From a virus (lineage: Duplodnaviria; Caudoviricetes), in the IMG/VR virus record IMGVR_UViG_3300049846_000828, positions 1-52,289 of that record: DNA of 52,289 bases, one strand, 5' to 3'. Under the pieces are notes generated by a model. The model saw only the letters and a list, made by a program, of their open reading frames with translations. It had not been told where the DNA came from and searched no databases. The translations under genes were made by a program, and so were the position numbers. Each line of letters opens with the position of its first letter. Within the stretch, counting starts at the first letter, position 1. Below are positions 1 to 52,289 of the stretch, piece by piece.

Positions 1-127
1 ACATAAAGGGCCGGACCAGTGACCAAGCTCACCGAAGAGTGTCAGCTAAACGAGCGTGAGCTTGCGAGGGCATCAGAAATCGCCAACGCAACATTGCGTG
101 CGACTGCTGGCCAGCAGCGCGGCATGC
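1..127. repeat. 127-bp terminal overlap identical to 52163-52289 (circular assembly overlap)
   Basis: Exact match of the first and last 127 nt. 127 is a common maximal assembler k-mer, and the ORFs read through the junction. Confidence 0.95.
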
Positions 128-315
128 GGTTCGAGGTGATGGCCATCCTGCTTGCAAATGAGGTTTACGACATCGCGGGCGTTGTAAATATGGGCGGATC
201 ACAGGCCGACGCGGAAAAGCTCATGGACGACATGATGAATTGGCTCACCGAGCGCGCGATGGAGCTTCATGCGGAAGTTGCCATGGATGGCGTTGAAAAG
301 ACCACGAAGCAATAA
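19..315 (+). CDS. Hypothetical protein (array cassette ORF)
   Basis: 98-aa ORF with GTG start 5 nt after AAAGGGCCG (5-13). Confidence 0.75.
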   Translation: MTKLTEECQLNERELARASEIANATLRATAGQQRGMRFEVMAILLANEVYDIAGVVNMGGSQADAEKLMDDMMNWLTERAMELHAEVAMDGVEKTTKQ

Positions 316-334
316 CGACACAAAGGGCCGGGTC

Positions 335-493
335 ATGCGTCTGACGTACTGGAAGTTTCGCACACAAGCCGCAGCATTGAGCGTTCGGTATTCAGTGCTG
401 CGGATGGTGTGGCGGATCACCGGACGCGGACCTAGTGCCGAGCAACGACAGATGATGCTAACGCGCCTGCGTTGGCATGCGAACAAGAAATAG
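335..493 (+). CDS. Small basic hypothetical protein (last array ORF, MRLTYWKF...)
   Basis: ATG 4 nt after AAAGGGCCG (322-330). The stop abuts the terminal degenerate site at 496-504. Confidence 0.65.
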   Translation: MRLTYWKFRTQAAALSVRYSVLRMVWRITGRGPSAEQRQMMLTRLRWHANKK

Positions 494-564
494 AAAAAGG
501 CCCGCTTGGTTCGACTGAACCACTAGAGCACTTCGTAAGACAGCCAAATTAACTAACAAAATCA

Positions 565-620
565 TGGTGGGAAGTACCGGATTCGAACCGATGACATCTT
601 CGGTGTAAAAGAAGTGTTCC
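565..620 (-). other. attP: attP core: 3' portion of tRNA-Val(TAC)
   Basis: Minus strand reads GGAACA CTTCT TTTACAC CGAAG ATGTC ATCGG TTCGAAT CCGGT ACTTCCC ACCA: anticodon loop with TAC, T arm, acceptor 3' strand and CCA. The 5' acceptor strand is absent. It lies about 700 bp downstream of the integrase. Confidence 0.85.
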
Positions 621-725
621 ATCGTGAAATGACCGGAAACAAACAAATCTAGCCGCCTGCAATAGCACCATTTGACACCGTAGCTAACCCGATTCGGGTG
701 AAGACGTACCAGGGAGCACTTCGGG

Positions 726-947
726 ATGCATTGTCGCTTTTGCGGAAAGCATAAGGATGAGGTCAAGAAGCTCATTGCTGGGCCTGACTCGATGATTTGC
801 GATGAGTGCGTCGTCCTTATGCACGGCATGCTGATGCCGTCCGAGTCCGAAGCGGCGGGCCAACCGCCAGAAGAAGACGAGGCTTTGGCGGAGATGTTTG
901 AGGAAAACGCCAGACAGATTCGCGAACGGTTGAAAGCGAAACCCTAG
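726..947 (+). CDS. Stand-alone ClpX-type C4 zinc-binding domain protein
   Basis: [27 protein letters not shown] matches the ClpX N-terminal motif CSFCGK...VKKLIAGP...ICDECV. GGGAG RBS upstream. Confidence 0.85.
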
Positions 948-1085
948 ACGCAGGAGAGCGGTGAGTGGGGAAGAACCACAGCACCAACAAGGAACGGTCG
1001 CATGTTGCTCGCAAAAAAGCACGCAAGGCAAGGCACAACAGGAACATGCAGTCAGCATCTAAGCGGCGGCGAAAGGAGCAGGCCC

Positions 1086-1313
1086 GTGCCTATTGGCGAG
1101 GCGAGTGCGACCACCCGGCATGACGTTACCGACGAAGAGTTTCGCGCATGCGGATACACCGGCCATGCGCGAAATTTTCCGTTGTCCGATGCTGCGTTTC
1201 TGGAAAAATGTCGTTTCAACGGTGCAGATCCGTTGAAAGTGCCGAGGGCGTGGCGCTTCGCTCCGAACGAGTTCATGCGAAAGCATTGGGAAGACAAGGC
1301 TACTTCCTCCTAA
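1086..1313 (+). CDS. Hypothetical protein
   Basis: Part of the ORF at 1002-1313. GTG at 1086 follows AAAGGAG. Converges on int. Confidence 0.55.
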   Translation: MPIGEASATTRHDVTDEEFRACGYTGHARNFPLSDAAFLEKCRFNGADPLKVPRAWRFAPNEFMRKHWEDKATSS

Positions 1314-2355
1314 GCCTCATGTCGATGACATCGGCAGCGGGCTTTAGCGTGTTCGGGTCTGTCTTGACGTAAATGCTTCTGGTTGTGTTCGGGTTCTTGT
1401 GGCCGAGCAGCTTGGCGGTGAGTTCCATTGAGATCCCGCCATTCACTGACCAGCTTGCCGCCGTGTGTCTCAGGATATGCGGCGTCACGTCTTTCAGACC
1501 CGCCCGTCTGGTTGCCGCCTCGAACCCCTTCCTGATCTTCTTCACCGGCTGCTCTGCCCATTCAATCACGTAGTCAGTGAGTGCGCCGGCCTTTGCTTCG
1601 AGCAGTGCGACCCGTGCCAGGTCTGAGATCGGCACCACAGCACGGCCTTTTCGTACCGTCTTGAGCAATGGGTTATCCGGCTGGTCTGCCCGGAGGTCTA
1701 TGGTGCCCCGGTCAAAGTCCACATGGCTCCATTTCAGCTCGAGCAGTGCCGCAGATCTTGCCGCCGTCGTAATCGCCAGCACCACGAACAGCCTGACATG
1801 CGGCATGTGGCAGGCGTCAATAAGCCGGATCACTTCGTCTTCGGTGAGTACCCGGGAGCGGGGCTGAGGCTTCTGCGGTAGCCAGACGTAGGGCGCTCGA
1901 TCGATCACGCGGCGCTTAGCTGCCCAGTTCAGGCAGGACCGGAGCAAGGTTAGCTCTGTCCAGATGGTGCCCTGAGAAACGCCCTCAGAAAGCCGCTGAC
2001 GGGCATAATCTCGGCAGGGGTTGGCATCCACCACATCAACAGGCATGCCGCTAAATCGCGGCGCTAGGGCCTTCCAGTGATAGTCGAAGTTGGCAACCTG
2101 CTTGCCGTCTAGTTCCCGGTCCGCCCGGTAAGCTGTGAACAACTCCCCGACCGTGACGGCTTGTGAGGCTTGCAGCCTCTGGACCTTGCGCGCGAAGGTC
2201 TCAAGCAATTGCCTAGCTGTTACTTCGCTGGTCCCATCAGGGCCAAGGACTCGTCGCTGTTTCTTGTCGTCTGCGTTCCAGACGACGACTGGCCGGCCAT
2301 TGAGCTGCCCGAGCCGGTACTTGCCGACTTGATACCTTCGCCACCGCTTTCCCAT
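1300..2355 (-). CDS. int: Tyrosine recombinase (phage integrase)
   Basis: TTAARSAALLELKW (R), HILRHT (H-x-x-R), LLGH and distal Y (SIYV) catalytic motifs. Adjacent to attP and xis. Confidence 0.93.
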   Translation of the reverse strand: MGKRWRRYQVGKYRLGQLNGRPVVVWNADDKKQRRVLGPDGTSEVTARQLLETFARKVQRLQASQAVTVGELFTAYRADRELDGKQVANFDYHWKALAPRFSGMPVDVVDANPCRDYARQRLSEGVSQGTIWTELTLLRSCLNWAAKRRVIDRAPYVWLPQKPQPRSRVLTEDEVIRLIDACHMPHVRLFVVLAITTAARSAALLELKWSHVDFDRGTIDLRADQPDNPLLKTVRKGRAVVPISDLARVALLEAKAGALTDYVIEWAEQPVKKIRKGFEAATRRAGLKDVTPHILRHTAASWSVNGGISMELTAKLLGHKNPNTTRSIYVKTDPNTLKPAADVIDMRLRRK

Positions 2356-2522
2356 CTCGCGACCTCATCAGCCGAGATCCTATGAACGCGCGACCCTAGC
2401 GGGAAGGTCTTGAGTCTGCCAGAGTTGATGAGGGTATAGATATGCTTCTCTGAGCAGCCCCATCGTTCGGCCAGTCCCGCCACTGAATACGGCCTCAGTG
2501 CATCCCCTGCTGTGGGCTTCAT
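2220..2522 (-). CDS. xis: Excisionase-like winged HTH protein
   Basis: YSVAGLAERWGCSEKHIYTLINSGRLKTFPLGSRVHRISADEVARW. Directly upstream of and overlapping int. Confidence 0.8.
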   Translation of the reverse strand: MKPTAGDALRPYSVAGLAERWGCSEKHIYTLINSGRLKTFPLGSRVHRISADEVARWESGGEGIKSASTGSGSSMAGQSSSGTQTTRNSDESLALMGPAK

Positions 2523-2800
2523 GGGGAGGGCTCCTGTTCGCTCTCCCGCCTGCAATACTCGCAGTCAGGGTGTGCTTCGTCGTACAGGTGCGGCGCGTCG
2601 TACTCGCGATAGTGGGTCGGCATGTCGCGCTTGGTGCGCTCGTCGGCAAGTATCAGCCGCGCCAAGTGCACCCACTGGCACCATTGCCCTTCAGCAAAGT
2701 CGTTGCCGTTGCGCGGGCTGTACGAATGAAACCAGTGTTCTCCGAGGCTGCCGCCAACGATTGCGAGGCGCTTGCCAGCTTTGACCATGTCTTCGCTCAT
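2519..2800 (-). CDS. Hypothetical protein
   Basis: 93 aa, start/stop-coupled within the leftward operon. Confidence 0.65.
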   Translation of the reverse strand: MSEDMVKAGKRLAIVGGSLGEHWFHSYSPRNGNDFAEGQWCQWVHLARLILADERTKRDMPTHYREYDAPHLYDEAHPDCEYCRRESEQEPSP

Positions 2801-3063
2801 CCCTTTCCCTCCCCTAGAGCGGCGTCAATGGCGGCGGTGAATAGCTCGCTGTCACGAGGATGGCTGAGCCTACCCATTGCTCCGATCATCCTCTCTGTCG
2901 GCTCCCGTATAGCCATGAGGGAGGCGCGGGCGATGCCGACGTATCGTTCGAAGTACCAAGAAGGATAAACGTCCGTGTCTCGCCACCCAGCCGGGTCGCA
3001 GCCGTCAGCGGCAAACGCGGCTTTGCCCGCTAGTTCAAGCTCCGGTGTGTTGCTGTTGCTCAT
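2797..3063 (-). CDS. Hypothetical phage protein
   Basis: 88 aa with GGAG RBS. The ARASLMAIREPTERMI...TAAIDAAL pattern is typical of alphaproteobacterial phage early genes. Confidence 0.7.
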   Translation of the reverse strand: MSNSNTPELELAGKAAFAADGCDPAGWRDTDVYPSWYFERYVGIARASLMAIREPTERMIGAMGRLSHPRDSELFTAAIDAALGEGKG

Positions 3064-3395
3064 GTCTTGTCTCCGGGAGGGGGAGGGAGGGGGAGATAGT
3101 GGGTTGGCTTTCTGAACGGGTACTCGTCCATGCGGCCAACTTTCATCATGGCGGGCAGTTTCGTTCTCCCAATATCTTTCGGGAAATAAAGTAGCGCTTC
3201 GCCAAGTTTCGGCGCGTTCTCAAGATCGAACCTTCACTCCGTCCTCTCTCTGAGGCGGGTGATCTCGGCAATGGCAGCGCCGGATGCATCGCTCAATTCG
3301 ACAATCATGCCTGCCACCTCTGGCGTAGCGTGCTCGCTAGCCCAGGCGGTGGCGCGCAAACACGCGCGCGATAGACGATCCAGAACGTCACTCAT
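3060..3395 (-). pseudogene. DUF551-like protein interrupted by an in-frame TGA at 3236-3234
   Basis: Translation ...RERTE*RFDLENAPKLGEALLYFP...KPTHYLPLPPPPGDKT*. The downstream part ends in an ATGA overlap with the next gene, and the stop lies where Trp is expected. Confidence 0.7.
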
Positions 3396-3702
3396 TGCCG
3401 CCTCCACGGATGGCCTGGGCGAGTTCATCGGCCATGTCCTTGAAGTGAGAATTGCAAATTTGCCACGTCTCAGCGTCGCCATTACTCAACTGGCTGTAGC
3501 TGTTTGACACTTCAACTTGCTTCTTAATGCGGCCGATGATCGGGCTCACCTTCTCATCAATATCCGCCCTCACCTCTGCCTCTATGAGAGGGAGGATGGA
3601 AAGGAGGGCTGCTTGCATGGTGATCCAGCTCACACGTTCGTCTTGACGGTAAATAGTGTCGATCGCCTTCTCGACCCACTCGTCTTTAAGCTCGATGCTC
3701 AT
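3388..3702 (-). CDS. Hypothetical protein
   Basis: 104 aa, coupled to neighbours. Confidence 0.65.
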   Translation of the reverse strand: MSIELKDEWVEKAIDTIYRQDERVSWITMQAALLSILPLIEAEVRADIDEKVSPIIGRIKKQVEVSNSYSQLSNGDAETWQICNSHFKDMADELAQAIRGGGNE

Positions 3703-3926
3703 GCTGGCCCCATCAGTTTAGACACCGGAACTTCCAGCGCTTCTGCGATCACAACGATACGGCCAGCACTCACACGGTTGCGGCCGGACTCGTACTTCTG
3801 CACCTGCTGGAAGGTCACGCCGATGCGTTCCCCAAGCACCGTTTGAGTGACGCCCTTCTCGTTCCGCACCTTGCGAATCCTAGCGCTGATCGCCTTGTCG
3901 ATCTCTGATGCTGTGCGTCTGGTCAT
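3699..3926 (-). CDS. XRE-family HTH protein
   Basis: RIRKVRNEKGVTQTVLGERIGVTFQQVQKYESGRNRVSAGR. Confidence 0.88.
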   Translation of the reverse strand: MTRRTASEIDKAISARIRKVRNEKGVTQTVLGERIGVTFQQVQKYESGRNRVSAGRIVVIAEALEVPVSKLMGPA

Positions 3927-4270
3927 TGCCGCCTCCGCCTGAATTGTCCTGATCTCGTGTGCTCGGTAGGAACGAAGTGCTTCGTGTAAACGCGCCGGTC
4001 GTGACCGTGCTCTGCGTGGTCGTCTGCGTCCTTCTCAGGCCAGCACCACTCGCAGGAAATCCCAAGATTGCTGTCGTCGTCAGTGCCGCCGTTTTCGAGC
4101 GCGTCACCATGCTCGACGCGCCAGCGGTCACGCGGTCCGAGCTTGCGCCCGCAGCCCTGTTTCTTGCCCGCCTTCATCCATCCACAACGGCAATCGCAGT
4201 TGGCAAACACCCGCGCCCGCCGCTGTGGCGTCATGGGCTTGCGGTCTGCTTGCTGGAATGGGTTGCTCAT
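3923..4270 (-). CDS. HNH-family endonuclease-like protein
   Basis: C-x(n)-CGRKL...WRVEHGDALENGGTDDDSNLGISCEWC zinc/HNH pattern. Confidence 0.75.
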   Translation of the reverse strand: MSNPFQQADRKPMTPQRRARVFANCDCRCGWMKAGKKQGCGRKLGPRDRWRVEHGDALENGGTDDDSNLGISCEWCWPEKDADDHAEHGHDRRVYTKHFVPTEHTRSGQFRRRRQ

Positions 4271-4401
4271 TTCTTGTTCGCCTCGCGAATAGCGTCGGCA
4301 ATGTCTCGCAGAGCACTAGCGATGCCGGGGAGACTGGTTGCGATTGTGATCGCCGCAAGGAACGAGACGAACCACAGAGCGTGCTGAAAGAATTGTTCCA
4401 T
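4267..4401 (-). CDS. 44-aa single-TM membrane peptide (MEQFFQHALWFVSFLAAITIATSLPG...)
   Basis: Hand-translated and below the ORF-track cutoff. GAGGAAG RBS. Stop overlaps the next ATG. Confidence 0.6.
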   Translation of the reverse strand: MEQFFQHALWFVSFLAAITIATSLPGIASALRDIADAIREANKK

Positions 4402-4457
4402 CTCTTCCTCGTCATCTCCCCCTCGTCCGTTGCAAAGAACGAGAGGGAGAGGGTTGG

Positions 4458-4682
4458 TTACTGCAAAGACATTGCAGCGTCGTACTCGGCCGATGCCGCT
4501 TCGCTTGGCGTCAGGTCGTCATCGTACATTTCGCGCCAGCATTCGTGCCCGGTTTGCTTGATGTACTCGTGCGCCTCTTCGACAGATGAAACGACACGCT
4601 TTGCCAGTTCCCCCGGAAGCTCTGACAGCCACTTTTCAAATGGCACGTCGTTGCTCTTGATGGGCTCTAGTTCGCCACTCAT
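4458..4682 (-). CDS. Acidic hypothetical protein
   Basis: 74-aa ORF in operon order. Confidence 0.6.
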   Translation of the reverse strand: MSGELEPIKSNDVPFEKWLSELPGELAKRVVSSVEEAHEYIKQTGHECWREMYDDDLTPSEAASAEYDAAMSLQ

Positions 4683-4683
4683 G

Positions 4684-4767
4684 TCACGCTGCCTTCTTCT
4701 TCTTCGACGGCTTCTTCACCGCCTTCACTGCTGGTTTCTTCGTTGCTTTCTTCGCTGCTTTAGCCAT
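4684..4767 (-). CDS. 27-aa Lys/Ala-rich histone H1-like peptide MAKAAKKATKKPAVKAVKKPSKKKKAA
   Basis: Hand-translated. GAGAGGG RBS. Fills the gap in the operon exactly. Confidence 0.6.
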   Translation of the reverse strand: MAKAAKKATKKPAVKAVKKPSKKKKAA

Positions 4768-4790
4768 GTGGCCCTCTCTGGTTGGTACGC

Positions 4791-5045
4791 TCACTGATCC
4801 ATCTCGCGGGCTTGTGCCGCCTTCTCGTTATCTTCCAAGGCGAACCGCTCGCAGAGCCAGTCCAGCGTCTGACGGCGAACCGCAGCGCCCTTGCGGCCTT
4901 CAAGCCGTGACATCTCTTCAATGCATGCCATGAGGCATTCCATCTGCGGGTCATAGCCGGCATAGAGGCTTTCGCCAGGAGCGGCTTCGTCTACCTTTGC
5001 GGCAGCATCTTTCCAGCCGCCTCGCAGTCTGCGAACAACGCTCAT
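4791..5045 (-). CDS. Hypothetical protein
   Basis: 84 aa with RBS. Confidence 0.6.
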   Translation of the reverse strand: MSVVRRLRGGWKDAAAKVDEAAPGESLYAGYDPQMECLMACIEEMSRLEGRKGAAVRRQTLDWLCERFALEDNEKAAQAREMDQ

Positions 5046-5059
5046 GTCACTTCCCCTTG

Positions 5060-5320
5060 TTAGCCGGGTACCACCTCAGGCACCTTCGAACGTTGGATAG
5101 CCTTCGTCCGTAGTTTGAATTTGGAAAGCGGTGTCCGTTTCGCTGTTGGGTCAGATAGACGGACTGGCACACGGGGTTCGGCGCTAGGCTCGCTGCTGAG
5201 CACGAGGCGCACAGCTTGTGGATCGAAGCGGTGGGAACCGCAGGTGTCGATTCTCTCTCCGGTGTCGGCGCGCTTGTTTGCATGGGTGGCCTCGTACTCT
5301 CCGCAAATCTGACACTTCAT
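5060..5320 (-). CDS. Hypothetical protein with CxxC motif
   Basis: MKCQICG...CGSH. Coupled to the exonuclease stop. Confidence 0.6.
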   Translation of the reverse strand: MKCQICGEYEATHANKRADTGERIDTCGSHRFDPQAVRLVLSSEPSAEPRVPVRLSDPTAKRTPLSKFKLRTKAIQRSKVPEVVPG

Positions 5321-5931
5321 GCCGCCATCTCCTGAAGCGTGACGGTCTTTGCATGAACTTCGGCTAGGAACTCTCTGACCTTGTCTTCGAGGTCCAGCAC
5401 CAGCACGTCATCGCGTTCGATCCGCTTCACGAACAGCCGCAAGTTTTCCGGCATGCGCGGGTCATAGCTCACGAAGTCGCACCACTTGCGGCCCGTGCAT
5501 GCCATCTGCCAGTGCATTTGCAGGACGTACTTCTCAGGCACCGCGCCCTTCAAAAGCGTCTCAATCTGTGTGGCCGTGCTCGGGCACTTGATCTCAACGA
5601 GGCCATCAGTCCCGACCAATCCGTCAGGGCTTGCGCCGCTCATCTCAATAGTTTCGTGCGGAACGAAATCGACAAGATCGACGGTCACGCCATGGAACAT
5701 CGAATAGACGGAACGCGCCTCTGCTTCGGTCGCTGTTCCCCATTCCATCGCGGCGTTTGTGTAGCTCTCAGCTACAACACCAGTCAGGCGTTCAGCTATG
5801 AGCTGGGCAGCGTAGTTGGCACGGGATGCGCCCCAACCAGTTTTCGTTCTGGCGCAGATGTCGGCCATGCGGGAGGCGGTAGCTTTGCCAAGCCGTAGTG
5901 CCTTCCATTCGTCGGAGCCTTGCTCAACCAT
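5317..5931 (-). CDS. YqaJ/lambda-type exonuclease
   Basis: QGSDEWKALRLGKATAS, AMEWG...EAEAR, GASPDGLVG...LVEIKCP, YVLQMHWQM..TGRKWCDFVSYDPR. Confidence 0.92.
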   Translation of the reverse strand: MVEQGSDEWKALRLGKATASRMADICARTKTGWGASRANYAAQLIAERLTGVVAESYTNAAMEWGTATEAEARSVYSMFHGVTVDLVDFVPHETIEMSGASPDGLVGTDGLVEIKCPSTATQIETLLKGAVPEKYVLQMHWQMACTGRKWCDFVSYDPRMPENLRLFVKRIERDDVLVLDLEDKVREFLAEVHAKTVTLQEMAA

Positions 5932-6673
5932 TGGAGCCCGCCTTGCGCTTGCGAGCGGATAGACCAGCAATGGCCTGAGCAATCTGCTTAGGGCTTAGGT
6001 CGTCAAGCTCACCGACAGAGTAGTGATTGCAGATCCAGCTCACGTCAGCCTTGGTTTCTGCAATCAGCGCATTGAGTGCTTCTAGCGTGTGCGTTGGTGA
6101 AGGTTGCTCGCCAGCGCGCCGGCCATCGTCATCTGTCGAAGCAGCAAGACCAGCCCCAAGCTTCAGCGTGTAGCGCTGCAAGTACGTTGCAGTGGAGCCG
6201 ATGCCCTGAATGGCGTTCTTGTTGCCGGAGTCATCGATCGGCGCATGCAACGTGTTCTCTTCTGAGTGGCCGTCGACATGCGAGATGATGCACGTGACCG
6301 ACAACCGGCCAGCGTCTTGTTTAGTGCGGAACCGATATGACAACCCGTGCTTGGCGAACACCGGATCAATCACCTTGGCAATCTCAGCCAAGTCTTCGTG
6401 CCGGTAGTTCGTCCGCCCTTTGGTTGACGTGAAATCGACTTGACGGTTTTTGAAGATCGTCGGGATTTCACCGCGTGCCGCTGCAATCGCTGCGTTGAAC
6501 GCACGCATGGCATTGCGTTGGTCGGTGCGCTCTTTCAGAGCCATTAGCCGCTCGAACTTGTCGACGTCGACGTTTGGGTTTGCTGCCGCCGACGCGATGG
6601 CTGAATCCATTGCAGCCGCTTCAACATCCATGGCGGATGGCAGCTTAACTACTACTGCGTTTCCGTCGCTCAT
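5924..6673 (-). CDS. erf: ERF-family single-strand annealing recombinase
   Basis: QGIGSTATYLQRYTL...DDDG ERF signature, next to the exonuclease. Confidence 0.88.
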   Translation of the reverse strand: MSDGNAVVVKLPSAMDVEAAAMDSAIASAAANPNVDVDKFERLMALKERTDQRNAMRAFNAAIAAARGEIPTIFKNRQVDFTSTKGRTNYRHEDLAEIAKVIDPVFAKHGLSYRFRTKQDAGRLSVTCIISHVDGHSEENTLHAPIDDSGNKNAIQGIGSTATYLQRYTLKLGAGLAASTDDDGRRAGEQPSPTHTLEALNALIAETKADVSWICNHYSVGELDDLSPKQIAQAIAGLSARKRKAGSNG

Positions 6674-6889
6674 CTGTCTCTCCTGATTGGTTTGCTGGAT
6701 GCGGCACCGGAACCGCCCGCGACGATCCCCCGTTCACTTTGGTGCCGCATCCAGCACTTGCGCTTTCTCTCCACTGTGTTGGACACAGGCCCTCGGAGAG
6801 TCAGCGCAAATCTCATCCCTTGATTGTCAGAACAATGATCGCGCCCATCCCGCCAAACGTGACGGCGCAGAGGAAAAGCTCAGACCAGC

Positions 6890-7207
6890 TCATGCGCGCT
6901 CTCTCTGGAAGTGCCGGTGCTCTGCGTTCGGGGCGAGAACGATCCCGTTGCGGTTGATGATCTCGTCCGAGATGTACCGCTTGTACTTGGGCCGAAGAGC
7001 GTAGGCGTTGAGGTGCTTGGTCAGCGGCTTCAGGAGATCGGATTCGATGGGCTTGCCCTCTGGCGCGGACCACGAACCAAGGTTCCAGTGCAGCTCGCCA
7101 CCGCTCACCCACCAGTCCACATAGACCCGCGCATCAAGCATCAGCCAATGGCCGGGGGCGTATTCGACTTCAGCTTCTTCGAAGAGGATGTGTTCGTGCC
7201 CGGTCAT
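6890..7207 (-). CDS. Hypothetical protein
   Basis: 105 aa, coupled. Confidence 0.6.
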   Translation of the reverse strand: MTGHEHILFEEAEVEYAPGHWLMLDARVYVDWWVSGGELHWNLGSWSAPEGKPIESDLLKPLTKHLNAYALRPKYKRYISDEIINRNGIVLAPNAEHRHFQRERA

Positions 7208-7440
7208 GCTGCGACCCCTTCGATGAGCTTCATCTTCGGCATCAGCAGATCATCAATGATCGCGCTTTCAGTGGTGTCAGTGATCCGAGCCACAACACCA
7301 GGGCGGCGATCGTCAGTGACGTAGACCTCACAACCAGCATCGGCTTCCTTGTGGATCCGGAGGCCGTTTGGTGTGATGCGGATCAGAACCCGCTTGGAGA
7401 ATTGCACTGCCGGTTTGCGGCGGAGGAAGCGGTTGAGCAT
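7204..7440 (-). CDS. Hypothetical protein
   Basis: Start MLNRFLRR after GGAG. Confidence 0.55.
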   Translation of the reverse strand: MLNRFLRRKPAVQFSKRVLIRITPNGLRIHKEADAGCEVYVTDDRRPGVVARITDTTESAIIDDLLMPKMKLIEGVAA

Positions 7441-7445
7441 GGCGG

Positions 7446-7685
7446 TCACTCCGCCTCGATGGAGAACGATGCGCCAGCGTGCATTCCGCACATGATCATG
7501 CCGCGCCAAGGCGTCGTCTCAAGATCAACCAGCACCTCAACGTCGCGGGATCTCAAGAATGGCCGAGCGTGTTTGAGGATTTTCGTTTCAAGGATGTCCT
7601 CGGTGTCGGCTTGGATCGACACCGGGCCGACAGTGCGAGACCGGCCAATGCGGTTTTCATCAAAGGTGATTCTGTAATTTGGCAT
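7446..7685 (-). CDS. Hypothetical protein, first gene of the leftward operon
   Basis: 79-aa ORF downstream of the PL-like promoter. Confidence 0.6.
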   Translation of the reverse strand: MPNYRITFDENRIGRSRTVGPVSIQADTEDILETKILKHARPFLRSRDVEVLVDLETTPWRGMIMCGMHAGASFSIEAE

Positions 7686-7788
7686 CGGGTGGGCATCCCG
7701 TAGGGTTGAAAAGGATCACCGGCCGACTTGGGGAGTGGCTTCCGTCCGCGTGTCGTTGGGGTTAGCGGTGTCGGCCGGTGATGAGCAA

Positions 7789-7840
7789 AACGTAAATGAC
7801 AAGCTGTCATACGTCAACTGTAAAAATGATAAAATGTCAT
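7789..7840 (-). promoter_or_regulatory. PL-like promoter with two repressor operators
   Basis: -35 TTGACG (7817-7812), 17 bp spacer, -10 TACGTT (7794-7789). Palindromes ATGACAAGCTGTCAT (7796-7810) and ATGATAAAATGTCAT (7826-7840). Confidence 0.75.
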
Positions 7841-7936
7841 TCGGCGTGTGGAAAACTTGCAGACGCACGTATGCCGCCGCGATCGATTGTTGATCGCGAT
7901 CAAGAAGCTATCTTTCCGGTGAGTAAAAAGCGTGCT

Positions 7937-8227
7937 CTACTTTTGCTTGCGTAGATCGCGTATTCTAGTCGCCAGCGTATACGGCAGCCCAGATGGGTCA
8001 CCTCGATACAGCCAGTCTAGCGTTAGACCATAGACGTTGCAGAGCTTCATGGCGGCCTGCAAGGTCAGCAATCGCTTCCCGGTTTCAAACCGATTGTAAA
8101 GCGATTGCTCCAGACCCGCACCCTCACCAAAATCACGCTGATCTTCCACGCCAAGGGCCGCGCGCGACTCTTTCAGTCGCCGCGCCGTATCCATCGCATG
8201 GTCGCCTGAATCGAGAGGATCGTGCAT
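7937..8227 (-). CDS. Prophage repressor, short XRE HTH with no S24 peptidase domain (start 8227 or 8194)
   Basis: RLKESRAALGVEDQRDFGEGAGLEQSLYNRFETGKR...TLDWLYRG. Divergent from the Cro-like gene and flanked by operators. Confidence 0.85.
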   Translation of the reverse strand: MHDPLDSGDHAMDTARRLKESRAALGVEDQRDFGEGAGLEQSLYNRFETGKRLLTLQAAMKLCNVYGLTLDWLYRGDPSGLPYTLATRIRDLRKQK

Positions 8228-8265
8228 CGCGGCATATGCATAACCTTTCCACAGATGGTTTGCAG

Positions 8266-8310
8266 TTGCCGTGCTGTCATGTTGCACAGAATGACAATTT
8301 ATCATATTGT
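8266..8310 (+). promoter_or_regulatory. PR-like promoter with operator
   Basis: -35 TTGCAC (8282-8287), 17 bp spacer, -10 TATTGT (8305-8310). Operator ATGACAATTTATCAT at 8291-8305 and a weaker site at 8266-8280. Confidence 0.75.
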
Positions 8311-8317
8311 ACGAGCC

Positions 8318-8593
8318 ATGAAGCGGATCACAACCATCCCCGAGTTGATTGAGGCCCTGGGTGGCGACACCCTAGTTGCAGACATGCTGGGCATATCTCA
8401 ATCAGCCGTCGCTCACTGGAAGCTGCGCAATCAGATCGCGTCTGGTTGGCACATGCGCTTGCTCTCGGAAGCGATCGACCGCGGGTATCGGGTCGAGAAG
8501 AGCGTGTTTGGCTTGGCTGAGCACGAAGCAGAGAAACTGTTTGCGATGCTCTATCGCGAACCACGGGCGGCGGCATCAAACACCGCCGCCTAG
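8318..8593 (+). CDS. Cro-like HTH regulator (probably leaderless)
   Basis: LIEALGGDTLVADMLGISQSAVAHWK. ATG 7 nt after the -10 box, no RBS. Confidence 0.85.
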   Translation: MKRITTIPELIEALGGDTLVADMLGISQSAVAHWKLRNQIASGWHMRLLSEAIDRGYRVEKSVFGLAEHEAEKLFAMLYREPRAAASNTAA

Positions 8594-9000
8594 TCCTGCG
8601 TACCGGACACTTGTGCAGTCCAGAGAGGTAGATCGGGCTCTCCATCCTGATCGCGGCGCGCGTGCCAGCCCTTAGCGTTGGGGGCCTTTCTGGACTGCAG
8701 AGGTGTCACAGCCTCCCGAGCCGCCGACATCGCAACGCGCTGCACGTCGGCTCAAGCGCCGGTCCTTGTGAAGGATCCAATAGGGACCGGCGCAACCCCT
8801 CCCGTAATGCGTTCTCAGTGTTGCGTTGTTGCGTACCTTTCGGCGTCAGCGCCGGGGGCCGGTGTTCTGTTGGCAATGAGGCTGACAGAGCGGGATTCGT
8901 GACCGGCCTCCTGCGGTGCCGTCGTCAGCGGTTACCTCCCCAGTAGTTAACGGGAGCCGCGCAAATGCGGCTCCCCCCTTTCGCCCGAAGGATTCAGCGT

Positions 9001-9537
9001 ATGTGGACAGATGAGCGCGTCGAAGCCGTCACTAAGCTTTGGAACGAAGGATTTTCGGCTTCGGAGATTGCGCGCCGCATCGGCAACGCCACACGCAACT
9101 CCGTCATCGGCAAGGTCACTCGCCTTGGCCTGCCAGGCCGCAAGGTCAAAGTGCGCCGGCCAGCCAATGACCGTTGGAACACCGAAGATCGCCGTATGGA
9201 ACGGGGCGACAAGCCATACAAGCAGGCCGTCAAGGCAATCAAGACAAACTGGCGCGCAGAGCCGCTGCCTGCCACACCAGTAACCGACGTTGCCCGTGTG
9301 GCCTTTGCCGACCTCGAGCCCGATCATTGCCGCTGGCCGGTTGGCGATCCTAAGCACGCCAGCTTCGGCTACTGCGGCTGCAAGAAGGTCGAAGGGCTGC
9401 CCTACTGCAATGCCCATGCGCGCCGCGCGTACACGGCCCCCGAGGCCAAGCAAAAGCCCCTGTATGGGCACGTCAACATCGTCATTCGGTCGGAAGCCGC
9501 CAAGCACCTCAACGCCAAGGAGTTCGCAGACTCCTGA
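9001..9537 (+). CDS. gcrA: GcrA-family cell-cycle regulator homologue
   Basis: MWTDERVEAVTKLWNEGFSASEIARRIG.ATRNSVIGKVTRLGL and C-terminal CRWPVGDP..FGYCG...LPYCNAHARRAY. Confidence 0.92.
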   Translation: MWTDERVEAVTKLWNEGFSASEIARRIGNATRNSVIGKVTRLGLPGRKVKVRRPANDRWNTEDRRMERGDKPYKQAVKAIKTNWRAEPLPATPVTDVARVAFADLEPDHCRWPVGDPKHASFGYCGCKKVEGLPYCNAHARRAYTAPEAKQKPLYGHVNIVIRSEAAKHLNAKEFADS

Positions 9538-9620
9538 AACGAATGACGGGGCAGCTGCGCCCAACAGCCACCCCGTTGCATTAGTGCGTACGCCACAACA
9601 GCCAGCATGGAGCGCTGACT

Positions 9621-9809
9621 ATGACCATAGCACTAGCCCACGTGCGTCATTCAAGCAACTACGCAACAGAATTATCAACCGAAGAAAAGCGCGTGATCCG
9701 GTTCTTTGTCTCCGCACACATGACGGCTGACGAGATCGGAAACCGCCTGAGGATCTGCCCTCAAGAGGTTCGCGACTACTGCAAGTCCGTCAGCATCAAC
9801 GTGAAGTGA
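9621..9809 (+). CDS. Small HTH-like protein
   Basis: MTADEIGNRLRICPQEVRDY. Confidence 0.55.
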   Translation: MTIALAHVRHSSNYATELSTEEKRVIRFFVSAHMTADEIGNRLRICPQEVRDYCKSVSINVK

Positions 9810-9816
9810 GAGTGTC

Positions 9817-10776
9817 ATGAGCCGCTGGTTCCGCTGGTACGCAGGCACTACCGAGGACGGCAAGTTCCGCATGGTTGCGCGTAACGCCAAAGTAACGGTT
9901 GCGACCGTTACGGGCGTATGGGCGGCGCTACTGGAAGACGCATCCCATCCAGATCATCGCGGCATCGTAACGAAGAATGAGGACTACTTCGCCGCCGTTC
10001 TCGATCTTGGCGACGGCGAAGCAGAGAAGATTTTCGCTGCCATGCAAGACGCCGACATGATCTCGGTTGGTCACGGCGCGATTACAATAACGCACTGGAA
10101 AGAACGGCAATTCGAGACGGACACAAAGGACGGCACGAACGCCGATCGGCAGCGTCGGTTCCGAGAGAGACGGAAGGAACACGCACAACAAACAGACCGT
10201 AACGGCACCGTAACGGCAGAGAAACGACCAGATACAGAAGCAGATACAGAAAAGAAAGAACAAGAGACCCCCCTACCCCCCGACGGGGGGCGGGTATCGG
10301 ATGAGCCGAATAAGCACCGTGAAGCATTGGCAGCTTTCGAAGCCTACAACGATCGCGCTCTTGTTCTCGGACTCCCGCAAGCCAGCAAGCTTACCCCAGA
10401 CCGCAAGCGGCGCATTAGCGCCCGCCTCCGAGACTTCGGCCCTGATGGATGGGCCAAGGCCCTAGCGAACCTGGACACGCCATTCCTGCGGGGCCTCACG
10501 GATCACCGCTTCCGAGCGGACCTCGACTTCGTTTGCCAAGCCAAATCCTTCTCGAAACTTCACGACGGCGGATACGCGCCAGCCCAAGGAACACCAGATG
10601 CAGCAGATCGGAACCGTCCTGCCCGTAATCTCTCAAAGTCCGAACGGCTCAAAGCTGCCGTCGACCGAGCCATGCACGACAACGTCACCGTCTTTGCTGC
10701 ACGATCAAGCTGGAAGACAGCAGATGACGGCGATGCTCACGCAGTGTTTTCGGGCGCTGAAATTATACGGGCGTGA
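9817..10776 (+). CDS. Phage replication initiator (lambda O-like position)
   Basis: MSRWFRWY N-terminus, ITHWKERQ...NADRQRRFRER, PDTEADTE linker and internal iterons. Confidence 0.75.
   Translation: MSRWFRWYAGTTEDGKFRMVARNAKVTVATVTGVWAALLEDASHPDHRGIVTKNEDYFAAVLDLGDGEAEKIFAAMQDADMISVGHGAITITHWKERQFETDTKDGTNADRQRRFRERRKEHAQQTDRNGTVTAEKRPDTEADTEKKEQETPLPPDGGRVSDEPNKHREALAAFEAYNDRALVLGLPQASKLTPDRKRRISARLRDFGPDGWAKALANLDTPFLRGLTDHRFRADLDFVCQAKSFSKLHDGGYAPAQGTPDAADRNRPARNLSKSERLKAAVDRAMHDNVTVFAARSSWKTADDGDAHAVFSGAEIIRA
10196..10252. repeat. Putative replication-origin iterons within the initiator gene
   Basis: ACCGTAACGGC x2 (10196-10217) and CAGATACAGAA x2 (10229-10251), followed by an A-rich tract. 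Related GTAACG motifs at about 9880-9912. Confidence 0.55.
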
Positions 10777-11053
10777 TGCTGACGATTTCGACGCCATCAA
10801 CGCCATGTTCCAGCTCGTCTTGGCTGACTACCCCATCGACAAGATCAAGCAGGCGTTCGCTGTGTACCTAAAACGCTGCAACGAACTCCCGGCCCCAGCC
10901 GATATCGTTCAGATCATTGAACGCGACGGCAAGCCACCTCTCGAACGCGCGGTTTACATCGCGATTTCCAAGAAGCAGCCAGAAGACCGTTCGTCGAGCG
11001 ACTGGGCGTATATGCGTGAATACGAGAAATATTCGAAGACGGGGGCCTACTGA
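10598..11053 (+). CDS. Replication accessory/helicase-loader-like protein
   Basis: Overlaps the initiator 3' end. LADYPIDKIKQAF..YL....ELPAPADI motif. Confidence 0.6.
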   Translation: MQQIGTVLPVISQSPNGSKLPSTEPCTTTSPSLLHDQAGRQQMTAMLTQCFRALKLYGRDADDFDAINAMFQLVLADYPIDKIKQAFAVYLKRCNELPAPADIVQIIERDGKPPLERAVYIAISKKQPEDRSSSDWAYMREYEKYSKTGAY

Positions 11054-11322
11054 TGCAGAAGCGCGCCACAACGGACAACGGCGAGCGCTACCCGACGCCG
11101 GTAGGAGCTTTCGAAGTGTGGTTCGCCGCGCGCTGCCGTGAAGCAGCTACGGCGCAGACCGAGGCGCAGATTGAAGCAGCCGTTGAGTCAGTCCGTCCAT
11201 ACGCCGCCGCGCAATGGTGCCTGCCGAGCCGTCTGGAAACGATCACTGCCATAGCCCGCAAGCGGTGGAACGAACTCAATCGCGGCAACGATCGCAAGAA
11301 AGCAGCAGCAGGTGACGCATGA
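11053..11322 (+). CDS. Hypothetical protein
   Basis: 89 aa, coupled. Confidence 0.6.
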   Translation: MQKRATTDNGERYPTPVGAFEVWFAARCREAATAQTEAQIEAAVESVRPYAAAQWCLPSRLETITAIARKRWNELNRGNDRKKAAAGDA

Positions 11323-11825
11323 GATACGCCCTCGCAATCCTTGTAGCGATGACCCTTCCCGCATGCGCTCAGGAAGCCTCAACACCAATCTGGCCAGGAA
11401 CGCCTGAGTTCAAGCCGCTATGGTCCGAACCACCGAGGAAGAAACCGCAGGTTCGCGGCTGGGTCAGACATTCCCCGCCGGCACGGACCATCATCAAGCG
11501 GGATGTGGTGGCAAAGCCAGAGAAGATCGAAGCGCGCTGCAAGCCGTCTGTCGCGGCAACAGGTGACAGCGCCAAGAGCGAAACCGCAGCCAAGCTCGAG
11601 AGTCAGAAGGCATGGAAGGGGGAAGTCCAATGGCAGTACGGGAACATGTACCTCGACCTGCAAAACGCTGAAGACATTTCCTACCAGTGCGGTCCCTCAT
11701 CGGTTCCCCGCTACGGCGGCACGGTAGAAGCGACGGTCAGCAAGTTCCTCCCCATCGAAAGCATCACGTGCCGCGTCAAGGCCAGCCCGTGTGCCGTGCC
11801 GGTGCAGAAGGACAACGGGAAATGA
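11319..11825 (+). CDS. Exported Cys-containing protein (signal peptide or lipoprotein)
   Basis: MRYALAILVAMTLPACAQE N-terminus with four further Cys. Confidence 0.65.
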   Translation: MRYALAILVAMTLPACAQEASTPIWPGTPEFKPLWSEPPRKKPQVRGWVRHSPPARTIIKRDVVAKPEKIEARCKPSVAATGDSAKSETAAKLESQKAWKGEVQWQYGNMYLDLQNAEDISYQCGPSSVPRYGGTVEATVSKFLPIESITCRVKASPCAVPVQKDNGK

Positions 11826-11986
11826 CCGGCTTTCGCACCGCGATCAAGAACGTCCGCTTGAAGTCTGATCCTGACGGCAAGGTCCATCTCGTCCGCGTCC
11901 ACAAGCTCCAAGCAGGCAAGTCACCCCGAACAGAACACGCCAAGGCAGCCAAGCAAGCCGCCAAATGGAAGGAGAAGTCTAAGTGA
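11822..11986 (+). CDS. Small basic hypothetical protein
   Basis: ATGA-coupled. Confidence 0.55.
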   Translation: MTGFRTAIKNVRLKSDPDGKVHLVRVHKLQAGKSPRTEHAKAAKQAAKWKEKSK

Positions 11987-12231
11987 TCGACCCTAACCGC
12001 ACAGCAGAGCGCGCGACTGATGCAGCTCTCAAAGCAATAGAAGAACACGGCCTTGTTCGTGATCGCATCCTCACAGCAATCAGAGACGTGATCGCGGGGG
12101 AGGTGGCGATGGCGCCTGTACTAGACGTCGTCGCGACCAACGAGATGATGCGCCGCAACGCCGAACACTACTCCCCCATTCCAGTTCCCTGGGACGCTGT
12201 ACCGCTCGCAACAAAGAAAGGTGGAGCATGA
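11983..12231 (+). CDS. Hypothetical protein
   Basis: GTGA-coupled, AAGGAG RBS. Confidence 0.6.
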   Translation: MIDPNRTAERATDAALKAIEEHGLVRDRILTAIRDVIAGEVAMAPVLDVVATNEMMRRNAEHYSPIPVPWDAVPLATKKGGA

Positions 12232-12428
12232 AGCTCGCACTTCACATCGCCCTAGCTGGCGTCGGCGCGATTGTCTGCGCCGTCGTGTCGGTGATTGGCA
12301 TGACGGCCTTGGCTAAGATTGCCCAACTCGGCTTTGGGCACGCTCTTGCCGTGCTCCATCTGACCATGGCGATCGGCTTTTACATCGGGTTGCGCGTAGC
12401 TCTTAAGCACAAGAAGGAAACACCATGA
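12228..12428 (+). CDS. Small 2-TM membrane protein
   Basis: Two hydrophobic helices and a basic tail. Confidence 0.6.
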   Translation: MKLALHIALAGVGAIVCAVVSVIGMTALAKIAQLGFGHALAVLHLTMAIGFYIGLRVALKHKKETP

Positions 12429-12629
12429 CCGCAGAAGTTCAAACAGCCGTAGAAGCCCACATCAACGACCTTCGCCGCCGTGCTGAAGCTGGAGACCAAG
12501 ATGCAATCAAATCGCTCGCGTGCTGGATCCTCAACGCGCCGGACAAATGACAACGGCCTGTTTCTTCTCATCATCGGTATTGCGTTGATCGCCCTAGGGT
12601 CTCTCTCAGGTTTCTATGGAGGCTAACGC

Positions 12630-13166
12630 ATGGCCGACTTCATCGCCCCTACTCCCGAGCGCATCGCCAAGGCTGCTCACTGGGACATTCCGACCGACAA
12701 GCAGACCATCGGAGGTCGAGAGGTCACCAAGGCCACCCGCTCCGGCTATCGCCACGTCTCGGTCATCAAGCTGATGCACCAGGCAGGCGAACTGCCCGAC
12801 ACATCCAAGATCGCGTTCGATAAATTTGAGAAGGACTACAACGTGGGGGAACTCAGCGTCTACGCCACCCCGAACCGGGACGCACGTACAAGCACAACTG
12901 ACCCGCATTTCTGTCCGGTGGCCCGCCGCGTCAATGCTCGTCTGGAATACCAGAGCGCTAAAAGCTCGGTCGGCTTTCGCAACTCGATCGTCCTGACCCA
13001 TTGCCTGATGGAGTACGCCAGCAAGTACAGCGTCGGAAACATGCTTGCGGGAGCCCAAGCGGTCAGCAAGCCAACGGCTATCAAGAAGGGCAAGGAAGCG
13101 ATCCGAAATGCAACACATGCACTCGCAATCCACTACGGCCTCTTGAAACACCCTCCAAGCCCTTGA
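12630..13166 (+). CDS. Putative late-gene transcription regulator (DUF6456-like, Q-like position)
   Basis: PTPERIAKA start and ALAIHYGL end. Last early gene before the late operon. Confidence 0.55.
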   Translation: MADFIAPTPERIAKAAHWDIPTDKQTIGGREVTKATRSGYRHVSVIKLMHQAGELPDTSKIAFDKFEKDYNVGELSVYATPNRDARTSTTDPHFCPVARRVNARLEYQSAKSSVGFRNSIVLTHCLMEYASKYSVGNMLAGAQAVSKPTAIKKGKEAIRNATHALAIHYGLLKHPPSP

Positions 13167-13422
13167 CGGCTTTTACCAAATCAGCCATCGATTCGGCACA
13201 CTGCAACAACTGCGAGGCCCGCGACATTCGTCCGGGCCTTTCGCATTTCCAGATCCCGTCGCCACTGAATTGCCAGGCCCGGTTCTTGCCGACCGCGACC
13301 AACCAAACGCATCACTAAGGCGACGGGTACTCACTGGCTCTGTGGAGCCTCATGGTTATGCCCTGCGTTTCGGGCGGGAATTTGGTTTCAACCCATACCG
13401 CACATGAACGAACGGAGGGCCT

Positions 13423-13992
13423 ATGCGCCGCCAAGTTTGGAATATTGCGAAGGTCGCCGGCCTCGTGGCTCTGGCCATCATCGGCACCATCTACCTCATC
13501 AACCCCAAGGCGCTCGCCGCAGACAAGGGCGGACCTCCGACGAAGATCGACGCCCAGGGCAATGAAAAGCCCCTCTTCTCCGGATGCTACGGCCAGCTTG
13601 GTGCTGGTGGCGTCTTCGCGAGCGGCAACGACACCATCAAGGGCTTCGCGGTCGGCGCGGGCTGCGACTGGCAGGTCGGTACGCTCGTTATCGGTGCCAA
13701 CGGCCGCTACGCTTTCTACGAGGACGATGCCCGCTCGCTCACCATCGGTGGCCGTCTCGGTTACGCCATCAACCCTCATACGTTGGCCTATGGCACGGTC
13801 TCCGTTCTGATGGATGGCCGTAACCCGCAGTTCCACGATAGCGCCATCATGGGCGGCATCGGCCTCGAAACCTACCTCTCGAAGAACATGACGGTCTTCC
13901 TCGAAGCCGCCACCGACATCCAGAAGTGGGGCGACTGGAAGACGCTGCCCCAGGTCTACGAGATCCACGGCGGTATTCGCATCCGATTCTAA
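13423..13992 (+). CDS. Outer-membrane beta-barrel protein (Omp25/RopB-like)
   Basis: Signal peptide ending ALA-ADKGGP, FSGCYGQLGAG, GCDWQ, GGRLGYA, alternating strands and a C-terminal Phe (IRIRF). Confidence 0.82.
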   Translation: MRRQVWNIAKVAGLVALAIIGTIYLINPKALAADKGGPPTKIDAQGNEKPLFSGCYGQLGAGGVFASGNDTIKGFAVGAGCDWQVGTLVIGANGRYAFYEDDARSLTIGGRLGYAINPHTLAYGTVSVLMDGRNPQFHDSAIMGGIGLETYLSKNMTVFLEAATDIQKWGDWKTLPQVYEIHGGIRIRF

Positions 13993-14031
13993 CTGTTCTG
14001 CGTCTCCCTCCGCCCCCAAGGAGACAGTCTC

Positions 14032-15069
14032 ATGATCAAGCGCTTCATTCAGAACCGCTATCGGTCCTACACCCCTGACGGTAAGTTCTGGCTTACTGTC
14101 GGGGCCATTGCGCTCATCGTCGATATGGCCATTGGCTACAGCGCTGGCGCGGCTCAGGCGACGTTCTGGCATGGTGTCGGCGGTGCTGGCTTGGCCCTTG
14201 GCTTTGCCTTCCTCCCCGATGCCGCCTACGAGGAAATGGAGCAAAAGCGCTTTGCGCCTGCCTGCCTGATCGCCCTTATCTGCATCCCTATCGGCGTCAA
14301 AGCCTACGAGCAGCAGCTCACCTATACTGCCGGCATGCGCCAGGGCGAAATGGTCGGCGTCAATGTCGTCAACGCCCGCAAAGAGAACGCCAAGAGCAAC
14401 GTGAAGGACAATGAGGCCCTTCTGAAGCTCCTGAACAGCCAGCTCGCCACCCTCATGGAACAGGACGGCTGGACCGCAACCATTAAGGCCGATGCACTGC
14501 GCGAAGAACTCAAGACGGTTCAGGAGCGCATGGCGGCTGAGGAACGCGGCCAGCGCGGTCGTAAAGCCGGTCGCGGCAAAGAGTTTGAGGCGCTCCAAAA
14601 CAAGGCCACCGAACTGACGACCAAGATTGCCAAGGTTGAACAGCGCGAAGAACTGACCAACCGCATCGCAGCTACCAAAAACGCGCTTGAAACTGCCCGC
14701 GCTACCGACGACAAGCGTGAACACAAGACGTCGCTGAATATGTCCGTTGCTGAAACCACGGCGGCAATGTTCAACATCGTCTGGGGCCAATCTCCCGAAG
14801 ACGCCATGAAGACCACGGAAGCCTCGCTGCGCTACGCGACGATCGGCTCTGCCGGCCTTGGATCCCTCGCCCTGCTGTTGCTCGCACCGGTGGGCTTTTT
14901 CCTTGCCGGTCGCCGTCGCATCAAAGAGCAGCACGAGACCGAGCCGTCTACGCTTGCCTCGCCTGCCACAGCCTTGCAGATCAAGCCCGCCAACACCCAC
15001 ACCCGAGAGATCGTCCGCACTGATAACCAAGTGTGGTCAGACCTCCGTCGAGCCCTGAAGGCAGCATGA
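14032..15069 (+). CDS. Multi-TM protein with a long coiled-coil domain
   Basis: About 3 N-terminal TMs, a ~190-aa helical region and one C-terminal TM. Confidence 0.75.
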   Translation: MIKRFIQNRYRSYTPDGKFWLTVGAIALIVDMAIGYSAGAAQATFWHGVGGAGLALGFAFLPDAAYEEMEQKRFAPACLIALICIPIGVKAYEQQLTYTAGMRQGEMVGVNVVNARKENAKSNVKDNEALLKLLNSQLATLMEQDGWTATIKADALREELKTVQERMAAEERGQRGRKAGRGKEFEALQNKATELTTKIAKVEQREELTNRIAATKNALETARATDDKREHKTSLNMSVAETTAAMFNIVWGQSPEDAMKTTEASLRYATIGSAGLGSLALLLLAPVGFFLAGRRRIKEQHETEPSTLASPATALQIKPANTHTREIVRTDNQVWSDLRRALKAA

Positions 15070-15290
15070 ACCCCAACGACATCGCCAATCGGGTCACCGG
15101 CTTCATTACGTGGCTGGTGACCAACCCCTTCGCCGCCCTGCTCTGGATCGCCGCTGCTATCATTGCCGTCGGCCTCAGCTTCGGTCTCATCAACCAGGCC
15201 ACAGGCTTCCGCCTCCCCACCTTTGGCATTCAAGCCCAATCGGCTATCTATGCTGCAGGTATCGTCTATCTACTTCATGGTAGGGTCTAA
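15066..15290 (+). CDS. Small 2-TM membrane protein (holin-like size)
   Basis: 74 aa, hydrophobic, ATGA-coupled. Confidence 0.65.
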   Translation: MNPNDIANRVTGFITWLVTNPFAALLWIAAAIIAVGLSFGLINQATGFRLPTFGIQAQSAIYAAGIVYLLHGRV

Positions 15291-15292
15291 CC

Positions 15293-15850
15293 ATGGCTGA
15301 CGGTAACGTCACCATCCAGAAGGAAGAGAAGCGCGGACGCGGTCGACCGACGACCTACACGCAGGAAGTAGCCGATAAGATCTGTGCTGGCCTCATGGAA
15401 GGGCGCACGCTTCGTGACGTTTGCCGCGATGAAGGAATGCCCGCTGAAAGCACTGTGCGGCAATGGGCTGTGAACCCAGAGCACGAATTTTACGCGCAAT
15501 ACACGCGCGCTAGGGAGATCGGCTACCACGCAATGGCCGACGAACTCGTTGAAATCTCTGACGATGGCTCCAACGACTGGATGGAGCGTGAAGGTGTCGA
15601 AGTCCCGAATGGCGAGCACATGCAGCGATCGAGACTTCGCGTCGATACCCGCAAATGGCTGATGTCCAAGGCACTGCCGAAGATGTACGGCGACAAGACG
15701 TTCCATGAGCATGGCGGCACCGACGGCGGCGCAATCAAGGTCGACGACAACTCTGCCGATGCGCGCAAAGTCGCTTTCATGCTCGGTCGCGCAATCGGAC
15801 GGGCGGAAAAGGCTGCAAATCAGGAATCAGATTCTAGCGGGTCTCGCTGA
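15293..15850 (+). CDS. terS: Terminase small subunit
   Basis: GRPTTYTQEVADKIC...GMPAESTVRQW...YTRARE...SRLRVDTRKWLMSK..PK.YGD. Confidence 0.9.
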   Translation: MADGNVTIQKEEKRGRGRPTTYTQEVADKICAGLMEGRTLRDVCRDEGMPAESTVRQWAVNPEHEFYAQYTRAREIGYHAMADELVEISDDGSNDWMEREGVEVPNGEHMQRSRLRVDTRKWLMSKALPKMYGDKTFHEHGGTDGGAIKVDDNSADARKVAFMLGRAIGRAEKAANQESDSSGSR

Positions 15851-15901
15851 TTGCGGGCTCGACACTTTCTGACCCCGCAGGAAATGGGGTAAATTTTTCC
15901 A

Positions 15902-17485
15902 ATGTCGCTCAGTCTCGACGACATCCTCGCCAGGCTTCAGGCCCTACCAGAAAACGAACGAAAGGAAGTCGTAAAGCTCGCGGACAAGGCAACCGCGGGA
16001 ATGCGCTGGATACCCAATCCAGGGCCACAGATGGACGCCTACGACTGCCAGGCCGATCAGTTGCTCTATGGTGGTGAGGCCGGTGGTGGTAAGACGGACC
16101 TCCTGCTCGGGCTCGCCTCGCAAGAGCATCGCCGGTCACTCCTGCTACGCCGCGTCAACAAGGACGTCTCGTGGCTGGTCGACCGGATGGCGCAGATCGT
16201 CGAAACCCGCGACGGCTACAACGGGCAGGACGATCGCTGGACGTTCCCAGATGGCCGGGTGATCGACTTCGCAGGTTGCCAGCACCCGGGCGACGAGCAG
16301 CGCAACAAGGGGCGGCCGAAAGACTTCATCGGCTTCGATGAGGCATCCGATTTCCTCGAGCAACAGGTCGAGTTCATTCTTGGCTGGCTGCGGTCGACGG
16401 TCAAAGGTCAGCGGTGCCGGGCGGTGTTCGCGACCAACCCGCCGACCTCAGTCGAAGGCGAGTGGATCGTTCGCTGGTTCGCCCCATGGGTAGACCCAGA
16501 CCATCCCCTCTACCCGTATCCGGTTGGAAAGCTGCTCTGGACGTGCCGCGGCAAGGAAGACGAATGGCTCTGGTTTGAGGAACCAGGCGAGCAGGAAGTC
16601 GACGGCAAGCCGAAGCCGACAATCAGCCGCACGTTCATCCGGTCTGGCCTTTCTGACAATCCAGACCTTGCCAATACGAACTACCGCAGCCAGCTCGAAC
16701 AGCTCCCCGAAGCGCTCCGCAGGCGCTACCTCAAAGGCGAGTTCACGGCGGGTTCGCAAGACGACGAGTTCCAAGTCATCCCCACCGAATGGATCCGGGC
16801 CGCCCAAGAGCGCTGGAAGGACGGCGACGGCGATGTGATGGAGACCATCGGCATCGACGTTGCGCAGGGTGGCGCCGACAGTACGGTCATGGCCCCTCGA
16901 TGGAAGGGCAAGACGGCAACGCACTGGTTTGACCGACTGAAGAAGTGGAAGGGTAGCGAAACCCCAGACGGAGCAACGGTCGCCGGCCTGTTCATTCAGG
17001 TCCAGCGCAACGCAGCTCAAGCCAACATCGACATGGGTGGCGGCTATGGCGGGTCGACCTTTGAGAAGCTGAAGGAAGCCGAGTTCTCTGTGTTCGGATT
17101 TGTCCCGTCTGAAGGGTCGGAAGCCCGGACCTCGGATGGCAAGCTCGGGTTCAGGAACAGGCGGGCCGAGGCCACGTGGCGTCTGCGGGAACTGCTTTCA
17201 CCGGAGAGCACGGAAACCGTAGCGCTACCGCCTGATGCCCAGTTGAGGGCCGATCTCGCGTCCTACCGCTGGAAGCTGATGAGCGGCGGAATCATTCAAG
17301 TCGAGTCCAAGGACGACATTCGCAAGCGTATAGGCCGATCGCCCGATGACGGTGACGCGGTGATCATTGCGATGGCCACGGGCTCAAAGCGAGTTCAGGC
17401 CCGCAAGAACGACCACAGATACCAGTCCCTGCAGCGTACCGCAGTCACGGGAAGATCAGGGATGATCAGGAGAGCATCACGATGA
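15902..17485 (+). CDS. terL: Terminase large subunit
   Basis: LYGGEAGGGKT Walker A, IGFDEA Walker B, ATNPP, GIDVAQGG and SPDDGDA nuclease motifs. Confidence 0.95.
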   Translation: MSLSLDDILARLQALPENERKEVVKLADKATAGMRWIPNPGPQMDAYDCQADQLLYGGEAGGGKTDLLLGLASQEHRRSLLLRRVNKDVSWLVDRMAQIVETRDGYNGQDDRWTFPDGRVIDFAGCQHPGDEQRNKGRPKDFIGFDEASDFLEQQVEFILGWLRSTVKGQRCRAVFATNPPTSVEGEWIVRWFAPWVDPDHPLYPYPVGKLLWTCRGKEDEWLWFEEPGEQEVDGKPKPTISRTFIRSGLSDNPDLANTNYRSQLEQLPEALRRRYLKGEFTAGSQDDEFQVIPTEWIRAAQERWKDGDGDVMETIGIDVAQGGADSTVMAPRWKGKTATHWFDRLKKWKGSETPDGATVAGLFIQVQRNAAQANIDMGGGYGGSTFEKLKEAEFSVFGFVPSEGSEARTSDGKLGFRNRRAEATWRLRELLSPESTETVALPPDAQLRADLASYRWKLMSGGIIQVESKDDIRKRIGRSPDDGDAVIIAMATGSKRVQARKNDHRYQSLQRTAVTGRSGMIRRASR

Positions 17486-17664
17486 ATGCCGGAGACATGC
17501 CCAAGCCATCAGCACCGGTTCGCGTTCCCTCCGAAAGCGACCCCGATGTGATCGCCGCACGCCGCAAAAAGATGCTCGATGAGATGCAGCAGCGGGACGG
17601 CCGGCGCTCGACTTCGCTTGCTGATAACTCGGCTCAGGCTTACTCGCGGACGACCCTCGGCTGA
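17482..17664 (+). CDS. Small pre-portal virion protein
   Basis: 60 aa ending TTLG, between terL and portal, as is common in these podoviruses. Confidence 0.65.
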   Translation: MNAGDMPKPSAPVRVPSESDPDVIAARRKKMLDEMQQRDGRRSTSLADNSAQAYSRTTLG

Positions 17665-19370
17665 TGGCTGACGACAACGCCGTCGAACTCATCAAGCGCG
17701 GTGACGCCAGGTTCTCCAAGCGGCAGACCTTGGACAACTTGCGCCAAGAGATCGCTCTGAACTTCGCTCCCCACTTGGCTGAATGGACAACCCCGCTCCA
17801 ATGGGGTGAGGACTTCGCCTCGCACTTGGTCGACGGCACGCCGCTGTTGATGGCCCGCGATTTCATCGGGCAAATCGGCTCCATGCTGCGTCCCTCTGGC
17901 AAGCAGTGGTTCTGGCACCGGACCTCACACGATGAACTGAACAACGACCGCAATGTCAGGGAATACCTCGACTGGCGCTCGACCCAGATGATGCGCATCA
18001 TGTCCGATGCCGTCACGGGGTTCCATCGCGCCACCAAGAACGCAGACGAGTTCTTCGGGTTGTTCGGGGATGCCGTGCTTTCGGTCGACACCTCAGAGCT
18101 ACACGATAGCCTGCGGATTAGCTCGTTCCACACCAAGGATTGCGTTTGGGCAATCGGTCCCGAGAACAAGCCTGACGTCATCACCCGCCGTGAGATGATG
18201 GCGGCACGAAACATCAAATCCCGCTTCCGCCAGCAAGGCGACAAGGTGCACGAGAAGGTCACGGAAGCCTGCGCCAAAGACGGCGAAGTGACCTTCGAGA
18301 TACGGCACGAGGTCATTCCTGCCGACGAATACGACCCCTACATCCGCAAGGCGGGACGCTCTGCCCGCAAGGATGGCTGGGTTTCGGTTTGGGTCGACGT
18401 CAACAATCGCACGGTCATTCGTGAGACCTGGCAGCGGACATTCAAGTACGTCATCCCGCGCTGGATCACGCTTCCCGGCAATCCCTATGCCATCAGCCCG
18501 GCTGCAACGATCGCGCTTCCAGACGCTCGACTGATCCAACAGCAGGCCATCGCAATCCTCGAAGCGGCTGAGAAGCAGATCAACCCGCCGCTGATTGCAA
18601 CCTATGACACGATCCGCGGGGATGTGAGCCTTCGTGGTGGTGACATCACCTGGGTTGATCGTGACTATGACGTTCGCAACGGGGCTCCGCTGACCCCACT
18701 TGAGCTTGGCAAGAACTTCCAGCTTGGCGTTGACAGCCTACTACGCACGGAAGCCCAGATCACTAGGGCATTCTTCCTCGACGTGCTCCGCATGCCTGAC
18801 ACCCGCCGCACCAAGTCGACGGCTGAGGTTCAGTTCCAGATTGACGAGTATGTCCGCGCTGCGCTTCCGCTCTTTGCCCCCATGCAGGCTGAGTACAACG
18901 ATCCTCTGCTCTATGAGGTCGACGCTCAGATCGAAGGTGCCGGCGGCTACAACGGCATGGAGAAGCCGCAAGAGCTGAAGGATCAGGAGTTTGTATTCGG
19001 CTGGGACAACCCGCTGACTGAGATGCTGGAACGTCAGAAGGCGCAGAAGGCATCTGAACTTTCGATGCTTGGCCAGACATGGGCAGCGCTCGAGGCGGCT
19101 GCTGCTCAATCGCCTTCATTGCAGCAGGTCGACACGGCCAAGGGCTTCCGCGAGTCTGCGATTGCGGTTGGTGTCGCTGGCTGGCTCAAGTCGGAAGATG
19201 ATGCTGCTGAATCTCAGAAGCAGGGCCAGCAAGCCATTGCCATGAACCAGATGGTAGGTGCCGCTCCGAACATCGCGCAGTTGATCGATAGCGGCGTCAA
19301 CGCGGCTCAGGTTACAGGTGAGATTTCACAGATGGCTGAGCCTGGTTATCCGGTGCTTCCCGGCGCATGA
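17664..19370 (+). CDS. Portal (head-to-tail connector, T7 gp8-like)
   Basis: 568 aa with GSMLRPSGKQWF, YVIPRW..LPGNPYAISP, ITRAFFLD and STAEV. Confidence 0.9.
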   Translation: MADDNAVELIKRGDARFSKRQTLDNLRQEIALNFAPHLAEWTTPLQWGEDFASHLVDGTPLLMARDFIGQIGSMLRPSGKQWFWHRTSHDELNNDRNVREYLDWRSTQMMRIMSDAVTGFHRATKNADEFFGLFGDAVLSVDTSELHDSLRISSFHTKDCVWAIGPENKPDVITRREMMAARNIKSRFRQQGDKVHEKVTEACAKDGEVTFEIRHEVIPADEYDPYIRKAGRSARKDGWVSVWVDVNNRTVIRETWQRTFKYVIPRWITLPGNPYAISPAATIALPDARLIQQQAIAILEAAEKQINPPLIATYDTIRGDVSLRGGDITWVDRDYDVRNGAPLTPLELGKNFQLGVDSLLRTEAQITRAFFLDVLRMPDTRRTKSTAEVQFQIDEYVRAALPLFAPMQAEYNDPLLYEVDAQIEGAGGYNGMEKPQELKDQEFVFGWDNPLTEMLERQKAQKASELSMLGQTWAALEAAAAQSPSLQQVDTAKGFRESAIAVGVAGWLKSEDDAAESQKQGQQAIAMNQMVGAAPNIAQLIDSGVNAAQVTGEISQMAEPGYPVLPGA

Positions 19371-19735
19371 CACAGACGTACCCCTGGACGAAAGAGGAAG
19401 TTCAGTCCGTCAAGGCAGCATGGGCCTCTGACGCTGGCCGCGTTGCCCTCACGATCATTGTTGAACGGCTCGCCAACATCCACGGCGCGTCATTCAGTAA
19501 CAACCCACTCGAAATGGCATTCAACGAAGGTGCCCGCTTCATCGGCCGCGAGCTGATGGCGGCGATCAATCAGCCTGTCGAGAAAATCGTAAAGGAACCT
19601 GATGAGCCTCATAGCAGAACCCGCGTCCCCACCGGCACAGAGCGCGCCGAGCGCACCGCAGCCGAACGTGCAGCAGGCACCAGCGCCATCGGCGCCGCAA
19701 GCAAACGGCTCGCCCGCGCCCGCGCAGGGCTCTGA
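19367..19735 (+). CDS. Bbp19-like post-portal protein
   Basis: SDAGRVAL...MAFNEGARFIG motif. Confidence 0.7.
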   Translation: MTQTYPWTKEEVQSVKAAWASDAGRVALTIIVERLANIHGASFSNNPLEMAFNEGARFIGRELMAAINQPVEKIVKEPDEPHSRTRVPTGTERAERTAAERAAGTSAIGAASKRLARARAGL

Positions 19736-20645
19736 CCCTAAGCCACCCGCCACACCGACAACGCCCCCGACCATGGGGCACAATGGCGGGCCTGAGTGGA
19801 ATTGGCGTGCTGATATGGCAGGCGAAGACGCCAAGGCGCTCGAAACCTTGGCACGCTACCAGACGCCGAAAGACTTCTTCAAAGCGCACGCAGAGCTTCG
19901 TGGCAAGCTGTCTGAGCGTCAAGCTCCCGCCCGTTTGGCCGATGACGCCACGCCGGAGCAGGTCGCCGCCTATCGCAAGGATCTCGGCCTCCCTGACATC
20001 GGCAAGGACGCTAAAGGCGAAGACTTCTTGAAGGCGTACAAGATCGAAGCGCCGAAGGACTACCAGCTTTCCAACGTCGAGCGCGGCATGCTCGAAGACT
20101 ACGCCAAGTCGGCCTATGCCGCGGGGCATTCACCAAGGGAAGTCAAGGCTTCGGTCGACTTCTTCTTCAAGCAGCAGGCAGCCAACGCCCAAGCGATCAA
20201 CAAGATCGCCGTCGACAAGCAGAAGGAATGGCAGAACAAGCTCCGCGACGAACTCGGTTCGAAGGAATACGACGCGCAGCAGGCTGCTGCGATGGCCTGG
20301 ATGCAGGAGCAGTTCAAGGACCAGCCCGAAGAACTCGGCAACATCCTGCATGCCCAGCTTCCCGGTGGCGGCAAGGTTGGCGATCATCCGTGGCTGTTCA
20401 AGCTCATCACGAAGGCTGCGATGGGCGACGGATACACCGATCGCATCGAGGCCAATGGCTTTGAGGCCAACGGCAAGAGCCTTGAGGATCAGCAGCGTGA
20501 GATTGAATCTCTGCGCCGCACGGATTCCCGCAAGTACAACGACCCGGCTGTTCAGGCCAAGTTGGACAAGATCATCGAACTGCGCATCAAGCGCGGCGAG
20601 ATCGACGAATACGGCAACCCGCTGCAGCAGCGGCGGTCTGCCTAG
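19602..20645 (+). CDS. Capsid scaffolding protein
   Basis: Pro/Ala-rich N-terminus and helical body, located between portal and capsid. Confidence 0.8.
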   Translation: MSLIAEPASPPAQSAPSAPQPNVQQAPAPSAPQANGSPAPAQGSDPKPPATPTTPPTMGHNGGPEWNWRADMAGEDAKALETLARYQTPKDFFKAHAELRGKLSERQAPARLADDATPEQVAAYRKDLGLPDIGKDAKGEDFLKAYKIEAPKDYQLSNVERGMLEDYAKSAYAAGHSPREVKASVDFFFKQQAANAQAINKIAVDKQKEWQNKLRDELGSKEYDAQQAAAMAWMQEQFKDQPEELGNILHAQLPGGGKVGDHPWLFKLITKAAMGDGYTDRIEANGFEANGKSLEDQQREIESLRRTDSRKYNDPAVQAKLDKIIELRIKRGEIDEYGNPLQQRRSA

Positions 20646-20824
20646 AGTAACGGCGGGCACCCCGGCTAGGCCGGCCCCGCCCTGCCTTGCGTAAAAGCCG
20701 ACAGCTTCGCCCCGTCTTGGAGCGCTCGACCCCGTGTTGAGCGGACACCTCGCTGCGCTCCATGCAGATGGACACCCGACGCCGATGGCACCCCGGAGAA
20801 AGGACCACTTAACAGGAGGCCACC

Positions 20825-21664
20825 ATGGCTCTCGGTGAATTTGTCAAATATCGAAGCGAGTTCGTCGACGGTTTCGCGCAGACCCAATCATTGCTGATGG
20901 ATCGCTGCGTCGAGGAATCGATGACTCAAGGCGGTTCGGTCGTGTTCGACATCGCTGATCTGTCCGGTGAACTGCCGGAACGCGGCGTTGACGGTCGTCT
21001 TGCCCGTCTCTCTGCCAACGACTCTCAGGTGACCGCCGTTCTCAAGGAATACGGTGGCCGCTTCGAGATCTCGGACTTCGAGAAGTTCAAGTCGCAGTCC
21101 GATGAGCGCTCCAAGATGAACAAGCGCATCTATGCGCGCGCAAATCGCCGCATGGATCGCGTCTACATCGCGGAACTCAACAACGCCTCGACGACGTGGA
21201 ACTCGGGCACGGCCATCACGGTCGACATCGCCACGATCCAGAAGATCATCGCGACGCTCGGCCAGGGCCAGGTTCCCATCAATCCGAACGACGTGACGTG
21301 GGTCGTTACCCCGCAGTTCTACGGCAAGCTGATGGGCCTCAACCAGTTCACCTCGGCTGACTGGATCAACTCGAAGCCGTTCGTCGGTGGCGCCGGCCAC
21401 TACGACAACACGCGCAAGATCAAGTCTTGGGCGGATGTCGGCTGGGTCTCGTCTCCGCTGCTGCCGGGTGTCGGCACCGCAACCGCAACGACGTTCATCT
21501 ACCACCGCAACGCCCTTGGCTGCGCGGCTCCGTCGAGCGCGATGATGTACACCGCGGGCTTCGACGACAAGGATCACCTGCACTACGCGGCAGGGACGAT
21601 CAAAGCCGCCGTGAAGATTCTTCAGCAGGGCGGAATCATCAAGGTCGTTACCAACGATTCCTGA
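20825..21664 (+). CDS. Major capsid protein
   Basis: Strong AGGAGG RBS and biased codons, after the scaffold. ANRRMDRVYI, TWVVTPQFYGKL and FIYHRNALG motifs. Confidence 0.88.
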   Translation: MALGEFVKYRSEFVDGFAQTQSLLMDRCVEESMTQGGSVVFDIADLSGELPERGVDGRLARLSANDSQVTAVLKEYGGRFEISDFEKFKSQSDERSKMNKRIYARANRRMDRVYIAELNNASTTWNSGTAITVDIATIQKIIATLGQGQVPINPNDVTWVVTPQFYGKLMGLNQFTSADWINSKPFVGGAGHYDNTRKIKSWADVGWVSSPLLPGVGTATATTFIYHRNALGCAAPSSAMMYTAGFDDKDHLHYAAGTIKAAVKILQQGGIIKVVTNDS

Positions 21665-21694
21665 TTACCCTGAACCTCTAAGGAGACTTTCAAC

Positions 21695-22006
21695 ATGCCT
21701 TATGCATCTGCTGGACTACGCTCTGCCGTTAATGGGGCGGTCAACATCTGGGTGCTCGATACCGTCGACAGCGTTGCGACGGCAACGGGCGCTGGCTACG
21801 TGAGCGACGGCACGTCGTCGTCGAACAACAGCACGCCTGGCCGTGGCATGCAGGTTGGTGACGCGGTTCTCATCCGCGTCGTCGGCGCTCTGACTGCCAA
21901 TGGCTTTCCGCCTGCCACCTGTACCGATCAGGCGTGGGCTTACGTCAGTACGGCAACGCTCACTACGGGCGCCTGTACGCTGACGCTCACCCATACCAAC
22001 GCTTAA
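21695..22006 (+). CDS. Putative capsid decoration protein
   Basis: AAGGAG RBS, directly after the capsid gene, Thr/Gly-rich. Confidence 0.65.
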   Translation: MPYASAGLRSAVNGAVNIWVLDTVDSVATATGAGYVSDGTSSSNNSTPGRGMQVGDAVLIRVVGALTANGFPPATCTDQAWAYVSTATLTTGACTLTLTHTNA

Positions 22007-22012
22007 CGGCAC

Positions 22013-22043
22013 GGCCGGGGCGATCATTCCGGTTGCCCCGGCC
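22013..22043 (+). terminator. GC-rich hairpin after the capsid genes
   Basis: GGCCGGGGCGATC...GGTTGCCCCGGCC stem with no U tract. Confidence 0.45.
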
Positions 22044-22062
22044 AACCCCACAAGGAGAACTC

Positions 22063-22509
22063 ATGCCGCCTGTCTGCAATATGCACCAGCTCGTCGAGCG
22101 CCACACCCGCTGCATCAACTTCCTTCACGAAGTGCCGCACGGCGTCACGTTCGATCAGGTTCGCGAAAATGCCTATTGGGCCAATGCCTGGAAGCGCTTC
22201 CAAGGCAAGGAGATGTCGACCGTCGACTTCATTGCAGAAGACGGCTCTTGGGAAGCTCAGGTTCGCATTGTCCGTGTGACGGAAGGCAAGGTCGAGTTCC
22301 GAGTTCTTCACGAATGGAAGGAAGAGGCCGCGATTTCCGAAGTGCCGAAAGGCTACCGCGTCGAGTTCATCTCTGAAAATGGATGGCGCGCATTCGACCC
22401 GAACAATGCGCTGGTCATCGACAAGCAGGCCCAACGCAATTGGGCGCTCGAAGCTGCCTTGGATCATGCGACAGCCGCGGCGCCAAAGCGCCAGAAGTCT
22501 GCCGCCTAA
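22063..22509 (+). CDS. Hypothetical protein
   Basis: AAGGAG RBS before MPPVCNM. Confidence 0.7.
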   Translation: MPPVCNMHQLVERHTRCINFLHEVPHGVTFDQVRENAYWANAWKRFQGKEMSTVDFIAEDGSWEAQVRIVRVTEGKVEFRVLHEWKEEAAISEVPKGYRVEFISENGWRAFDPNNALVIDKQAQRNWALEAALDHATAAAPKRQKSAA

Positions 22510-22524
22510 AGGAACGTCCCCGAC

Positions 22525-24555
22525 ATGGTCGACACCGCCGAATACACTGGCAGTTCGCTTCGTGCGTTCTATCCCGATCGCACCGAGCGCAGAACCGCGC
22601 GTGTGTGGGCCAACGAAGCCCTGTTGCATGACATGGCCGCGGCGTTCGGCTTCGAGTTCTTCGAGGGCGCCGGGACGAACCCCACGGGGCTGTCAGGCTA
22701 TTCGGCAACCAAGCTGTGGCTTCGCGTGTCGGCTGGTGTCACGACGACGCCCGGTGAAATCCGCAAATACGACGGCAGCGGTGATGCGACGCTTCTAGCG
22801 TCTTGGCCCGTCATGACCAAGGCGGCGTTTGCCGCCTACATCAGTGCAGGCGGCGACAACGGCATTCCAGTTGTCACGTCACGGGCGGCTCTGAAAGCGC
22901 TCGACACCGTGACGGTCAAGACGGCCCATCTGCGGCTCGGTATCGAGTCCGGCACCTATCAGTGGTGGGCTGGCGATTACTCCACGATTGTCGCGCTCGA
23001 CACCATCGGCGGCTATGCCATGAAGGCGGATGCCGTGGCGACCACTTCGGGAGCCTGGCTGCGTGTGGTGGATGGTGACCGGCTCAACGCGCTGTGGTTC
23101 GGCGTCGATAGGACTGGTGGCAGCGCGACACATGCAGCGGCACAGGTCGCCATCAACGTGGCGGCTGAGGCGGGATATCTCTGCTCGTTTCCGCCGGGCA
23201 TCTATCAATTTACGTCCGTCCTGACGTGGCCGGAAGCCTCTCACATTGTCGGAAGCGGCAAGGCAGCGGGTATCTACTCTGCGGATTACACGTACTTCTG
23301 GGCGAACCATTCCGGCGCGTGCCTGACGAACAACAACAACTCCGGGTCACGATCGATCTCTGGCGTGAACTTCTACCGCACTCAGCCGACGCCAACGGGT
23401 GGCTGGGTGCCAACGACCTATGGCTTTGAGATCGATATCGTTGGTGGGCAGGACATCACGATTGAGGATGTCCATCTGCACAATGTCTCGAAGGGTATTC
23501 GCGCGATCGGAACCGGAACGACAGTCAACGGCCGGATCTTCATCGAGAACGTGACTGGTCAGCCGCTGATGTCCGGTATCGACCTAACGCACTGCCTAGA
23601 TGTCGTGTGGATTGACGAAGTGCATTGGTGGGTCTTCTGGTCCAACAATGCCAACGTGCTGAGCTACATGCGGCAAAACGCCGTTGCAATGACCTTGGGC
23701 CGTGTAGACAATCCAGAGTTTGGACGCTTCTTCTGTTACTCCTATTTCCGTGGACTGCTCATCAATCAGCAGGGCACGTCTGGTTCGCTCCCAACCGGCA
23801 CTGTATCGCTTGCGACGTTCGACAGCTTCGGCGCTGACAATTGCGGCTCTGCCTGCATCGTCAACAGCGGAACCAATAGCGTTGATCTGCGCTTTGGCCG
23901 GTTCTACGGCGCGTCGAATTTGTCGGACCCAGCCGTCACCAACGAATCGTTCTTGTGGACGCTCGGCAACAACGCGACGATCTCTATCGGAGATATGTAC
24001 GTCCAATACGGCAACGTGTCGGCCGTGGCGATCAACGGCACGGGCAACAGGGTTACCATCTCACATTATGCTTCGTTGGGGATGGATTACGACGCCAATG
24101 GTACGGCTGAGTTCGACTCATCGAGCGGCAACACACTCACGCTTTTGAGCAGCCCAAAGACGAGCGCAACGAACAAGTACACGGGTGCCGGCATCATTGA
24201 GACGCCGGACTGGCGAGCTTACACGCCAACCGTCACGGCAGGGACTGGTTCATTCACAACCGTCTCTGCAACCGGGAAATACCGTCGCCTTCCCGGCAAG
24301 TCGGTCAATGCCATGTTTCATATCACGATCACGACCAATGGAACGGCTGCAAGCTTCGTCAAAGTAACATTGCCATTCACCAATGGATCGACGTGGCACT
24401 TTGGGGCAAGCCGAGAGATTGCGGCGACTGGAACCATGTGCACCGCAAGCGTTGCTCCGTCCGTCGCGGCTGCTGACATCGTCACATATAACAACGTCTA
24501 CCCAGGTGGCACGGGAACGCAGATCATCGGCCAAGTCGAATACGAGGCTGCGTGA
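22525..24555 (+). CDS. Tailspike/receptor-binding protein with beta-helix (pectate lyase-like) domain
   Basis: LNALWFGV...AAAQVAIN...FPPGIY beta-helix entry motif, Asn/Gly-rich coils, and a C-terminal WRAYTPTVT...TLPF head domain. Confidence 0.8.
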   Translation: MVDTAEYTGSSLRAFYPDRTERRTARVWANEALLHDMAAAFGFEFFEGAGTNPTGLSGYSATKLWLRVSAGVTTTPGEIRKYDGSGDATLLASWPVMTKAAFAAYISAGGDNGIPVVTSRAALKALDTVTVKTAHLRLGIESGTYQWWAGDYSTIVALDTIGGYAMKADAVATTSGAWLRVVDGDRLNALWFGVDRTGGSATHAAAQVAINVAAEAGYLCSFPPGIYQFTSVLTWPEASHIVGSGKAAGIYSADYTYFWANHSGACLTNNNNSGSRSISGVNFYRTQPTPTGGWVPTTYGFEIDIVGGQDITIEDVHLHNVSKGIRAIGTGTTVNGRIFIENVTGQPLMSGIDLTHCLDVVWIDEVHWWVFWSNNANVLSYMRQNAVAMTLGRVDNPEFGRFFCYSYFRGLLINQQGTSGSLPTGTVSLATFDSFGADNCGSACIVNSGTNSVDLRFGRFYGASNLSDPAVTNESFLWTLGNNATISIGDMYVQYGNVSAVAINGTGNRVTISHYASLGMDYDANGTAEFDSSSGNTLTLLSSPKTSATNKYTGAGIIETPDWRAYTPTVTAGTGSFTTVSATGKYRRLPGKSVNAMFHITITTNGTAASFVKVTLPFTNGSTWHFGASREIAATGTMCTASVAPSVAAADIVTYNNVYPGGTGTQIIGQVEYEAA

Positions 24556-24585
24556 TGGGTCATCTAGCAGGGAAAGCAGCCTGAC

Positions 24586-25875
24586 ATGGCAGCGACGACC
24601 AAGCTGATCGTCTTCAATGAAGTCTTGCGGGAACTCGCCGCGGCGCCCATTGCGGATCTGGTCACGGCCAACACCCGTCTTTACGAACTCAATGCGGCGT
24701 TCGACCATGCCGTCGAATGGGTGTTGAGCAAGGCCGACTGGTCGTTTGCGCGCCGCCGTGCCGCTCTGACGGGCGTATCTGACACCAGCTTCCAGCCCTA
24801 TACCTATCGCTATGCCAAGCCGTCAGATTTCCTTCGGAAGTGCTGGATTAAGGTGGCTGCTGTCGATCCCTTCCAGATCGATCATGCCGAAGTCGCTGCG
24901 GTCTTCTATGGATACGAGACGACAGCATTGATCGAGTACGTCTCGGACCACGCCGACAACTACAACCCCGCCAACTGGCCTCCGCATTTCACCCGCTCCG
25001 TGGTGCTATACTTGGCAAAGGTGACGGCACCCCGCATTGCCCGCGCTGGCGCTGACGATATCGGCCGCTTTGAGGCACAGTTCCAATCGGCGCTGAGCGA
25101 AGCCGAAGCCTTCGAGACGGCGTTCCTGACGAATGCCCAGATTGCATCGAACCGCCTGCCTGTCATGCGCCGGGCCATCGAGTTCCTTAGCCAGTCGTTG
25201 GCTGGCTCCGTTCCGGTTCACTCACAAGCCGACAAACTGCGCTGGCAGATGAACTTGGCCTGGGACCATTGCGTCAAGTACGTGCTTGAGCAAGCCGCAT
25301 GGAACTTTGCCGCCCGCCGCGTGATCCTGACGGGTGGCGGTGAAGCCATCCCCGGCGACGTCGATAGCGATCTGATCGAGGGCTTCTCGCTGGCGCCGGC
25401 CGCTGCCGAAGTCGACAGCACGCTCCCTGCGATCTCCGAGTTCGACTTTGGCTATCTCTTGCCGTCTGATTTCCTGCACAAGATCTGGATCAAGACCGAC
25501 GCCAACAACGACTACGAGACACCGCACCAGTTCCTTCGTGATGGGATTTATACGAAGGTTCAGCCGGTCGTCATGGAATACGTCTCGCTCGATGACGACT
25601 CGACCAATCCAGCCAACTGGACGGCTGGGTTCGTTGAAGTCGTGGCGGCCTATCTGGCGCTGACCGTCGCGCCTGAACTGGTCATCGAGGACAACGGCAA
25701 GCGCGCCAAGGTGGCGCCAACGCAGATGCGCGGGTCGCTCGACATGATCTTCCGGCAGAAGCTCGGAGACGCCAAGCTCCGTGATGCCATTCAGCAGTAT
25801 CCCAAGCGGCCACCACCGGGCCGGTTCGTGCAGGCGCGTCAAGGCGGAACTTCAGGCTTCAGGCGCTATAACTGA
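24586..25875 (+). CDS. Tail adaptor (T7 gp11/tubular A-like), internally duplicated
   Basis: Two copies of VL...W(S/N)FA.RR..L...Y..PSDFL...EYVS...NPANW...F...YLA...AP. Confidence 0.8.
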   Translation: MAATTKLIVFNEVLRELAAAPIADLVTANTRLYELNAAFDHAVEWVLSKADWSFARRRAALTGVSDTSFQPYTYRYAKPSDFLRKCWIKVAAVDPFQIDHAEVAAVFYGYETTALIEYVSDHADNYNPANWPPHFTRSVVLYLAKVTAPRIARAGADDIGRFEAQFQSALSEAEAFETAFLTNAQIASNRLPVMRRAIEFLSQSLAGSVPVHSQADKLRWQMNLAWDHCVKYVLEQAAWNFAARRVILTGGGEAIPGDVDSDLIEGFSLAPAAAEVDSTLPAISEFDFGYLLPSDFLHKIWIKTDANNDYETPHQFLRDGIYTKVQPVVMEYVSLDDDSTNPANWTAGFVEVVAAYLALTVAPELVIEDNGKRAKVAPTQMRGSLDMIFRQKLGDAKLRDAIQQYPKRPPPGRFVQARQGGTSGFRRYN

Positions 25876-28544
25876 TGCGAAAGCATGAACTGGTCTATGC
25901 CCTCAATGCAGGCGGCGTGGACCCCGATGCACTGTCCCGTGTCGATCTTGAATCGATGCGGCTGGCTGGCGAGCACCCCGTTGCAAACCTTTTGCCGAAT
26001 GTGCTTGGCCCCGCTGGTCTGAGACCGGGAACGCAAAGCCTATTCCGCATCACGGGTGACCCGCAGACCAGGTCCATCAAGTTCGAGCGCTCGACCGGCA
26101 ACAGCTATATCCTGCTGATGTCGCCCGGTGAGATGCGCGTTGTGTCGAGTGGGGCTATCGTGCAAGTCCCCGCAGTGGCCACGGCGATCAACTCTGGCTC
26201 TTGGACCAACGTGTCGACGGCGCCTGCGACAGCCGTGGCTGGCCCGCCGATGGTCCTCACGGCAACCAAGGTGCACAAAGCCAAGATACGCCAGACTGTC
26301 ACGGTGGCCTCTGGCGATCAGAACATGGCACACGTGCTGCGGGTCGACGTCACGCTGGGTCCGGTTTACGTCCGGGTCGGCACCACGGCGGGCGGGCAAG
26401 AGCTTCTACGCGACGCCGCGCTCGACACCGGTATTCACAAGATCGCATTCACCCCGACAACAGGCACGATCTATGTGGAGATCAGTTCAGTCGATACCGT
26501 ATCTCGCATCATAAGCACGGTGCAGTTCGAATCGACGCTGATTGGCGGAACCGGCGATCTTGTCATCCCGACACCTTGGTCGACATGGGCCGCGGTGCAG
26601 GCCCTGCGTGTCTGGCAGTCGATCGACGTGATGTTCATTGGCGACGGCTTGGCGCAGCCGCGCCGGATCACTCATCGGGGAATCCAGTCCTGGGGTCTCG
26701 AGCTTTACAAAACCGACGATGGACCGTTTGTAGCTGGGTCTGACAAGATCGCTCTGACGCCGTCTGCGACACGTGGCAACATTACGATAACGGCTTCGGA
26801 AAGCTATTTCGAGACCGGCCACGTTGGGGCTCTGATCGAGATAACCCAGACGTCCAAGGTGATTTCTGACACACTGGCCGGCAACGGCCAAGCGACGGAC
26901 TATATTACGGTTGTCGGTGTCGGCACGCCCAATCGCCAATACGTTCGAGGAAGCACGCAAACGGCCTTCATTGGCCGTCTCGTCATTGAACGATCATTCG
27001 ACCCTGGCGAGCCGTCTTCGTGGTCTCTTGTTCAGGCTTGGGTCGATGCCGCGGCCACAGTCGCTCCGGGCGCGGTGGTCGATCCCAACGACAACATGAC
27101 AGTGCACTACCGCTATCGCGTCGACAACTATACGTCTGGATCTGTTGCCATCAACCTCAACTACGATTCCGGCGTTGCGACAGGGATTGCCAGGATCACG
27201 GGCTATACCAGCCCAACGCAGGTCTCAGCCGAAGTCGTCTCTGATTTCGGCAACAACACGTCAAGCTATCAATGGCGCATTGGGGATTGGTCGCAATTGC
27301 GGGGCTGGCCTCGTATTCCCGTCATTCATGACAGCCGGTTGCATTGGTTCCGCAAGGACTATGACTTCGGCTCTTATGTCGACGACTACACGAACTTCGA
27401 TGACAACAAGACCGGGGATAGCGCGACGTTCACGCGCTCGGTCGGGTCGGGCGGTGAAGACGGGGTCATTTGGGCCGTCTCGGAAAACCGGCTGCTTGCA
27501 GGAACGCCATCGTTCGAAGCAGCGATTGCAGCCTCAGAGCTTGACGAGCCGCTGACGCCGACTGCCTACACCGTGCGCAAGATCAGCCGCCGCGGCTGTG
27601 CCGATATCGAGCCCGCCGTCTATGACGAAGGGCTGTTCTACGTTCAGAGGTCGGGGCGCAAGCTCTACAAGATCTCGATGGATGCTTCCCGGTACAAGTC
27701 GCAATACATCAGTCGGTTGAACCCGAAGGCGTATGCTTCGGGAATTTCGCGGGTGGTGGTTCAGCAGCAGCCGGACACCCGCATTTATTCGGTGATGTCG
27801 GACGGGACCATGACGGTCCTAACGCATGAACCCGATGACAAAGTCGTTGCTATCACCACGATCAGCCTGACGGGCGGGCTCATCGAGGATGTCTGCGTTT
27901 TGTCGGGAGCCGACCAAGACGACGTTTATGTCGTCGTCAACCGCTCTGGCGCTCGCTATGTCGAACGGTTCGCCAAGGAATCGGACCAGCGCTCTGTGTC
28001 GACGTGTGCGCTTCTCGACGCTCACAAGGTGCTAACGGGTTCGGTCTCGTCCATCACGGGCGGAACGCACTTGGCAGGGCAGACGGTTCAGGTCTGGGCC
28101 GATGGCCAGCGCCGGGCGGATGTGACGCTCAATGGCAGCGGGGTTGCAGCGCTCGAGGCGACGTATTCCCGTGTCGTCTACGGGAAGTCGTATCAGGCCG
28201 TGTTCAAGTCGGTAAAGCTCGCCTATGCGGCGCAGCTCGGCACGGCGGTTGGGCAAACCAAGATCGTCAAGGGCGTGGCGCTGGTGCTTTCCAATTCATG
28301 TCTTGATGGTATCCGCGTGGGGCGTGATGCCAGCAACTTGGAACCGCTGCCGGATATCTTCAACGGTGCCGTGCGCACAAAAAATCAGTTCTTCGCTCAC
28401 TACGATCAAGACGTCATGCCCATCAACTCGACATGGGACACGGACGCTCGTGTCTATCTGACGGTTGATAGCGCAGAGGGACCGTTCACGGCTCAAGCCA
28501 TGGTCATCGATATCGAGACTCAAGATGGCGTTACGCAGGGCTGA
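25875..28544 (+). CDS. Tail nozzle (tubular protein B, gp12-like)
   Basis: 889 aa with LNAGGVDP start, QSIDVMF, GWPR, FYVQRSGRK and HLAGQTVQVWADG. Confidence 0.85.
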   Translation: MRKHELVYALNAGGVDPDALSRVDLESMRLAGEHPVANLLPNVLGPAGLRPGTQSLFRITGDPQTRSIKFERSTGNSYILLMSPGEMRVVSSGAIVQVPAVATAINSGSWTNVSTAPATAVAGPPMVLTATKVHKAKIRQTVTVASGDQNMAHVLRVDVTLGPVYVRVGTTAGGQELLRDAALDTGIHKIAFTPTTGTIYVEISSVDTVSRIISTVQFESTLIGGTGDLVIPTPWSTWAAVQALRVWQSIDVMFIGDGLAQPRRITHRGIQSWGLELYKTDDGPFVAGSDKIALTPSATRGNITITASESYFETGHVGALIEITQTSKVISDTLAGNGQATDYITVVGVGTPNRQYVRGSTQTAFIGRLVIERSFDPGEPSSWSLVQAWVDAAATVAPGAVVDPNDNMTVHYRYRVDNYTSGSVAINLNYDSGVATGIARITGYTSPTQVSAEVVSDFGNNTSSYQWRIGDWSQLRGWPRIPVIHDSRLHWFRKDYDFGSYVDDYTNFDDNKTGDSATFTRSVGSGGEDGVIWAVSENRLLAGTPSFEAAIAASELDEPLTPTAYTVRKISRRGCADIEPAVYDEGLFYVQRSGRKLYKISMDASRYKSQYISRLNPKAYASGISRVVVQQQPDTRIYSVMSDGTMTVLTHEPDDKVVAITTISLTGGLIEDVCVLSGADQDDVYVVVNRSGARYVERFAKESDQRSVSTCALLDAHKVLTGSVSSITGGTHLAGQTVQVWADGQRRADVTLNGSGVAALEATYSRVVYGKSYQAVFKSVKLAYAAQLGTAVGQTKIVKGVALVLSNSCLDGIRVGRDASNLEPLPDIFNGAVRTKNQFFAHYDQDVMPINSTWDTDARVYLTVDSAEGPFTAQAMVIDIETQDGVTQG

Positions 28545-28881
28545 GGATGCCGATTGGGAAGCCATGACCGGAATGCCGGCGCCAAGTGATTGGTTCGGCT
28601 TGGTCGAGGCGTCGAACTATCTTATCGAGGGCATGGGCGCCATTTACCGCGATATGTGCGGACGTTGGTGGTTTGCGTTTCAGCGAGTCCCGTTTGCTGG
28701 TAAAATCAAGACGGCGCACAAAGCGGCTAAAGTGCTGCTGAATGAAGCGGCTGAGCGTGGCATCGAAGTCCGCGCGATAGCTGACCCTAGGATCGACGGT
28801 TCGCAGTTGTGGATTGAGCGTTTGGGATTCAAGAAAACTGACGAAGAAATCGAGGGGCATGCGGTATGGCTGATCCAGTGA
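28525..28881 (+). CDS. GNAT-like internal virion protein A (gp13-like)
   Basis: SQLWIERLGFK motif, located after the nozzle. Confidence 0.65.
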   Translation: MALRRAEDADWEAMTGMPAPSDWFGLVEASNYLIEGMGAIYRDMCGRWWFAFQRVPFAGKIKTAHKAAKVLLNEAAERGIEVRAIADPRIDGSQLWIERLGFKKTDEEIEGHAVWLIQ

Positions 28882-29429
28882 CGATGGCAGCCATAGGCAC
28901 CTATGCGCAGACCGCTGCTACAGCGGCAACCGCTGCGATTGGGGCCTATACGACGGTTGCCAGTGCTGATGCCGCCAAGAAAAAGGCTGAAGCGGAAGGT
29001 GCATGGGCGCAGCGGCGTGCCGATGAAGAGCGTGCGGCCGGTCAGCGCCAGGCCAGCGAGGACAAGCGCAAGGCCGACATTCTGCAAAGCAGGCTCGGGG
29101 CTGTGGCTGGCGCATCTGGTTCCGGTGCATCGGACCCCACGGTCATGAACATCTGGGGCGATATTGAGCGCCAAGGCGACGTCAACGCCGGGGTGGCGCA
29201 AGCCTCATCGCAGAGCAAGGCCGATGCGATCAGCTATCAGTCAGCCCTTGACCGCTGGAGCGCCGATAGCAACGCGAAGATGGCGAAGATTGGTGCGGCT
29301 GGCACGTTGATTGGCGGGCTCGGCAGCGCCTACAGCAAGTATAGCGATGGGATGTCTCGTCTACCGTCCCGCATGTCGGCGCGATATGGCGGGTGGCAGA
29401 CCACAGTGCGCACCGGGTATGGCCGATGA
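28866..29429 (+). CDS. Internal virion/ejection protein (gp14-like)
   Basis: MADPVTMAAI, Ala/Gly-rich hydrophobic ends and ASGSG. Confidence 0.75.
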   Translation: MADPVTMAAIGTYAQTAATAATAAIGAYTTVASADAAKKKAEAEGAWAQRRADEERAAGQRQASEDKRKADILQSRLGAVAGASGSGASDPTVMNIWGDIERQGDVNAGVAQASSQSKADAISYQSALDRWSADSNAKMAKIGAAGTLIGGLGSAYSKYSDGMSRLPSRMSARYGGWQTTVRTGYGR

Positions 29430-29785
29430 GCGACCGCAAATCACGCCCGCTAGATCTTCGCCTCCATGGCGAGATGACTGTTGTGCTCATGGAGCTGGAC
29501 GTCATCAAGGACCAGATCGCGGACCTCACCAAAAAGGCAGAGGCCCCGCCGCAGGTCATCCATATCACCGAGACGCAGCCGGTTGCTGATCCGGCGCCAC
29601 CGGTCGACCTAAGCCCCATCCGTCAGGACTTGTTTGAATTGTCCCGCACCGTGTCCGTGTTGCGGGACCGTTGTGCGCAGCTTGAGCGGATTGCGTCGCA
29701 GCCGAAACCACAGCCAGGGCCTGTGCGCATTCGCGTTACGAGGCGGGACATCAACGACAACATCATTGAAGTGGAAAGCTACTGA
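29426..29785 (+). CDS. Hypothetical protein (start of inserted structural module)
   Basis: Coiled coil plus RIRVTRRDINDNIIEV end. Confidence 0.65.
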   Translation: MSDRKSRPLDLRLHGEMTVVLMELDVIKDQIADLTKKAEAPPQVIHITETQPVADPAPPVDLSPIRQDLFELSRTVSVLRDRCAQLERIASQPKPQPGPVRIRVTRRDINDNIIEVESY

Positions 29786-30216
29786 TGAGCAAGGGCAATA
29801 CGTTCGAAAACGATCTTCTCAAACTGATCTTCAACGCAACGGCCATCGCCAACATCGCCGACAATGCGGGCACGTCACCGCTTACTAACCTTTATGTCTC
29901 GCTTCATACGGGCGACCCCGGCGAGGCGGGCGATCAGACGACAAGCGAAGCGACCTATACCAGCTATGCTCGTGTCGCCGTGGCGCGGTCTGGGGTTGGC
30001 TGGACCGTCAGCGGCAACCAGGCCACCAACGCTGCGCTCATCCAGTTTCCGCAGTGCACCGGCAGCAGCAACACCATCACGCACTTTGCGGTCGGCACCG
30101 CGGCGTCTTCGACGGGCAAGGTGCTCTATAAGGGCGCGCTGTCGTCGTCGCTGGCCGTGTCGTCTGGTATTCAGCCGCAGTTCGCCGCGGGCGACCTCGA
30201 TATCTCGGAAGATTGA
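29785..30216 (+). CDS. Virion structural protein (fibre/spike base-like)
   Basis: FENDLLKLIFN...LYVSLHTGDPGE...YARVAV...ITHFAVG...FAAGDLDI pattern. Confidence 0.75.
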   Translation: MSKGNTFENDLLKLIFNATAIANIADNAGTSPLTNLYVSLHTGDPGEAGDQTTSEATYTSYARVAVARSGVGWTVSGNQATNAALIQFPQCTGSSNTITHFAVGTAASSTGKVLYKGALSSSLAVSSGIQPQFAAGDLDISED

Positions 30217-31070
30217 TGCCGGGCTTCAAATCTATTGACGACTACGCATCGGCCTACCTCAACGGTGCGCTGACCATCAGCAGCTTTCGAAAGTCGCCAA
30301 CGCAGGCGACGACGATTGGCAACTGGATGGACATGAGCATGGCATCGGGAAGCCCGGTGCCGAACTACTATGCGTCAACGCCACTAACGGCAGCACGGTT
30401 GGACACGCAAGCGGGGATCTATCACGGTCCGCCGGTGTCTCCGGCCAAGAAGTTCCTGCACACGCTCAGCGTCATGAACAACACGGCCAACGCCGCGCCG
30501 TCGACGTGGTATCTCTGCGATTACGTTCTTTACTACCCCTTCATCGACATGGATGCAGTTGGTGAAGAGCAGACCATGACCAACACAGTCACGCTCGACC
30601 GCTACACGGATGGAGCAGGCTTGCGGTTGATGATGGTGAATGTCGCCCCGACCATCGGTGGCGGACAGTTCACACTCAGCTACGTCAATCAGGACGGCGT
30701 GACGAAAACCACGCCCAATCACTTCTGCTCGGCTGCAACCAACATCGCGACCATCACGGCGACGACGGACGCAGCCGGTGGTTTCTCGCCTTTTATCGCG
30801 CTGGCTGAAGGTGACTCAGGCGTGCGCAGTGTCAACAGCGTGACGTTCTCTGTTGCCAATGGCGGTCTAGCGGCTCTGGTCATCGTCAAGCCGCTGCGCA
30901 CCATCCGCATGCGCGAGGCGAACGTGGCAACCGAAGTGCAAAGCATCGTTGGTGCCCCGGATGCCCCGCAAATCATGGACAATGCGTATCTCAACTTCAT
31001 CGGGCACACGCCCACGGGTTCGCTCGCGTCGACGATTTTCGCGGGCATGATCGAGACCACCTGGAGCTGA
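30216..31070 (+). CDS. Virion structural protein, paralogue of 31072-32013
   Basis: Shares motifs with the next gene, e.g. PFIALAEGDSGVRSVNSVTFS. Confidence 0.7.
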   Translation: MPGFKSIDDYASAYLNGALTISSFRKSPTQATTIGNWMDMSMASGSPVPNYYASTPLTAARLDTQAGIYHGPPVSPAKKFLHTLSVMNNTANAAPSTWYLCDYVLYYPFIDMDAVGEEQTMTNTVTLDRYTDGAGLRLMMVNVAPTIGGGQFTLSYVNQDGVTKTTPNHFCSAATNIATITATTDAAGGFSPFIALAEGDSGVRSVNSVTFSVANGGLAALVIVKPLRTIRMREANVATEVQSIVGAPDAPQIMDNAYLNFIGHTPTGSLASTIFAGMIETTWS

Positions 31071-31071
31071 C

Positions 31072-32013
31072 ATGGGATTTTCTTCGCAAGACGATCTGAC
31101 AACCCAGATCACGACCAACGGCAAGTTCCTGCGTCACGACTACAACAAGCTGATCGTGACAGCACAGGTCGCGGGCTCGTGGCATGATCTTGGGGCCTTG
31201 GGTGGATATCCCTTTGCCGATACGGCAACGCCCGGCAACAACTACGCTGGAACGTCTCTCACGTATGTCGCGACGACCGACACCAGCACATTGCCAAGCC
31301 CCATCTGGCATGGTGGCAACGTCTCGACGGCAACCAAGCACATTCTCAACGTGATGGCCTTGTGCGGTCCGGCAGCAGCCGGTGCCCCTTGGGTGCTGAT
31401 GCTTGTCGATCAGCTTGGCTATGTGCGCATTCAAGGCGCGTCCTCTGCCGATGTGACCGGCACGGGCTTGCGCACGGTGACCATGACGGCGCTCAACGCT
31501 GGCTCGCGCTATCCCTACGGTGAGGGAAGCCGCTGCTATTTCTCGACGCTCGTTGCTCCCGCGACCGGTGGTCCGAACATCACATCGTTCACCTACACGA
31601 ACAGCAATTCGACGCCGGTCACAGGCAAGACCATGCCATACACGGTGTCCATGGCGGCAACGCCGGTTGTCACGCAGATGCCCCACACGGGCAACGCTGC
31701 CAATAGGTACGGTCCTTTCCTGCCGTTGGCGGCTGGTGATACCGGGATTGCCGATATCGAGAGCTTCACGTTCTCAGGCGGCACGGCCTACACCGGCACG
31801 ACGGGCGTCCTCGTCCTGCATCATGTGGTGCCCTTGCTCACCATTCCGGTTCTGGCCTCTGGCGTGGCGGCGGAACGCGATCTGGTCAATCAGCTACCGT
31901 CAATGCCGAGGGTTCGCGACGGTGCGCACTTGAAATGGCTGATGTTCGCAACCGGTGCGACCACGGCTAACTCGCCATTCGTTGCCAGCCTCGACTTTGC
32001 CTGGGGCGGCTGA
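31072..32013 (+). CDS. Virion structural protein, paralogue of 30216-31070
   Basis: PFLPLAAGDTGIADIESFTFS. Confidence 0.7.
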   Translation: MGFSSQDDLTTQITTNGKFLRHDYNKLIVTAQVAGSWHDLGALGGYPFADTATPGNNYAGTSLTYVATTDTSTLPSPIWHGGNVSTATKHILNVMALCGPAAAGAPWVLMLVDQLGYVRIQGASSADVTGTGLRTVTMTALNAGSRYPYGEGSRCYFSTLVAPATGGPNITSFTYTNSNSTPVTGKTMPYTVSMAATPVVTQMPHTGNAANRYGPFLPLAAGDTGIADIESFTFSGGTAYTGTTGVLVLHHVVPLLTIPVLASGVAAERDLVNQLPSMPRVRDGAHLKWLMFATGATTANSPFVASLDFAWGG

Positions 32014-32801
32014 TGGCTCTGCTCGGTAACGCTGGACTTCATGCAAGGGGGCCGGTTCGGAGCTTTGGCATTCTCTCGCCTGGCAACGAACGGTCATCTT
32101 GGCAACAGTCCGGCCAGATGCGGAACTTTCAGCTTCACGATTCCCGCCCGACCGGTGCCAACAAATCTGGTTATCCTTCGGGTCGTGTGCATCCCTACGC
32201 CTGGTCCATGCCGACCAAGCCGGGTGGTATCGCCTCGATCCTTGAGGCGGAAGGTGTCGCGACGGTCACGGGTGCGGCTGCACTCGGTGTCAACGGCGCT
32301 GGTACGTCTGACGGTGTCGCAACGGTCACTGGTTCGGCGCAGCTCGTGGTGTCTGCGGTCGGTGAGGCACTAGGTGCGGCCACTGCGACCGGTACAGCGC
32401 TTGCCGTTCTGCTGGCTGTTGGGTCGTCAACCGGTGCCGCAACCGTGTCAGGGGCGACCACGGCGCTTGGCTTCGCACTTGGATCGAGTGACGGCGTGGC
32501 CACGTCCAGTGTCACGCTGACGGCCACGGGCGCATTGCAGGGCACGATTGATGTGGCTGCGGTTCAGGATCTCACGGCATCCGGCATCGCTGAAGAGATG
32601 CTGGACGCTCAACTTGTCGAAACCGGGCTCACGGTTCGCGAGACGCTGCGGCTATGTGTGGCGGCACTGGCTGGCAAGGTCTCAGGTGCTGGCACTCCAA
32701 CCATCACGTTCCGTAGTTTTGGAGACGACAAGAACAGGATTGTTGCGTCGGTTGATGGCACTGGCAACCGCACCTCACTCACCTATGATGTGAGTGGATA
32801 A
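32013..32801 (+). CDS. Gly/Ala/Thr-rich fibre-like protein
   Basis: Repeated G.A(T/S)VTG units and C-terminal LAGKVSG...KNRIVASVDGTGNR. Confidence 0.7.
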   Translation: MALLGNAGLHARGPVRSFGILSPGNERSSWQQSGQMRNFQLHDSRPTGANKSGYPSGRVHPYAWSMPTKPGGIASILEAEGVATVTGAAALGVNGAGTSDGVATVTGSAQLVVSAVGEALGAATATGTALAVLLAVGSSTGAATVSGATTALGFALGSSDGVATSSVTLTATGALQGTIDVAAVQDLTASGIAEEMLDAQLVETGLTVRETLRLCVAALAGKVSGAGTPTITFRSFGDDKNRIVASVDGTGNRTSLTYDVSG

Positions 32802-33055
32802 TGCTGCCCGAAGACTTCTTTCCATACGCCTACTTCGGTGAATACTTCCAGCAAACGGAAGGCACTGGATTTATCTCGGGCATAGCGCATGGCAGCGCGA
32901 CGGCATCGGCTACAATCAGTTATGTGGGTGTTGGTGAAGTTGATGACGGTGGTCCGTTCCTTGGGCGGCCAGCCCGCCGCAAGCGCCGCGAAGAGCGTGA
33001 CCTAAGAGATCTGCAAGTCATCATGGAGCGCATGATCAATGCCCAGGCTGCCTGA
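32801..33055 (+). CDS. Hypothetical protein (end of inserted module)
   Basis: 84 aa, coupled. Confidence 0.6.
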   Translation: MLPEDFFPYAYFGEYFQQTEGTGFISGIAHGSATASATISYVGVGEVDDGGPFLGRPARRKRREERDLRDLQVIMERMINAQAA

Positions 33056-36035
33056 CGCCAACCAACTGCCGACCAGGGCTTTTCAGCCAAGCTCCGGGTC
33101 GATCAGTGTCAAGACGCCGGACTATGGCGCTGTTGCTAGAGGCGCTGAAGCTCTTTCGTCTGGCGTCGATGCCATCAGCCGTGGCTTTCAAGCCAATCTC
33201 AAGGCCGAAGAAGAAATCGACGATTACGAGACCCGCAAGAACATTCTCGATTTCCGTCTGAAGACCGAGATGGAACTGGAGGAAATGAAGCGGGACATGC
33301 CGGCCGGTGGCGCCGGATGGACAGATGCATGGTCGAAGCACTTTGCCAAGCGGGCGGCTGAGTTTGTTGGCCGCGACGACCGCAACATCCCCATGACGCA
33401 GAGGGCCAAGGTCGGTCTGATCCTGAAGCAGCATGAGACGGGACTTGCAGAGCGGGCGCAGCGCTATGAATTGGCGGAGCGTGACAGGCAGCATGTCGAC
33501 AGTCTCGAAACCCAGCTCGGCACCTTGCGGGATGTGGTTGGCACCAACCCGGCACGCCGTGACGAGATGTTCGATGAGGGACGCAAGCAGATCGAGCTTT
33601 CGCGTATTCCGCAGCCGGACAAGCACCGCCTTCTCAAGAAATACGACAAGACGCTCGACCAGACGCAGGCGACCGCCCGCATTCTCGGCATGTCCAACGT
33701 CGAGGACCGCGAGGCATTCAGGAAGGAGCTGAGGCTAGATCAGGAAGACGCGCCTGTTGGCTCGAATGCTCATTCCGTTCTGACGTCTGGCGTTGCCAAG
33801 GGCAAGCCTGCCGGCTGGGCTGCAAGCGACCCGACATGGGCGAAGCTGTCGCAGTATGAGCGAGCAGCAGCCATGGCACTCATGGAAGCCGACGGGATGG
33901 ACCCGCAAGCGGCTCGTAATGCGCTCGGCGCCATGATTAATCGCGCGGCCAAGAACGGCGAAGACCTCGGCGCGCACGTTAGCCAGAAGATCTATCAGCC
34001 GACCATTGAGCCAGCACAGCAGCAACGGCTTTCGAAGATTCTGAACTCCAAGGCGTTCAGCGATTTGACGTCGTGGGCCGCACGCCGCGCCAAGGGCGAA
34101 GAGCCCGACCCCGTTCAGGGGGCTACGCACTTCCTTGCGTCTGAGAAGACGATGCTGGCGCTCGAGGCCAAGGAGCCGCAGAAATACCGCTCGTGGCGCA
34201 AGTGGACCGGCTTTGACGGGACCGAATACAAAGGCGTCATCACGCGCGACGGCAGCCATGCGTTTCTAGCTCCTGAAGGTGCCAGGACTGAAGATGGCGT
34301 GGCCACGGTCGAAGACCCCAATGCCCCGCGCAAGCCCTATTCCAATCTCACGCTGATGGAGCGCCGCGAGATCTGGAACAAGGCCGACACGGAATGGAAA
34401 AAGAAGATCGGGGAAGCCGACACGCTCATCAAGCATATGCGCGAACGCGCGGTGAATGGCGAGCTGCCGCCCGACGTCGAAATCAACGCCATTGCCGAAC
34501 GGGTCAAGAAGTATGGCGATGAGGGCTTAGCCTCTCGCTTCTCATCCATGGTCGGTTTGGCCGATACGATCAACCGCATCCACAACAATCCTCCGGCAGC
34601 CGGTGAGGCATATGTCCGCCAGGTAAGAGCGGCTATCTCCGACGCCCAAGGCGGGCGGATGACCGAAGAGCAGATGACCACGCTCAAGGCGATGGAAAAG
34701 GCCGTCGAGGTCAACCGCAAGAACACCAACGAAGATGCATTCGGTTGGGCTGCCAAGCGCGGCATGGAGGTTCCAACGGGGGAACCGGTAGCACCAGGCG
34801 CCACGGATGAACTCGGTCAGCCCATGGCGCAACCGACGCGCAGGATCGTTGCCAAGCCGATCGACTTCAACCCGGCCAACAAGACGTTGGATGTGGACCT
34901 CGCTGATCGGTTTAATTCCGCACGTGATCTTGCCCGCTATCAGGGCCAGCCCATTCAGGTGTTCACCAAGGGTGATCGTGACGCTCTTAGGGATTTCATC
35001 GGCCGCGGTGGTCCGCCAATGATTTATGTGCTCTCGAAGATCGTCGAGCATGGCGGTGACGATGCGCTAGATGCCATCCAAGAGTTCTCGAAGGATGCGC
35101 CGGAAGCGCTGATGATTGGGAAGCTCGTGCAGGAGGGGGGAGATCCCTACCTTATCAACACGGCTGCCGCTGAAATCCAGAAGCGCGCGAAGGACGGCGA
35201 GAAGTACATCAACAAGGTCGACAAGAAGCTTGCCGAGCCCGATGTGGCGGCATTGATGCCAGCGCTGCAGATGACCCCCGGCATGGTCGACCCGGTCCAG
35301 CACATGACCAATCTGCTCTACAACTTCGAGCACCGCCGGCAGGGCAAGGACCAGTTCGATAGCAAGCTCTACGTCGACACGATGCGCAAGGTGTTGGGCG
35401 AGCGCAAGGACGCCAAGGGCAACGTCTACGGCGGGATTGGCACGCAGGGCGGATCGTGGGGCTTCGACGGCAAATGGTCAAGCTATGTGCAAGTTCCAGG
35501 CGAGATCAAACAGAACTCTTTCGACGAGATGGTCAACGCCATCCGCGTCGAAGACTTCAACGGCAACATGCCTGTTGACGACGAGAAGAAACCCCTGAGC
35601 CTTCGCGAGATCCAGACCGCGACTTGGCGTAGTCTGGGCAATGGCCGCTATGGGCTGATGATGGGGACTTCGGCAAATGGGCGCGAGCAGTTCGCCTTGG
35701 ACGTCAATGGCAGGCCCTATGTGCTCGACGTCAAGCCGATGCTCGGCAATATCCGGACGCGCAAGCCTGAGATCTTCGATGTATCCGGGCAGATGATGCG
35801 CTTGAGCGAAAACCAAGACGGCGGCGACTTCGAACAGCTTGGCTCGGTCATGGCTGGAATCGATGGGCTTGCCAGCTACACGCCTGGTCCAGTGCAGAGC
35901 GACAACATCCAAGATAGGCGGAAGCAGGACGCCGATGGCGTCTATGACAGTAGTTGGACCCGGAGCCAGCAGAAGCTACCGCGCGCCGAAAACGCCCCGC
36001 GTGAGTTCCAGAACATCATCCCGAGGCTGAACTAA
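33039..36035 (+). CDS. Internal virion protein (gp15-like) with SleB/Hydrolase_2-like muralytic domain
   Basis: MALMEADG...AMINRA...DPVQGATHF...DGSHAF at about 33850-34270. Confidence 0.75.
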   Translation: MPRLPDANQLPTRAFQPSSGSISVKTPDYGAVARGAEALSSGVDAISRGFQANLKAEEEIDDYETRKNILDFRLKTEMELEEMKRDMPAGGAGWTDAWSKHFAKRAAEFVGRDDRNIPMTQRAKVGLILKQHETGLAERAQRYELAERDRQHVDSLETQLGTLRDVVGTNPARRDEMFDEGRKQIELSRIPQPDKHRLLKKYDKTLDQTQATARILGMSNVEDREAFRKELRLDQEDAPVGSNAHSVLTSGVAKGKPAGWAASDPTWAKLSQYERAAAMALMEADGMDPQAARNALGAMINRAAKNGEDLGAHVSQKIYQPTIEPAQQQRLSKILNSKAFSDLTSWAARRAKGEEPDPVQGATHFLASEKTMLALEAKEPQKYRSWRKWTGFDGTEYKGVITRDGSHAFLAPEGARTEDGVATVEDPNAPRKPYSNLTLMERREIWNKADTEWKKKIGEADTLIKHMRERAVNGELPPDVEINAIAERVKKYGDEGLASRFSSMVGLADTINRIHNNPPAAGEAYVRQVRAAISDAQGGRMTEEQMTTLKAMEKAVEVNRKNTNEDAFGWAAKRGMEVPTGEPVAPGATDELGQPMAQPTRRIVAKPIDFNPANKTLDVDLADRFNSARDLARYQGQPIQVFTKGDRDALRDFIGRGGPPMIYVLSKIVEHGGDDALDAIQEFSKDAPEALMIGKLVQEGGDPYLINTAAAEIQKRAKDGEKYINKVDKKLAEPDVAALMPALQMTPGMVDPVQHMTNLLYNFEHRRQGKDQFDSKLYVDTMRKVLGERKDAKGNVYGGIGTQGGSWGFDGKWSSYVQVPGEIKQNSFDEMVNAIRVEDFNGNMPVDDEKKPLSLREIQTATWRSLGNGRYGLMMGTSANGREQFALDVNGRPYVLDVKPMLGNIRTRKPEIFDVSGQMMRLSENQDGGDFEQLGSVMAGIDGLASYTPGPVQSDNIQDRRKQDADGVYDSSWTRSQQKLPRAENAPREFQNIIPRLN

Positions 36036-39000
36036 TGAGCACTGCGATCGCCTGGGGCAACTGGGAGCCGTACAAGGCCAAGCGTGAAGTCTCGGCTGCC
36101 GATATGTTCAATACCGAGTTCGAGCGCCAGATGAAGGTCGACAACGCGGTGCGGTCCGGTGAGGACATCGTCGCGGAGTTCGACAAGCGATCCGACGAGA
36201 TCAAGAAGGTCATCGGCGTCGACCTCGGCAATCCCCTGCGTCTGCCGGTCGAGCCAGCCCAGACCGATGCCATGGGTGGCGTTATGTCACCCGGTGGCAT
36301 GTGGGCAGATCACGTTGCGGCCTACAACACGAAGCTCAAGGAACTTGCTCAGAAGCATCCCGAGCATGCGACGATCATTCGGGCGGATGAGACACCGGAT
36401 CTCATCGTCGCCAAGCGCAAGCAGGGTTTGGAACAGCGCTCTGCCGACCTGACCGAGCAAGCCGGGTTGATCGAAGGCCGTGAAATCCCCGTGATTGGAC
36501 GGGTGCCCGTTGTTCGGGACGTGGCCGCGCTTGGCCGCAACCTTGTCGTTCACCCCATCAACACGCTCGCCCAGTTCGGCGGCAGCCTCTACGCGCAAGC
36601 GCATGACCCCGTGGAAGCGGGCATGAGCCTTCTGGGCTTTGGGGCTGGCAAGGCTGCCAATTCGATCCTGAAGACGGCACTGAAGAACGCGGCGTCGAAT
36701 GCCGCGATGGAAGCGATGATGCAGCCGCTTCGCCAGGAGCAGCGCAAGAATGCTGGCCTCGACTACGGCTGGGAACGCGCCCTGATGAACATCGAGGGGG
36801 CGGCGGCGGCTGGCGCTGTGCTCGATGCCGCGGTGCGTGGGCCGTATCGAGCAGCAATTACCCGCATCGGGCGGGATGTTCCGGAAGGGCAGATGTTCTC
36901 CCGGCAGGGCCGCGGCGGCTGGCTGACCGATGCCATCCCCCAGACCGAACCGATCAAGCCGGTCGTTCGGGAACAGATCACCCCGGAAGAGCTTGAGAAG
37001 GCACGGGCGGGAGATATCACGGCCGTCGAATCCATCGCCCGCAAGACGGGGGCGATTGAGGATCCGACCGTTAAGGGTCTGCTCGATTACGCCAAGACGG
37101 GCGCTGTGATTGATGACGCCATGGTCGCACGCTTCAAACAGATGGGCATCGATCACGGGGAGGGGATGCACATGCTCTCCAACCTCATCGGCATGGAGGG
37201 GAAGGGCTATGTCCGGGCACCCGATCCGATTCCGGAAGCCAGGGCGGCGCTGGACGAAGCCGGTGCGGCAGAGCTTGCCCCTCGGGTGCAGGAGATCAAC
37301 CAACGCATCGCAGAAGCCCCACAGGCGATCCGTGAGGCCGTCCAGGCTGGAATTGGGGCTGGACTACCGGAAATCGTCAAGGCAGCCCGTGCGGCCCTCT
37401 CAGGCGATCTGGACGGCATGCGGAAAGCCATTGACGAGGCAGGCGGGGCAGACCTTGTGGCCGATCGCGTCACGGTGCACACCGCAACCAATCCGATAGC
37501 CGTGGCGAAAGCTCTGCGCCGGTCACCGGAAGCGATGGATTCGAGCGTCCCGATGCGGACGGACTTCATGCGCACGGCACGGGCCTTGGCTGCCCTGGAT
37601 GATGCCGCCTTCGACATGGTGCTACGCGGGCAAGCTCACCCGCTCGAAGCACAGCTTGTGGCTGATATGGTTCCGCCCGGTCATCATGCCGAGACGCTAC
37701 GGAAGATTTCATCCGCCAACTTCCGCACTATTGGCGAAGTCAAGGAAGCGGTTCGCGAGCTTGCACCAGAGGACAGCGCTGCCCCGCAGACGGCAAGCCG
37801 GATTGATGATCCCTCGGGACCGCAGGCCAAGGAGCAGGTTGCGGATTTGGAGAAGTCTCTTGCGGCTGAGGTCGAAGAAGCTACGGCACCGATCAAGCGC
37901 CGTGAGGAACTGGAAAGCAAGGTCGAGACCCTGAAAGGGGAGATTGCGAAGCTCGAAGAGCAGCAGGGCAAGGCAACTCCTAAGCCAAGTGCAGAGCGCG
38001 AATACATCGACCCAGAAACGGGACAGACGGTTCCGTCGGGAGACATTGAAGCCATCGCAAACATGGCTGAATACGTCGCAGAAATGCGCCGCGTGCCGAA
38101 GCCCGAAAGTCTTACTTCGTTCTTGATTAAAAGTGGTCGCGTCAAAGACGAGTCAGGTGAACTCACCACCATGCTTGGCGGGAAAAGCCGTCAGCTAATA
38201 TCTGGCAAAGGATTGCCGCTAGATAGGGCGGCTTTGCTGGCGTGGGAGCAAGGGTTTATCGATAGTGCGGAGCGCCCAACGGTTCGGCAACTGTTAGAAC
38301 TTCTTGACGAAGATATCCGAGGCAACCGCGTTGTGCGGTTGGCGGATCGTTCTATAATGGACGACCTCGCGGTTGCCCGCGAAATGGAGACTGACCTTGA
38401 AAGACTCGGACTCAAAGCAGGCGCAAGCCGACAAGAAATCGAAGCGTACTTCTCCGGCGGAAATCGCCAAGGCGGGGAGGGCAGCAGTGCAACGCCTTCT
38501 CAGCGAGCGATCGAAGGGGAGCAACTTTATGCGCTCAGTGAGCCCCAAAAAGAGCGACTAGATAGAGCGAGGCAGGCCGGGTTCGATACGTCTCGCGTGC
38601 TTTACCACGGCACGGGGAACGAGATTGACGCATTCAGTTTGCGCCGCGCGCAAGACAAAGAAGGACGAGCACGCGGCCTTGGTCTTGGCAAAGGCAAGAT
38701 TTATCTAACGGCCAACCAATGGTCAGCGAGCGAATGGGCGTTGCAAGCGCCATCGCGCGGCCTTGGCAGTGCGCCAAATGTCATCCCGGTCTTTGTTCGC
38801 GGCAAGCTCCTTGACGAAAAGGCATATCAGGCGAAGTTCGCTGAGTTAGCTGGCGGTCGCCAAATCTGGGACTCGACGCTGACGATGCTGGAGCGTGATG
38901 CGCTCATTGCTAAAACCGACGAGTGGGCGAAGTCTGAAGGCTATGCTGGTATCCAACAAGCCTATCGCAATCAGGCTGGCGACATTTTGGAAGTTGGCCA

Positions 39001-42000
39001 AGTTGCAATTTTTGACCCCTCCAACATCCGCAGTGTCAATGCCGACTTTGATCCTGCAAAGTCATCCAGCCCGAAGCTGATGGCAGCCCTCTCGCCAGAC
39101 CGTGGCAAGCCATCTCTCGACGAAACCGCTCTATCCCCCGCCGACAAGAAGCTACTCGACAAGATCACCGAACGCACCGGGCTTGAACCAGACCAGATCG
39201 CAGAGCAACGCGCTCAAGGCCAGTCCTTTGGCAAACGCGCAGATGCTGCACTCGACAAGGCTATCCGGTTTGAGAAGGACGAGAAGGCCGCGACGGATAT
39301 TGCCACCAAGCGGGCAGAGCTTCGCCAGGCCGAACGCGAACTCGAACAGCTTCAGATGGAGCAGGCCCGCACCATTGGCGATTCAGCCATGTTCCGCATG
39401 GTCATGGAACGGGCAGCGATCCAGCGCCAGATAGACGTCAGGCGTGCCATTGATGACGCCCTGAGCCTGGGAGACCGCATTCTCCCCGAGAACACCCGCG
39501 TCGAGGTCCGCACGGACGAGATGCGTGATCCGGTTTCCGGTGCTCTGCTTGATGCCTCGAGCGACACCATGACGGGAGATATTGCACTCGCCTCCTATGC
39601 CATGAATCCGGCGGGACGGATGGGCCATGAAGGGCTTCATACCCTTGTCACCAAGGGGCACGTCTCACCGCAGGAAGTGAAACTGCTTGCCAAGCTCGCC
39701 CGTGAGCGCGGCTTGTTCAAGGATGAGGCCCGCTATCGCGAAGCCTATGCTGGCAGAGACAACCTAGACGCCCTGATCGATGAGGAAGCCGCGGCACATG
39801 CCATTGAGGCCCGCATCAACGGTACGGATATCGGCCCTGCCAACACGATGGCAGACCGTATCAAGCAATTGATTGAGCGGATCAGGAACGCTCTTGATGG
39901 CTACGGCTTCAAGACGGCGGATGATGTTGCGAGAGCGATCATTGACGGCGAAGCGGCGCATAGGACCGCACGGGCTGAATGGATGCGCGGTGAAGTCCGA
40001 GAGAAAATGCGGGAAGCGGCTGACCGTGGTGTGACGCTGCCTGACGGAACGAATGTCAAAGGCGTTCCGCTCTATGCCATCCGCGCCTATCACGGCTCTC
40101 CGCATGACTTCGACAGGTTCGATCTATCAAAGATCGGGACCGGCGAGGGTGCACAGGCTTACGGGCATGGGCTGTATTTTGCTGAGAATGACGATGTGGC
40201 TAGACAGTATTTGCGAAAGTTGGCCGATGCCGATGCAACGCCTGGGTGGTTCCGCGATCAATCTGGCGATGTCGATTTTTTCAACGCTCCGACCGGCCTA
40301 GCGCTGTTGCGCGGTGAGCGCCGCGCAAACCTAACGAATGCGGAGCTAATTCAATCTGCACAGCAAGAATTGGCGAGGGCGCAAGGGGTCAAAAACCAGC
40401 AATTGCGTGATGTGCAGACGCGAAAGGCGCAGGCTGTTCTTGATTATGTTCAGGGCAATCCGACGCTGCGTTTTGACTGGAACCCGGCGACCGGCCGCAT
40501 GTACGAGGTCAACATCAAGGCCGATCCGAACGATTTCTTGGATTGGGATAAGCCGCTAAGCCAGCAGTCAGAGAAGGTGAGGGGGGCGGCATTTGGGACC
40601 GTTCCGTCCGACAAGCGTGCCTACTTTGAGAAATGGGCAAGCGATCCTGAGGTAACAGCGCGAGATGTTTACGAGCAGATTGGCGGCGCTATAGCCCCAG
40701 GCGACGGGAAGACGCACGCATCACCAAAAGTCGCCTCTGCCCTCCGCGAAGCAGGCATCCCCGGCATCAAATACCTAGACCAAGGCTCTCGTGGTGCTGG
40801 TGAGGGATCACGAAACTATGTCGTGTTCGATGACAGCCTGATCGAGATTGTCGCCAAGGACGGGAAGCCGGTGAAGTCGGAGGCCATGTTCGCCATGCGC
40901 TCTGAACCCCTAGACATGAGCCCGGAAGCGAGGAAAGCAAGAGCGGAGCAGATGGGGTTTGATACGAGTAAGGTCTGGTATCATGGGGCATCCAGGTCAG
41001 ACAGAATTGCTGACGCTGGCAAGTTTGATCCGAAGCGCGCCACATCAGGACCGATGGCGTTTTTTACAGACGACCCGACGATTGCGTCGAACTATGCAAA
41101 GGGCAAAGCAGACACATCTCTCAACGACGACGGTGACATCTCCAAGTACTTTACTGTCTCGCCAAAAGACGTTGGAGATGCCAGGGGGCGAACGCCGTAC
41201 AGTGTTGAACAAACATGGTATCGACTGCCGCCTGAACAGCGATCGCAAATTGCGGCCAGGGCAAAGCGCGTTGGGTACGAAAACCCACAAGAGGCAACTG
41301 GACCATTGACGCTTCACAGCGAAGGTACAGATGCGTCTCTCAATGGGGATCATTTCGATTACATCTTGAGGACTGAGGCGCGTGGGAACGTCCTCACGGC
41401 GCTTCGCATCATGTGGCACGACAGCGGCGAACTGTTCGGGCAACCGGAAGCGATGATGGATATCTGGCGCTTAGCTGGATATCCCCACAAGATCAGCGAA
41501 AAGACGGCTCCATGGTATGAAGCGCAGGGCGTTTTGCCGGTCTACATGAAGATGAAGAACCCGCTAGACACCAGCGATATGGCATCGCTTTCGCGCGTAG
41601 CAGACGCACTAGACGAAGCATTTAAGCGTGACCGCACTAGGCTCAAAGAATACGGTGCTGATGGCTGGGATAAAAACTCGCGATATACGCCGAGGGACTG
41701 GGTGAAAACTCTCAAAGACGACATTGCGGCAGGCAAAAGCAGCTTCGTCTTCACGTCCATCCCCGACAAAGTGACTGAGCAACTGCGGGCGCTCGGATAC
41801 GACGGGATCATTGATCGCGGCGGTAAAATGGGTGGTGCTGGACACGACGTTGCGATCCCGTTTGATCCGCAACAGGTCCGTTCTGTAAACGCTGAGTTTG
41901 ATCCGTCTCAATCAGGATCAGCAAAGCTGCTCGCAGCCATGCGCTCTGAAGACGCCCCAGAGATCCCACCTCTCAAATCAGACATGGCCATTGTAGACCG

Positions 42001-42040
42001 TCTGAACTCCCTTAAAGAATTGATCGAGGCTTGCCGATGA
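36035..42040 (+). CDS. 2001-aa polyvalent internal virion protein: three ART-PolyVal-like ADP-ribosyltransferase domains plus an HExxH metallopeptidase motif
   Basis: LYHGT/AYHGS/WYHGA starts, G(Y/I)xGI and V.FD endings, and HEGLH at 39626-39640 with downstream EEAAA. Confidence 0.8.
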   Translation: MSTAIAWGNWEPYKAKREVSAADMFNTEFERQMKVDNAVRSGEDIVAEFDKRSDEIKKVIGVDLGNPLRLPVEPAQTDAMGGVMSPGGMWADHVAAYNTKLKELAQKHPEHATIIRADETPDLIVAKRKQGLEQRSADLTEQAGLIEGREIPVIGRVPVVRDVAALGRNLVVHPINTLAQFGGSLYAQAHDPVEAGMSLLGFGAGKAANSILKTALKNAASNAAMEAMMQPLRQEQRKNAGLDYGWERALMNIEGAAAAGAVLDAAVRGPYRAAITRIGRDVPEGQMFSRQGRGGWLTDAIPQTEPIKPVVREQITPEELEKARAGDITAVESIARKTGAIEDPTVKGLLDYAKTGAVIDDAMVARFKQMGIDHGEGMHMLSNLIGMEGKGYVRAPDPIPEARAALDEAGAAELAPRVQEINQRIAEAPQAIREAVQAGIGAGLPEIVKAARAALSGDLDGMRKAIDEAGGADLVADRVTVHTATNPIAVAKALRRSPEAMDSSVPMRTDFMRTARALAALDDAAFDMVLRGQAHPLEAQLVADMVPPGHHAETLRKISSANFRTIGEVKEAVRELAPEDSAAPQTASRIDDPSGPQAKEQVADLEKSLAAEVEEATAPIKRREELESKVETLKGEIAKLEEQQGKATPKPSAEREYIDPETGQTVPSGDIEAIANMAEYVAEMRRVPKPESLTSFLIKSGRVKDESGELTTMLGGKSRQLISGKGLPLDRAALLAWEQGFIDSAERPTVRQLLELLDEDIRGNRVVRLADRSIMDDLAVAREMETDLERLGLKAGASRQEIEAYFSGGNRQGGEGSSATPSQRAIEGEQLYALSEPQKERLDRARQAGFDTSRVLYHGTGNEIDAFSLRRAQDKEGRARGLGLGKGKIYLTANQWSASEWALQAPSRGLGSAPNVIPVFVRGKLLDEKAYQAKFAELAGGRQIWDSTLTMLERDALIAKTDEWAKSEGYAGIQQAYRNQAGDILEVGQVAIFDPSNIRSVNADFDPAKSSSPKLMAALSPDRGKPSLDETALSPADKKLLDKITERTGLEPDQIAEQRAQGQSFGKRADAALDKAIRFEKDEKAATDIATKRAELRQAERELEQLQMEQARTIGDSAMFRMVMERAAIQRQIDVRRAIDDALSLGDRILPENTRVEVRTDEMRDPVSGALLDASSDTMTGDIALASYAMNPAGRMGHEGLHTLVTKGHVSPQEVKLLAKLARERGLFKDEARYREAYAGRDNLDALIDEEAAAHAIEARINGTDIGPANTMADRIKQLIERIRNALDGYGFKTADDVARAIIDGEAAHRTARAEWMRGEVREKMREAADRGVTLPDGTNVKGVPLYAIRAYHGSPHDFDRFDLSKIGTGEGAQAYGHGLYFAENDDVARQYLRKLADADATPGWFRDQSGDVDFFNAPTGLALLRGERRANLTNAELIQSAQQELARAQGVKNQQLRDVQTRKAQAVLDYVQGNPTLRFDWNPATGRMYEVNIKADPNDFLDWDKPLSQQSEKVRGAAFGTVPSDKRAYFEKWASDPEVTARDVYEQIGGAIAPGDGKTHASPKVASALREAGIPGIKYLDQGSRGAGEGSRNYVVFDDSLIEIVAKDGKPVKSEAMFAMRSEPLDMSPEARKARAEQMGFDTSKVWYHGASRSDRIADAGKFDPKRATSGPMAFFTDDPTIASNYAKGKADTSLNDDGDISKYFTVSPKDVGDARGRTPYSVEQTWYRLPPEQRSQIAARAKRVGYENPQEATGPLTLHSEGTDASLNGDHFDYILRTEARGNVLTALRIMWHDSGELFGQPEAMMDIWRLAGYPHKISEKTAPWYEAQGVLPVYMKMKNPLDTSDMASLSRVADALDEAFKRDRTRLKEYGADGWDKNSRYTPRDWVKTLKDDIAAGKSSFVFTSIPDKVTEQLRALGYDGIIDRGGKMGGAGHDVAIPFDPQQVRSVNAEFDPSQSGSAKLLAAMRSEDAPEIPPLKSDMAIVDRLNSLKELIEACR

Positions 42041-44913
42041 GCTTGGCACAGTGCTTCTCGAAAGCCCGCAAATTCGGTGTCATATCCTCGCTTGAGGAAA
42101 TCGACCTCAAGGCCCGCTATGACAAGATCATGGCTGAGGCGACCGATCCCGCCGCCGCACGCAAGCAAATGGCGCTGGAACTGCAAACCGAAGCCGAACA
42201 CCGCAAGCGCGTGGCCCTCCTGTCCGAAGCCGCCCGTGCCCGGATATTCGACACCCTCAACAACTATCGCAATCTGAACGGCGAGGTCGACAAGGCCGAA
42301 GCCTTCGTGATGCTGCATGAAAACTTTGGCCGTCTTGGGAGCTACATCGACGACGCCGTTTCCAAGCAAGACGTCATCATCCGAACAGCGCAACGAGAAC
42401 TTAAGCTTGTTCTAAAAGAGTTCAAACGCGGTGCATTCACGGGCGACCGTCGCAGGCAAGGTAAGTGGGTCGGCAATAAAGCCGTCGGCGTTCGCATGGA
42501 CAACTTCGTCAAGGAGCTGTTCGGGGAGACGACAGGAGACGCTACAGCCAAGGCCATGGCCGATGCCTGGGTGAAGGTATCAGACGAACTCAGGGAACGG
42601 TTCAACGCAGCGGGCGGCGCTATCGGCAAGCTCGAAAAATGGGGCCTGCCTCAGTCGCACAACCGCGAAGCCCTCATCAATGCCGGAAAAGAAGGCTGGA
42701 TCGAATACATGATGGGCGATCGCGTTCTTGACCGGGAGCGCACGGTTCACCCCTTAAGCCGCAAGCCCTATAGCGATGGAGATCTCAGGGAAGCTCTTGG
42801 CGTGGCTTGGGACCGGATTGTCACTGACGGCTGGATCGACCGTGAGATTGAGACGAGCGGCATGGGCGCGCGTCCCGCGCTCTATCGCCAGCACTCTGAC
42901 CACCGGTTCTTGCATTTCCAAAACGCGGAAAGCTGGCTTGCCTATCAGCGTGAGTTCGGTCAGCCCGATGTGTTCGCCACCATCATCGGCCACGTCAACA
43001 CCATGGCCCGTGACATCGCCCACATGGAGACGTTCGGACCTAACCCGAACATGGTCCGCGATTACATCAAGGCGATCCTCAAGCAGGAAGCCGCCAGCCA
43101 ACGGGCGATGGATGTCATCTTTGCGGAGAAGAAAGTCCGCATCGAACGGCTGAAAGAGCAGTTCCCGGCCGTCAACGAAGACCCCAGGTGGAAGCGCATT
43201 GAAGATACCATGGATCGGCTGAAGACCATTCATGCAGAGCTTGCCACCTTGCGCAAGTCGTTCAAGCCGAACGAGGGGCCATCAAAGCGCACCAAGGCCA
43301 AGATGGACGAACTCTATAAGAAGATGGAGTTCGAGCACGAGATGCTTCGCAAGATCGAAGCTGAGGCCAACGACTTCACCATGTTCATGCATGACGACCC
43401 GCTCGTCGAGAACGCGGCGCGGGCAGAGATGGTGCAGCTCATCAACGAGATTGCCGAGCCGTTTGGTATCGCACGGGATATGACACCACAGGATGCGTCG
43501 GACTATCTAGCAGGACGGTTCAAGCGTGCCGACGCCATGTGGGAGATCATGCGTGGCTCGGCTCCGGTCAATCTGAAATGGGCCAACCGGATGGCCAGCA
43601 CTCGCAATGTGGTGACAGCAAGCTCTCTTGGTGCCGCCTGGCTATCGTCCTTGTCAGACCCGGCTTTCGGCCAAGACATGCGCATGCGTCTCGGCATGTC
43701 GTTTGCGGAATCGAATGCTTGGCGTTTGATGGCGCGCGTCATGATCGAGATGATTACCATGGGGAAAAGGGAGGATGGGATTGCCGCCTCCCTTGGCCTC
43801 GATAGCGCAATGAACGTGATGCAGCAGTCGTCCCGCATGATGGGCTCGGTCGACATGCGTGGCTGGACCGGGTTCGTGGCTGATCGTGTCTTGACCAATG
43901 GTCTGTTGGCTCCCTGGACGCAGGCTGGCAAGCATACGGCGGGCCTCGACGTCATGCGCTACGCGGGCAAGATATCGGGCTTCGACTTCTACAAACTTCC
44001 AGAAGGCATGCAGAAGGCTCTCAAGACGCACGGCATTGACGCTGCGTCTTGGAATGAGATCCGAACGGCTCCCTTGCACGAGGGCATTCTGAGGCCCCAC
44101 GAGGTCGAGAAATGGGCGGGGCGCAAGCTTGGCGAACGCTATCTGGCGATGATCCTCAAAGAAACCCGCTACGCCGTTCCTGAAAGCACCGTCGAATCAC
44201 GTTCTGTCTTCACGGGTCTTCAGGCAGGCACGTTCCTTGGTGAAGCGGTGCGTTCGGCCGGGATGTTCAAGGGCTTTGCAACCTCCATCGTATTCCTGCA
44301 GATGCGCCGGGTGGCGCGGGAACTGATGGCCGGGGACAAGAGCGCGGCTAGTTATGCCGGTGCTCTCCTGTTGACCTCGACCCTGCTTGGTGCCTTTGCC
44401 ATGGCGCTAAAGGACGTCAAGGACGGGCGCGATCCACGCCGTTGGCTGGATGAAAAGACTTGGCTGGACGCCCGCATGTGGGGCGCGGCCCTGCTGCAAT
44501 CCGGTGGCCTCGGCATCTTTGGTGACCTGCTGTTCTCGGACGTCAACCGCTTCGGGGGCGGGCTAGGGGAGACCATCGCAGGCCCGCTTGGCGCTCGTGT
44601 CGATACGGCCAAGGACATTCTGATCCAAGCCCCAATCAATGCCATGTATGGCAAGGATACCAAGCTCGGCGCCAACGCGGTGAAGTTCGCCAAGCAGTGG
44701 ACGCCTGGGCAGAACCTCTGGCCGATCGGCCTCATTGCGCAGCGCCGGTTGTTCGAACAGGCCCAAATCCTGATGGACCGCGAGGCTCATTCGGCCTTCA
44801 AGCGGGACATCACCAAGCGCCGCAAGGACTACGGCCAAGACTACTGGTGGCCACCGGGCGAGACGAGCCCGCGCCGCGCGCCCGACCTCACGAGAATTTT
44901 CGCGACCAGATAG
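42037..44913 (+). CDS. Internal virion/DNA-transfer protein (gp16-like)
   Basis: RFNAAGGAIGKLEKWGLPQSH, HRFLHF, GMFKGF, GRDPR and QSGGLGIFGDLL motifs of epsilon15/BPP-1-like ejection proteins. Confidence 0.8.
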   Translation: MSLAQCFSKARKFGVISSLEEIDLKARYDKIMAEATDPAAARKQMALELQTEAEHRKRVALLSEAARARIFDTLNNYRNLNGEVDKAEAFVMLHENFGRLGSYIDDAVSKQDVIIRTAQRELKLVLKEFKRGAFTGDRRRQGKWVGNKAVGVRMDNFVKELFGETTGDATAKAMADAWVKVSDELRERFNAAGGAIGKLEKWGLPQSHNREALINAGKEGWIEYMMGDRVLDRERTVHPLSRKPYSDGDLREALGVAWDRIVTDGWIDREIETSGMGARPALYRQHSDHRFLHFQNAESWLAYQREFGQPDVFATIIGHVNTMARDIAHMETFGPNPNMVRDYIKAILKQEAASQRAMDVIFAEKKVRIERLKEQFPAVNEDPRWKRIEDTMDRLKTIHAELATLRKSFKPNEGPSKRTKAKMDELYKKMEFEHEMLRKIEAEANDFTMFMHDDPLVENAARAEMVQLINEIAEPFGIARDMTPQDASDYLAGRFKRADAMWEIMRGSAPVNLKWANRMASTRNVVTASSLGAAWLSSLSDPAFGQDMRMRLGMSFAESNAWRLMARVMIEMITMGKREDGIAASLGLDSAMNVMQQSSRMMGSVDMRGWTGFVADRVLTNGLLAPWTQAGKHTAGLDVMRYAGKISGFDFYKLPEGMQKALKTHGIDAASWNEIRTAPLHEGILRPHEVEKWAGRKLGERYLAMILKETRYAVPESTVESRSVFTGLQAGTFLGEAVRSAGMFKGFATSIVFLQMRRVARELMAGDKSAASYAGALLLTSTLLGAFAMALKDVKDGRDPRRWLDEKTWLDARMWGAALLQSGGLGIFGDLLFSDVNRFGGGLGETIAGPLGARVDTAKDILIQAPINAMYGKDTKLGANAVKFAKQWTPGQNLWPIGLIAQRRLFEQAQILMDREAHSAFKRDITKRRKDYGQDYWWPPGETSPRRAPDLTRIFATR

Positions 44914-45005
44914 CGCGAAACAGCAACCACAAACGTCGTTCATTATGGTAAGTGCCAACTGATTCGTTGGTGCGCGTCTGCGTTTGTCAAGAACGGAGAC
45001 CAGAC

Positions 45006-45533
45006 GTGGCCAGCATTGGCTTTATCCCGACCAAGACCAGCATCGAGGTTCGCGAGCCCGACGGCGACGCCGGGACGATTCCGGCCTCCACCCCGTCCAA
45101 TGCGGGGTGCATGACGGCAGAGCAGGCCAAGCAGCTTTTGGAGCTTTGGCAGTGGCACCGGACGCATGTCGGCACTGGCGCACCGGTCATCATCGAGCAC
45201 GCGGTCGACACGTCGGACTTCGTCAACCGGCTCGAGCTCAAGGCCATGATTCAGCAGTTGCCGCGGGCGTTGGACGCCACCCCGCAGATCACGGCATTGC
45301 GCGCGCGCATCGATGATCTATCGCAGCGGCTCAACAGTGAAGCTCGATCAGCGCTTCCCGCGCCGGCAGATGGATCGATCAAGGCCGTCGACGAAGCCGC
45401 CCGGAATGTCCTTGACGTCGTTCTCGTTCAATACGAGGCGCTGGACGAGCGTGTCCGCCGTCTCGAGGGGATCATTGAAACGCTGAAGCAGGTTGCCGAG
45501 GCGAAGGCTGAAGAAGCAGCGAGGGCGGCATGA
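45006..45533 (+). CDS. Hypothetical coiled-coil protein
   Basis: GTG after GGAG, coupled to the lysozyme gene. Confidence 0.65.
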   Translation: MASIGFIPTKTSIEVREPDGDAGTIPASTPSNAGCMTAEQAKQLLELWQWHRTHVGTGAPVIIEHAVDTSDFVNRLELKAMIQQLPRALDATPQITALRARIDDLSQRLNSEARSALPAPADGSIKAVDEAARNVLDVVLVQYEALDERVRRLEGIIETLKQVAEAKAEEAARAA

Positions 45534-46294
45534 ACCTTTCAGACAAGGGCCTCGACTTCATCGTCAGCTTCGAAGGGCTTCTAAAGAAGCTGCCCGATGG
45601 CAGGTACATCGCGTACCGCTGCCCGGCAAACGTGGCCACCATCTACGCAGGCTGCACCGAGGGCGTCACTGATGGAATGATCGTGACGGAGGATGAGGGC
45701 AAGGCGATGTTCCGCCGTGAACTCGCCAAGCACGAAGCTGCCGTCCGCCGTCTCGTGACCGTCGATCTGACACAGAACCAGTTCGATGCGCTGGTGTCGT
45801 TCTCCTATAACGTCGGGGCCGGAGCGCTCCAGAAGTCCACCTTGTTGAAGCACTTGAACAAGGGCGATTATGCCCGTGCCGCTTCGCACTTTGCCGACTT
45901 CAAGAAGGCGGGCGGCAAGGTGCTAAAGGGTCTCGTCCGTCGCCGCGCCGCTGAAGCTGCGCTGTTCATGGATGACGATGAGCCGACCGACATGGTCCAG
46001 AAGGTGGACAAGCCTGATACCAAGATGAAACTGGCTGAGGTGGTCGGCAAGGTTGCGCTTCCGACCGGGGCTGTAGCTGGCACCGGAGCGACGGTCGCGA
46101 CCAAGGAACCAGCAAAGATCGACCCCAAGGCTGCAATCGCCAAGGGCAAAGAAACTCGCGAAGTCATTGAGCAAGCCAAAGACCTCGGGATCTTCGCTCG
46201 AGATATGGGCAAGTGGGCCATGGGCGACGGCATGTTCATTGCGGGCGGGATTCTAGCGGCGGGTGCCGCGGCTTGGTGGTGGAGCAAGCGATGA
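45530..46294 (+). CDS. GH24 phage lysozyme (endolysin) with C-terminal TM segment
   Basis: FEG...AYRCPANVATIYAGCT, QNQFDALVSFSYNVG, GLVRRRAAEAALF and tail FIAGGILAAGAAAWWWSKR. Confidence 0.92.
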   Translation: MNLSDKGLDFIVSFEGLLKKLPDGRYIAYRCPANVATIYAGCTEGVTDGMIVTEDEGKAMFRRELAKHEAAVRRLVTVDLTQNQFDALVSFSYNVGAGALQKSTLLKHLNKGDYARAASHFADFKKAGGKVLKGLVRRRAAEAALFMDDDEPTDMVQKVDKPDTKMKLAEVVGKVALPTGAVAGTGATVATKEPAKIDPKAAIAKGKETREVIEQAKDLGIFARDMGKWAMGDGMFIAGGILAAGAAAWWWSKR

Positions 46295-46542
46295 GAGAAC
46301 TCGTGATTATTGGCGTCGCCGGGGCTGCCCTGGTTGGTGCCTTTACCTTCTACGGTGAAAAGAAGGTCACACAGGAGCGTGCGCGCGTCGAACAACAGGC
46401 AATCAAGAAGGATGGAAAAGCTCAAACCGCTCGCTCTGCTGCTGCCGCTAAGCCTGATGGGATGCTCTCAAAGCACTGTCGAGATTGCGGACAGTCCGGC
46501 GCTGTGTCGATCGTGGAAGCCGGTGACGGTATCAAAAAATGA
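46291..46542 (+). CDS. i-spanin (Rz-like)
   Basis: N-terminal TM, helical periplasmic part and CRDC. Confidence 0.7.
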   Translation: MRELVIIGVAGAALVGAFTFYGEKKVTQERARVEQQAIKKDGKAQTARSAAAAKPDGMLSKHCRDCGQSGAVSIVEAGDGIKK

Positions 46543-46642
46543 CGTTCTGACGCGGCAGACCGCAGAGGAAATCGCCGCCAACAATGCGGCGCAAGAGGTC
46601 TGGTGTCCGTCGAAGTTCGCGTCTCCGTTGGTGCGTGCGTAG
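46412..46642 (+). CDS. o-spanin lipoprotein (Rz1-like), overlapping the i-spanin
   Basis: MEKLKPLALLLPLSLMGC lipobox with two further Cys, in the +1 frame. Confidence 0.78.
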   Translation: MEKLKPLALLLPLSLMGCSQSTVEIADSPALCRSWKPVTVSKNDVLTRQTAEEIAANNAAQEVWCPSKFASPLVRA

Positions 46643-46674
46643 ATTCACTTCACACGAGCACGCTATGAGCACGC

Positions 46675-46935
46675 ATGCCATTCCACCGACTGCCAGACCA
46701 CATCCGCAAGCACCCGGACGTGCAGGACGCATGGCATCACCACCACGCGGAACGCATCGACAAGATCGAATCCCACCAATCGAAGAACGATGGTCTAGGC
46801 CACCTCACGCACGCCCTGTTCGCTGGGAAGGTCAAAACCCCGTGGGGAGATCTCCCGCTCCCGTTGGCCATCATAGCGGCTGGTTACACCATCTACAAAA
46901 ACCCGGACTTGCTTTTAGGGCTGTTCGGGCCGTGA
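46675..46935 (+). CDS. Small membrane protein (holin candidate)
   Basis: C-terminal hydrophobic helix, last gene of the lysis cassette. Confidence 0.55.
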   Translation: MPFHRLPDHIRKHPDVQDAWHHHHAERIDKIESHQSKNDGLGHLTHALFAGKVKTPWGDLPLPLAIIAAGYTIYKNPDLLLGLFGP

Positions 46936-47044
46936 CGTGGTGTGTTGCCATCGTGATGGTTGGCTTGGCTGCTGGTAAAGTCGTCTCCACGAAGATGGAG
47001 AGGGGCCAGCACGTCAGGTTAGACTTACGAGGAAGCTAGAGGGC

Positions 47045-47064
47045 TCCCGAAGTTTGCTTCGGGA
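47045..47064. terminator. Hairpin between convergent operons
   Basis: TCCCGAAG-TTTG-CTTCGGGA. Confidence 0.5.
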
Positions 47065-47117
47065 ACATGCCCCAGAAGCGAGGAAACATAGGCGCTTTGC
47101 ATAGCTCAGATCGACGG

Positions 47118-47339
47118 TCAAATGTCAGGATTTGCCGTCGCGATCTGGCTGACTGCAGATCGCAAGTTGTTCGGCAGTGTCATATCCCGGTTGTATCGGC
47201 GCATTTGAACGGGCTGGCTCTCGCGAGAAGGGTATTTCGCATCCAGCTCGGCTTCGATTTCGTCGGCGGCGTCGACGGCCAGCGCCAACAGTTGGCGCAG
47301 ATCCTCCAGAGGCACCGATAGACAAACGACATCCGACAT
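47118..47339 (-). CDS. Hypothetical protein
   Basis: MSDVVCL after AGGAG. Confidence 0.6.
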   Translation of the reverse strand: MSDVVCLSVPLEDLRQLLALAVDAADEIEAELDAKYPSRESQPVQMRRYNRDMTLPNNLRSAVSQIATANPDI

Positions 47340-47359
47340 TGACGGACTCCTATTCCCTT

Positions 47360-47527
47360 TTATGGCTTGGCCGGCGGCCAAGTAAATGACTTGCGGCACT
47401 TGCGCGACGCGACCCACTGCGCTTTCTCCGGCGTGCACCCTTTGCGAACGTAGTGCACGGACCATGCAATCTGGCGCAGCCGTTCGTTGTCGTTGCAAAC
47501 GTACGATAGCAGCATGTCTGGAGGCAT
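47360..47527 (-). CDS. 55-aa hypothetical protein
   Basis: Hand-translated MPPDMLLSYVCND...; fills the operon gap. Confidence 0.45.
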   Translation of the reverse strand: MPPDMLLSYVCNDNERLRQIAWSVHYVRKGCTPEKAQWVASRKCRKSFTWPPAKP

Positions 47528-47540
47528 GGCGTATCGGGTC

Positions 47541-47744
47541 CTAGTTTGTCACAAACTTCATGAGATTGACCGCCGCGCTATCGACGATCGACTGCTGGCA
47601 GGTCGAGTGCCGAACATGCCACGACCCGTCATCCAGCAGCACAACGCAAACGACAGCACGCATGCGATCTGCATCGACCGCTAATGTCTCAATCACTTCT
47701 GCCGGCGTCGTCGATGCTGACCCAATTCGCACGATGTCTGCCAT
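47541..47744 (-). CDS. Hypothetical protein
   Basis: 67 aa with AGGGG RBS. Confidence 0.6.
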   Translation of the reverse strand: MADIVRIGSASTTPAEVIETLAVDADRMRAVVCVVLLDDGSWHVRHSTCQQSIVDSAAVNLMKFVTN

Positions 47745-47839
47745 CGTCTACCCCTGTTCCTTGTGTTTGCAGAGACAGCACCGCCGACCGGGGCGGCACC
47801 AGATCGTGAAGCATATGAACCGCAGCATCTTGGTCTCCA

Positions 47840-48067
47840 TTATTGAACTCGTTCGAGGATGCCTGTGTGCGGGCACCATTGGTAGCCATCTGGCGCAAGC
47901 ATGTCGGGTTGCGATTGGGAAAGCGTTTCAACGATCTGCCTTAGCTGCGGATCTGGTGGTGACGGCATGTGCTGCAAGCAACGCCACCGCCCCGGCTGCC
48001 CTTTGGCGTTAACGCGGTACAGGTCGACGCCATCCCTAGGCTTCCCGCCGCACGTCTCGCACTGCAT
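47840..48067 (-). CDS. Small zinc-finger-like protein
   Basis: CETC...LYRVNAKGQPGRWRCLQH. Confidence 0.65.
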   Translation of the reverse strand: MQCETCGGKPRDGVDLYRVNAKGQPGRWRCLQHMPSPPDPQLRQIVETLSQSQPDMLAPDGYQWCPHTGILERVQ

Positions 48068-48078
48068 CTGCCTCTCCC

Positions 48079-48276
48079 CTATTCCTCATCTGCCATGCGT
48101 TCAATGGCAGCATCCCAGTGAATGTAGTCACCGGCTCGCGGCAGCAGCAGGTTCATCGCCGTATCCGTCATCATCAGGCGATCCGGCAGATGATAAAAAA
48201 TCTGGTAGCAGCACCATCCGAGCGACCATGTCACCCATCCGTGCCAGCCTTGCCACCGTGACCAGTCCATAGTCAT
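48079..48276 (-). CDS. Trp-rich hypothetical protein
   Basis: GAGG RBS, directly downstream of the resolvase-like gene. Confidence 0.55.
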   Translation of the reverse strand: MTMDWSRWQGWHGWVTWSLGWCCYQIFYHLPDRLMMTDTAMNLLLPRAGDYIHWDAAIERMADEE

Positions 48277-48283
48277 GCCTCCT

Positions 48284-48862
48284 CTAATCTCGCCCGCCAC
48301 GCGGGCCGAACTCGTCATAATATCGGTCTTTCGACCATCCCGGCGGGCCTGCCGCAATTGCGGCTTTCACGCTCTTATTGCGAAGATCGAACCACGCAAT
48401 CCGCGCCGCTTCGACTTCGCCGGAAATGTCACGCGGCTTGCGCCCGCCCTTTAGGCCATTCTTCGCGCCCGAGTGACCGCGCGCCGCCGACGCCAGACGC
48501 TCAATCACTTCCTGCACGAACAGGTCGCGCTGCTCTGGAATGGCAGTGTGCCAGCGCTTCGCCAGATCATACGCCGATGCGCCCCGCGCTTCGATAGCGC
48601 GCAAGGTTTTCCAGAACATTGATCGCGGCTTGTCGTTCGTGCGTGACTTCGCGGGCACTAGCAGGTGGCCTTGCGTCACCACCAGCACATCGCCACGGCG
48701 AAGCGATGCCACGACATCGGCAACCGTCACGCCGGTCTTTTTACTGACCTCGTACAGTCCGCGCTCTGGCACGCCGAACTCGCGAAGCAGCTTCACTTGC
48801 GCCGAAGCCGGGAAGCGCTTCATGTCGTGAGCAAGTCCGCGTTTCTGTCTTTCTGTGAACAT
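48284..48862 (-). CDS. Degenerate serine-recombinase (resolvase/invertase)-like protein lacking canonical catalytic motifs
   Basis: AQVKLLREFG, SLRRGDVLVV, IEARGA and GLKGGRKPR align with resolvase features. GYARVS appears as GLAHDM and DRLxR as HLLVP. A candidate TTGATC-N17-CATTCT promoter suggests a leaderless start at 48862. Confidence 0.6.
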   Translation of the reverse strand: MFTERQKRGLAHDMKRFPASAQVKLLREFGVPERGLYEVSKKTGVTVADVVASLRRGDVLVVTQGHLLVPAKSRTNDKPRSMFWKTLRAIEARGASAYDLAKRWHTAIPEQRDLFVQEVIERLASAARGHSGAKNGLKGGRKPRDISGEVEAARIAWFDLRNKSVKAAIAAGPPGWSKDRYYDEFGPRGGRD

Positions 48863-48962
48863 GTTTCGCAGAATGCACGAAGCCGGTTGCGCGATCAAGT
48901 AGAATATGCTTTATTCACACCATGAGCGGCGACGTTGCCGCGTGAGATTAGAGGCCGGAACG

Positions 48963-49529
48963 ATGGCGCGTCACGATTGCGATATCTGCCGAGGATCGGG
49001 GACAGTCAGGCTTCCCGTCTATCATCGCGTATCTGTGCGATATGAATCGGACAGCAAAATATCGCCGTCATCTGTTGAGACGGCGCGCGCCTTTCCGTGC
49101 CCGGAGTGCGCACCAAAGGTTGATCACGAGCGCATTGCACTTGTCTACAGTGAGGTTCAAGCGTCCGCTCAATACAGCGCAGAACCCGAATATCAGGCTG
49201 CGATATTGCGTGATGCTGCCCATGCAATCGTCGATGAATTGCTGCGAGGCGGCTACATCAAGCAGGTCGTGGGCGATCTCGATAATATGTCTATGAGTAA
49301 CCCGATCCGGTGCACGCTTGGCGTCGTGTCGCCGTCCGTTGTTGCGACGATGGAAGCTAGGATTGCAGAGCGCCAGGGCGAAGTTGCGGATCGAGTGGCG
49401 GAAGAGGCTAAGCGCTTGATCGGTGTTTGGGGGTCGCACTACGGGCACACGACGTTAACAAAGGATCAAGCGTGCCGTTCTGTCTCTGAGGCGCTTGACG
49501 CCATCAAATTGAAGATGAAGCAAAAGTAG
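48963..49529 (+). CDS. Array ORF 1, DnaJ-like zinc-finger motif
   Basis: CDICRGSG...CPEC, starting after degenerate site TAGAGGCCG. Confidence 0.75.
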   Translation: MARHDCDICRGSGTVRLPVYHRVSVRYESDSKISPSSVETARAFPCPECAPKVDHERIALVYSEVQASAQYSAEPEYQAAILRDAAHAIVDELLRGGYIKQVVGDLDNMSMSNPIRCTLGVVSPSVVATMEARIAERQGEVADRVAEEAKRLIGVWGSHYGHTTLTKDQACRSVSEALDAIKLKMKQK

Positions 49530-49545
49530 AAAAAGGGCCGGTCGC

Positions 49546-49770
49546 ATGACAAACGAGCAGCGCAAGCTACTGGAGCCGTATGCGATGTTGCTCGCGCGGG
49601 CGCATCAGCGCATTGTGGACATGAGCGACGAGGATTTGGCCGCGATGGATGCGGCGATCAAGTCGGCAACATCGTCAAACTGCTGGTATGCAATCTACCA
49701 AGTTGCGAAGTTGCTGGAAAACGAGGTCGCTGGGCAGAAGTTGCTTCGCGCGCGCAAGCCAGCAGCATAA
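49546..49770 (+). CDS. Array ORF 2, hypothetical
   Basis: 74 aa after site 49532. Confidence 0.75.
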   Translation: MTNEQRKLLEPYAMLLARAHQRIVDMSDEDLAAMDAAIKSATSSNCWYAIYQVAKLLENEVAGQKLLRARKPAA

Positions 49771-49798
49771 AGAACGAACAGCACAAAGGGCCGGGACG

Positions 49799-50074
49799 AT
49801 GGCAAGCATGAAGGTGTCACTGGACGGCCTGATGGTCGGCGTTGAGCGTGCCCTGCGGTCAAGCAAGGAAGATATGGCGTGCGCCTATGCGTACTCGCTT
49901 ATGGAATTTGCTGAAAATCTTCGCCTCGTTAAAGAAGGCAAGGCGACGCCAGATGAGCTATTCGCCCTTTACACGATGGGCGAGAAGGAAGGCGACGGCC
50001 TGACGAAACGCGTCGAAAAGCGGTACTACGACTGTATGCAAGATGAACCGGAAGATGAGGACGAGGCGGCATGA
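49799..50074 (+). CDS. Array ORF 3, acidic hypothetical
   Basis: MASMKVSLDG after site 49785. Confidence 0.75.
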   Translation: MASMKVSLDGLMVGVERALRSSKEDMACAYAYSLMEFAENLRLVKEGKATPDELFALYTMGEKEGDGLTKRVEKRYYDCMQDEPEDEDEAA

Positions 50075-50349
50075 CGGACGTTCCATCGGAAGACGCGACA
50101 ACCGCCTACCGGGCGACGTTCGAGCAAGAGATTGACGATATCGCGCGCCGCATCGTTGCGTCTGTCACGCCAGCCCCACACCCGCATGCGGGTGGCATTC
50201 TGTTGCTTTGTGCGACCCGCTTGATCGGCCACCTGTCTGGTCATCTGGATAACGTCCGCGCCGCCACTGGCAAAGATCGGTATGGCGCGGAAGCATCGAT
50301 GCACGAGGCGTACAGACTTATTGATGCCGGACGCCCCCAACCGAATTGA
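50071..50349 (+). CDS. Array ORF 4, hypothetical (ATGA-coupled to ORF 3, no site)
   Basis: 92 aa with GAGG RBS. Confidence 0.7.
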   Translation: MTDVPSEDATTAYRATFEQEIDDIARRIVASVTPAPHPHAGGILLLCATRLIGHLSGHLDNVRAATGKDRYGAEASMHEAYRLIDAGRPQPN

Positions 50350-50367
50350 TCAAGAAAGGCCGGGACG

Positions 50368-50625
50368 ATGCTTCGCAAAGTAGATTACAGCAAGCCGATC
50401 ACGGGCGACGACATTCGGGAGATTGTCGCGTTCCTGGCGAGCCTCGACATGCACACCTCGCTAGAGGCGTGGCAGTATCCCGGCCAGACGCTCTTGCGTG
50501 CTGCCGACGATATCGACCGCTTGCGCACTCTTGAGGCTCGCGATGCGAACGCCGCCGCGACGCTTGCCGATGCTTACGGGCCGGACTGGCGCGGCGTGCT
50601 GAAATCAATCACTCCGCAAGTGTAG
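50368..50625 (+). CDS. Array ORF 5, hypothetical
   Basis: 85 aa after site 50354. Contains RAADDIDRLR. Confidence 0.75.
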   Translation: MLRKVDYSKPITGDDIREIVAFLASLDMHTSLEAWQYPGQTLLRAADDIDRLRTLEARDANAAATLADAYGPDWRGVLKSITPQV

Positions 50626-50641
50626 AAAAAGGGCCGCACAC

Positions 50642-50929
50642 ATGACTGATACAAGCGGGGAAGCCGTTATTGAAGACGGACACATTGTGATCCGGTTTCG
50701 GATCGATGCGCTACCAACGGCGGTTGCCGGTGCCGCAGCGCTTGGCACACTTGACGCGCCGTTCAAGGTGACGAACGCGGAAGCGTTTGCAAAAGACCTC
50801 GTGTCGCAACTCAACGAGGAAGACGAGCAGGGCACAACGATGATCCATCGGATGATGGACGAAGCCTTTAATCAGGCAGCTGACCAAGGCGCGTTCGGAA
50901 CCAGTATCAGCGACGACGACGAAGACTGA
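50642..50929 (+). CDS. Array ORF 6, acidic hypothetical
   Basis: 95 aa after site 50628. Contains FKVTNAEAFAKDLVSQLNEEDEQGTT. Confidence 0.78.
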   Translation: MTDTSGEAVIEDGHIVIRFRIDALPTAVAGAAALGTLDAPFKVTNAEAFAKDLVSQLNEEDEQGTTMIHRMMDEAFNQAADQGAFGTSISDDDED

Positions 50930-50947
50930 GGAAAAAGGGCCGCCCGG

Positions 50948-51232
50948 ATGCCTGCCGCGTACTACAGCTACGACGAAGCGAACAAGCGCAAGCGGCTATG
51001 GAACGGCGCTTGGTCAAAGGTGATTTGGGTTGATGACGCGGGAGCGAATGTGCTCGCTGTCATTCACTGGATGGGCGGCGGCTACAAGGTTGTGGGGCGC
51101 TACCTGCGTGATGAAGATCGACGGGCGGTGGCGCACGCGGAACGGTGCTCCGCAGACGGATACTGCCCGACGAATGCCGATGACGGCGACGGCTACCGCA
51201 AGGCATTGGCTGACGAACGCAACCGCACATAA
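50948..51232 (+). CDS. Array ORF 7, hypothetical
   Basis: 94 aa after site 50934. Confidence 0.72.
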   Translation: MPAAYYSYDEANKRKRLWNGAWSKVIWVDDAGANVLAVIHWMGGGYKVVGRYLRDEDRRAVAHAERCSADGYCPTNADDGDGYRKALADERNRT

Positions 51233-51244
51233 AGGGCCGCGTGC

Positions 51245-51467
51245 ATGAATGACGATCTGAAAGCGGCCGCGCGTGAAGGCTTCACCGAAGGCTGGCGAAG
51301 CCGCCCATATGGTGCCGATGCTTGGCGCGCTGGTTCATCCGCTGTGCGCCGTCGCCCTTGTTGGCGAGGAAGGTCTTTGCCGCATGCCGTATGACGCGGT
51401 TAAGAACATTCGCCGCAGCGACGTTGGCGACCGCATCATCCGTCGCTTGATTGACGCTCACGCTTGA
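51245..51467 (+). pseudogene. Array ORF 8, apparently frameshifted near 51293-51300
   Basis: MNDDLKAAAREGFTEGW(R) starts after site 51231. A different frame (EAAHMVPMLG...IDAHA*) ends at the next site. Confidence 0.55.
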
Positions 51468-51485
51468 ACACAAAGGGCCGCACGC

Positions 51486-51725
51486 ATGAAATTGAAGTGC
51501 ACCATTCGCAGCGATGCATTCGTCGAACCGTGCGACGGCTTGCGAAAACTCACTGGGTCGGCAGTCGATCTGGTGCAGTACACCAACTTCAAGACGATGC
51601 AACCGTCGCGCTCGTTCGTCACAATCAAGAGCGGCGATTTCCGCAAGCAAGGGCTTGTGGCGAACTTCTGCCCGGTGTGCGGCGAGCGGATCAATCATGC
51701 AGTCGAAGGCGCCCACGCGGCGTGA
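51486..51725 (+). CDS. Array ORF 9, zinc-ribbon protein
   Basis: C...PC...NFCPVCGERI after site 51472. Confidence 0.78.
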   Translation: MKLKCTIRSDAFVEPCDGLRKLTGSAVDLVQYTNFKTMQPSRSFVTIKSGDFRKQGLVANFCPVCGERINHAVEGAHAA

Positions 51726-51742
51726 ACACAAAGGGCCGGGCT

Positions 51743-52168
51743 GTGGAGCAAGACTGGAAAGTGCTACGCGAAGCCGCCCGTCTAATCGGTTGCGCTGCTC
51801 ATGCGGCTTACATGTGCACACTGCGCGGCGACGTTCCTGCGGGGTCGTTAGACAATTTCAAACCCCAGGTCGGGCGCATGGCCATGGAGGTAAGCTCGTT
51901 CTACCACGCTTTTGATCCGGCTGGTCCGACGCGCGGTTACGACCCGCTCAACTCGATTGGCGTACTGGATCGGATCGCGTGGGAGCCTGTGATGACTCCG
52001 GAGAAATGGAACGAAGGCGTCGAGGACAAAGCCGATTGGGAGACGCCGTCGAATGAGTGCGTTTACTATCTGCGGACGCTTGATGGGCGAGAGTTTCGGT
52101 GGACGAACAGTAAGCTGATCCTTGTCCCCGACACGCCGCAATTTAAGGCAATGAACAACCGCACATAA
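51743..52168 (+). CDS. Array ORF 10, hypothetical
   Basis: GTG 4 nt after site 51730. Contains YYLRTLDGREFRWTNS. Confidence 0.75.
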   Translation: MEQDWKVLREAARLIGCAAHAAYMCTLRGDVPAGSLDNFKPQVGRMAMEVSSFYHAFDPAGPTRGYDPLNSIGVLDRIAWEPVMTPEKWNEGVEDKADWETPSNECVYYLRTLDGREFRWTNSKLILVPDTPQFKAMNNRT

Positions 52169-52289
52169 AGGGCCGGACCAGTGACCAAGCTCACCGAAGA
52201 GTGTCAGCTAAACGAGCGTGAGCTTGCGAGGGCATCAGAAATCGCCAACGCAACATTGCGTGCGACTGCTGGCCAGCAGCGCGGCATGC
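52163..52289. repeat. Second copy of the 127-bp terminal overlap
   Basis: Identical to 1-127. Confidence 0.95.

Follow-up and report, generated by a model that had tools for sequence, protein, structure and literature searches.

A resolvase-like protein without catalytic residues as a candidate transcription regulator in the accessory-gene region of a temperate podophage

In a phage genome recovered as an IMG/VR record, a gene for a 192-aa resolvase-like protein, here called P0001, is transcribed away from a row of small genes punctuated by a repeated short motif. The first-pass annotation had seen in this arrangement the layout of intI, attI and gene cassettes, and had offered three roles for the protein, namely an atypical recombinase, an architectural or site-binding factor, or a repressor co-opted from a resolvase to control the array. 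The question raised by the locus is which of these roles fits a protein of this kind in this place. The window analysed is the whole IMG/VR virus record, 52,289 bp in length, with a 127-nt direct terminal repeat. Judged by its integrase and its podovirus-type head and tail gene map, it is a complete temperate podophage (Table 1), and its GcrA homologue presumably indicates an alphaproteobacterial host. The P0001 gene is located between the lysis genes and attP/integrase, in the interval where temperate phages usually keep their accessory genes; this location near int and attP is also compatible with a recombination role. The only tyrosine recombinase in the window is the phage integrase. Between the end of the array and the integrase, a tRNA 3'-half-like stretch is probably the attP core: positions 568-634 gave a weak Rfam tRNA match (17.8 bits, E 0.47, under the gathering score), and ARAGORN found no tRNA. 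An Rfam scan of positions 46900-52289 matched no family.

Table 1. Features of the P0001 locus and of the surrounding phage genome (positions in the window; promoters, operon members and attP are predictions)
Feature	Position	Strand	Basis or remarks
Probable attP core, tRNA 3'-half-like stretch	563-634	-	sequence reading; between array end and integrase
Tyrosine integrase	1300-2355	-	phrog_1, E 1.5e-55
RecE-like exonuclease	5317-5982	-	family search
Erf-like annealing protein	5924-6673	-	family search
HTH_3 CI-like protein	7937-8305	-	family search; beside GcrA and replication genes
GcrA homologue	8965-9537	+	family search
Replication-initiator-like protein	9817-10776	+	family search
Terminase, portal-type adaptor, major head and podovirus-type tail proteins	15293-28544	+	family search
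2001-aa protein with ART-PolyVal domain	36035-42040	+	family search
Phage lysozyme	45530-46294	+	family search
Three further small ORFs	47840-48067, 47541-47744, 47118-47498	-	ORF list
63-aa Trp-rich small protein	48079-48270	-	one weak PHROG match only, E 0.0056
P0001, 192-aa resolvase-fold protein without catalytic residues	48284-48862	-	translation, model, hhalign
Putative P0001 promoter	48870-48899	-	-35 CTTGATC 48893-48899; -10 GCATTCT 48870-48876; conservation
Putative divergent promoter	48887-48916	+	-35 TTGCGC 48887-48892; 15-nt spacer; GCTTTATTC 48908-48916
GC-rich near-palindrome GCGGCGACGTTGCCGC	48926-48941	.	in predicted 5' leader of first array gene
Ribosome-binding region of first array gene	48949-48962	+	TAGAGGCCG (48949-48957) and 5-nt spacer
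First array gene, 188 aa, CxxC motifs, no family match	48963-49529	+	ORF list, family searches
Small-gene array	49532-52289	+	runs across terminal repeat to position 493

Translation and coordinates bear out the 192-aa ORF divergent from the array, with its ATG at 48862, a TAG stop at 48284-48286 and a gap of 100 bp (48863-48962) before the ATG of the facing gene at 48963; moreover, every peptide quoted beforehand (SLRRGDVLVV, IEARG, GLKGGRKPR, GLAHDM and QGHLLVP) is found in the translation. An alternative TTG start at 48898 would lengthen the protein to 204 aa, and the stored gene call for this record (P0002) begins at Met14 of P0001. Conservation in relatives extends over residues 1-13, which supply the first beta-strand of the structural model; on these grounds, ATG 48862 is the true start. 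The Shine-Dalgarno sequence of the 63-aa gene (AGGAGG, 48278-48283) directly abuts the P0001 stop codon, which places this gene in the same operon. The three further small minus-strand ORFs, for which no family matches were found, are probably the remainder of it, so that P0001 would be the first gene of a minus-strand operon reaching down to 47118.

The nature of the protein becomes visible through structure and family profile. Taken alone, P0001 matched no family in Pfam at E values up to 10 (HTH_7 and HTH_3 included), nor any in PHROGs or NCBIfam; a sequence-profile search of the PDB returned no resolvase, its sole match being a chance one (E 1.1), and tblastn against phage records gave no match. 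An AlphaFold2 model built on a 5-sequence alignment (mean pLDDT 78.7, pTM 0.61) shows a beta-alpha core, a long helix (109-128), a disordered hinge (130-142, pLDDT below 50) and three C-terminal helices (147-185), the C-terminal domain having a pLDDT of 66-80. With this model, Foldseek returned 18 PDB matches at E ≤0.001; the best 11 listed were all gamma-delta or Tn3 resolvase (E 2.5e-7 to 1.5e-5), Sin, Gin and TP901-1 integrase being ranked after them. Against resolvase structures holding the catalytic domain only, the TM score by target was 0.81-0.84 and the rmsd 2.9-3.0 Å. A search of a viral structure library agreed on the resolvase fold, and PF00239 clusters made up nine of ten rows in the ESM Atlas search. 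The profile of the P0001 family, in turn, was aligned by hhalign over 152 columns (probability 95.3%, E 2.2e-8) with a canonical resolvase from an annotated plasmid, a protein which itself matches PF00239 at E 1.9e-28. Only through the family profile is the homology visible, since P0001 alone fails the threshold of the small serine recombinase family model; among the 113 aligned family members, 20 matched PF00239 on their own. Taken by profile and predicted fold, P0001 is a descendant of a small serine recombinase of the resolvase/invertase type, and the ancestry proposed in the first-pass annotation, together with the resolvase fold expected of an AlphaFold and Foldseek comparison, is upheld. 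A homodimer prediction for P0001 scored 0.50, one control scoring 0.67.

What has been lost from this fold is the active site. The residues concerned, which we take to be R8, R45, D67, R68 and R71 in Tn3 numbering, were located in the hhalign alignment. The Arg of the R8 type is H12 in P0001; the nucleophilic Ser falls in a one-residue gap adjoining M14; the Arg of the S-G-x-x-x-x-R-P loop (R45 type) lies within a 4-residue deletion; and the Asp-Arg-x-x-Arg of L-D-R-L-x-R corresponds to H66, L67 and P70, after which P0001 carries an 8-residue insertion relative to the canonical resolvase. The G-Y-x-R-x-S motif position reads G-L-A-H-D-M, and the stretch 9-17 (GLAHDMKRF) is free of Ser, Thr, Tyr and Cys. 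Across 113 sequences, the Ser column holds L in 24, H in 20, S in 20, T in 12 and M in 10, while the complete Arg/Ser/Asp/Arg/Arg set is present in only two of the aligned members. The alignment and these column counts thus confirm the catalytic degeneracy noticed at first reading, and indicate that catalysis has been lost in P0001. Among its closest relatives, the substitutes M14, H66 and P70 do not vary. Other positions are widely kept, such as Q22 (110/113), R55 (102/113), G140 and R141 of the hinge (108/113 and 101/113) and, in at least 90% of the aligned sequences, W157 and G186. Model and family conservation also corroborate the retention of the hinge, as had been claimed, and show a conserved C-terminal helical domain. 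In P0001, the Gly-Arg hinge is followed by three predicted helices (pLDDT 66-80; HTH_7 unmatched), and the C-terminal domain is modelled as helix-turn-helix-like and putatively DNA-binding.

A protein which has lost its chemistry could simply be decaying, a reading which the family data contradict. A profile of the five closest sequences found 326 representative proteins or clusters at E ≤0.001 (119 at ≤1e-10), of similar length; their sources are almost entirely metagenomic and the single name given was "hypothetical protein". The 113-member alignment (A2) comprised P0001, two close relatives and 110 of 150 listed hits, the other 40, mostly partial and without the N-terminus, having been excluded by eye; seven of its members carry a C-terminal T5orf172/MUG113 domain. 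The dN/dS ratios across 9 pairs of related genes, taken from loci of relatives other than the closest ones of P0001, were 0.06-0.39, the mark of purifying selection. Since the replacing residues are invariant in the closest relatives and dN/dS is in this range, P0001 is best read as a maintained non-catalytic derivative and not as a decaying gene. The loss of the catalytic residues is what a functionless resolvase remnant would show; nevertheless, the hundreds of clusters of similar length, the invariant replacements, the dN/dS values and the conserved promoter described below make such a remnant hardly credible.

Could the protein still recombine the array at the repeated motif? The motif, AAAGGGCCG, occurs in 10 exact copies, all on the plus strand, against 0.37 expected, and none of 100 shuffles reached 10. 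The copies at positions 5 and 52167 are one and the same through the terminal repeat, which leaves 9 unique copies, each of them 4-5 nt before an ATG or GTG opening an ORF of 49-141 codons. AAAGG fits the 3' end of 16S rRNA. Because every unique copy sits in this position, AAAGGGCCG is, by its placement, a ribosome-binding-site or translation-initiation context and not a recombination site. The "first degenerate site" pointed out beforehand in the gap is indeed found there as TAGAGGCCG (48949-48957), in the same register, 5 nt before the ATG and matching at 6 of 9 positions. The likeness to an integron, where a recombinase-like gene also diverges from a row of small genes, is superficial only. 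The integron IntI is a tyrosine recombinase, whereas P0001 has a resolvase fold; structured attC sites, about 57 nt long at the least, delimit integron cassettes, whereas the array spacers here are 12-28 nt, too short for attC, and the repeated 9-mer is a ribosome-binding context. The intI/attI/cassette layout therefore falls, and the expected co-occurrence of homologues with motif arrays did not appear either, AAAGGGCCG being not enriched at their loci (0-2 copies per locus). Beside homologues, the genes of this array are not conserved, and the array proteins gave no informative family matches. No variant array junctions were seen in contigs of two other runs, and across contigs of three DNA runs the stretch is present, with no joints or indels listed. 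An atypical active recombinase shuffling the array at AAAGGGCCG sites, in the manner of an integron, has on its side the resolvase ancestry and the excess of the motif; it is close to refuted, given that five to six catalytic residues are missing, that no Ser, Thr, Tyr or Cys is at hand near the Ser position, that all unique motif copies precede starts on the coding strand, and that short spacers, unenriched homologue loci and the absence of junction variants in the contigs compared speak against it.

A second candidate site in the gap was the near-palindrome GCGGCGACGTTGCCGC, which is present as first described and can be read directly in the sequence. Its size alone is unremarkable, 17 near-palindromes of 16 bp with at most one mismatched pair being found in the 52-kb genome. 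Its position is conserved, however: in 7 of 17 loci a GC-rich dyad is found with its start 78-81 nt before the start codon of the homologue, an eighth having an imperfect dyad at that position. Among 2000 random windows of 110 nt, 371 contained a GC-rich stem of 5 bp or more at any place. In every case the dyad is flanked by the divergent -10 block on one side and by the Shine-Dalgarno sequence of the divergent gene on the other, and its arm sequences vary from locus to locus. In loci L011 and L016, whose proteins are 97% identical and identical in their C-terminal helices, the dyads differ by one compensatory pair; loci L012 and L019 share the last helix, and the dyad is present in L019 only. 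Resolvase sites span 25-34 bp, and the dyad, with 15-16 bp, is far below this length. Since its arms do not track the helix and it is short, we think that the dyad would act as a hairpin-forming leader element rather than as an operator; as the cognate site of P0001, the part for which it had been put forward, it appears unlikely. RNA folding of the leader hairpins at 8 loci gave z values of -0.77 to +0.48, no better than shuffles, and the hairpin appears in the minimum-energy fold at 5 of the 8.

The conserved signals of the gap are of another kind. The ATG of P0001 lies 7 nt past a -10-like hexamer, without a Shine-Dalgarno sequence. When homologous loci were compared with the start codon as anchor (14 loci aligned, 16 displayed), all 14 showed (C)TTGAC-like bases in the same register at about -39 to -34 from the start codon, a block resembling (G)CATTTT or ACGTTT around -14 to -8, and a start codon 6-7 nt after the latter, again with the Shine-Dalgarno sequence absent. 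The register of these blocks is kept although the proteins are down to 33-57% identical. In the opposite direction, the -35-like box of the putative divergent promoter stands back-to-back with that of P0001, and its (G)CTAyTTTC block (reverse complement) is conserved in related loci. We infer from this conservation that the blocks upstream of P0001 would form a promoter yielding a leaderless mRNA, and that a second, back-to-back promoter would face the divergent cargo genes. A strict sigma-70 scan of positions 46900-49100 returned no promoters, the -10 of P0001 agreeing with the consensus at only 3 of 6 positions, and a terminator scan of the same interval returned one terminator-like site, equal to chance expectation. 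TTGAC...GTCAA dyads upstream of homologues were considered as operators and rejected: their spacing is 1, 2 and 5 nt, and they arise because two -35 boxes stand back-to-back. No P0001 operator could be told apart from the sequence, in which the same conserved intergenic stretches also serve as promoter elements. The other genome copies of the intergenic 11-mers form no cluster and no operator-like repeat, and none of them is near attP. One shared intergenic GAGATTAGAGG precedes two Shine-Dalgarno sites.

The relatives' loci put this control region into a wider setting. Five viral loci, 21 metagenome loci (several of them mutual duplicates) and one GenBank phage, MW202785.1, were gathered; two scans of species genomes and a first metagenome scan found no relative, and plasmid records searched with the relative P0008 gave no match. 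In the loci with long enough flanks (the L002 group, the L003 group, L004, L011 and L013) the gene follows the lysis genes, and in these lineages, at least five in number, a tyrosine integrase lies within about 3 kb of the homologue. Compared with the five viral loci, the neighbouring genes of the window have no counterparts except lysozyme and integrase, and the divergent genes facing the homologue differ in every locus compared. What is conserved thus appears to be the regulator with its bidirectional promoter, and what varies is the cargo on both sides.

From these data, P0001 is proposed, with a probability of roughly 0.55, to be a resolvase-derived transcription regulator of an accessory-gene hotspot. 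What favours this role is that P0001 is the first gene of an operon with a conserved, putatively leaderless promoter of its own, next to which a second promoter points the other way. Among the three roles first offered, a regulator co-opted from a resolvase fits best; the integron layout has not stood. In the proposed scheme, P0001 has dropped the chemistry and retained a core of the dimer type, the Gly-Arg hinge and an HTH-like domain at its C-terminus. Its mRNA would be leaderless, and the protein would attach to its own intergenic region of about 100 bp, which holds both back-to-back promoters; once bound it would set, probably by repression, the expression of its own gene and of the changing accessory genes that flank it. 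That it binds DNA, where it binds, whether it represses or activates, and the leaderless start are all inferred here. Since the C-terminal helix hardly varies across the family, the target is to be expected in one of the conserved promoter blocks.

This action would be that of Tn3/gamma-delta TnpR at res, minus recombination. TnpR (PF00239 and HTH_7) is the best structural match of P0001, with which it shares the domain order (core, long helix, Gly-Arg hinge, three-helix C-terminal domain), and its gene is also divergent from its neighbour, with both promoters in a short intergenic region, as suggested for P0001. According to the available part of the source, TnpR autoregulates the divergent tnpR and tnpA promoters by binding at res (PMC7157771). 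Unlike TnpR, P0001 is without the catalytic Ser and the Arg/Asp pocket and shows the 4-residue deletion and the 8-residue insertion; moreover, no three-subsite res is recognisable at its locus, the gene lies in a phage accessory region and not in a transposon, and Pfam is blind to the protein.

Other uses of a non-catalytic resolvase fold have to be weighed against this regulator. It is unlikely that P0001 serves as an architectural or directionality factor near attP that aids or steers the tyrosine integrase or a different recombinase. In favour of such a factor, no catalysis is needed from the resolvase subunits bound at res sites II and III, homologues of P0001 lie close to a tyrosine integrase in at least five distinct lineages, attP and int follow just past the array in the window, and no recognisable Xis was found upstream of int. 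Nevertheless, distance and orientation to int vary among loci, and P0001 comes with a conserved bidirectional promoter module and is separated from attP by cargo genes; the intergenic 11-mers are not repeated near attP or elsewhere, and nearness to int is automatic for whatever gene lies in the lysis-attP interval. A protein decoy, that is, a dominant-negative subunit poisoning the active serine recombinases of host, plasmids or rival phages, would account for the retained core fold, including helix 109-128 (the dimer/tetramer interface in resolvases), and for a place in an accessory-gene region. Such a decoy is very unlikely, though, since the hinge and the C-terminal domain, needless for a pure protein decoy, are among the best conserved parts, and a conserved cis-regulatory module is present.

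Closer to the regulator proposed here, P0001 might be the master repressor of lysogeny or an additional immunity repressor comparable to P22 immI/Mnt, which by analogy with MrpR is conceivable and still quite improbable. Phage repressor genes typically have a promoter of the leaderless type and a divergent layout, and both are predicted for P0001. A precedent exists in MrpR, a master repressor with a recombinase fold and no recombinase activity (PMC10516654, as far as the available part of that paper goes). Against this, the small unrelated ORFans facing P0001 include no lytic regulators that any library recognises, and a CI-like HTH_3 gene occupies the canonical place by GcrA and the replication genes, because of which P0001 is probably not the main immunity repressor. 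CI/Cro-type repressors carry an Xre-type HTH (HTH_3), for which P0001 has no match.

Modules of a regulator and variable cargo are known from phages, in the form of lambda cI-rex, P22 mnt/arc-ant and the Aca/anti-CRISPR operons. In these, as would be the case in the P0001 locus, a conserved DNA-binding gene stands beside non-conserved small genes, the promoters being divergent or shared; their regulators are, however, of the HTH, ribbon-helix-helix or Arc type, whereas P0001 is resolvase-derived, and Aca modules are anti-CRISPR operons, whereas the cargo of P0001 consists of ORFans without a recognised anti-defence function. That recombinase folds without activity are used as regulators is already known, at least from the accessible portion of the MrpR report: MrpR (YopR) of the Bacillus subtilis prophage SPbeta is a master repressor with a tyrosine-recombinase fold and no recombinase activity (PMC10516654). 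MrpR as described there resembles the proposed P0001 in being a phage regulator with a recombinase fold and a lost recombinase function; its fold is, on the other hand, unrelated to resolvases, and its role is experimental, whereas that of P0001 is inferred. Vaccinia virus F16 is called a "predicted inactive serine recombinase" in the section of the source at hand (PMC11980589); it is a eukaryotic-virus protein targeting nucleoli, likened to P0001 by description only. In the literature searched, neither a phage family of Ser-less resolvase-like regulators nor this promoter module was found.

If the regulator reading is true, P0001 would be a clear bacterial-virus case of a serine recombinase that lost its chemistry and was retained for regulation through DNA binding. 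It would be to serine recombinases what the repressor MrpR is to the tyrosine fold, and a fossil of the repressor function still joined to recombination in Tn3 resolvase. Its promoter module would be a compact bidirectional switch; a module of this kind, leaderless, back-to-back and conserved beside changing cargo, gives a means of tracing accessory genes of phages. A wider proposal, doubtful as it stands, is that the Ser-less resolvase and the leaderless promoter pair form a portable switch, derived from the repressor half of TnpR/res, which marks and controls attP-proximal hypervariable islands in temperate phages of freshwater Alphaproteobacteria. The accessory islands governed by it might possibly carry anti-defence or host-takeover genes, and the switch, if portable in this sense, could point by guilt by association to new small effector genes, in the way that Aca does to anti-CRISPRs. 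The genes of this family are at present unannotated or mis-annotated as active recombinases, since the libraries miss them and the copy in MW202785.1 is labelled "transposon gamma-delta resolvase". This copy is also without the Arg and the Asp-Arg-Arg residues, and is flanked by small hypothetical genes, 4 divergent and 8 downstream.

The small-gene array, which runs from 48963 across the terminal repeat, contains nine unique exact copies of AAAGGGCCG on the plus strand (49532-52289 and 1-493), all placed 4-5 nt 5' of small-gene start codons. These copies are a ribosome-binding context that is unusually uniform and limited to one gene block, and the CCG extension of the sequence is retained across the array copies. 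In addition, an identical 11-mer, GAGATTAGAGG, is found near the gene for P0001, the resolvase-fold protein lacking catalytic residues, at 48280-48290 on the minus strand and at 48944-48954 on the plus strand. The two copies stand 5' of the starts of the gene downstream of P0001 and of the first array gene, respectively; the corresponding place in relatives reads TGATTGGAGGCC. The product of that downstream gene, a 63-aa Trp-rich protein, gave a single weak PHROG match (E 0.0056), whose label is 'inhibitor of host Lon protease'.

Features of the window outside the array
Feature	Position	Strand	Remarks
stretch resembling a tRNA 3' half (T-arm, CCA end)	563-634	-	immediately follows last small gene, precedes integrase
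73-aa ORF, free-standing ClpX C4-type zinc finger	726-947	+	PF06689, E 8.8e-16
GcrA cell-cycle regulator homologue, phage-encoded	8965-9537	+	PF07750, E 7.7e-38
2001-aa protein with ADP-ribosyltransferase domain of polyvalent proteins	36035-42040	+	PF18760, E 1.2e-26
63-aa Trp-rich small protein	48079-48270	-	translationally coupled to P0001

On the integrase side, the tRNA-like stretch is probably the attP core. This region scored only 17.8 bits against the Rfam tRNA family (E 0.47), and no tRNA was detected in it by ARAGORN. The zinc finger ORF sits between attP and the integrase, and its product could possibly act as a modulator of host ClpX.

As regards the P0001 family, a C-terminal T5orf172/MUG113 domain is fused to the dead-resolvase body in 7 of the 113 members of alignment A2, P0010 among them. 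The member at 1272-1844 of L031 (GenBank MW202785.1) is annotated as 'transposon gamma-delta resolvase' despite having neither the motif Arg nor the Asp-Arg-Arg residues; the label probably mistakes it for an active enzyme. In one related phage (L002), a transposase-like gene (6562-7827, plus strand; phrog_506, E 1.2e-94) starts 13 nt past the P0001 homologue, lying between this and the integrase.

Elsewhere in the window, the GcrA homologue gene adjoins the CI-like gene (7937-8305) and the replication genes, and the ADP-ribosyltransferase-domain gene belongs to the late-gene block.

Follow-up and report, generated by a model that had tools for sequence, protein, structure and literature searches.

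The window, i.e., the whole stretch of 52,289 nt that was analysed, has a G+C content of 57-63%; as a virus record it is circular, its two ends carrying the same 127 bp as a direct repeat. It holds a 3.7-kb run of 12 co-oriented small ORFs (Table 1), which a sequence-only reading of the same DNA had described as unrelated genes; the comparison of their products agrees, since the best pairwise BLASTP E-value is 0.068 and the 12 proteins are not paralogues. The genes are closely packed, with stop-to-start gaps of -4 to 28 nt. Promoter prediction returned no sigma-70-type site inside the array and no sigma-70-type consensus in the divergent region before gene 1, and terminator-like sites in the array number 4 vs. 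4.4 expected. Gene 1 has no Pfam or PHROG family above threshold. A start codon follows the motif copy at 51231, and the gene behind it is read in two frames, of which only the second ends right before the next motif copy; this may represent a frameshift, an error or an overlap (neither frame matches a family).

Table 1. Features of the small-gene array and its flanks, in order of transcription of the array across the ends of the window
Position	Strand	Feature	Remarks
48284..48898	-	Divergently transcribed 204-aa ORF (179 aa in protein collection)	Candidate regulator
48899..48962	+	Intergenic divergent region	Operon promoter presumed; holds AGAGGCCG at 48950-48957
48963..49529	+	Gene 1, 188 aa	CxxCxGxG-type cysteine pairs; ORF list
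49532..49540	+	Exact motif copy	TAG 2 nt upstream; ATG 5 nt on
49546..49770	+	Gene 2, 74 aa	ORF list
49785..49793	+	Exact motif copy	Motif scan
49799..50074	+	Gene 3, 91 aa	ORF list
50071..50349	+	Gene 4, 92 aa	Sole motif-less gene; ATGA overlap with gene 3
50355..50362	+	8-nt variant AAAGGCCG	Junction family D4; ATG 5 nt downstream
50368..50625	+	Gene 5, 85 aa	ORF list
50628..50636	+	Exact motif copy	Motif scan
50642..50929	+	Gene 6, 95 aa	Matches PHROG families of unknown function
50934..50942	+	Exact motif copy	Motif scan
50948..51232	+	Gene 7, 94 aa	ORF list
51231..51239	+	Exact motif copy	Overlaps gene 7 TAA; motif scan
51245..51467	+	Gene 8	Two frames: 51245-51394 (49 aa), 51273-51467 (64 aa)
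51472..51480	+	Exact motif copy	Motif scan
51486..51725	+	Gene 9, 79 aa	Zinc-ribbon-like; matches phrog_4030 (unknown function)
51730..51738	+	Exact motif copy	GTG 4 nt on
51743..52168	+	Gene 10, 141 aa	15 homologues in protein collection; those with readable DNA lack the motif
52167..52175	+	Exact motif copy	Overlaps gene 10 TAA; = 5-13 via terminal repeat
19..315	+	Gene 11, 98 aa	Start = 52181 in repeated end
322..330	+	Exact motif copy	ATG 4 nt on
335..493	+	Gene 12, 52 aa	Basic; ORF list
496..504	+	Orphan one-mismatch copy AAAGGCCCG	No ORF behind
560..614 (about)	-	tRNA-Val(TAC)-like 3' fragment	Candidate attP core; similarity to tRNA-Val
1300..2355	-	Tyrosine integrase, ordinary phage type	PF00589, E 1.3e-20

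The array is punctuated by the 9-mer AAAGGGCCG. A scan of the whole window gave 10 exact matches, all on the + strand and none on the reverse strand, whereas 100 dinucleotide shuffles of the window averaged 0.37 matches, with 3 as the highest count and 10 reached in none. Because of the terminal repeat the copy at 5-13 is the same DNA as that at 52167-52175, so that nine exact copies are unique, which is the number already counted in about 3.7 kb from the letters alone. Each of them is followed by ATG or GTG (offset 5 in 7/9, offset 4 in 2/9), and this start codon opens an ORF of 49-141 aa. The 8-mer variants, each 5 nt before ATG, had also been noticed, at 48949 and 50354, and they exist one letter further on, at 48950 and 50355. 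It had been claimed that 11 ORFs start 4-5 nt after the site, and indeed 11 of the 12 genes possess it at one of these offsets; the exception is gene 4 (50071-50349), with an ATG that shares letters with the TGA before it. Two motif copies contain the stop codon of the preceding gene, which otherwise lies 2-14 nt upstream, in line with the overlap or abutment that had been described. All nine motif positions, together with position -2, are invariant in 9/9 copies, and the flanks vary. When one mismatch was allowed, 21 matches were found in the window vs. 14.2 expected; of the 11 with a single mismatch, that at 496 is the sole one in the array, with no ORF behind it, as had been seen before, and those outside are never followed by an ORF of more than 48 aa, unless this ORF lies within another gene. 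On its left the orphan has a stop-plus-A-rich flank matching that of the copies at 49532 and 50628. Elsewhere in the phage, genes have purine-rich sites that vary and lack GGGCCG (e.g., at 20825, 5924-6673 on the - strand, 17482, 12228, and 19602), and the supposed confinement of the motif to the array holds for all exact copies.

The same 9-mer was also encountered in another viral contig, G007, where three exact and three one-or-two-mismatch copies precede six consecutive small ORFs, 3-6 nt upstream of the starts and with abutting stop codons. A tblastn search with window ORFs of at least 50 aa gave no match in this contig. The occurrence of one 9-mer before unrelated genes in an unrelated phage argues that the motif is a property of the expression system and not of a cassette. 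Gene and motif do not move together: of the 12 loci that encode gene 10 homologues, 11 are devoid of any 9-mer copy, the twelfth contains one 3.9 kb away from the gene, and in L011/L012 and L018 the gene 10 homologue and the next gene share another repeated leader. The sequence-only reading had reckoned that homologues without the site, together with breakpoints of gene content away from it, would leave the motif as a start-associated signal; the first of the two was found at these 11 loci.

We consider it rather probable that the 9-mer is a start-associated sequence, i.e., a fixed translation-initiation module for nearly every cistron of one operon, and, jointly with this, that the array is a polycistronic operon in which an uncultured temperate podovirus-like phage carries small genes of accessory or early type. 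The motif behaves like a special ribosome-binding tag, as in some mycobacteriophages, and not like an integron-type capture site. Its position 4-5 nt before the starts is that expected of a ribosome-binding site, in line with the role that had been proposed. The 5' half, AAAGGG, would act as a Shine-Dalgarno (SD) sequence of moderate strength, 7-8 nt before the start, by pairing with the tail at the 3' end of 16S rRNA; calculated duplexes of the motif with an anti-SD probe, whose sequence we take to be generic, range from -4.9 to -10.6 kcal/mol, and the 16S tail of the host itself may differ. Folding calculations gave no local hairpin shared around motif copies. Since ribosomes terminating upstream would already be on the site, the cistrons would be translationally coupled and yield comparable amounts of product. 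For the 3' half, which is invariant (CCG, then G or C), no pairing with the anti-SD would be possible, which is consistent with the earlier remark that the fixed half goes beyond SD pairing, and this half is most likely read by a putative trans-acting factor that would switch translation of the whole operon together. As no protein common to the two phages was detected, a host factor is favoured in this role. The same junction of 9-30 nt, present a dozen times, would also form a ready crossover point for homologous or microhomology recombination; such use is regarded as a by-product, not as dedicated integron-like capture.

Judged by features of sequence, the closest known system is the start-associated sequence (SAS) of Cluster K mycobacteriophages, which is described as a 13-bp repeat in one orientation, located 3-7 bp from the starts of non-structural genes only and consisting of an SD core plus conserved positions unable to pair with rRNA (PMC3203893; Pope et al., 2011). 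Both repeats are short, asymmetric and of one orientation, they stand a few nt before mostly ATG starts (3-7 for SAS, 4-5 here), often with the upstream stop codon inside the repeat, and they accompany only non-structural genes, of different families. In both an SD-like core is joined to equally conserved positions that do not pair with 16S rRNA; the function of SAS was still given as untested in a 2025 survey of 188 genomes (PMC12699233). However, the repeat described here has 9 nt instead of the 13-nt consensus reported for SAS (PMC3203893), its SD part is weaker (AAAGGG, no GGAG), it lacks the inverted repeats of extended SAS, and it serves one 3.7-kb operon whereas SAS are scattered across half of a genome. 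The host is apparently no actinobacterium (the tRNA-like attP is nearest to a tRNA-Val among sampled Pseudomonadota, at only 82%), and the identical core is common to a phage without a detectable shared gene. A phage of a Gram-negative host, Citrobacter phage Mordin, possesses a 26-bp repeat upstream of the translational starts of eight hypothetical genes that was likened to SAS by its authors; it belongs to a virulent Felix O1-like myovirus, and its sequence is unrelated to the present one (PMC4611695).

It is unlikely, though not negligibly so, that the junctions are in the first place recombination linkers, at which small genes are swapped between copies within or between phages and the ribosome-binding role is merely retained. 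The precedent is offered by the PeSL (promoter-early stem-loop) cassettes of T4-type phages, for which mini-circles were reported (Arbiol et al., 2010, PMC2839356; Comeau et al., 2014, PMC4122927), and by the account of Rad52-like recombinases and relaxed recombination (PMC3945230); the phage has genes for ERF and for a YqaJ exonuclease, which would help. Two sets of observations speak for such linkers and against the start-associated reading. Firstly, the orphan copy at 496 would be useless as a translation signal. Secondly, junction similarity extends over 16-31 nt and enters the final codons of upstream genes that are unrelated, and the flank variants on the left and on the right are differently combined around the motif core, which looks like a history of recombination, while metagenome run X4 contains relatives of two array genes with other neighbours. 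Its relative of gene 7, with 5 differences over 313 aligned letters, follows a different gene, similarity beginning at the stop codon of that gene, 7 nt before the motif; its relative of gene 3 has a different upstream sequence, is similar from inside the motif onwards and ends in a TAA overlapping a full motif copy, in the place of which the window has the motif-less gene 4. As these relatives are bounded by the motif and differently placed, a secondary crossover role may exist. That G007 has the junction core in common and no genes fits as well.

Against linkers, no rearrangement joints, deletions or insertions were found in the array in contigs of four runs (contigs drop rare forms), and the gene order in a second study (X2/X3) is that of the window as far as its short contigs extend. 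For the gene shuffling that had been deduced from the array, the X4 neighbours are in favour, and recombination itself was not seen in these contigs. Among 12 of 13 loose contig ends, eight fall inside array genes (49937 in two runs, 49975, 49981, 50055, 50094, 51047, and 51126), three are X4 ends at or near junctions, and one (47758) is upstream of the array. Moreover, phage mosaics commonly break at gene boundaries where no special site is present, gene 10 homologues elsewhere stand behind other leaders, and a core invariant in 9/9 copies between flanks that vary points to selection acting directly on that core, unexpected for a mere crossover point. PeSLs are alike in that small ORFan genes of a plastic region are separated by a repeated expression signal and that relatives show repeat-bounded gene swaps; yet PeSLs are described as composite promoter-plus-terminator elements acting on transcription (PMC2839356, PMC4122927), whereas here a translation signal of 9-30 nt without promoter or stem-loop is seen, and contigs of four runs gave neither mini-circles nor indels.

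We find it quite improbable that the 9-mer is a DNA operator, bound at each junction by a repressor that blocks elongation in the lysogen. Asymmetric sites with one orientation to transcription in short intergenic gaps do recall the stoperators of Cluster A mycobacteriophages (PMC9283540, with a contrast drawn in PMC3203893), but these are described as genome-wide and not phased to starts, whereas here the sites are confined to 3.7 kb of one operon and keep a fixed 4-5 nt phase to start codons that a DNA operator does not need. The 204-aa candidate DNA-binding regulator, a possible repressor of this kind, adjoins the operon and has a weak resolvase-like profile hit, which both speak for the operator. 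It has only five homologues besides itself, none with a Pfam domain, and the label "resolvase-like" given to it earlier is not borne out: Pfam, PHROG and NCBIfam models gave no match, and in a PDB profile search the top five matches were all gamma-delta resolvase, at E 0.18-0.56, over resolvase residues 17-121 only, an alignment that misses the catalytic-serine region. The AlphaFold model (pLDDT 55) was set aside. G007 possesses the 9-mer and no homologue of this protein in its 30 kb (estimated 57% complete), which also counts against the operator.

Phage T4 RegB cuts in early Shine-Dalgarno sites, and by comparison a sequence-specific RNase or RNA-binding protein might inactivate or separate early messages cistron by cistron. 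The motif is strand-specific, operon-specific and located at the ribosome-binding site, with a conserved half outside the SD part, as such a signal would be. We nevertheless hold it for very doubtful, as no nuclease gene was recognised in the array by Pfam and PHROG searches and no known RNA family matched. Folding calculations gave no local hairpin shared around motif copies.

Finally, integron-like capture, which had been proposed before and in which a dedicated recombinase would cut and join inside GGGCCG and insert "site + gene" units, is extremely improbable: co-oriented, unrelated and promoterless small genes, a site at each junction, a closing site and a tyrosine recombinase gene 0.8 kb past the promoter-distal end do resemble the IntI, attI and attC system, but no joints occur in contigs of four runs, the junctions show no attC-type inverted repeats or hairpins, and a phage with a related integrase (G006) has no array between lysis genes and integrase. 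We know of no recombinase core that resembles a 9-bp asymmetric site without inverted-repeat arms. The sequence-only reading was right that this is no classical integron, the gaps being at most 28 nt, and for a dedicated recombinase there is no candidate: the integrase is not of IntI type, scoring 37.4 bits against integron-integrase models with cut-offs of 265 (integron subfamily) and 435, and it lies distally beside a tRNA-type attP. ARAGORN called no whole tRNA in the window and Rfam gave no hit; the tRNA-like fragment is 80-82% identical over 51-55 nt to ARAGORN-called tRNA-Val of sampled Pseudomonadota genomes. With this fragment and the integrase just beyond it, the array would sit at the prophage end, as had been foreseen.

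The nonamer AAAGGGCCG occurs in ten exact copies in the window, all on the + strand and none on the reverse strand, against 0.37 expected (from 100 shuffles, none of which reached ten). Nine of them are unique once the duplicate within the terminal repeat is removed, and the whole set falls within the stretch from 49532 across the circular junction to 330. Behind every one of the nine an ATG or GTG stands at a distance of 4 nt (two copies) or 5 nt (seven copies) and opens an ORF of 49–141 aa, and in both 8-mer variants of the site the start stands at offset 5. The nine copies agree at every motif position and also in an A two bases before the motif; the adjoining positions vary. The previous stop codon overlaps the motif in two cases and otherwise lies 2–14 nt upstream, and stop-to-start gaps across the array run from −4 to 28 nt. 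The sole array gene that lacks the site is gene 4, the ATG of which overlaps the TGA of gene 3. The array of motif-preceded small genes that was described in the sequence-only reading is therefore confirmed, with nine unique exact copies and the site in front of 11 of the 12 genes, and in annotation the position of the motif settles where these 11 small ORFs start. Copies are confined to 48950–504 and none precedes the terminase, portal or other virion genes. The predicted restriction to this locus also held when one mismatch was allowed, since the whole window then gave 21 matches against 14.2 expected, with chance level outside the array and no outside copy before a credible gene. A one-mismatch copy on the opposite strand, AAAGGCCCG, stands 5 nt before the ATG of a 48-aa ORF, and it may be due to chance or represent a stray family member.

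Positions of the features discussed (window coordinates unless another contig is named)
Feature	Position	Strand	Remark
Degenerate motif copies	48950, 50355, 496		copy at 496 is an orphan
One-mismatch motif copy	13233–13241	−
Gene 4	50071–50349
Gene 8, both frames	51245–51467		behind the motif copy at 51231
Gene 8, frame 1	51245–51394		ATG 51245, stop at 51394, 49 aa
Gene 8, frame 2	51273–51467		64 aa
Divergent gap	48899–48962		predicted start of array message
204-aa ORF	48284–48898	−
tRNA-like stretch	~560–614
73-aa ORF	726–947	+	between tRNA-like site and integrase
Tyrosine integrase	1300–2355	−	general Phage_integrase Pfam family only
YqaJ exonuclease	5317–5982	−
ERF	5924–6673	−
Large terminase	15902–17485
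T7-type portal	17664–19370		PF12236
Endolysin	45530–46294
G007, six-gene small-ORF operon	10193–11556	−	3 exact and 3 one- or two-mismatch motif copies
G007, small divergent ORF at operon start	11636–11803	+
L011, shared leaders	1339–1352; 1775–1790		same in L012
L018, shared leaders	4467–4511; 4927–4969
L041, four 9-mer copies	7662–7990		bacterial locus
L036, six 9-mer copies	7268–7722		bacterial locus

Pairwise comparison of the twelve array proteins (best E 0.068) shows that they are not paralogues, and none matched Pfam at the cut-off; genes 6 and 9 match PHROG families of unknown function. For gene 10, 15 homologues with 43–83% identity were found, which indicates that at least some of the array ORFs are real genes. 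The array has no internal promoter-like site and no more terminator-like sites than chance would give, which fits a single polycistronic message with a predicted start in the divergent gap upstream. None of the sequencing runs listed for this DNA is an RNA run. Gene 8 is split over two frames, the second of which ends just before the next motif. The split may stem from a mutation that shifts the frame, from an indel of the assembly or from programmed frameshifting, and the motif flags this gene as a probable frameshift; the contigs of public sequencing run X2 leave 51340–51659, which overlaps gene 8, uncovered.

The organization of the site resembles that of the start-associated sequences (SAS) of Cluster K mycobacteriophages. 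As described in PMC3203893, SAS are 13-bp asymmetric repeats in one orientation, which lie 3–7 bp before starts (mostly ATG), often contain the upstream stop codon, are limited to non-structural genes and combine an SD core with conserved positions that are unable to pair with 16S rRNA. The window motif is likewise short, asymmetric and present in many copies of a single orientation, its offset of 4–5 nt falls inside the SAS range, and it stands before non-structural genes only. It also serves different gene families in different phages, since the same 9-mer precedes six dissimilar ORFs on an unrelated viral contig, G007. The extended SAS, that is 17-bp inverted repeats upstream of about half of the sites, is absent from the junctions of the window, where the gaps are too short for it; this is an accessory and not a defining feature.

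The usual anti-SD tail was used as a pairing probe. By inspection and duplex calculation AAAGGG pairs with this generic tail, which may not be that of the host, and CCG does not; the duplexes calculated with this generic probe are moderate, −4.9 to −10.6 kcal/mol. The 3′ end of AAAGGG lies 7–8 nt from the start codon. The CCG is as invariant as the SD part, and the earlier remark that the fixed 3′ part of the motif goes beyond SD pairing proved correct for the generic tail. Other genes of the phage have varied purine-rich sites without GGGCCG, which argues that the 9-mer is not simply the best ribosome-binding site of the host. As a loose control on the scarcity of SAS in host chromosomes, five bacterial genomes (22.8 Mb, picked for holding a motif pair) gave 17 motif-plus-ATG matches in all. 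A full-text literature search for the 9-mer gave, among the matches listed, no title on phage or bacterial translation signals. Taken as a whole, the site is probably a new module for translation initiation, of SAS type, that serves a single operon of small genes; its SD half is accounted for, and its CCG half would need a reader. Functional tests of SAS are still called for in a 2025 survey of 188 genomes (PMC12699233), and for Citrobacter phage Mordin there is mention of a comparable repeat of 26 bp (PMC4611695).

The contig G007 was returned by a two-motif pattern scan over 2.9 million viral contigs. It has 30,198 bp, with an estimated completeness of 57%, and the motif copies of its operon lie 3–6 nt before the starts, with the stops abutting. 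The operon proteins had no match in Pfam, and the window ORFs of at least 50 aa had no match in G007. Two unrelated phages thus use an identical 9-mer in the same way, which argues against both a phage-specific recombination core and a phage-encoded reader. An identical 9-mer without a shared protein argues for a shared factor that would read it, most simply a host one, although the missing part of G007 could hold a shared gene. After the last gene of the G007 operon a hairpin followed by a T-run was noticed by eye.

Elsewhere the motif is scarce. The same scan also returned locus L031 with two copies, one of them before a start, and a second two-motif scan of viral contigs with other spacing gave three loci and no array, so this motif is a rare one in viral contigs. 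On genome contigs, the first two-motif scan yielded 24 loci, about the chance number by a rough estimate, with no gene array on inspection. Two bacterial loci, L041 (80/160-nt spacings) and L036 (51–159-nt spacings), hold copies that look like tandem repeats rather than gene arrays. The sequence-only reading had named homologues elsewhere without the site as one part of what would count against its proposal, and this was the case for gene 10, where 11 of 12 loci with a homologue lack the motif and one has a single copy 3.9 kb off; the motif is not carried along with the gene. In loci L011 and L012 another leader, SD-plus-GC-rich and in two copies only, stands immediately in front of the ATG of both the gene-10 homologue (49% identity) and its following neighbour. 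In L018, a metagenome contig, the homologue and the next gene each stand behind the same ~40-nt leader ending at the ATG, another array-specific start-associated module, the sequence of which is unrelated to the window motif. Given these different shared leaders, uniform leaders look like a property of each array.

A secondary role of the motif as a crossover point for recombination is plausible. Three short contigs of run X4, which belongs to a different study, carry relatives of genes 3 and 7. The relative of gene 7, which differs at 5 of 313 nt, lies behind another gene than in the window, and the similarity starts at the stop of that gene, 7 nt before the motif. The relative of gene 3 has a different sequence upstream, with similarity starting inside the motif; directly behind it comes a TAA overlapping a complete copy of the motif, at the place that gene 4, without the motif, occupies in the window. 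Among the junctions of the window itself the similarity spans 16–31 nt and extends to the final codons of upstream genes that are not related, the variants of the left and right flanks are combined in different ways, and the orphan copy has the left flank type of two other junctions with no gene behind it. Such flank combinations, the orphan copy and the X4 relatives are what recombination at junctions would leave. The phage also has an ERF/YqaJ pair, and Rad52-like recombinases have been linked to relaxed homologous recombination (PMC3945230). However, among the 12 of 13 loose contig ends that were listed, eight lie inside array genes, three are the X4 ends and one is upstream of the array; X2 and another run, X3, have the same gene order as far as their short contigs reach, the contigs of four runs contain no joints, and breakpoints at gene boundaries are usual in phages anyway. 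The promoter-early stem-loop (PeSL) elements of T4-type phages are documented as repeated expression signals mediating gene shuffling (PMC2839356, PMC4122927). Compared with them, similarity bounded by junctions was seen for the relatives of genes 3 and 7 on the three short contigs, against the eight listed ends inside array genes. PeSL elements consist of an early promoter and a stem-loop terminator, whereas the window array has no promoter-like sites, only chance-level terminators and no junction hairpin.

A stoperator-like DNA operator is a minor alternative. Stoperators are repressor-bound and spread over the genome, whereas the window sites are confined to one 3.7-kb operon, and stoperators are explicitly contrasted with SAS in PMC3203893. 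Equally minor is an RNA-processing signal; Rfam gave no match in or beside the array.

The integron-like capture platform that had been proposed from sequence failed the membership tests for integrase type and attC. The integrase scores 37.4 bits against TIGR02249 (cut-off 265) and 36.6 bits against NF011946 (cut-off 435), and it is located at the promoter-distal end of the array, beyond the tRNA-like site. No attC-type sites were found, the stop-to-start gaps leaving no room for them, and the junctions contain no inverted repeats, no shared hairpin and no Rfam family. Contigs of four public runs (three studies, one probably the source) have neither joints nor insertions or deletions over 47500–52289; for the suggested check on junctions and excised circles this answer is negative at the level of contigs, which drop rare forms. 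The case warns against calling such arrays integrons.

It is conceivable, though we think it improbable, that the 9-mer marks a cross-lineage translational regulon, where a host or shared-phage RNA-binding factor would read GGGCCG beside a weak SD and switch small-gene operons on or off, the junction doubling as a docking point for short-homology exchange of small genes between unrelated phages. Unrelated phages of one host that keep an identical junction would have such a common docking point, and if true, this would be a gene-shuffling system based on a translation signal and not on a recombinase site. SAS have been known since 2011 and are documented almost only in one mycobacteriophage cluster. 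Here the core is compact and invariant, it serves one operon only, and its letters and spacing are matched exactly in a phage without a shared gene, so the signal is separable from the genes and points to a factor outside the phage. With nine nucleotides, six SD-like and three unexplained, the motif is a test bed on which one could learn if motifs of this kind act as translational switches, and also if the turnover of small accessory genes is driven by junctions that are uniform; among such genes anti-defence and host-takeover functions are frequent.

The neighbour of the array, a 204-aa protein, had been labelled resolvase-like. It has no match among Pfam, PHROG and NCBIfam models, and the Pfam resolvase domain was found in none of six family members. 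In a search of PDB with a six-member profile, gamma-delta resolvase ranks first with a weak E of 0.18–0.56, yet the alignment covers only resolvase residues 17–121 and so misses the region of the catalytic serine; no invariant serine was found in the N-terminal 30 aligned positions of the six sequences. This weak but consistent likeness to the resolvase core, with no catalytic serine aligned, suggests a recombinase-derived DNA-binding protein. The predicted structure (mean pLDDT 54.9) is too poor to use. A protein collection calls the gene as 179 aa from an internal Met and has only five other relatives.

With 52,289 bases, the window corresponds to a circular IMG/VR virus record that carries a direct terminal repeat of 127 bp. 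Its portal has at most 25% identity to those of cultured phages among the matches listed (25 records), and this remoteness together with the encoded proteins points to an uncultured temperate podovirus-like phage. Array DNA had no match in 50,697 phage records, viral contigs yielded no close relative of the 204-aa gene, gene 1 or gene 7, and a tblastn search of cultured phages with genes 6, 9 and 10 gave 0–3 remote matches without usable context. G006, a phage with a related integrase (52% identity), also has the 204-aa protein (38%) and the endolysin (84% over 174 aa) in common with the window; its stretch from the lysis genes to the integrase contains no array, and G006 has no exact motif copy. 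Six fragmentary loci with portal relatives (62–73% identity) have no copy in the fetched stretches and four whole records, which probably fall short of the array region.

A whole tRNA was sought in the window and is absent. The tRNA-like stretch has 80–82% identity over 51–55 nt to places in sampled Pseudomonadota genomes, called by ARAGORN as tRNA-Val(TAC) in all three loci checked, which makes a candidate tRNA-type attP adjoining the integrase plausible. As a host search, exact tRNA-like cores of 42 and 28 nt gave no matches, the best results of BLAST with the attP region against 301 Pseudomonadota genomes, 251 of one order and five from other phyla were 82% over 55 nt and 89–91% over 32–37 nt, and no close relatives of the integrase were found in genome contigs. 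The 73-aa ORF beside this stretch is little more than a C4 zinc finger of ClpX type (PF06689, E 8.8e-16). It is a stand-alone copy of the substrate- and adaptor-binding domain of ClpX, and the predicted zinc-finger protein could interfere with host ClpXP.
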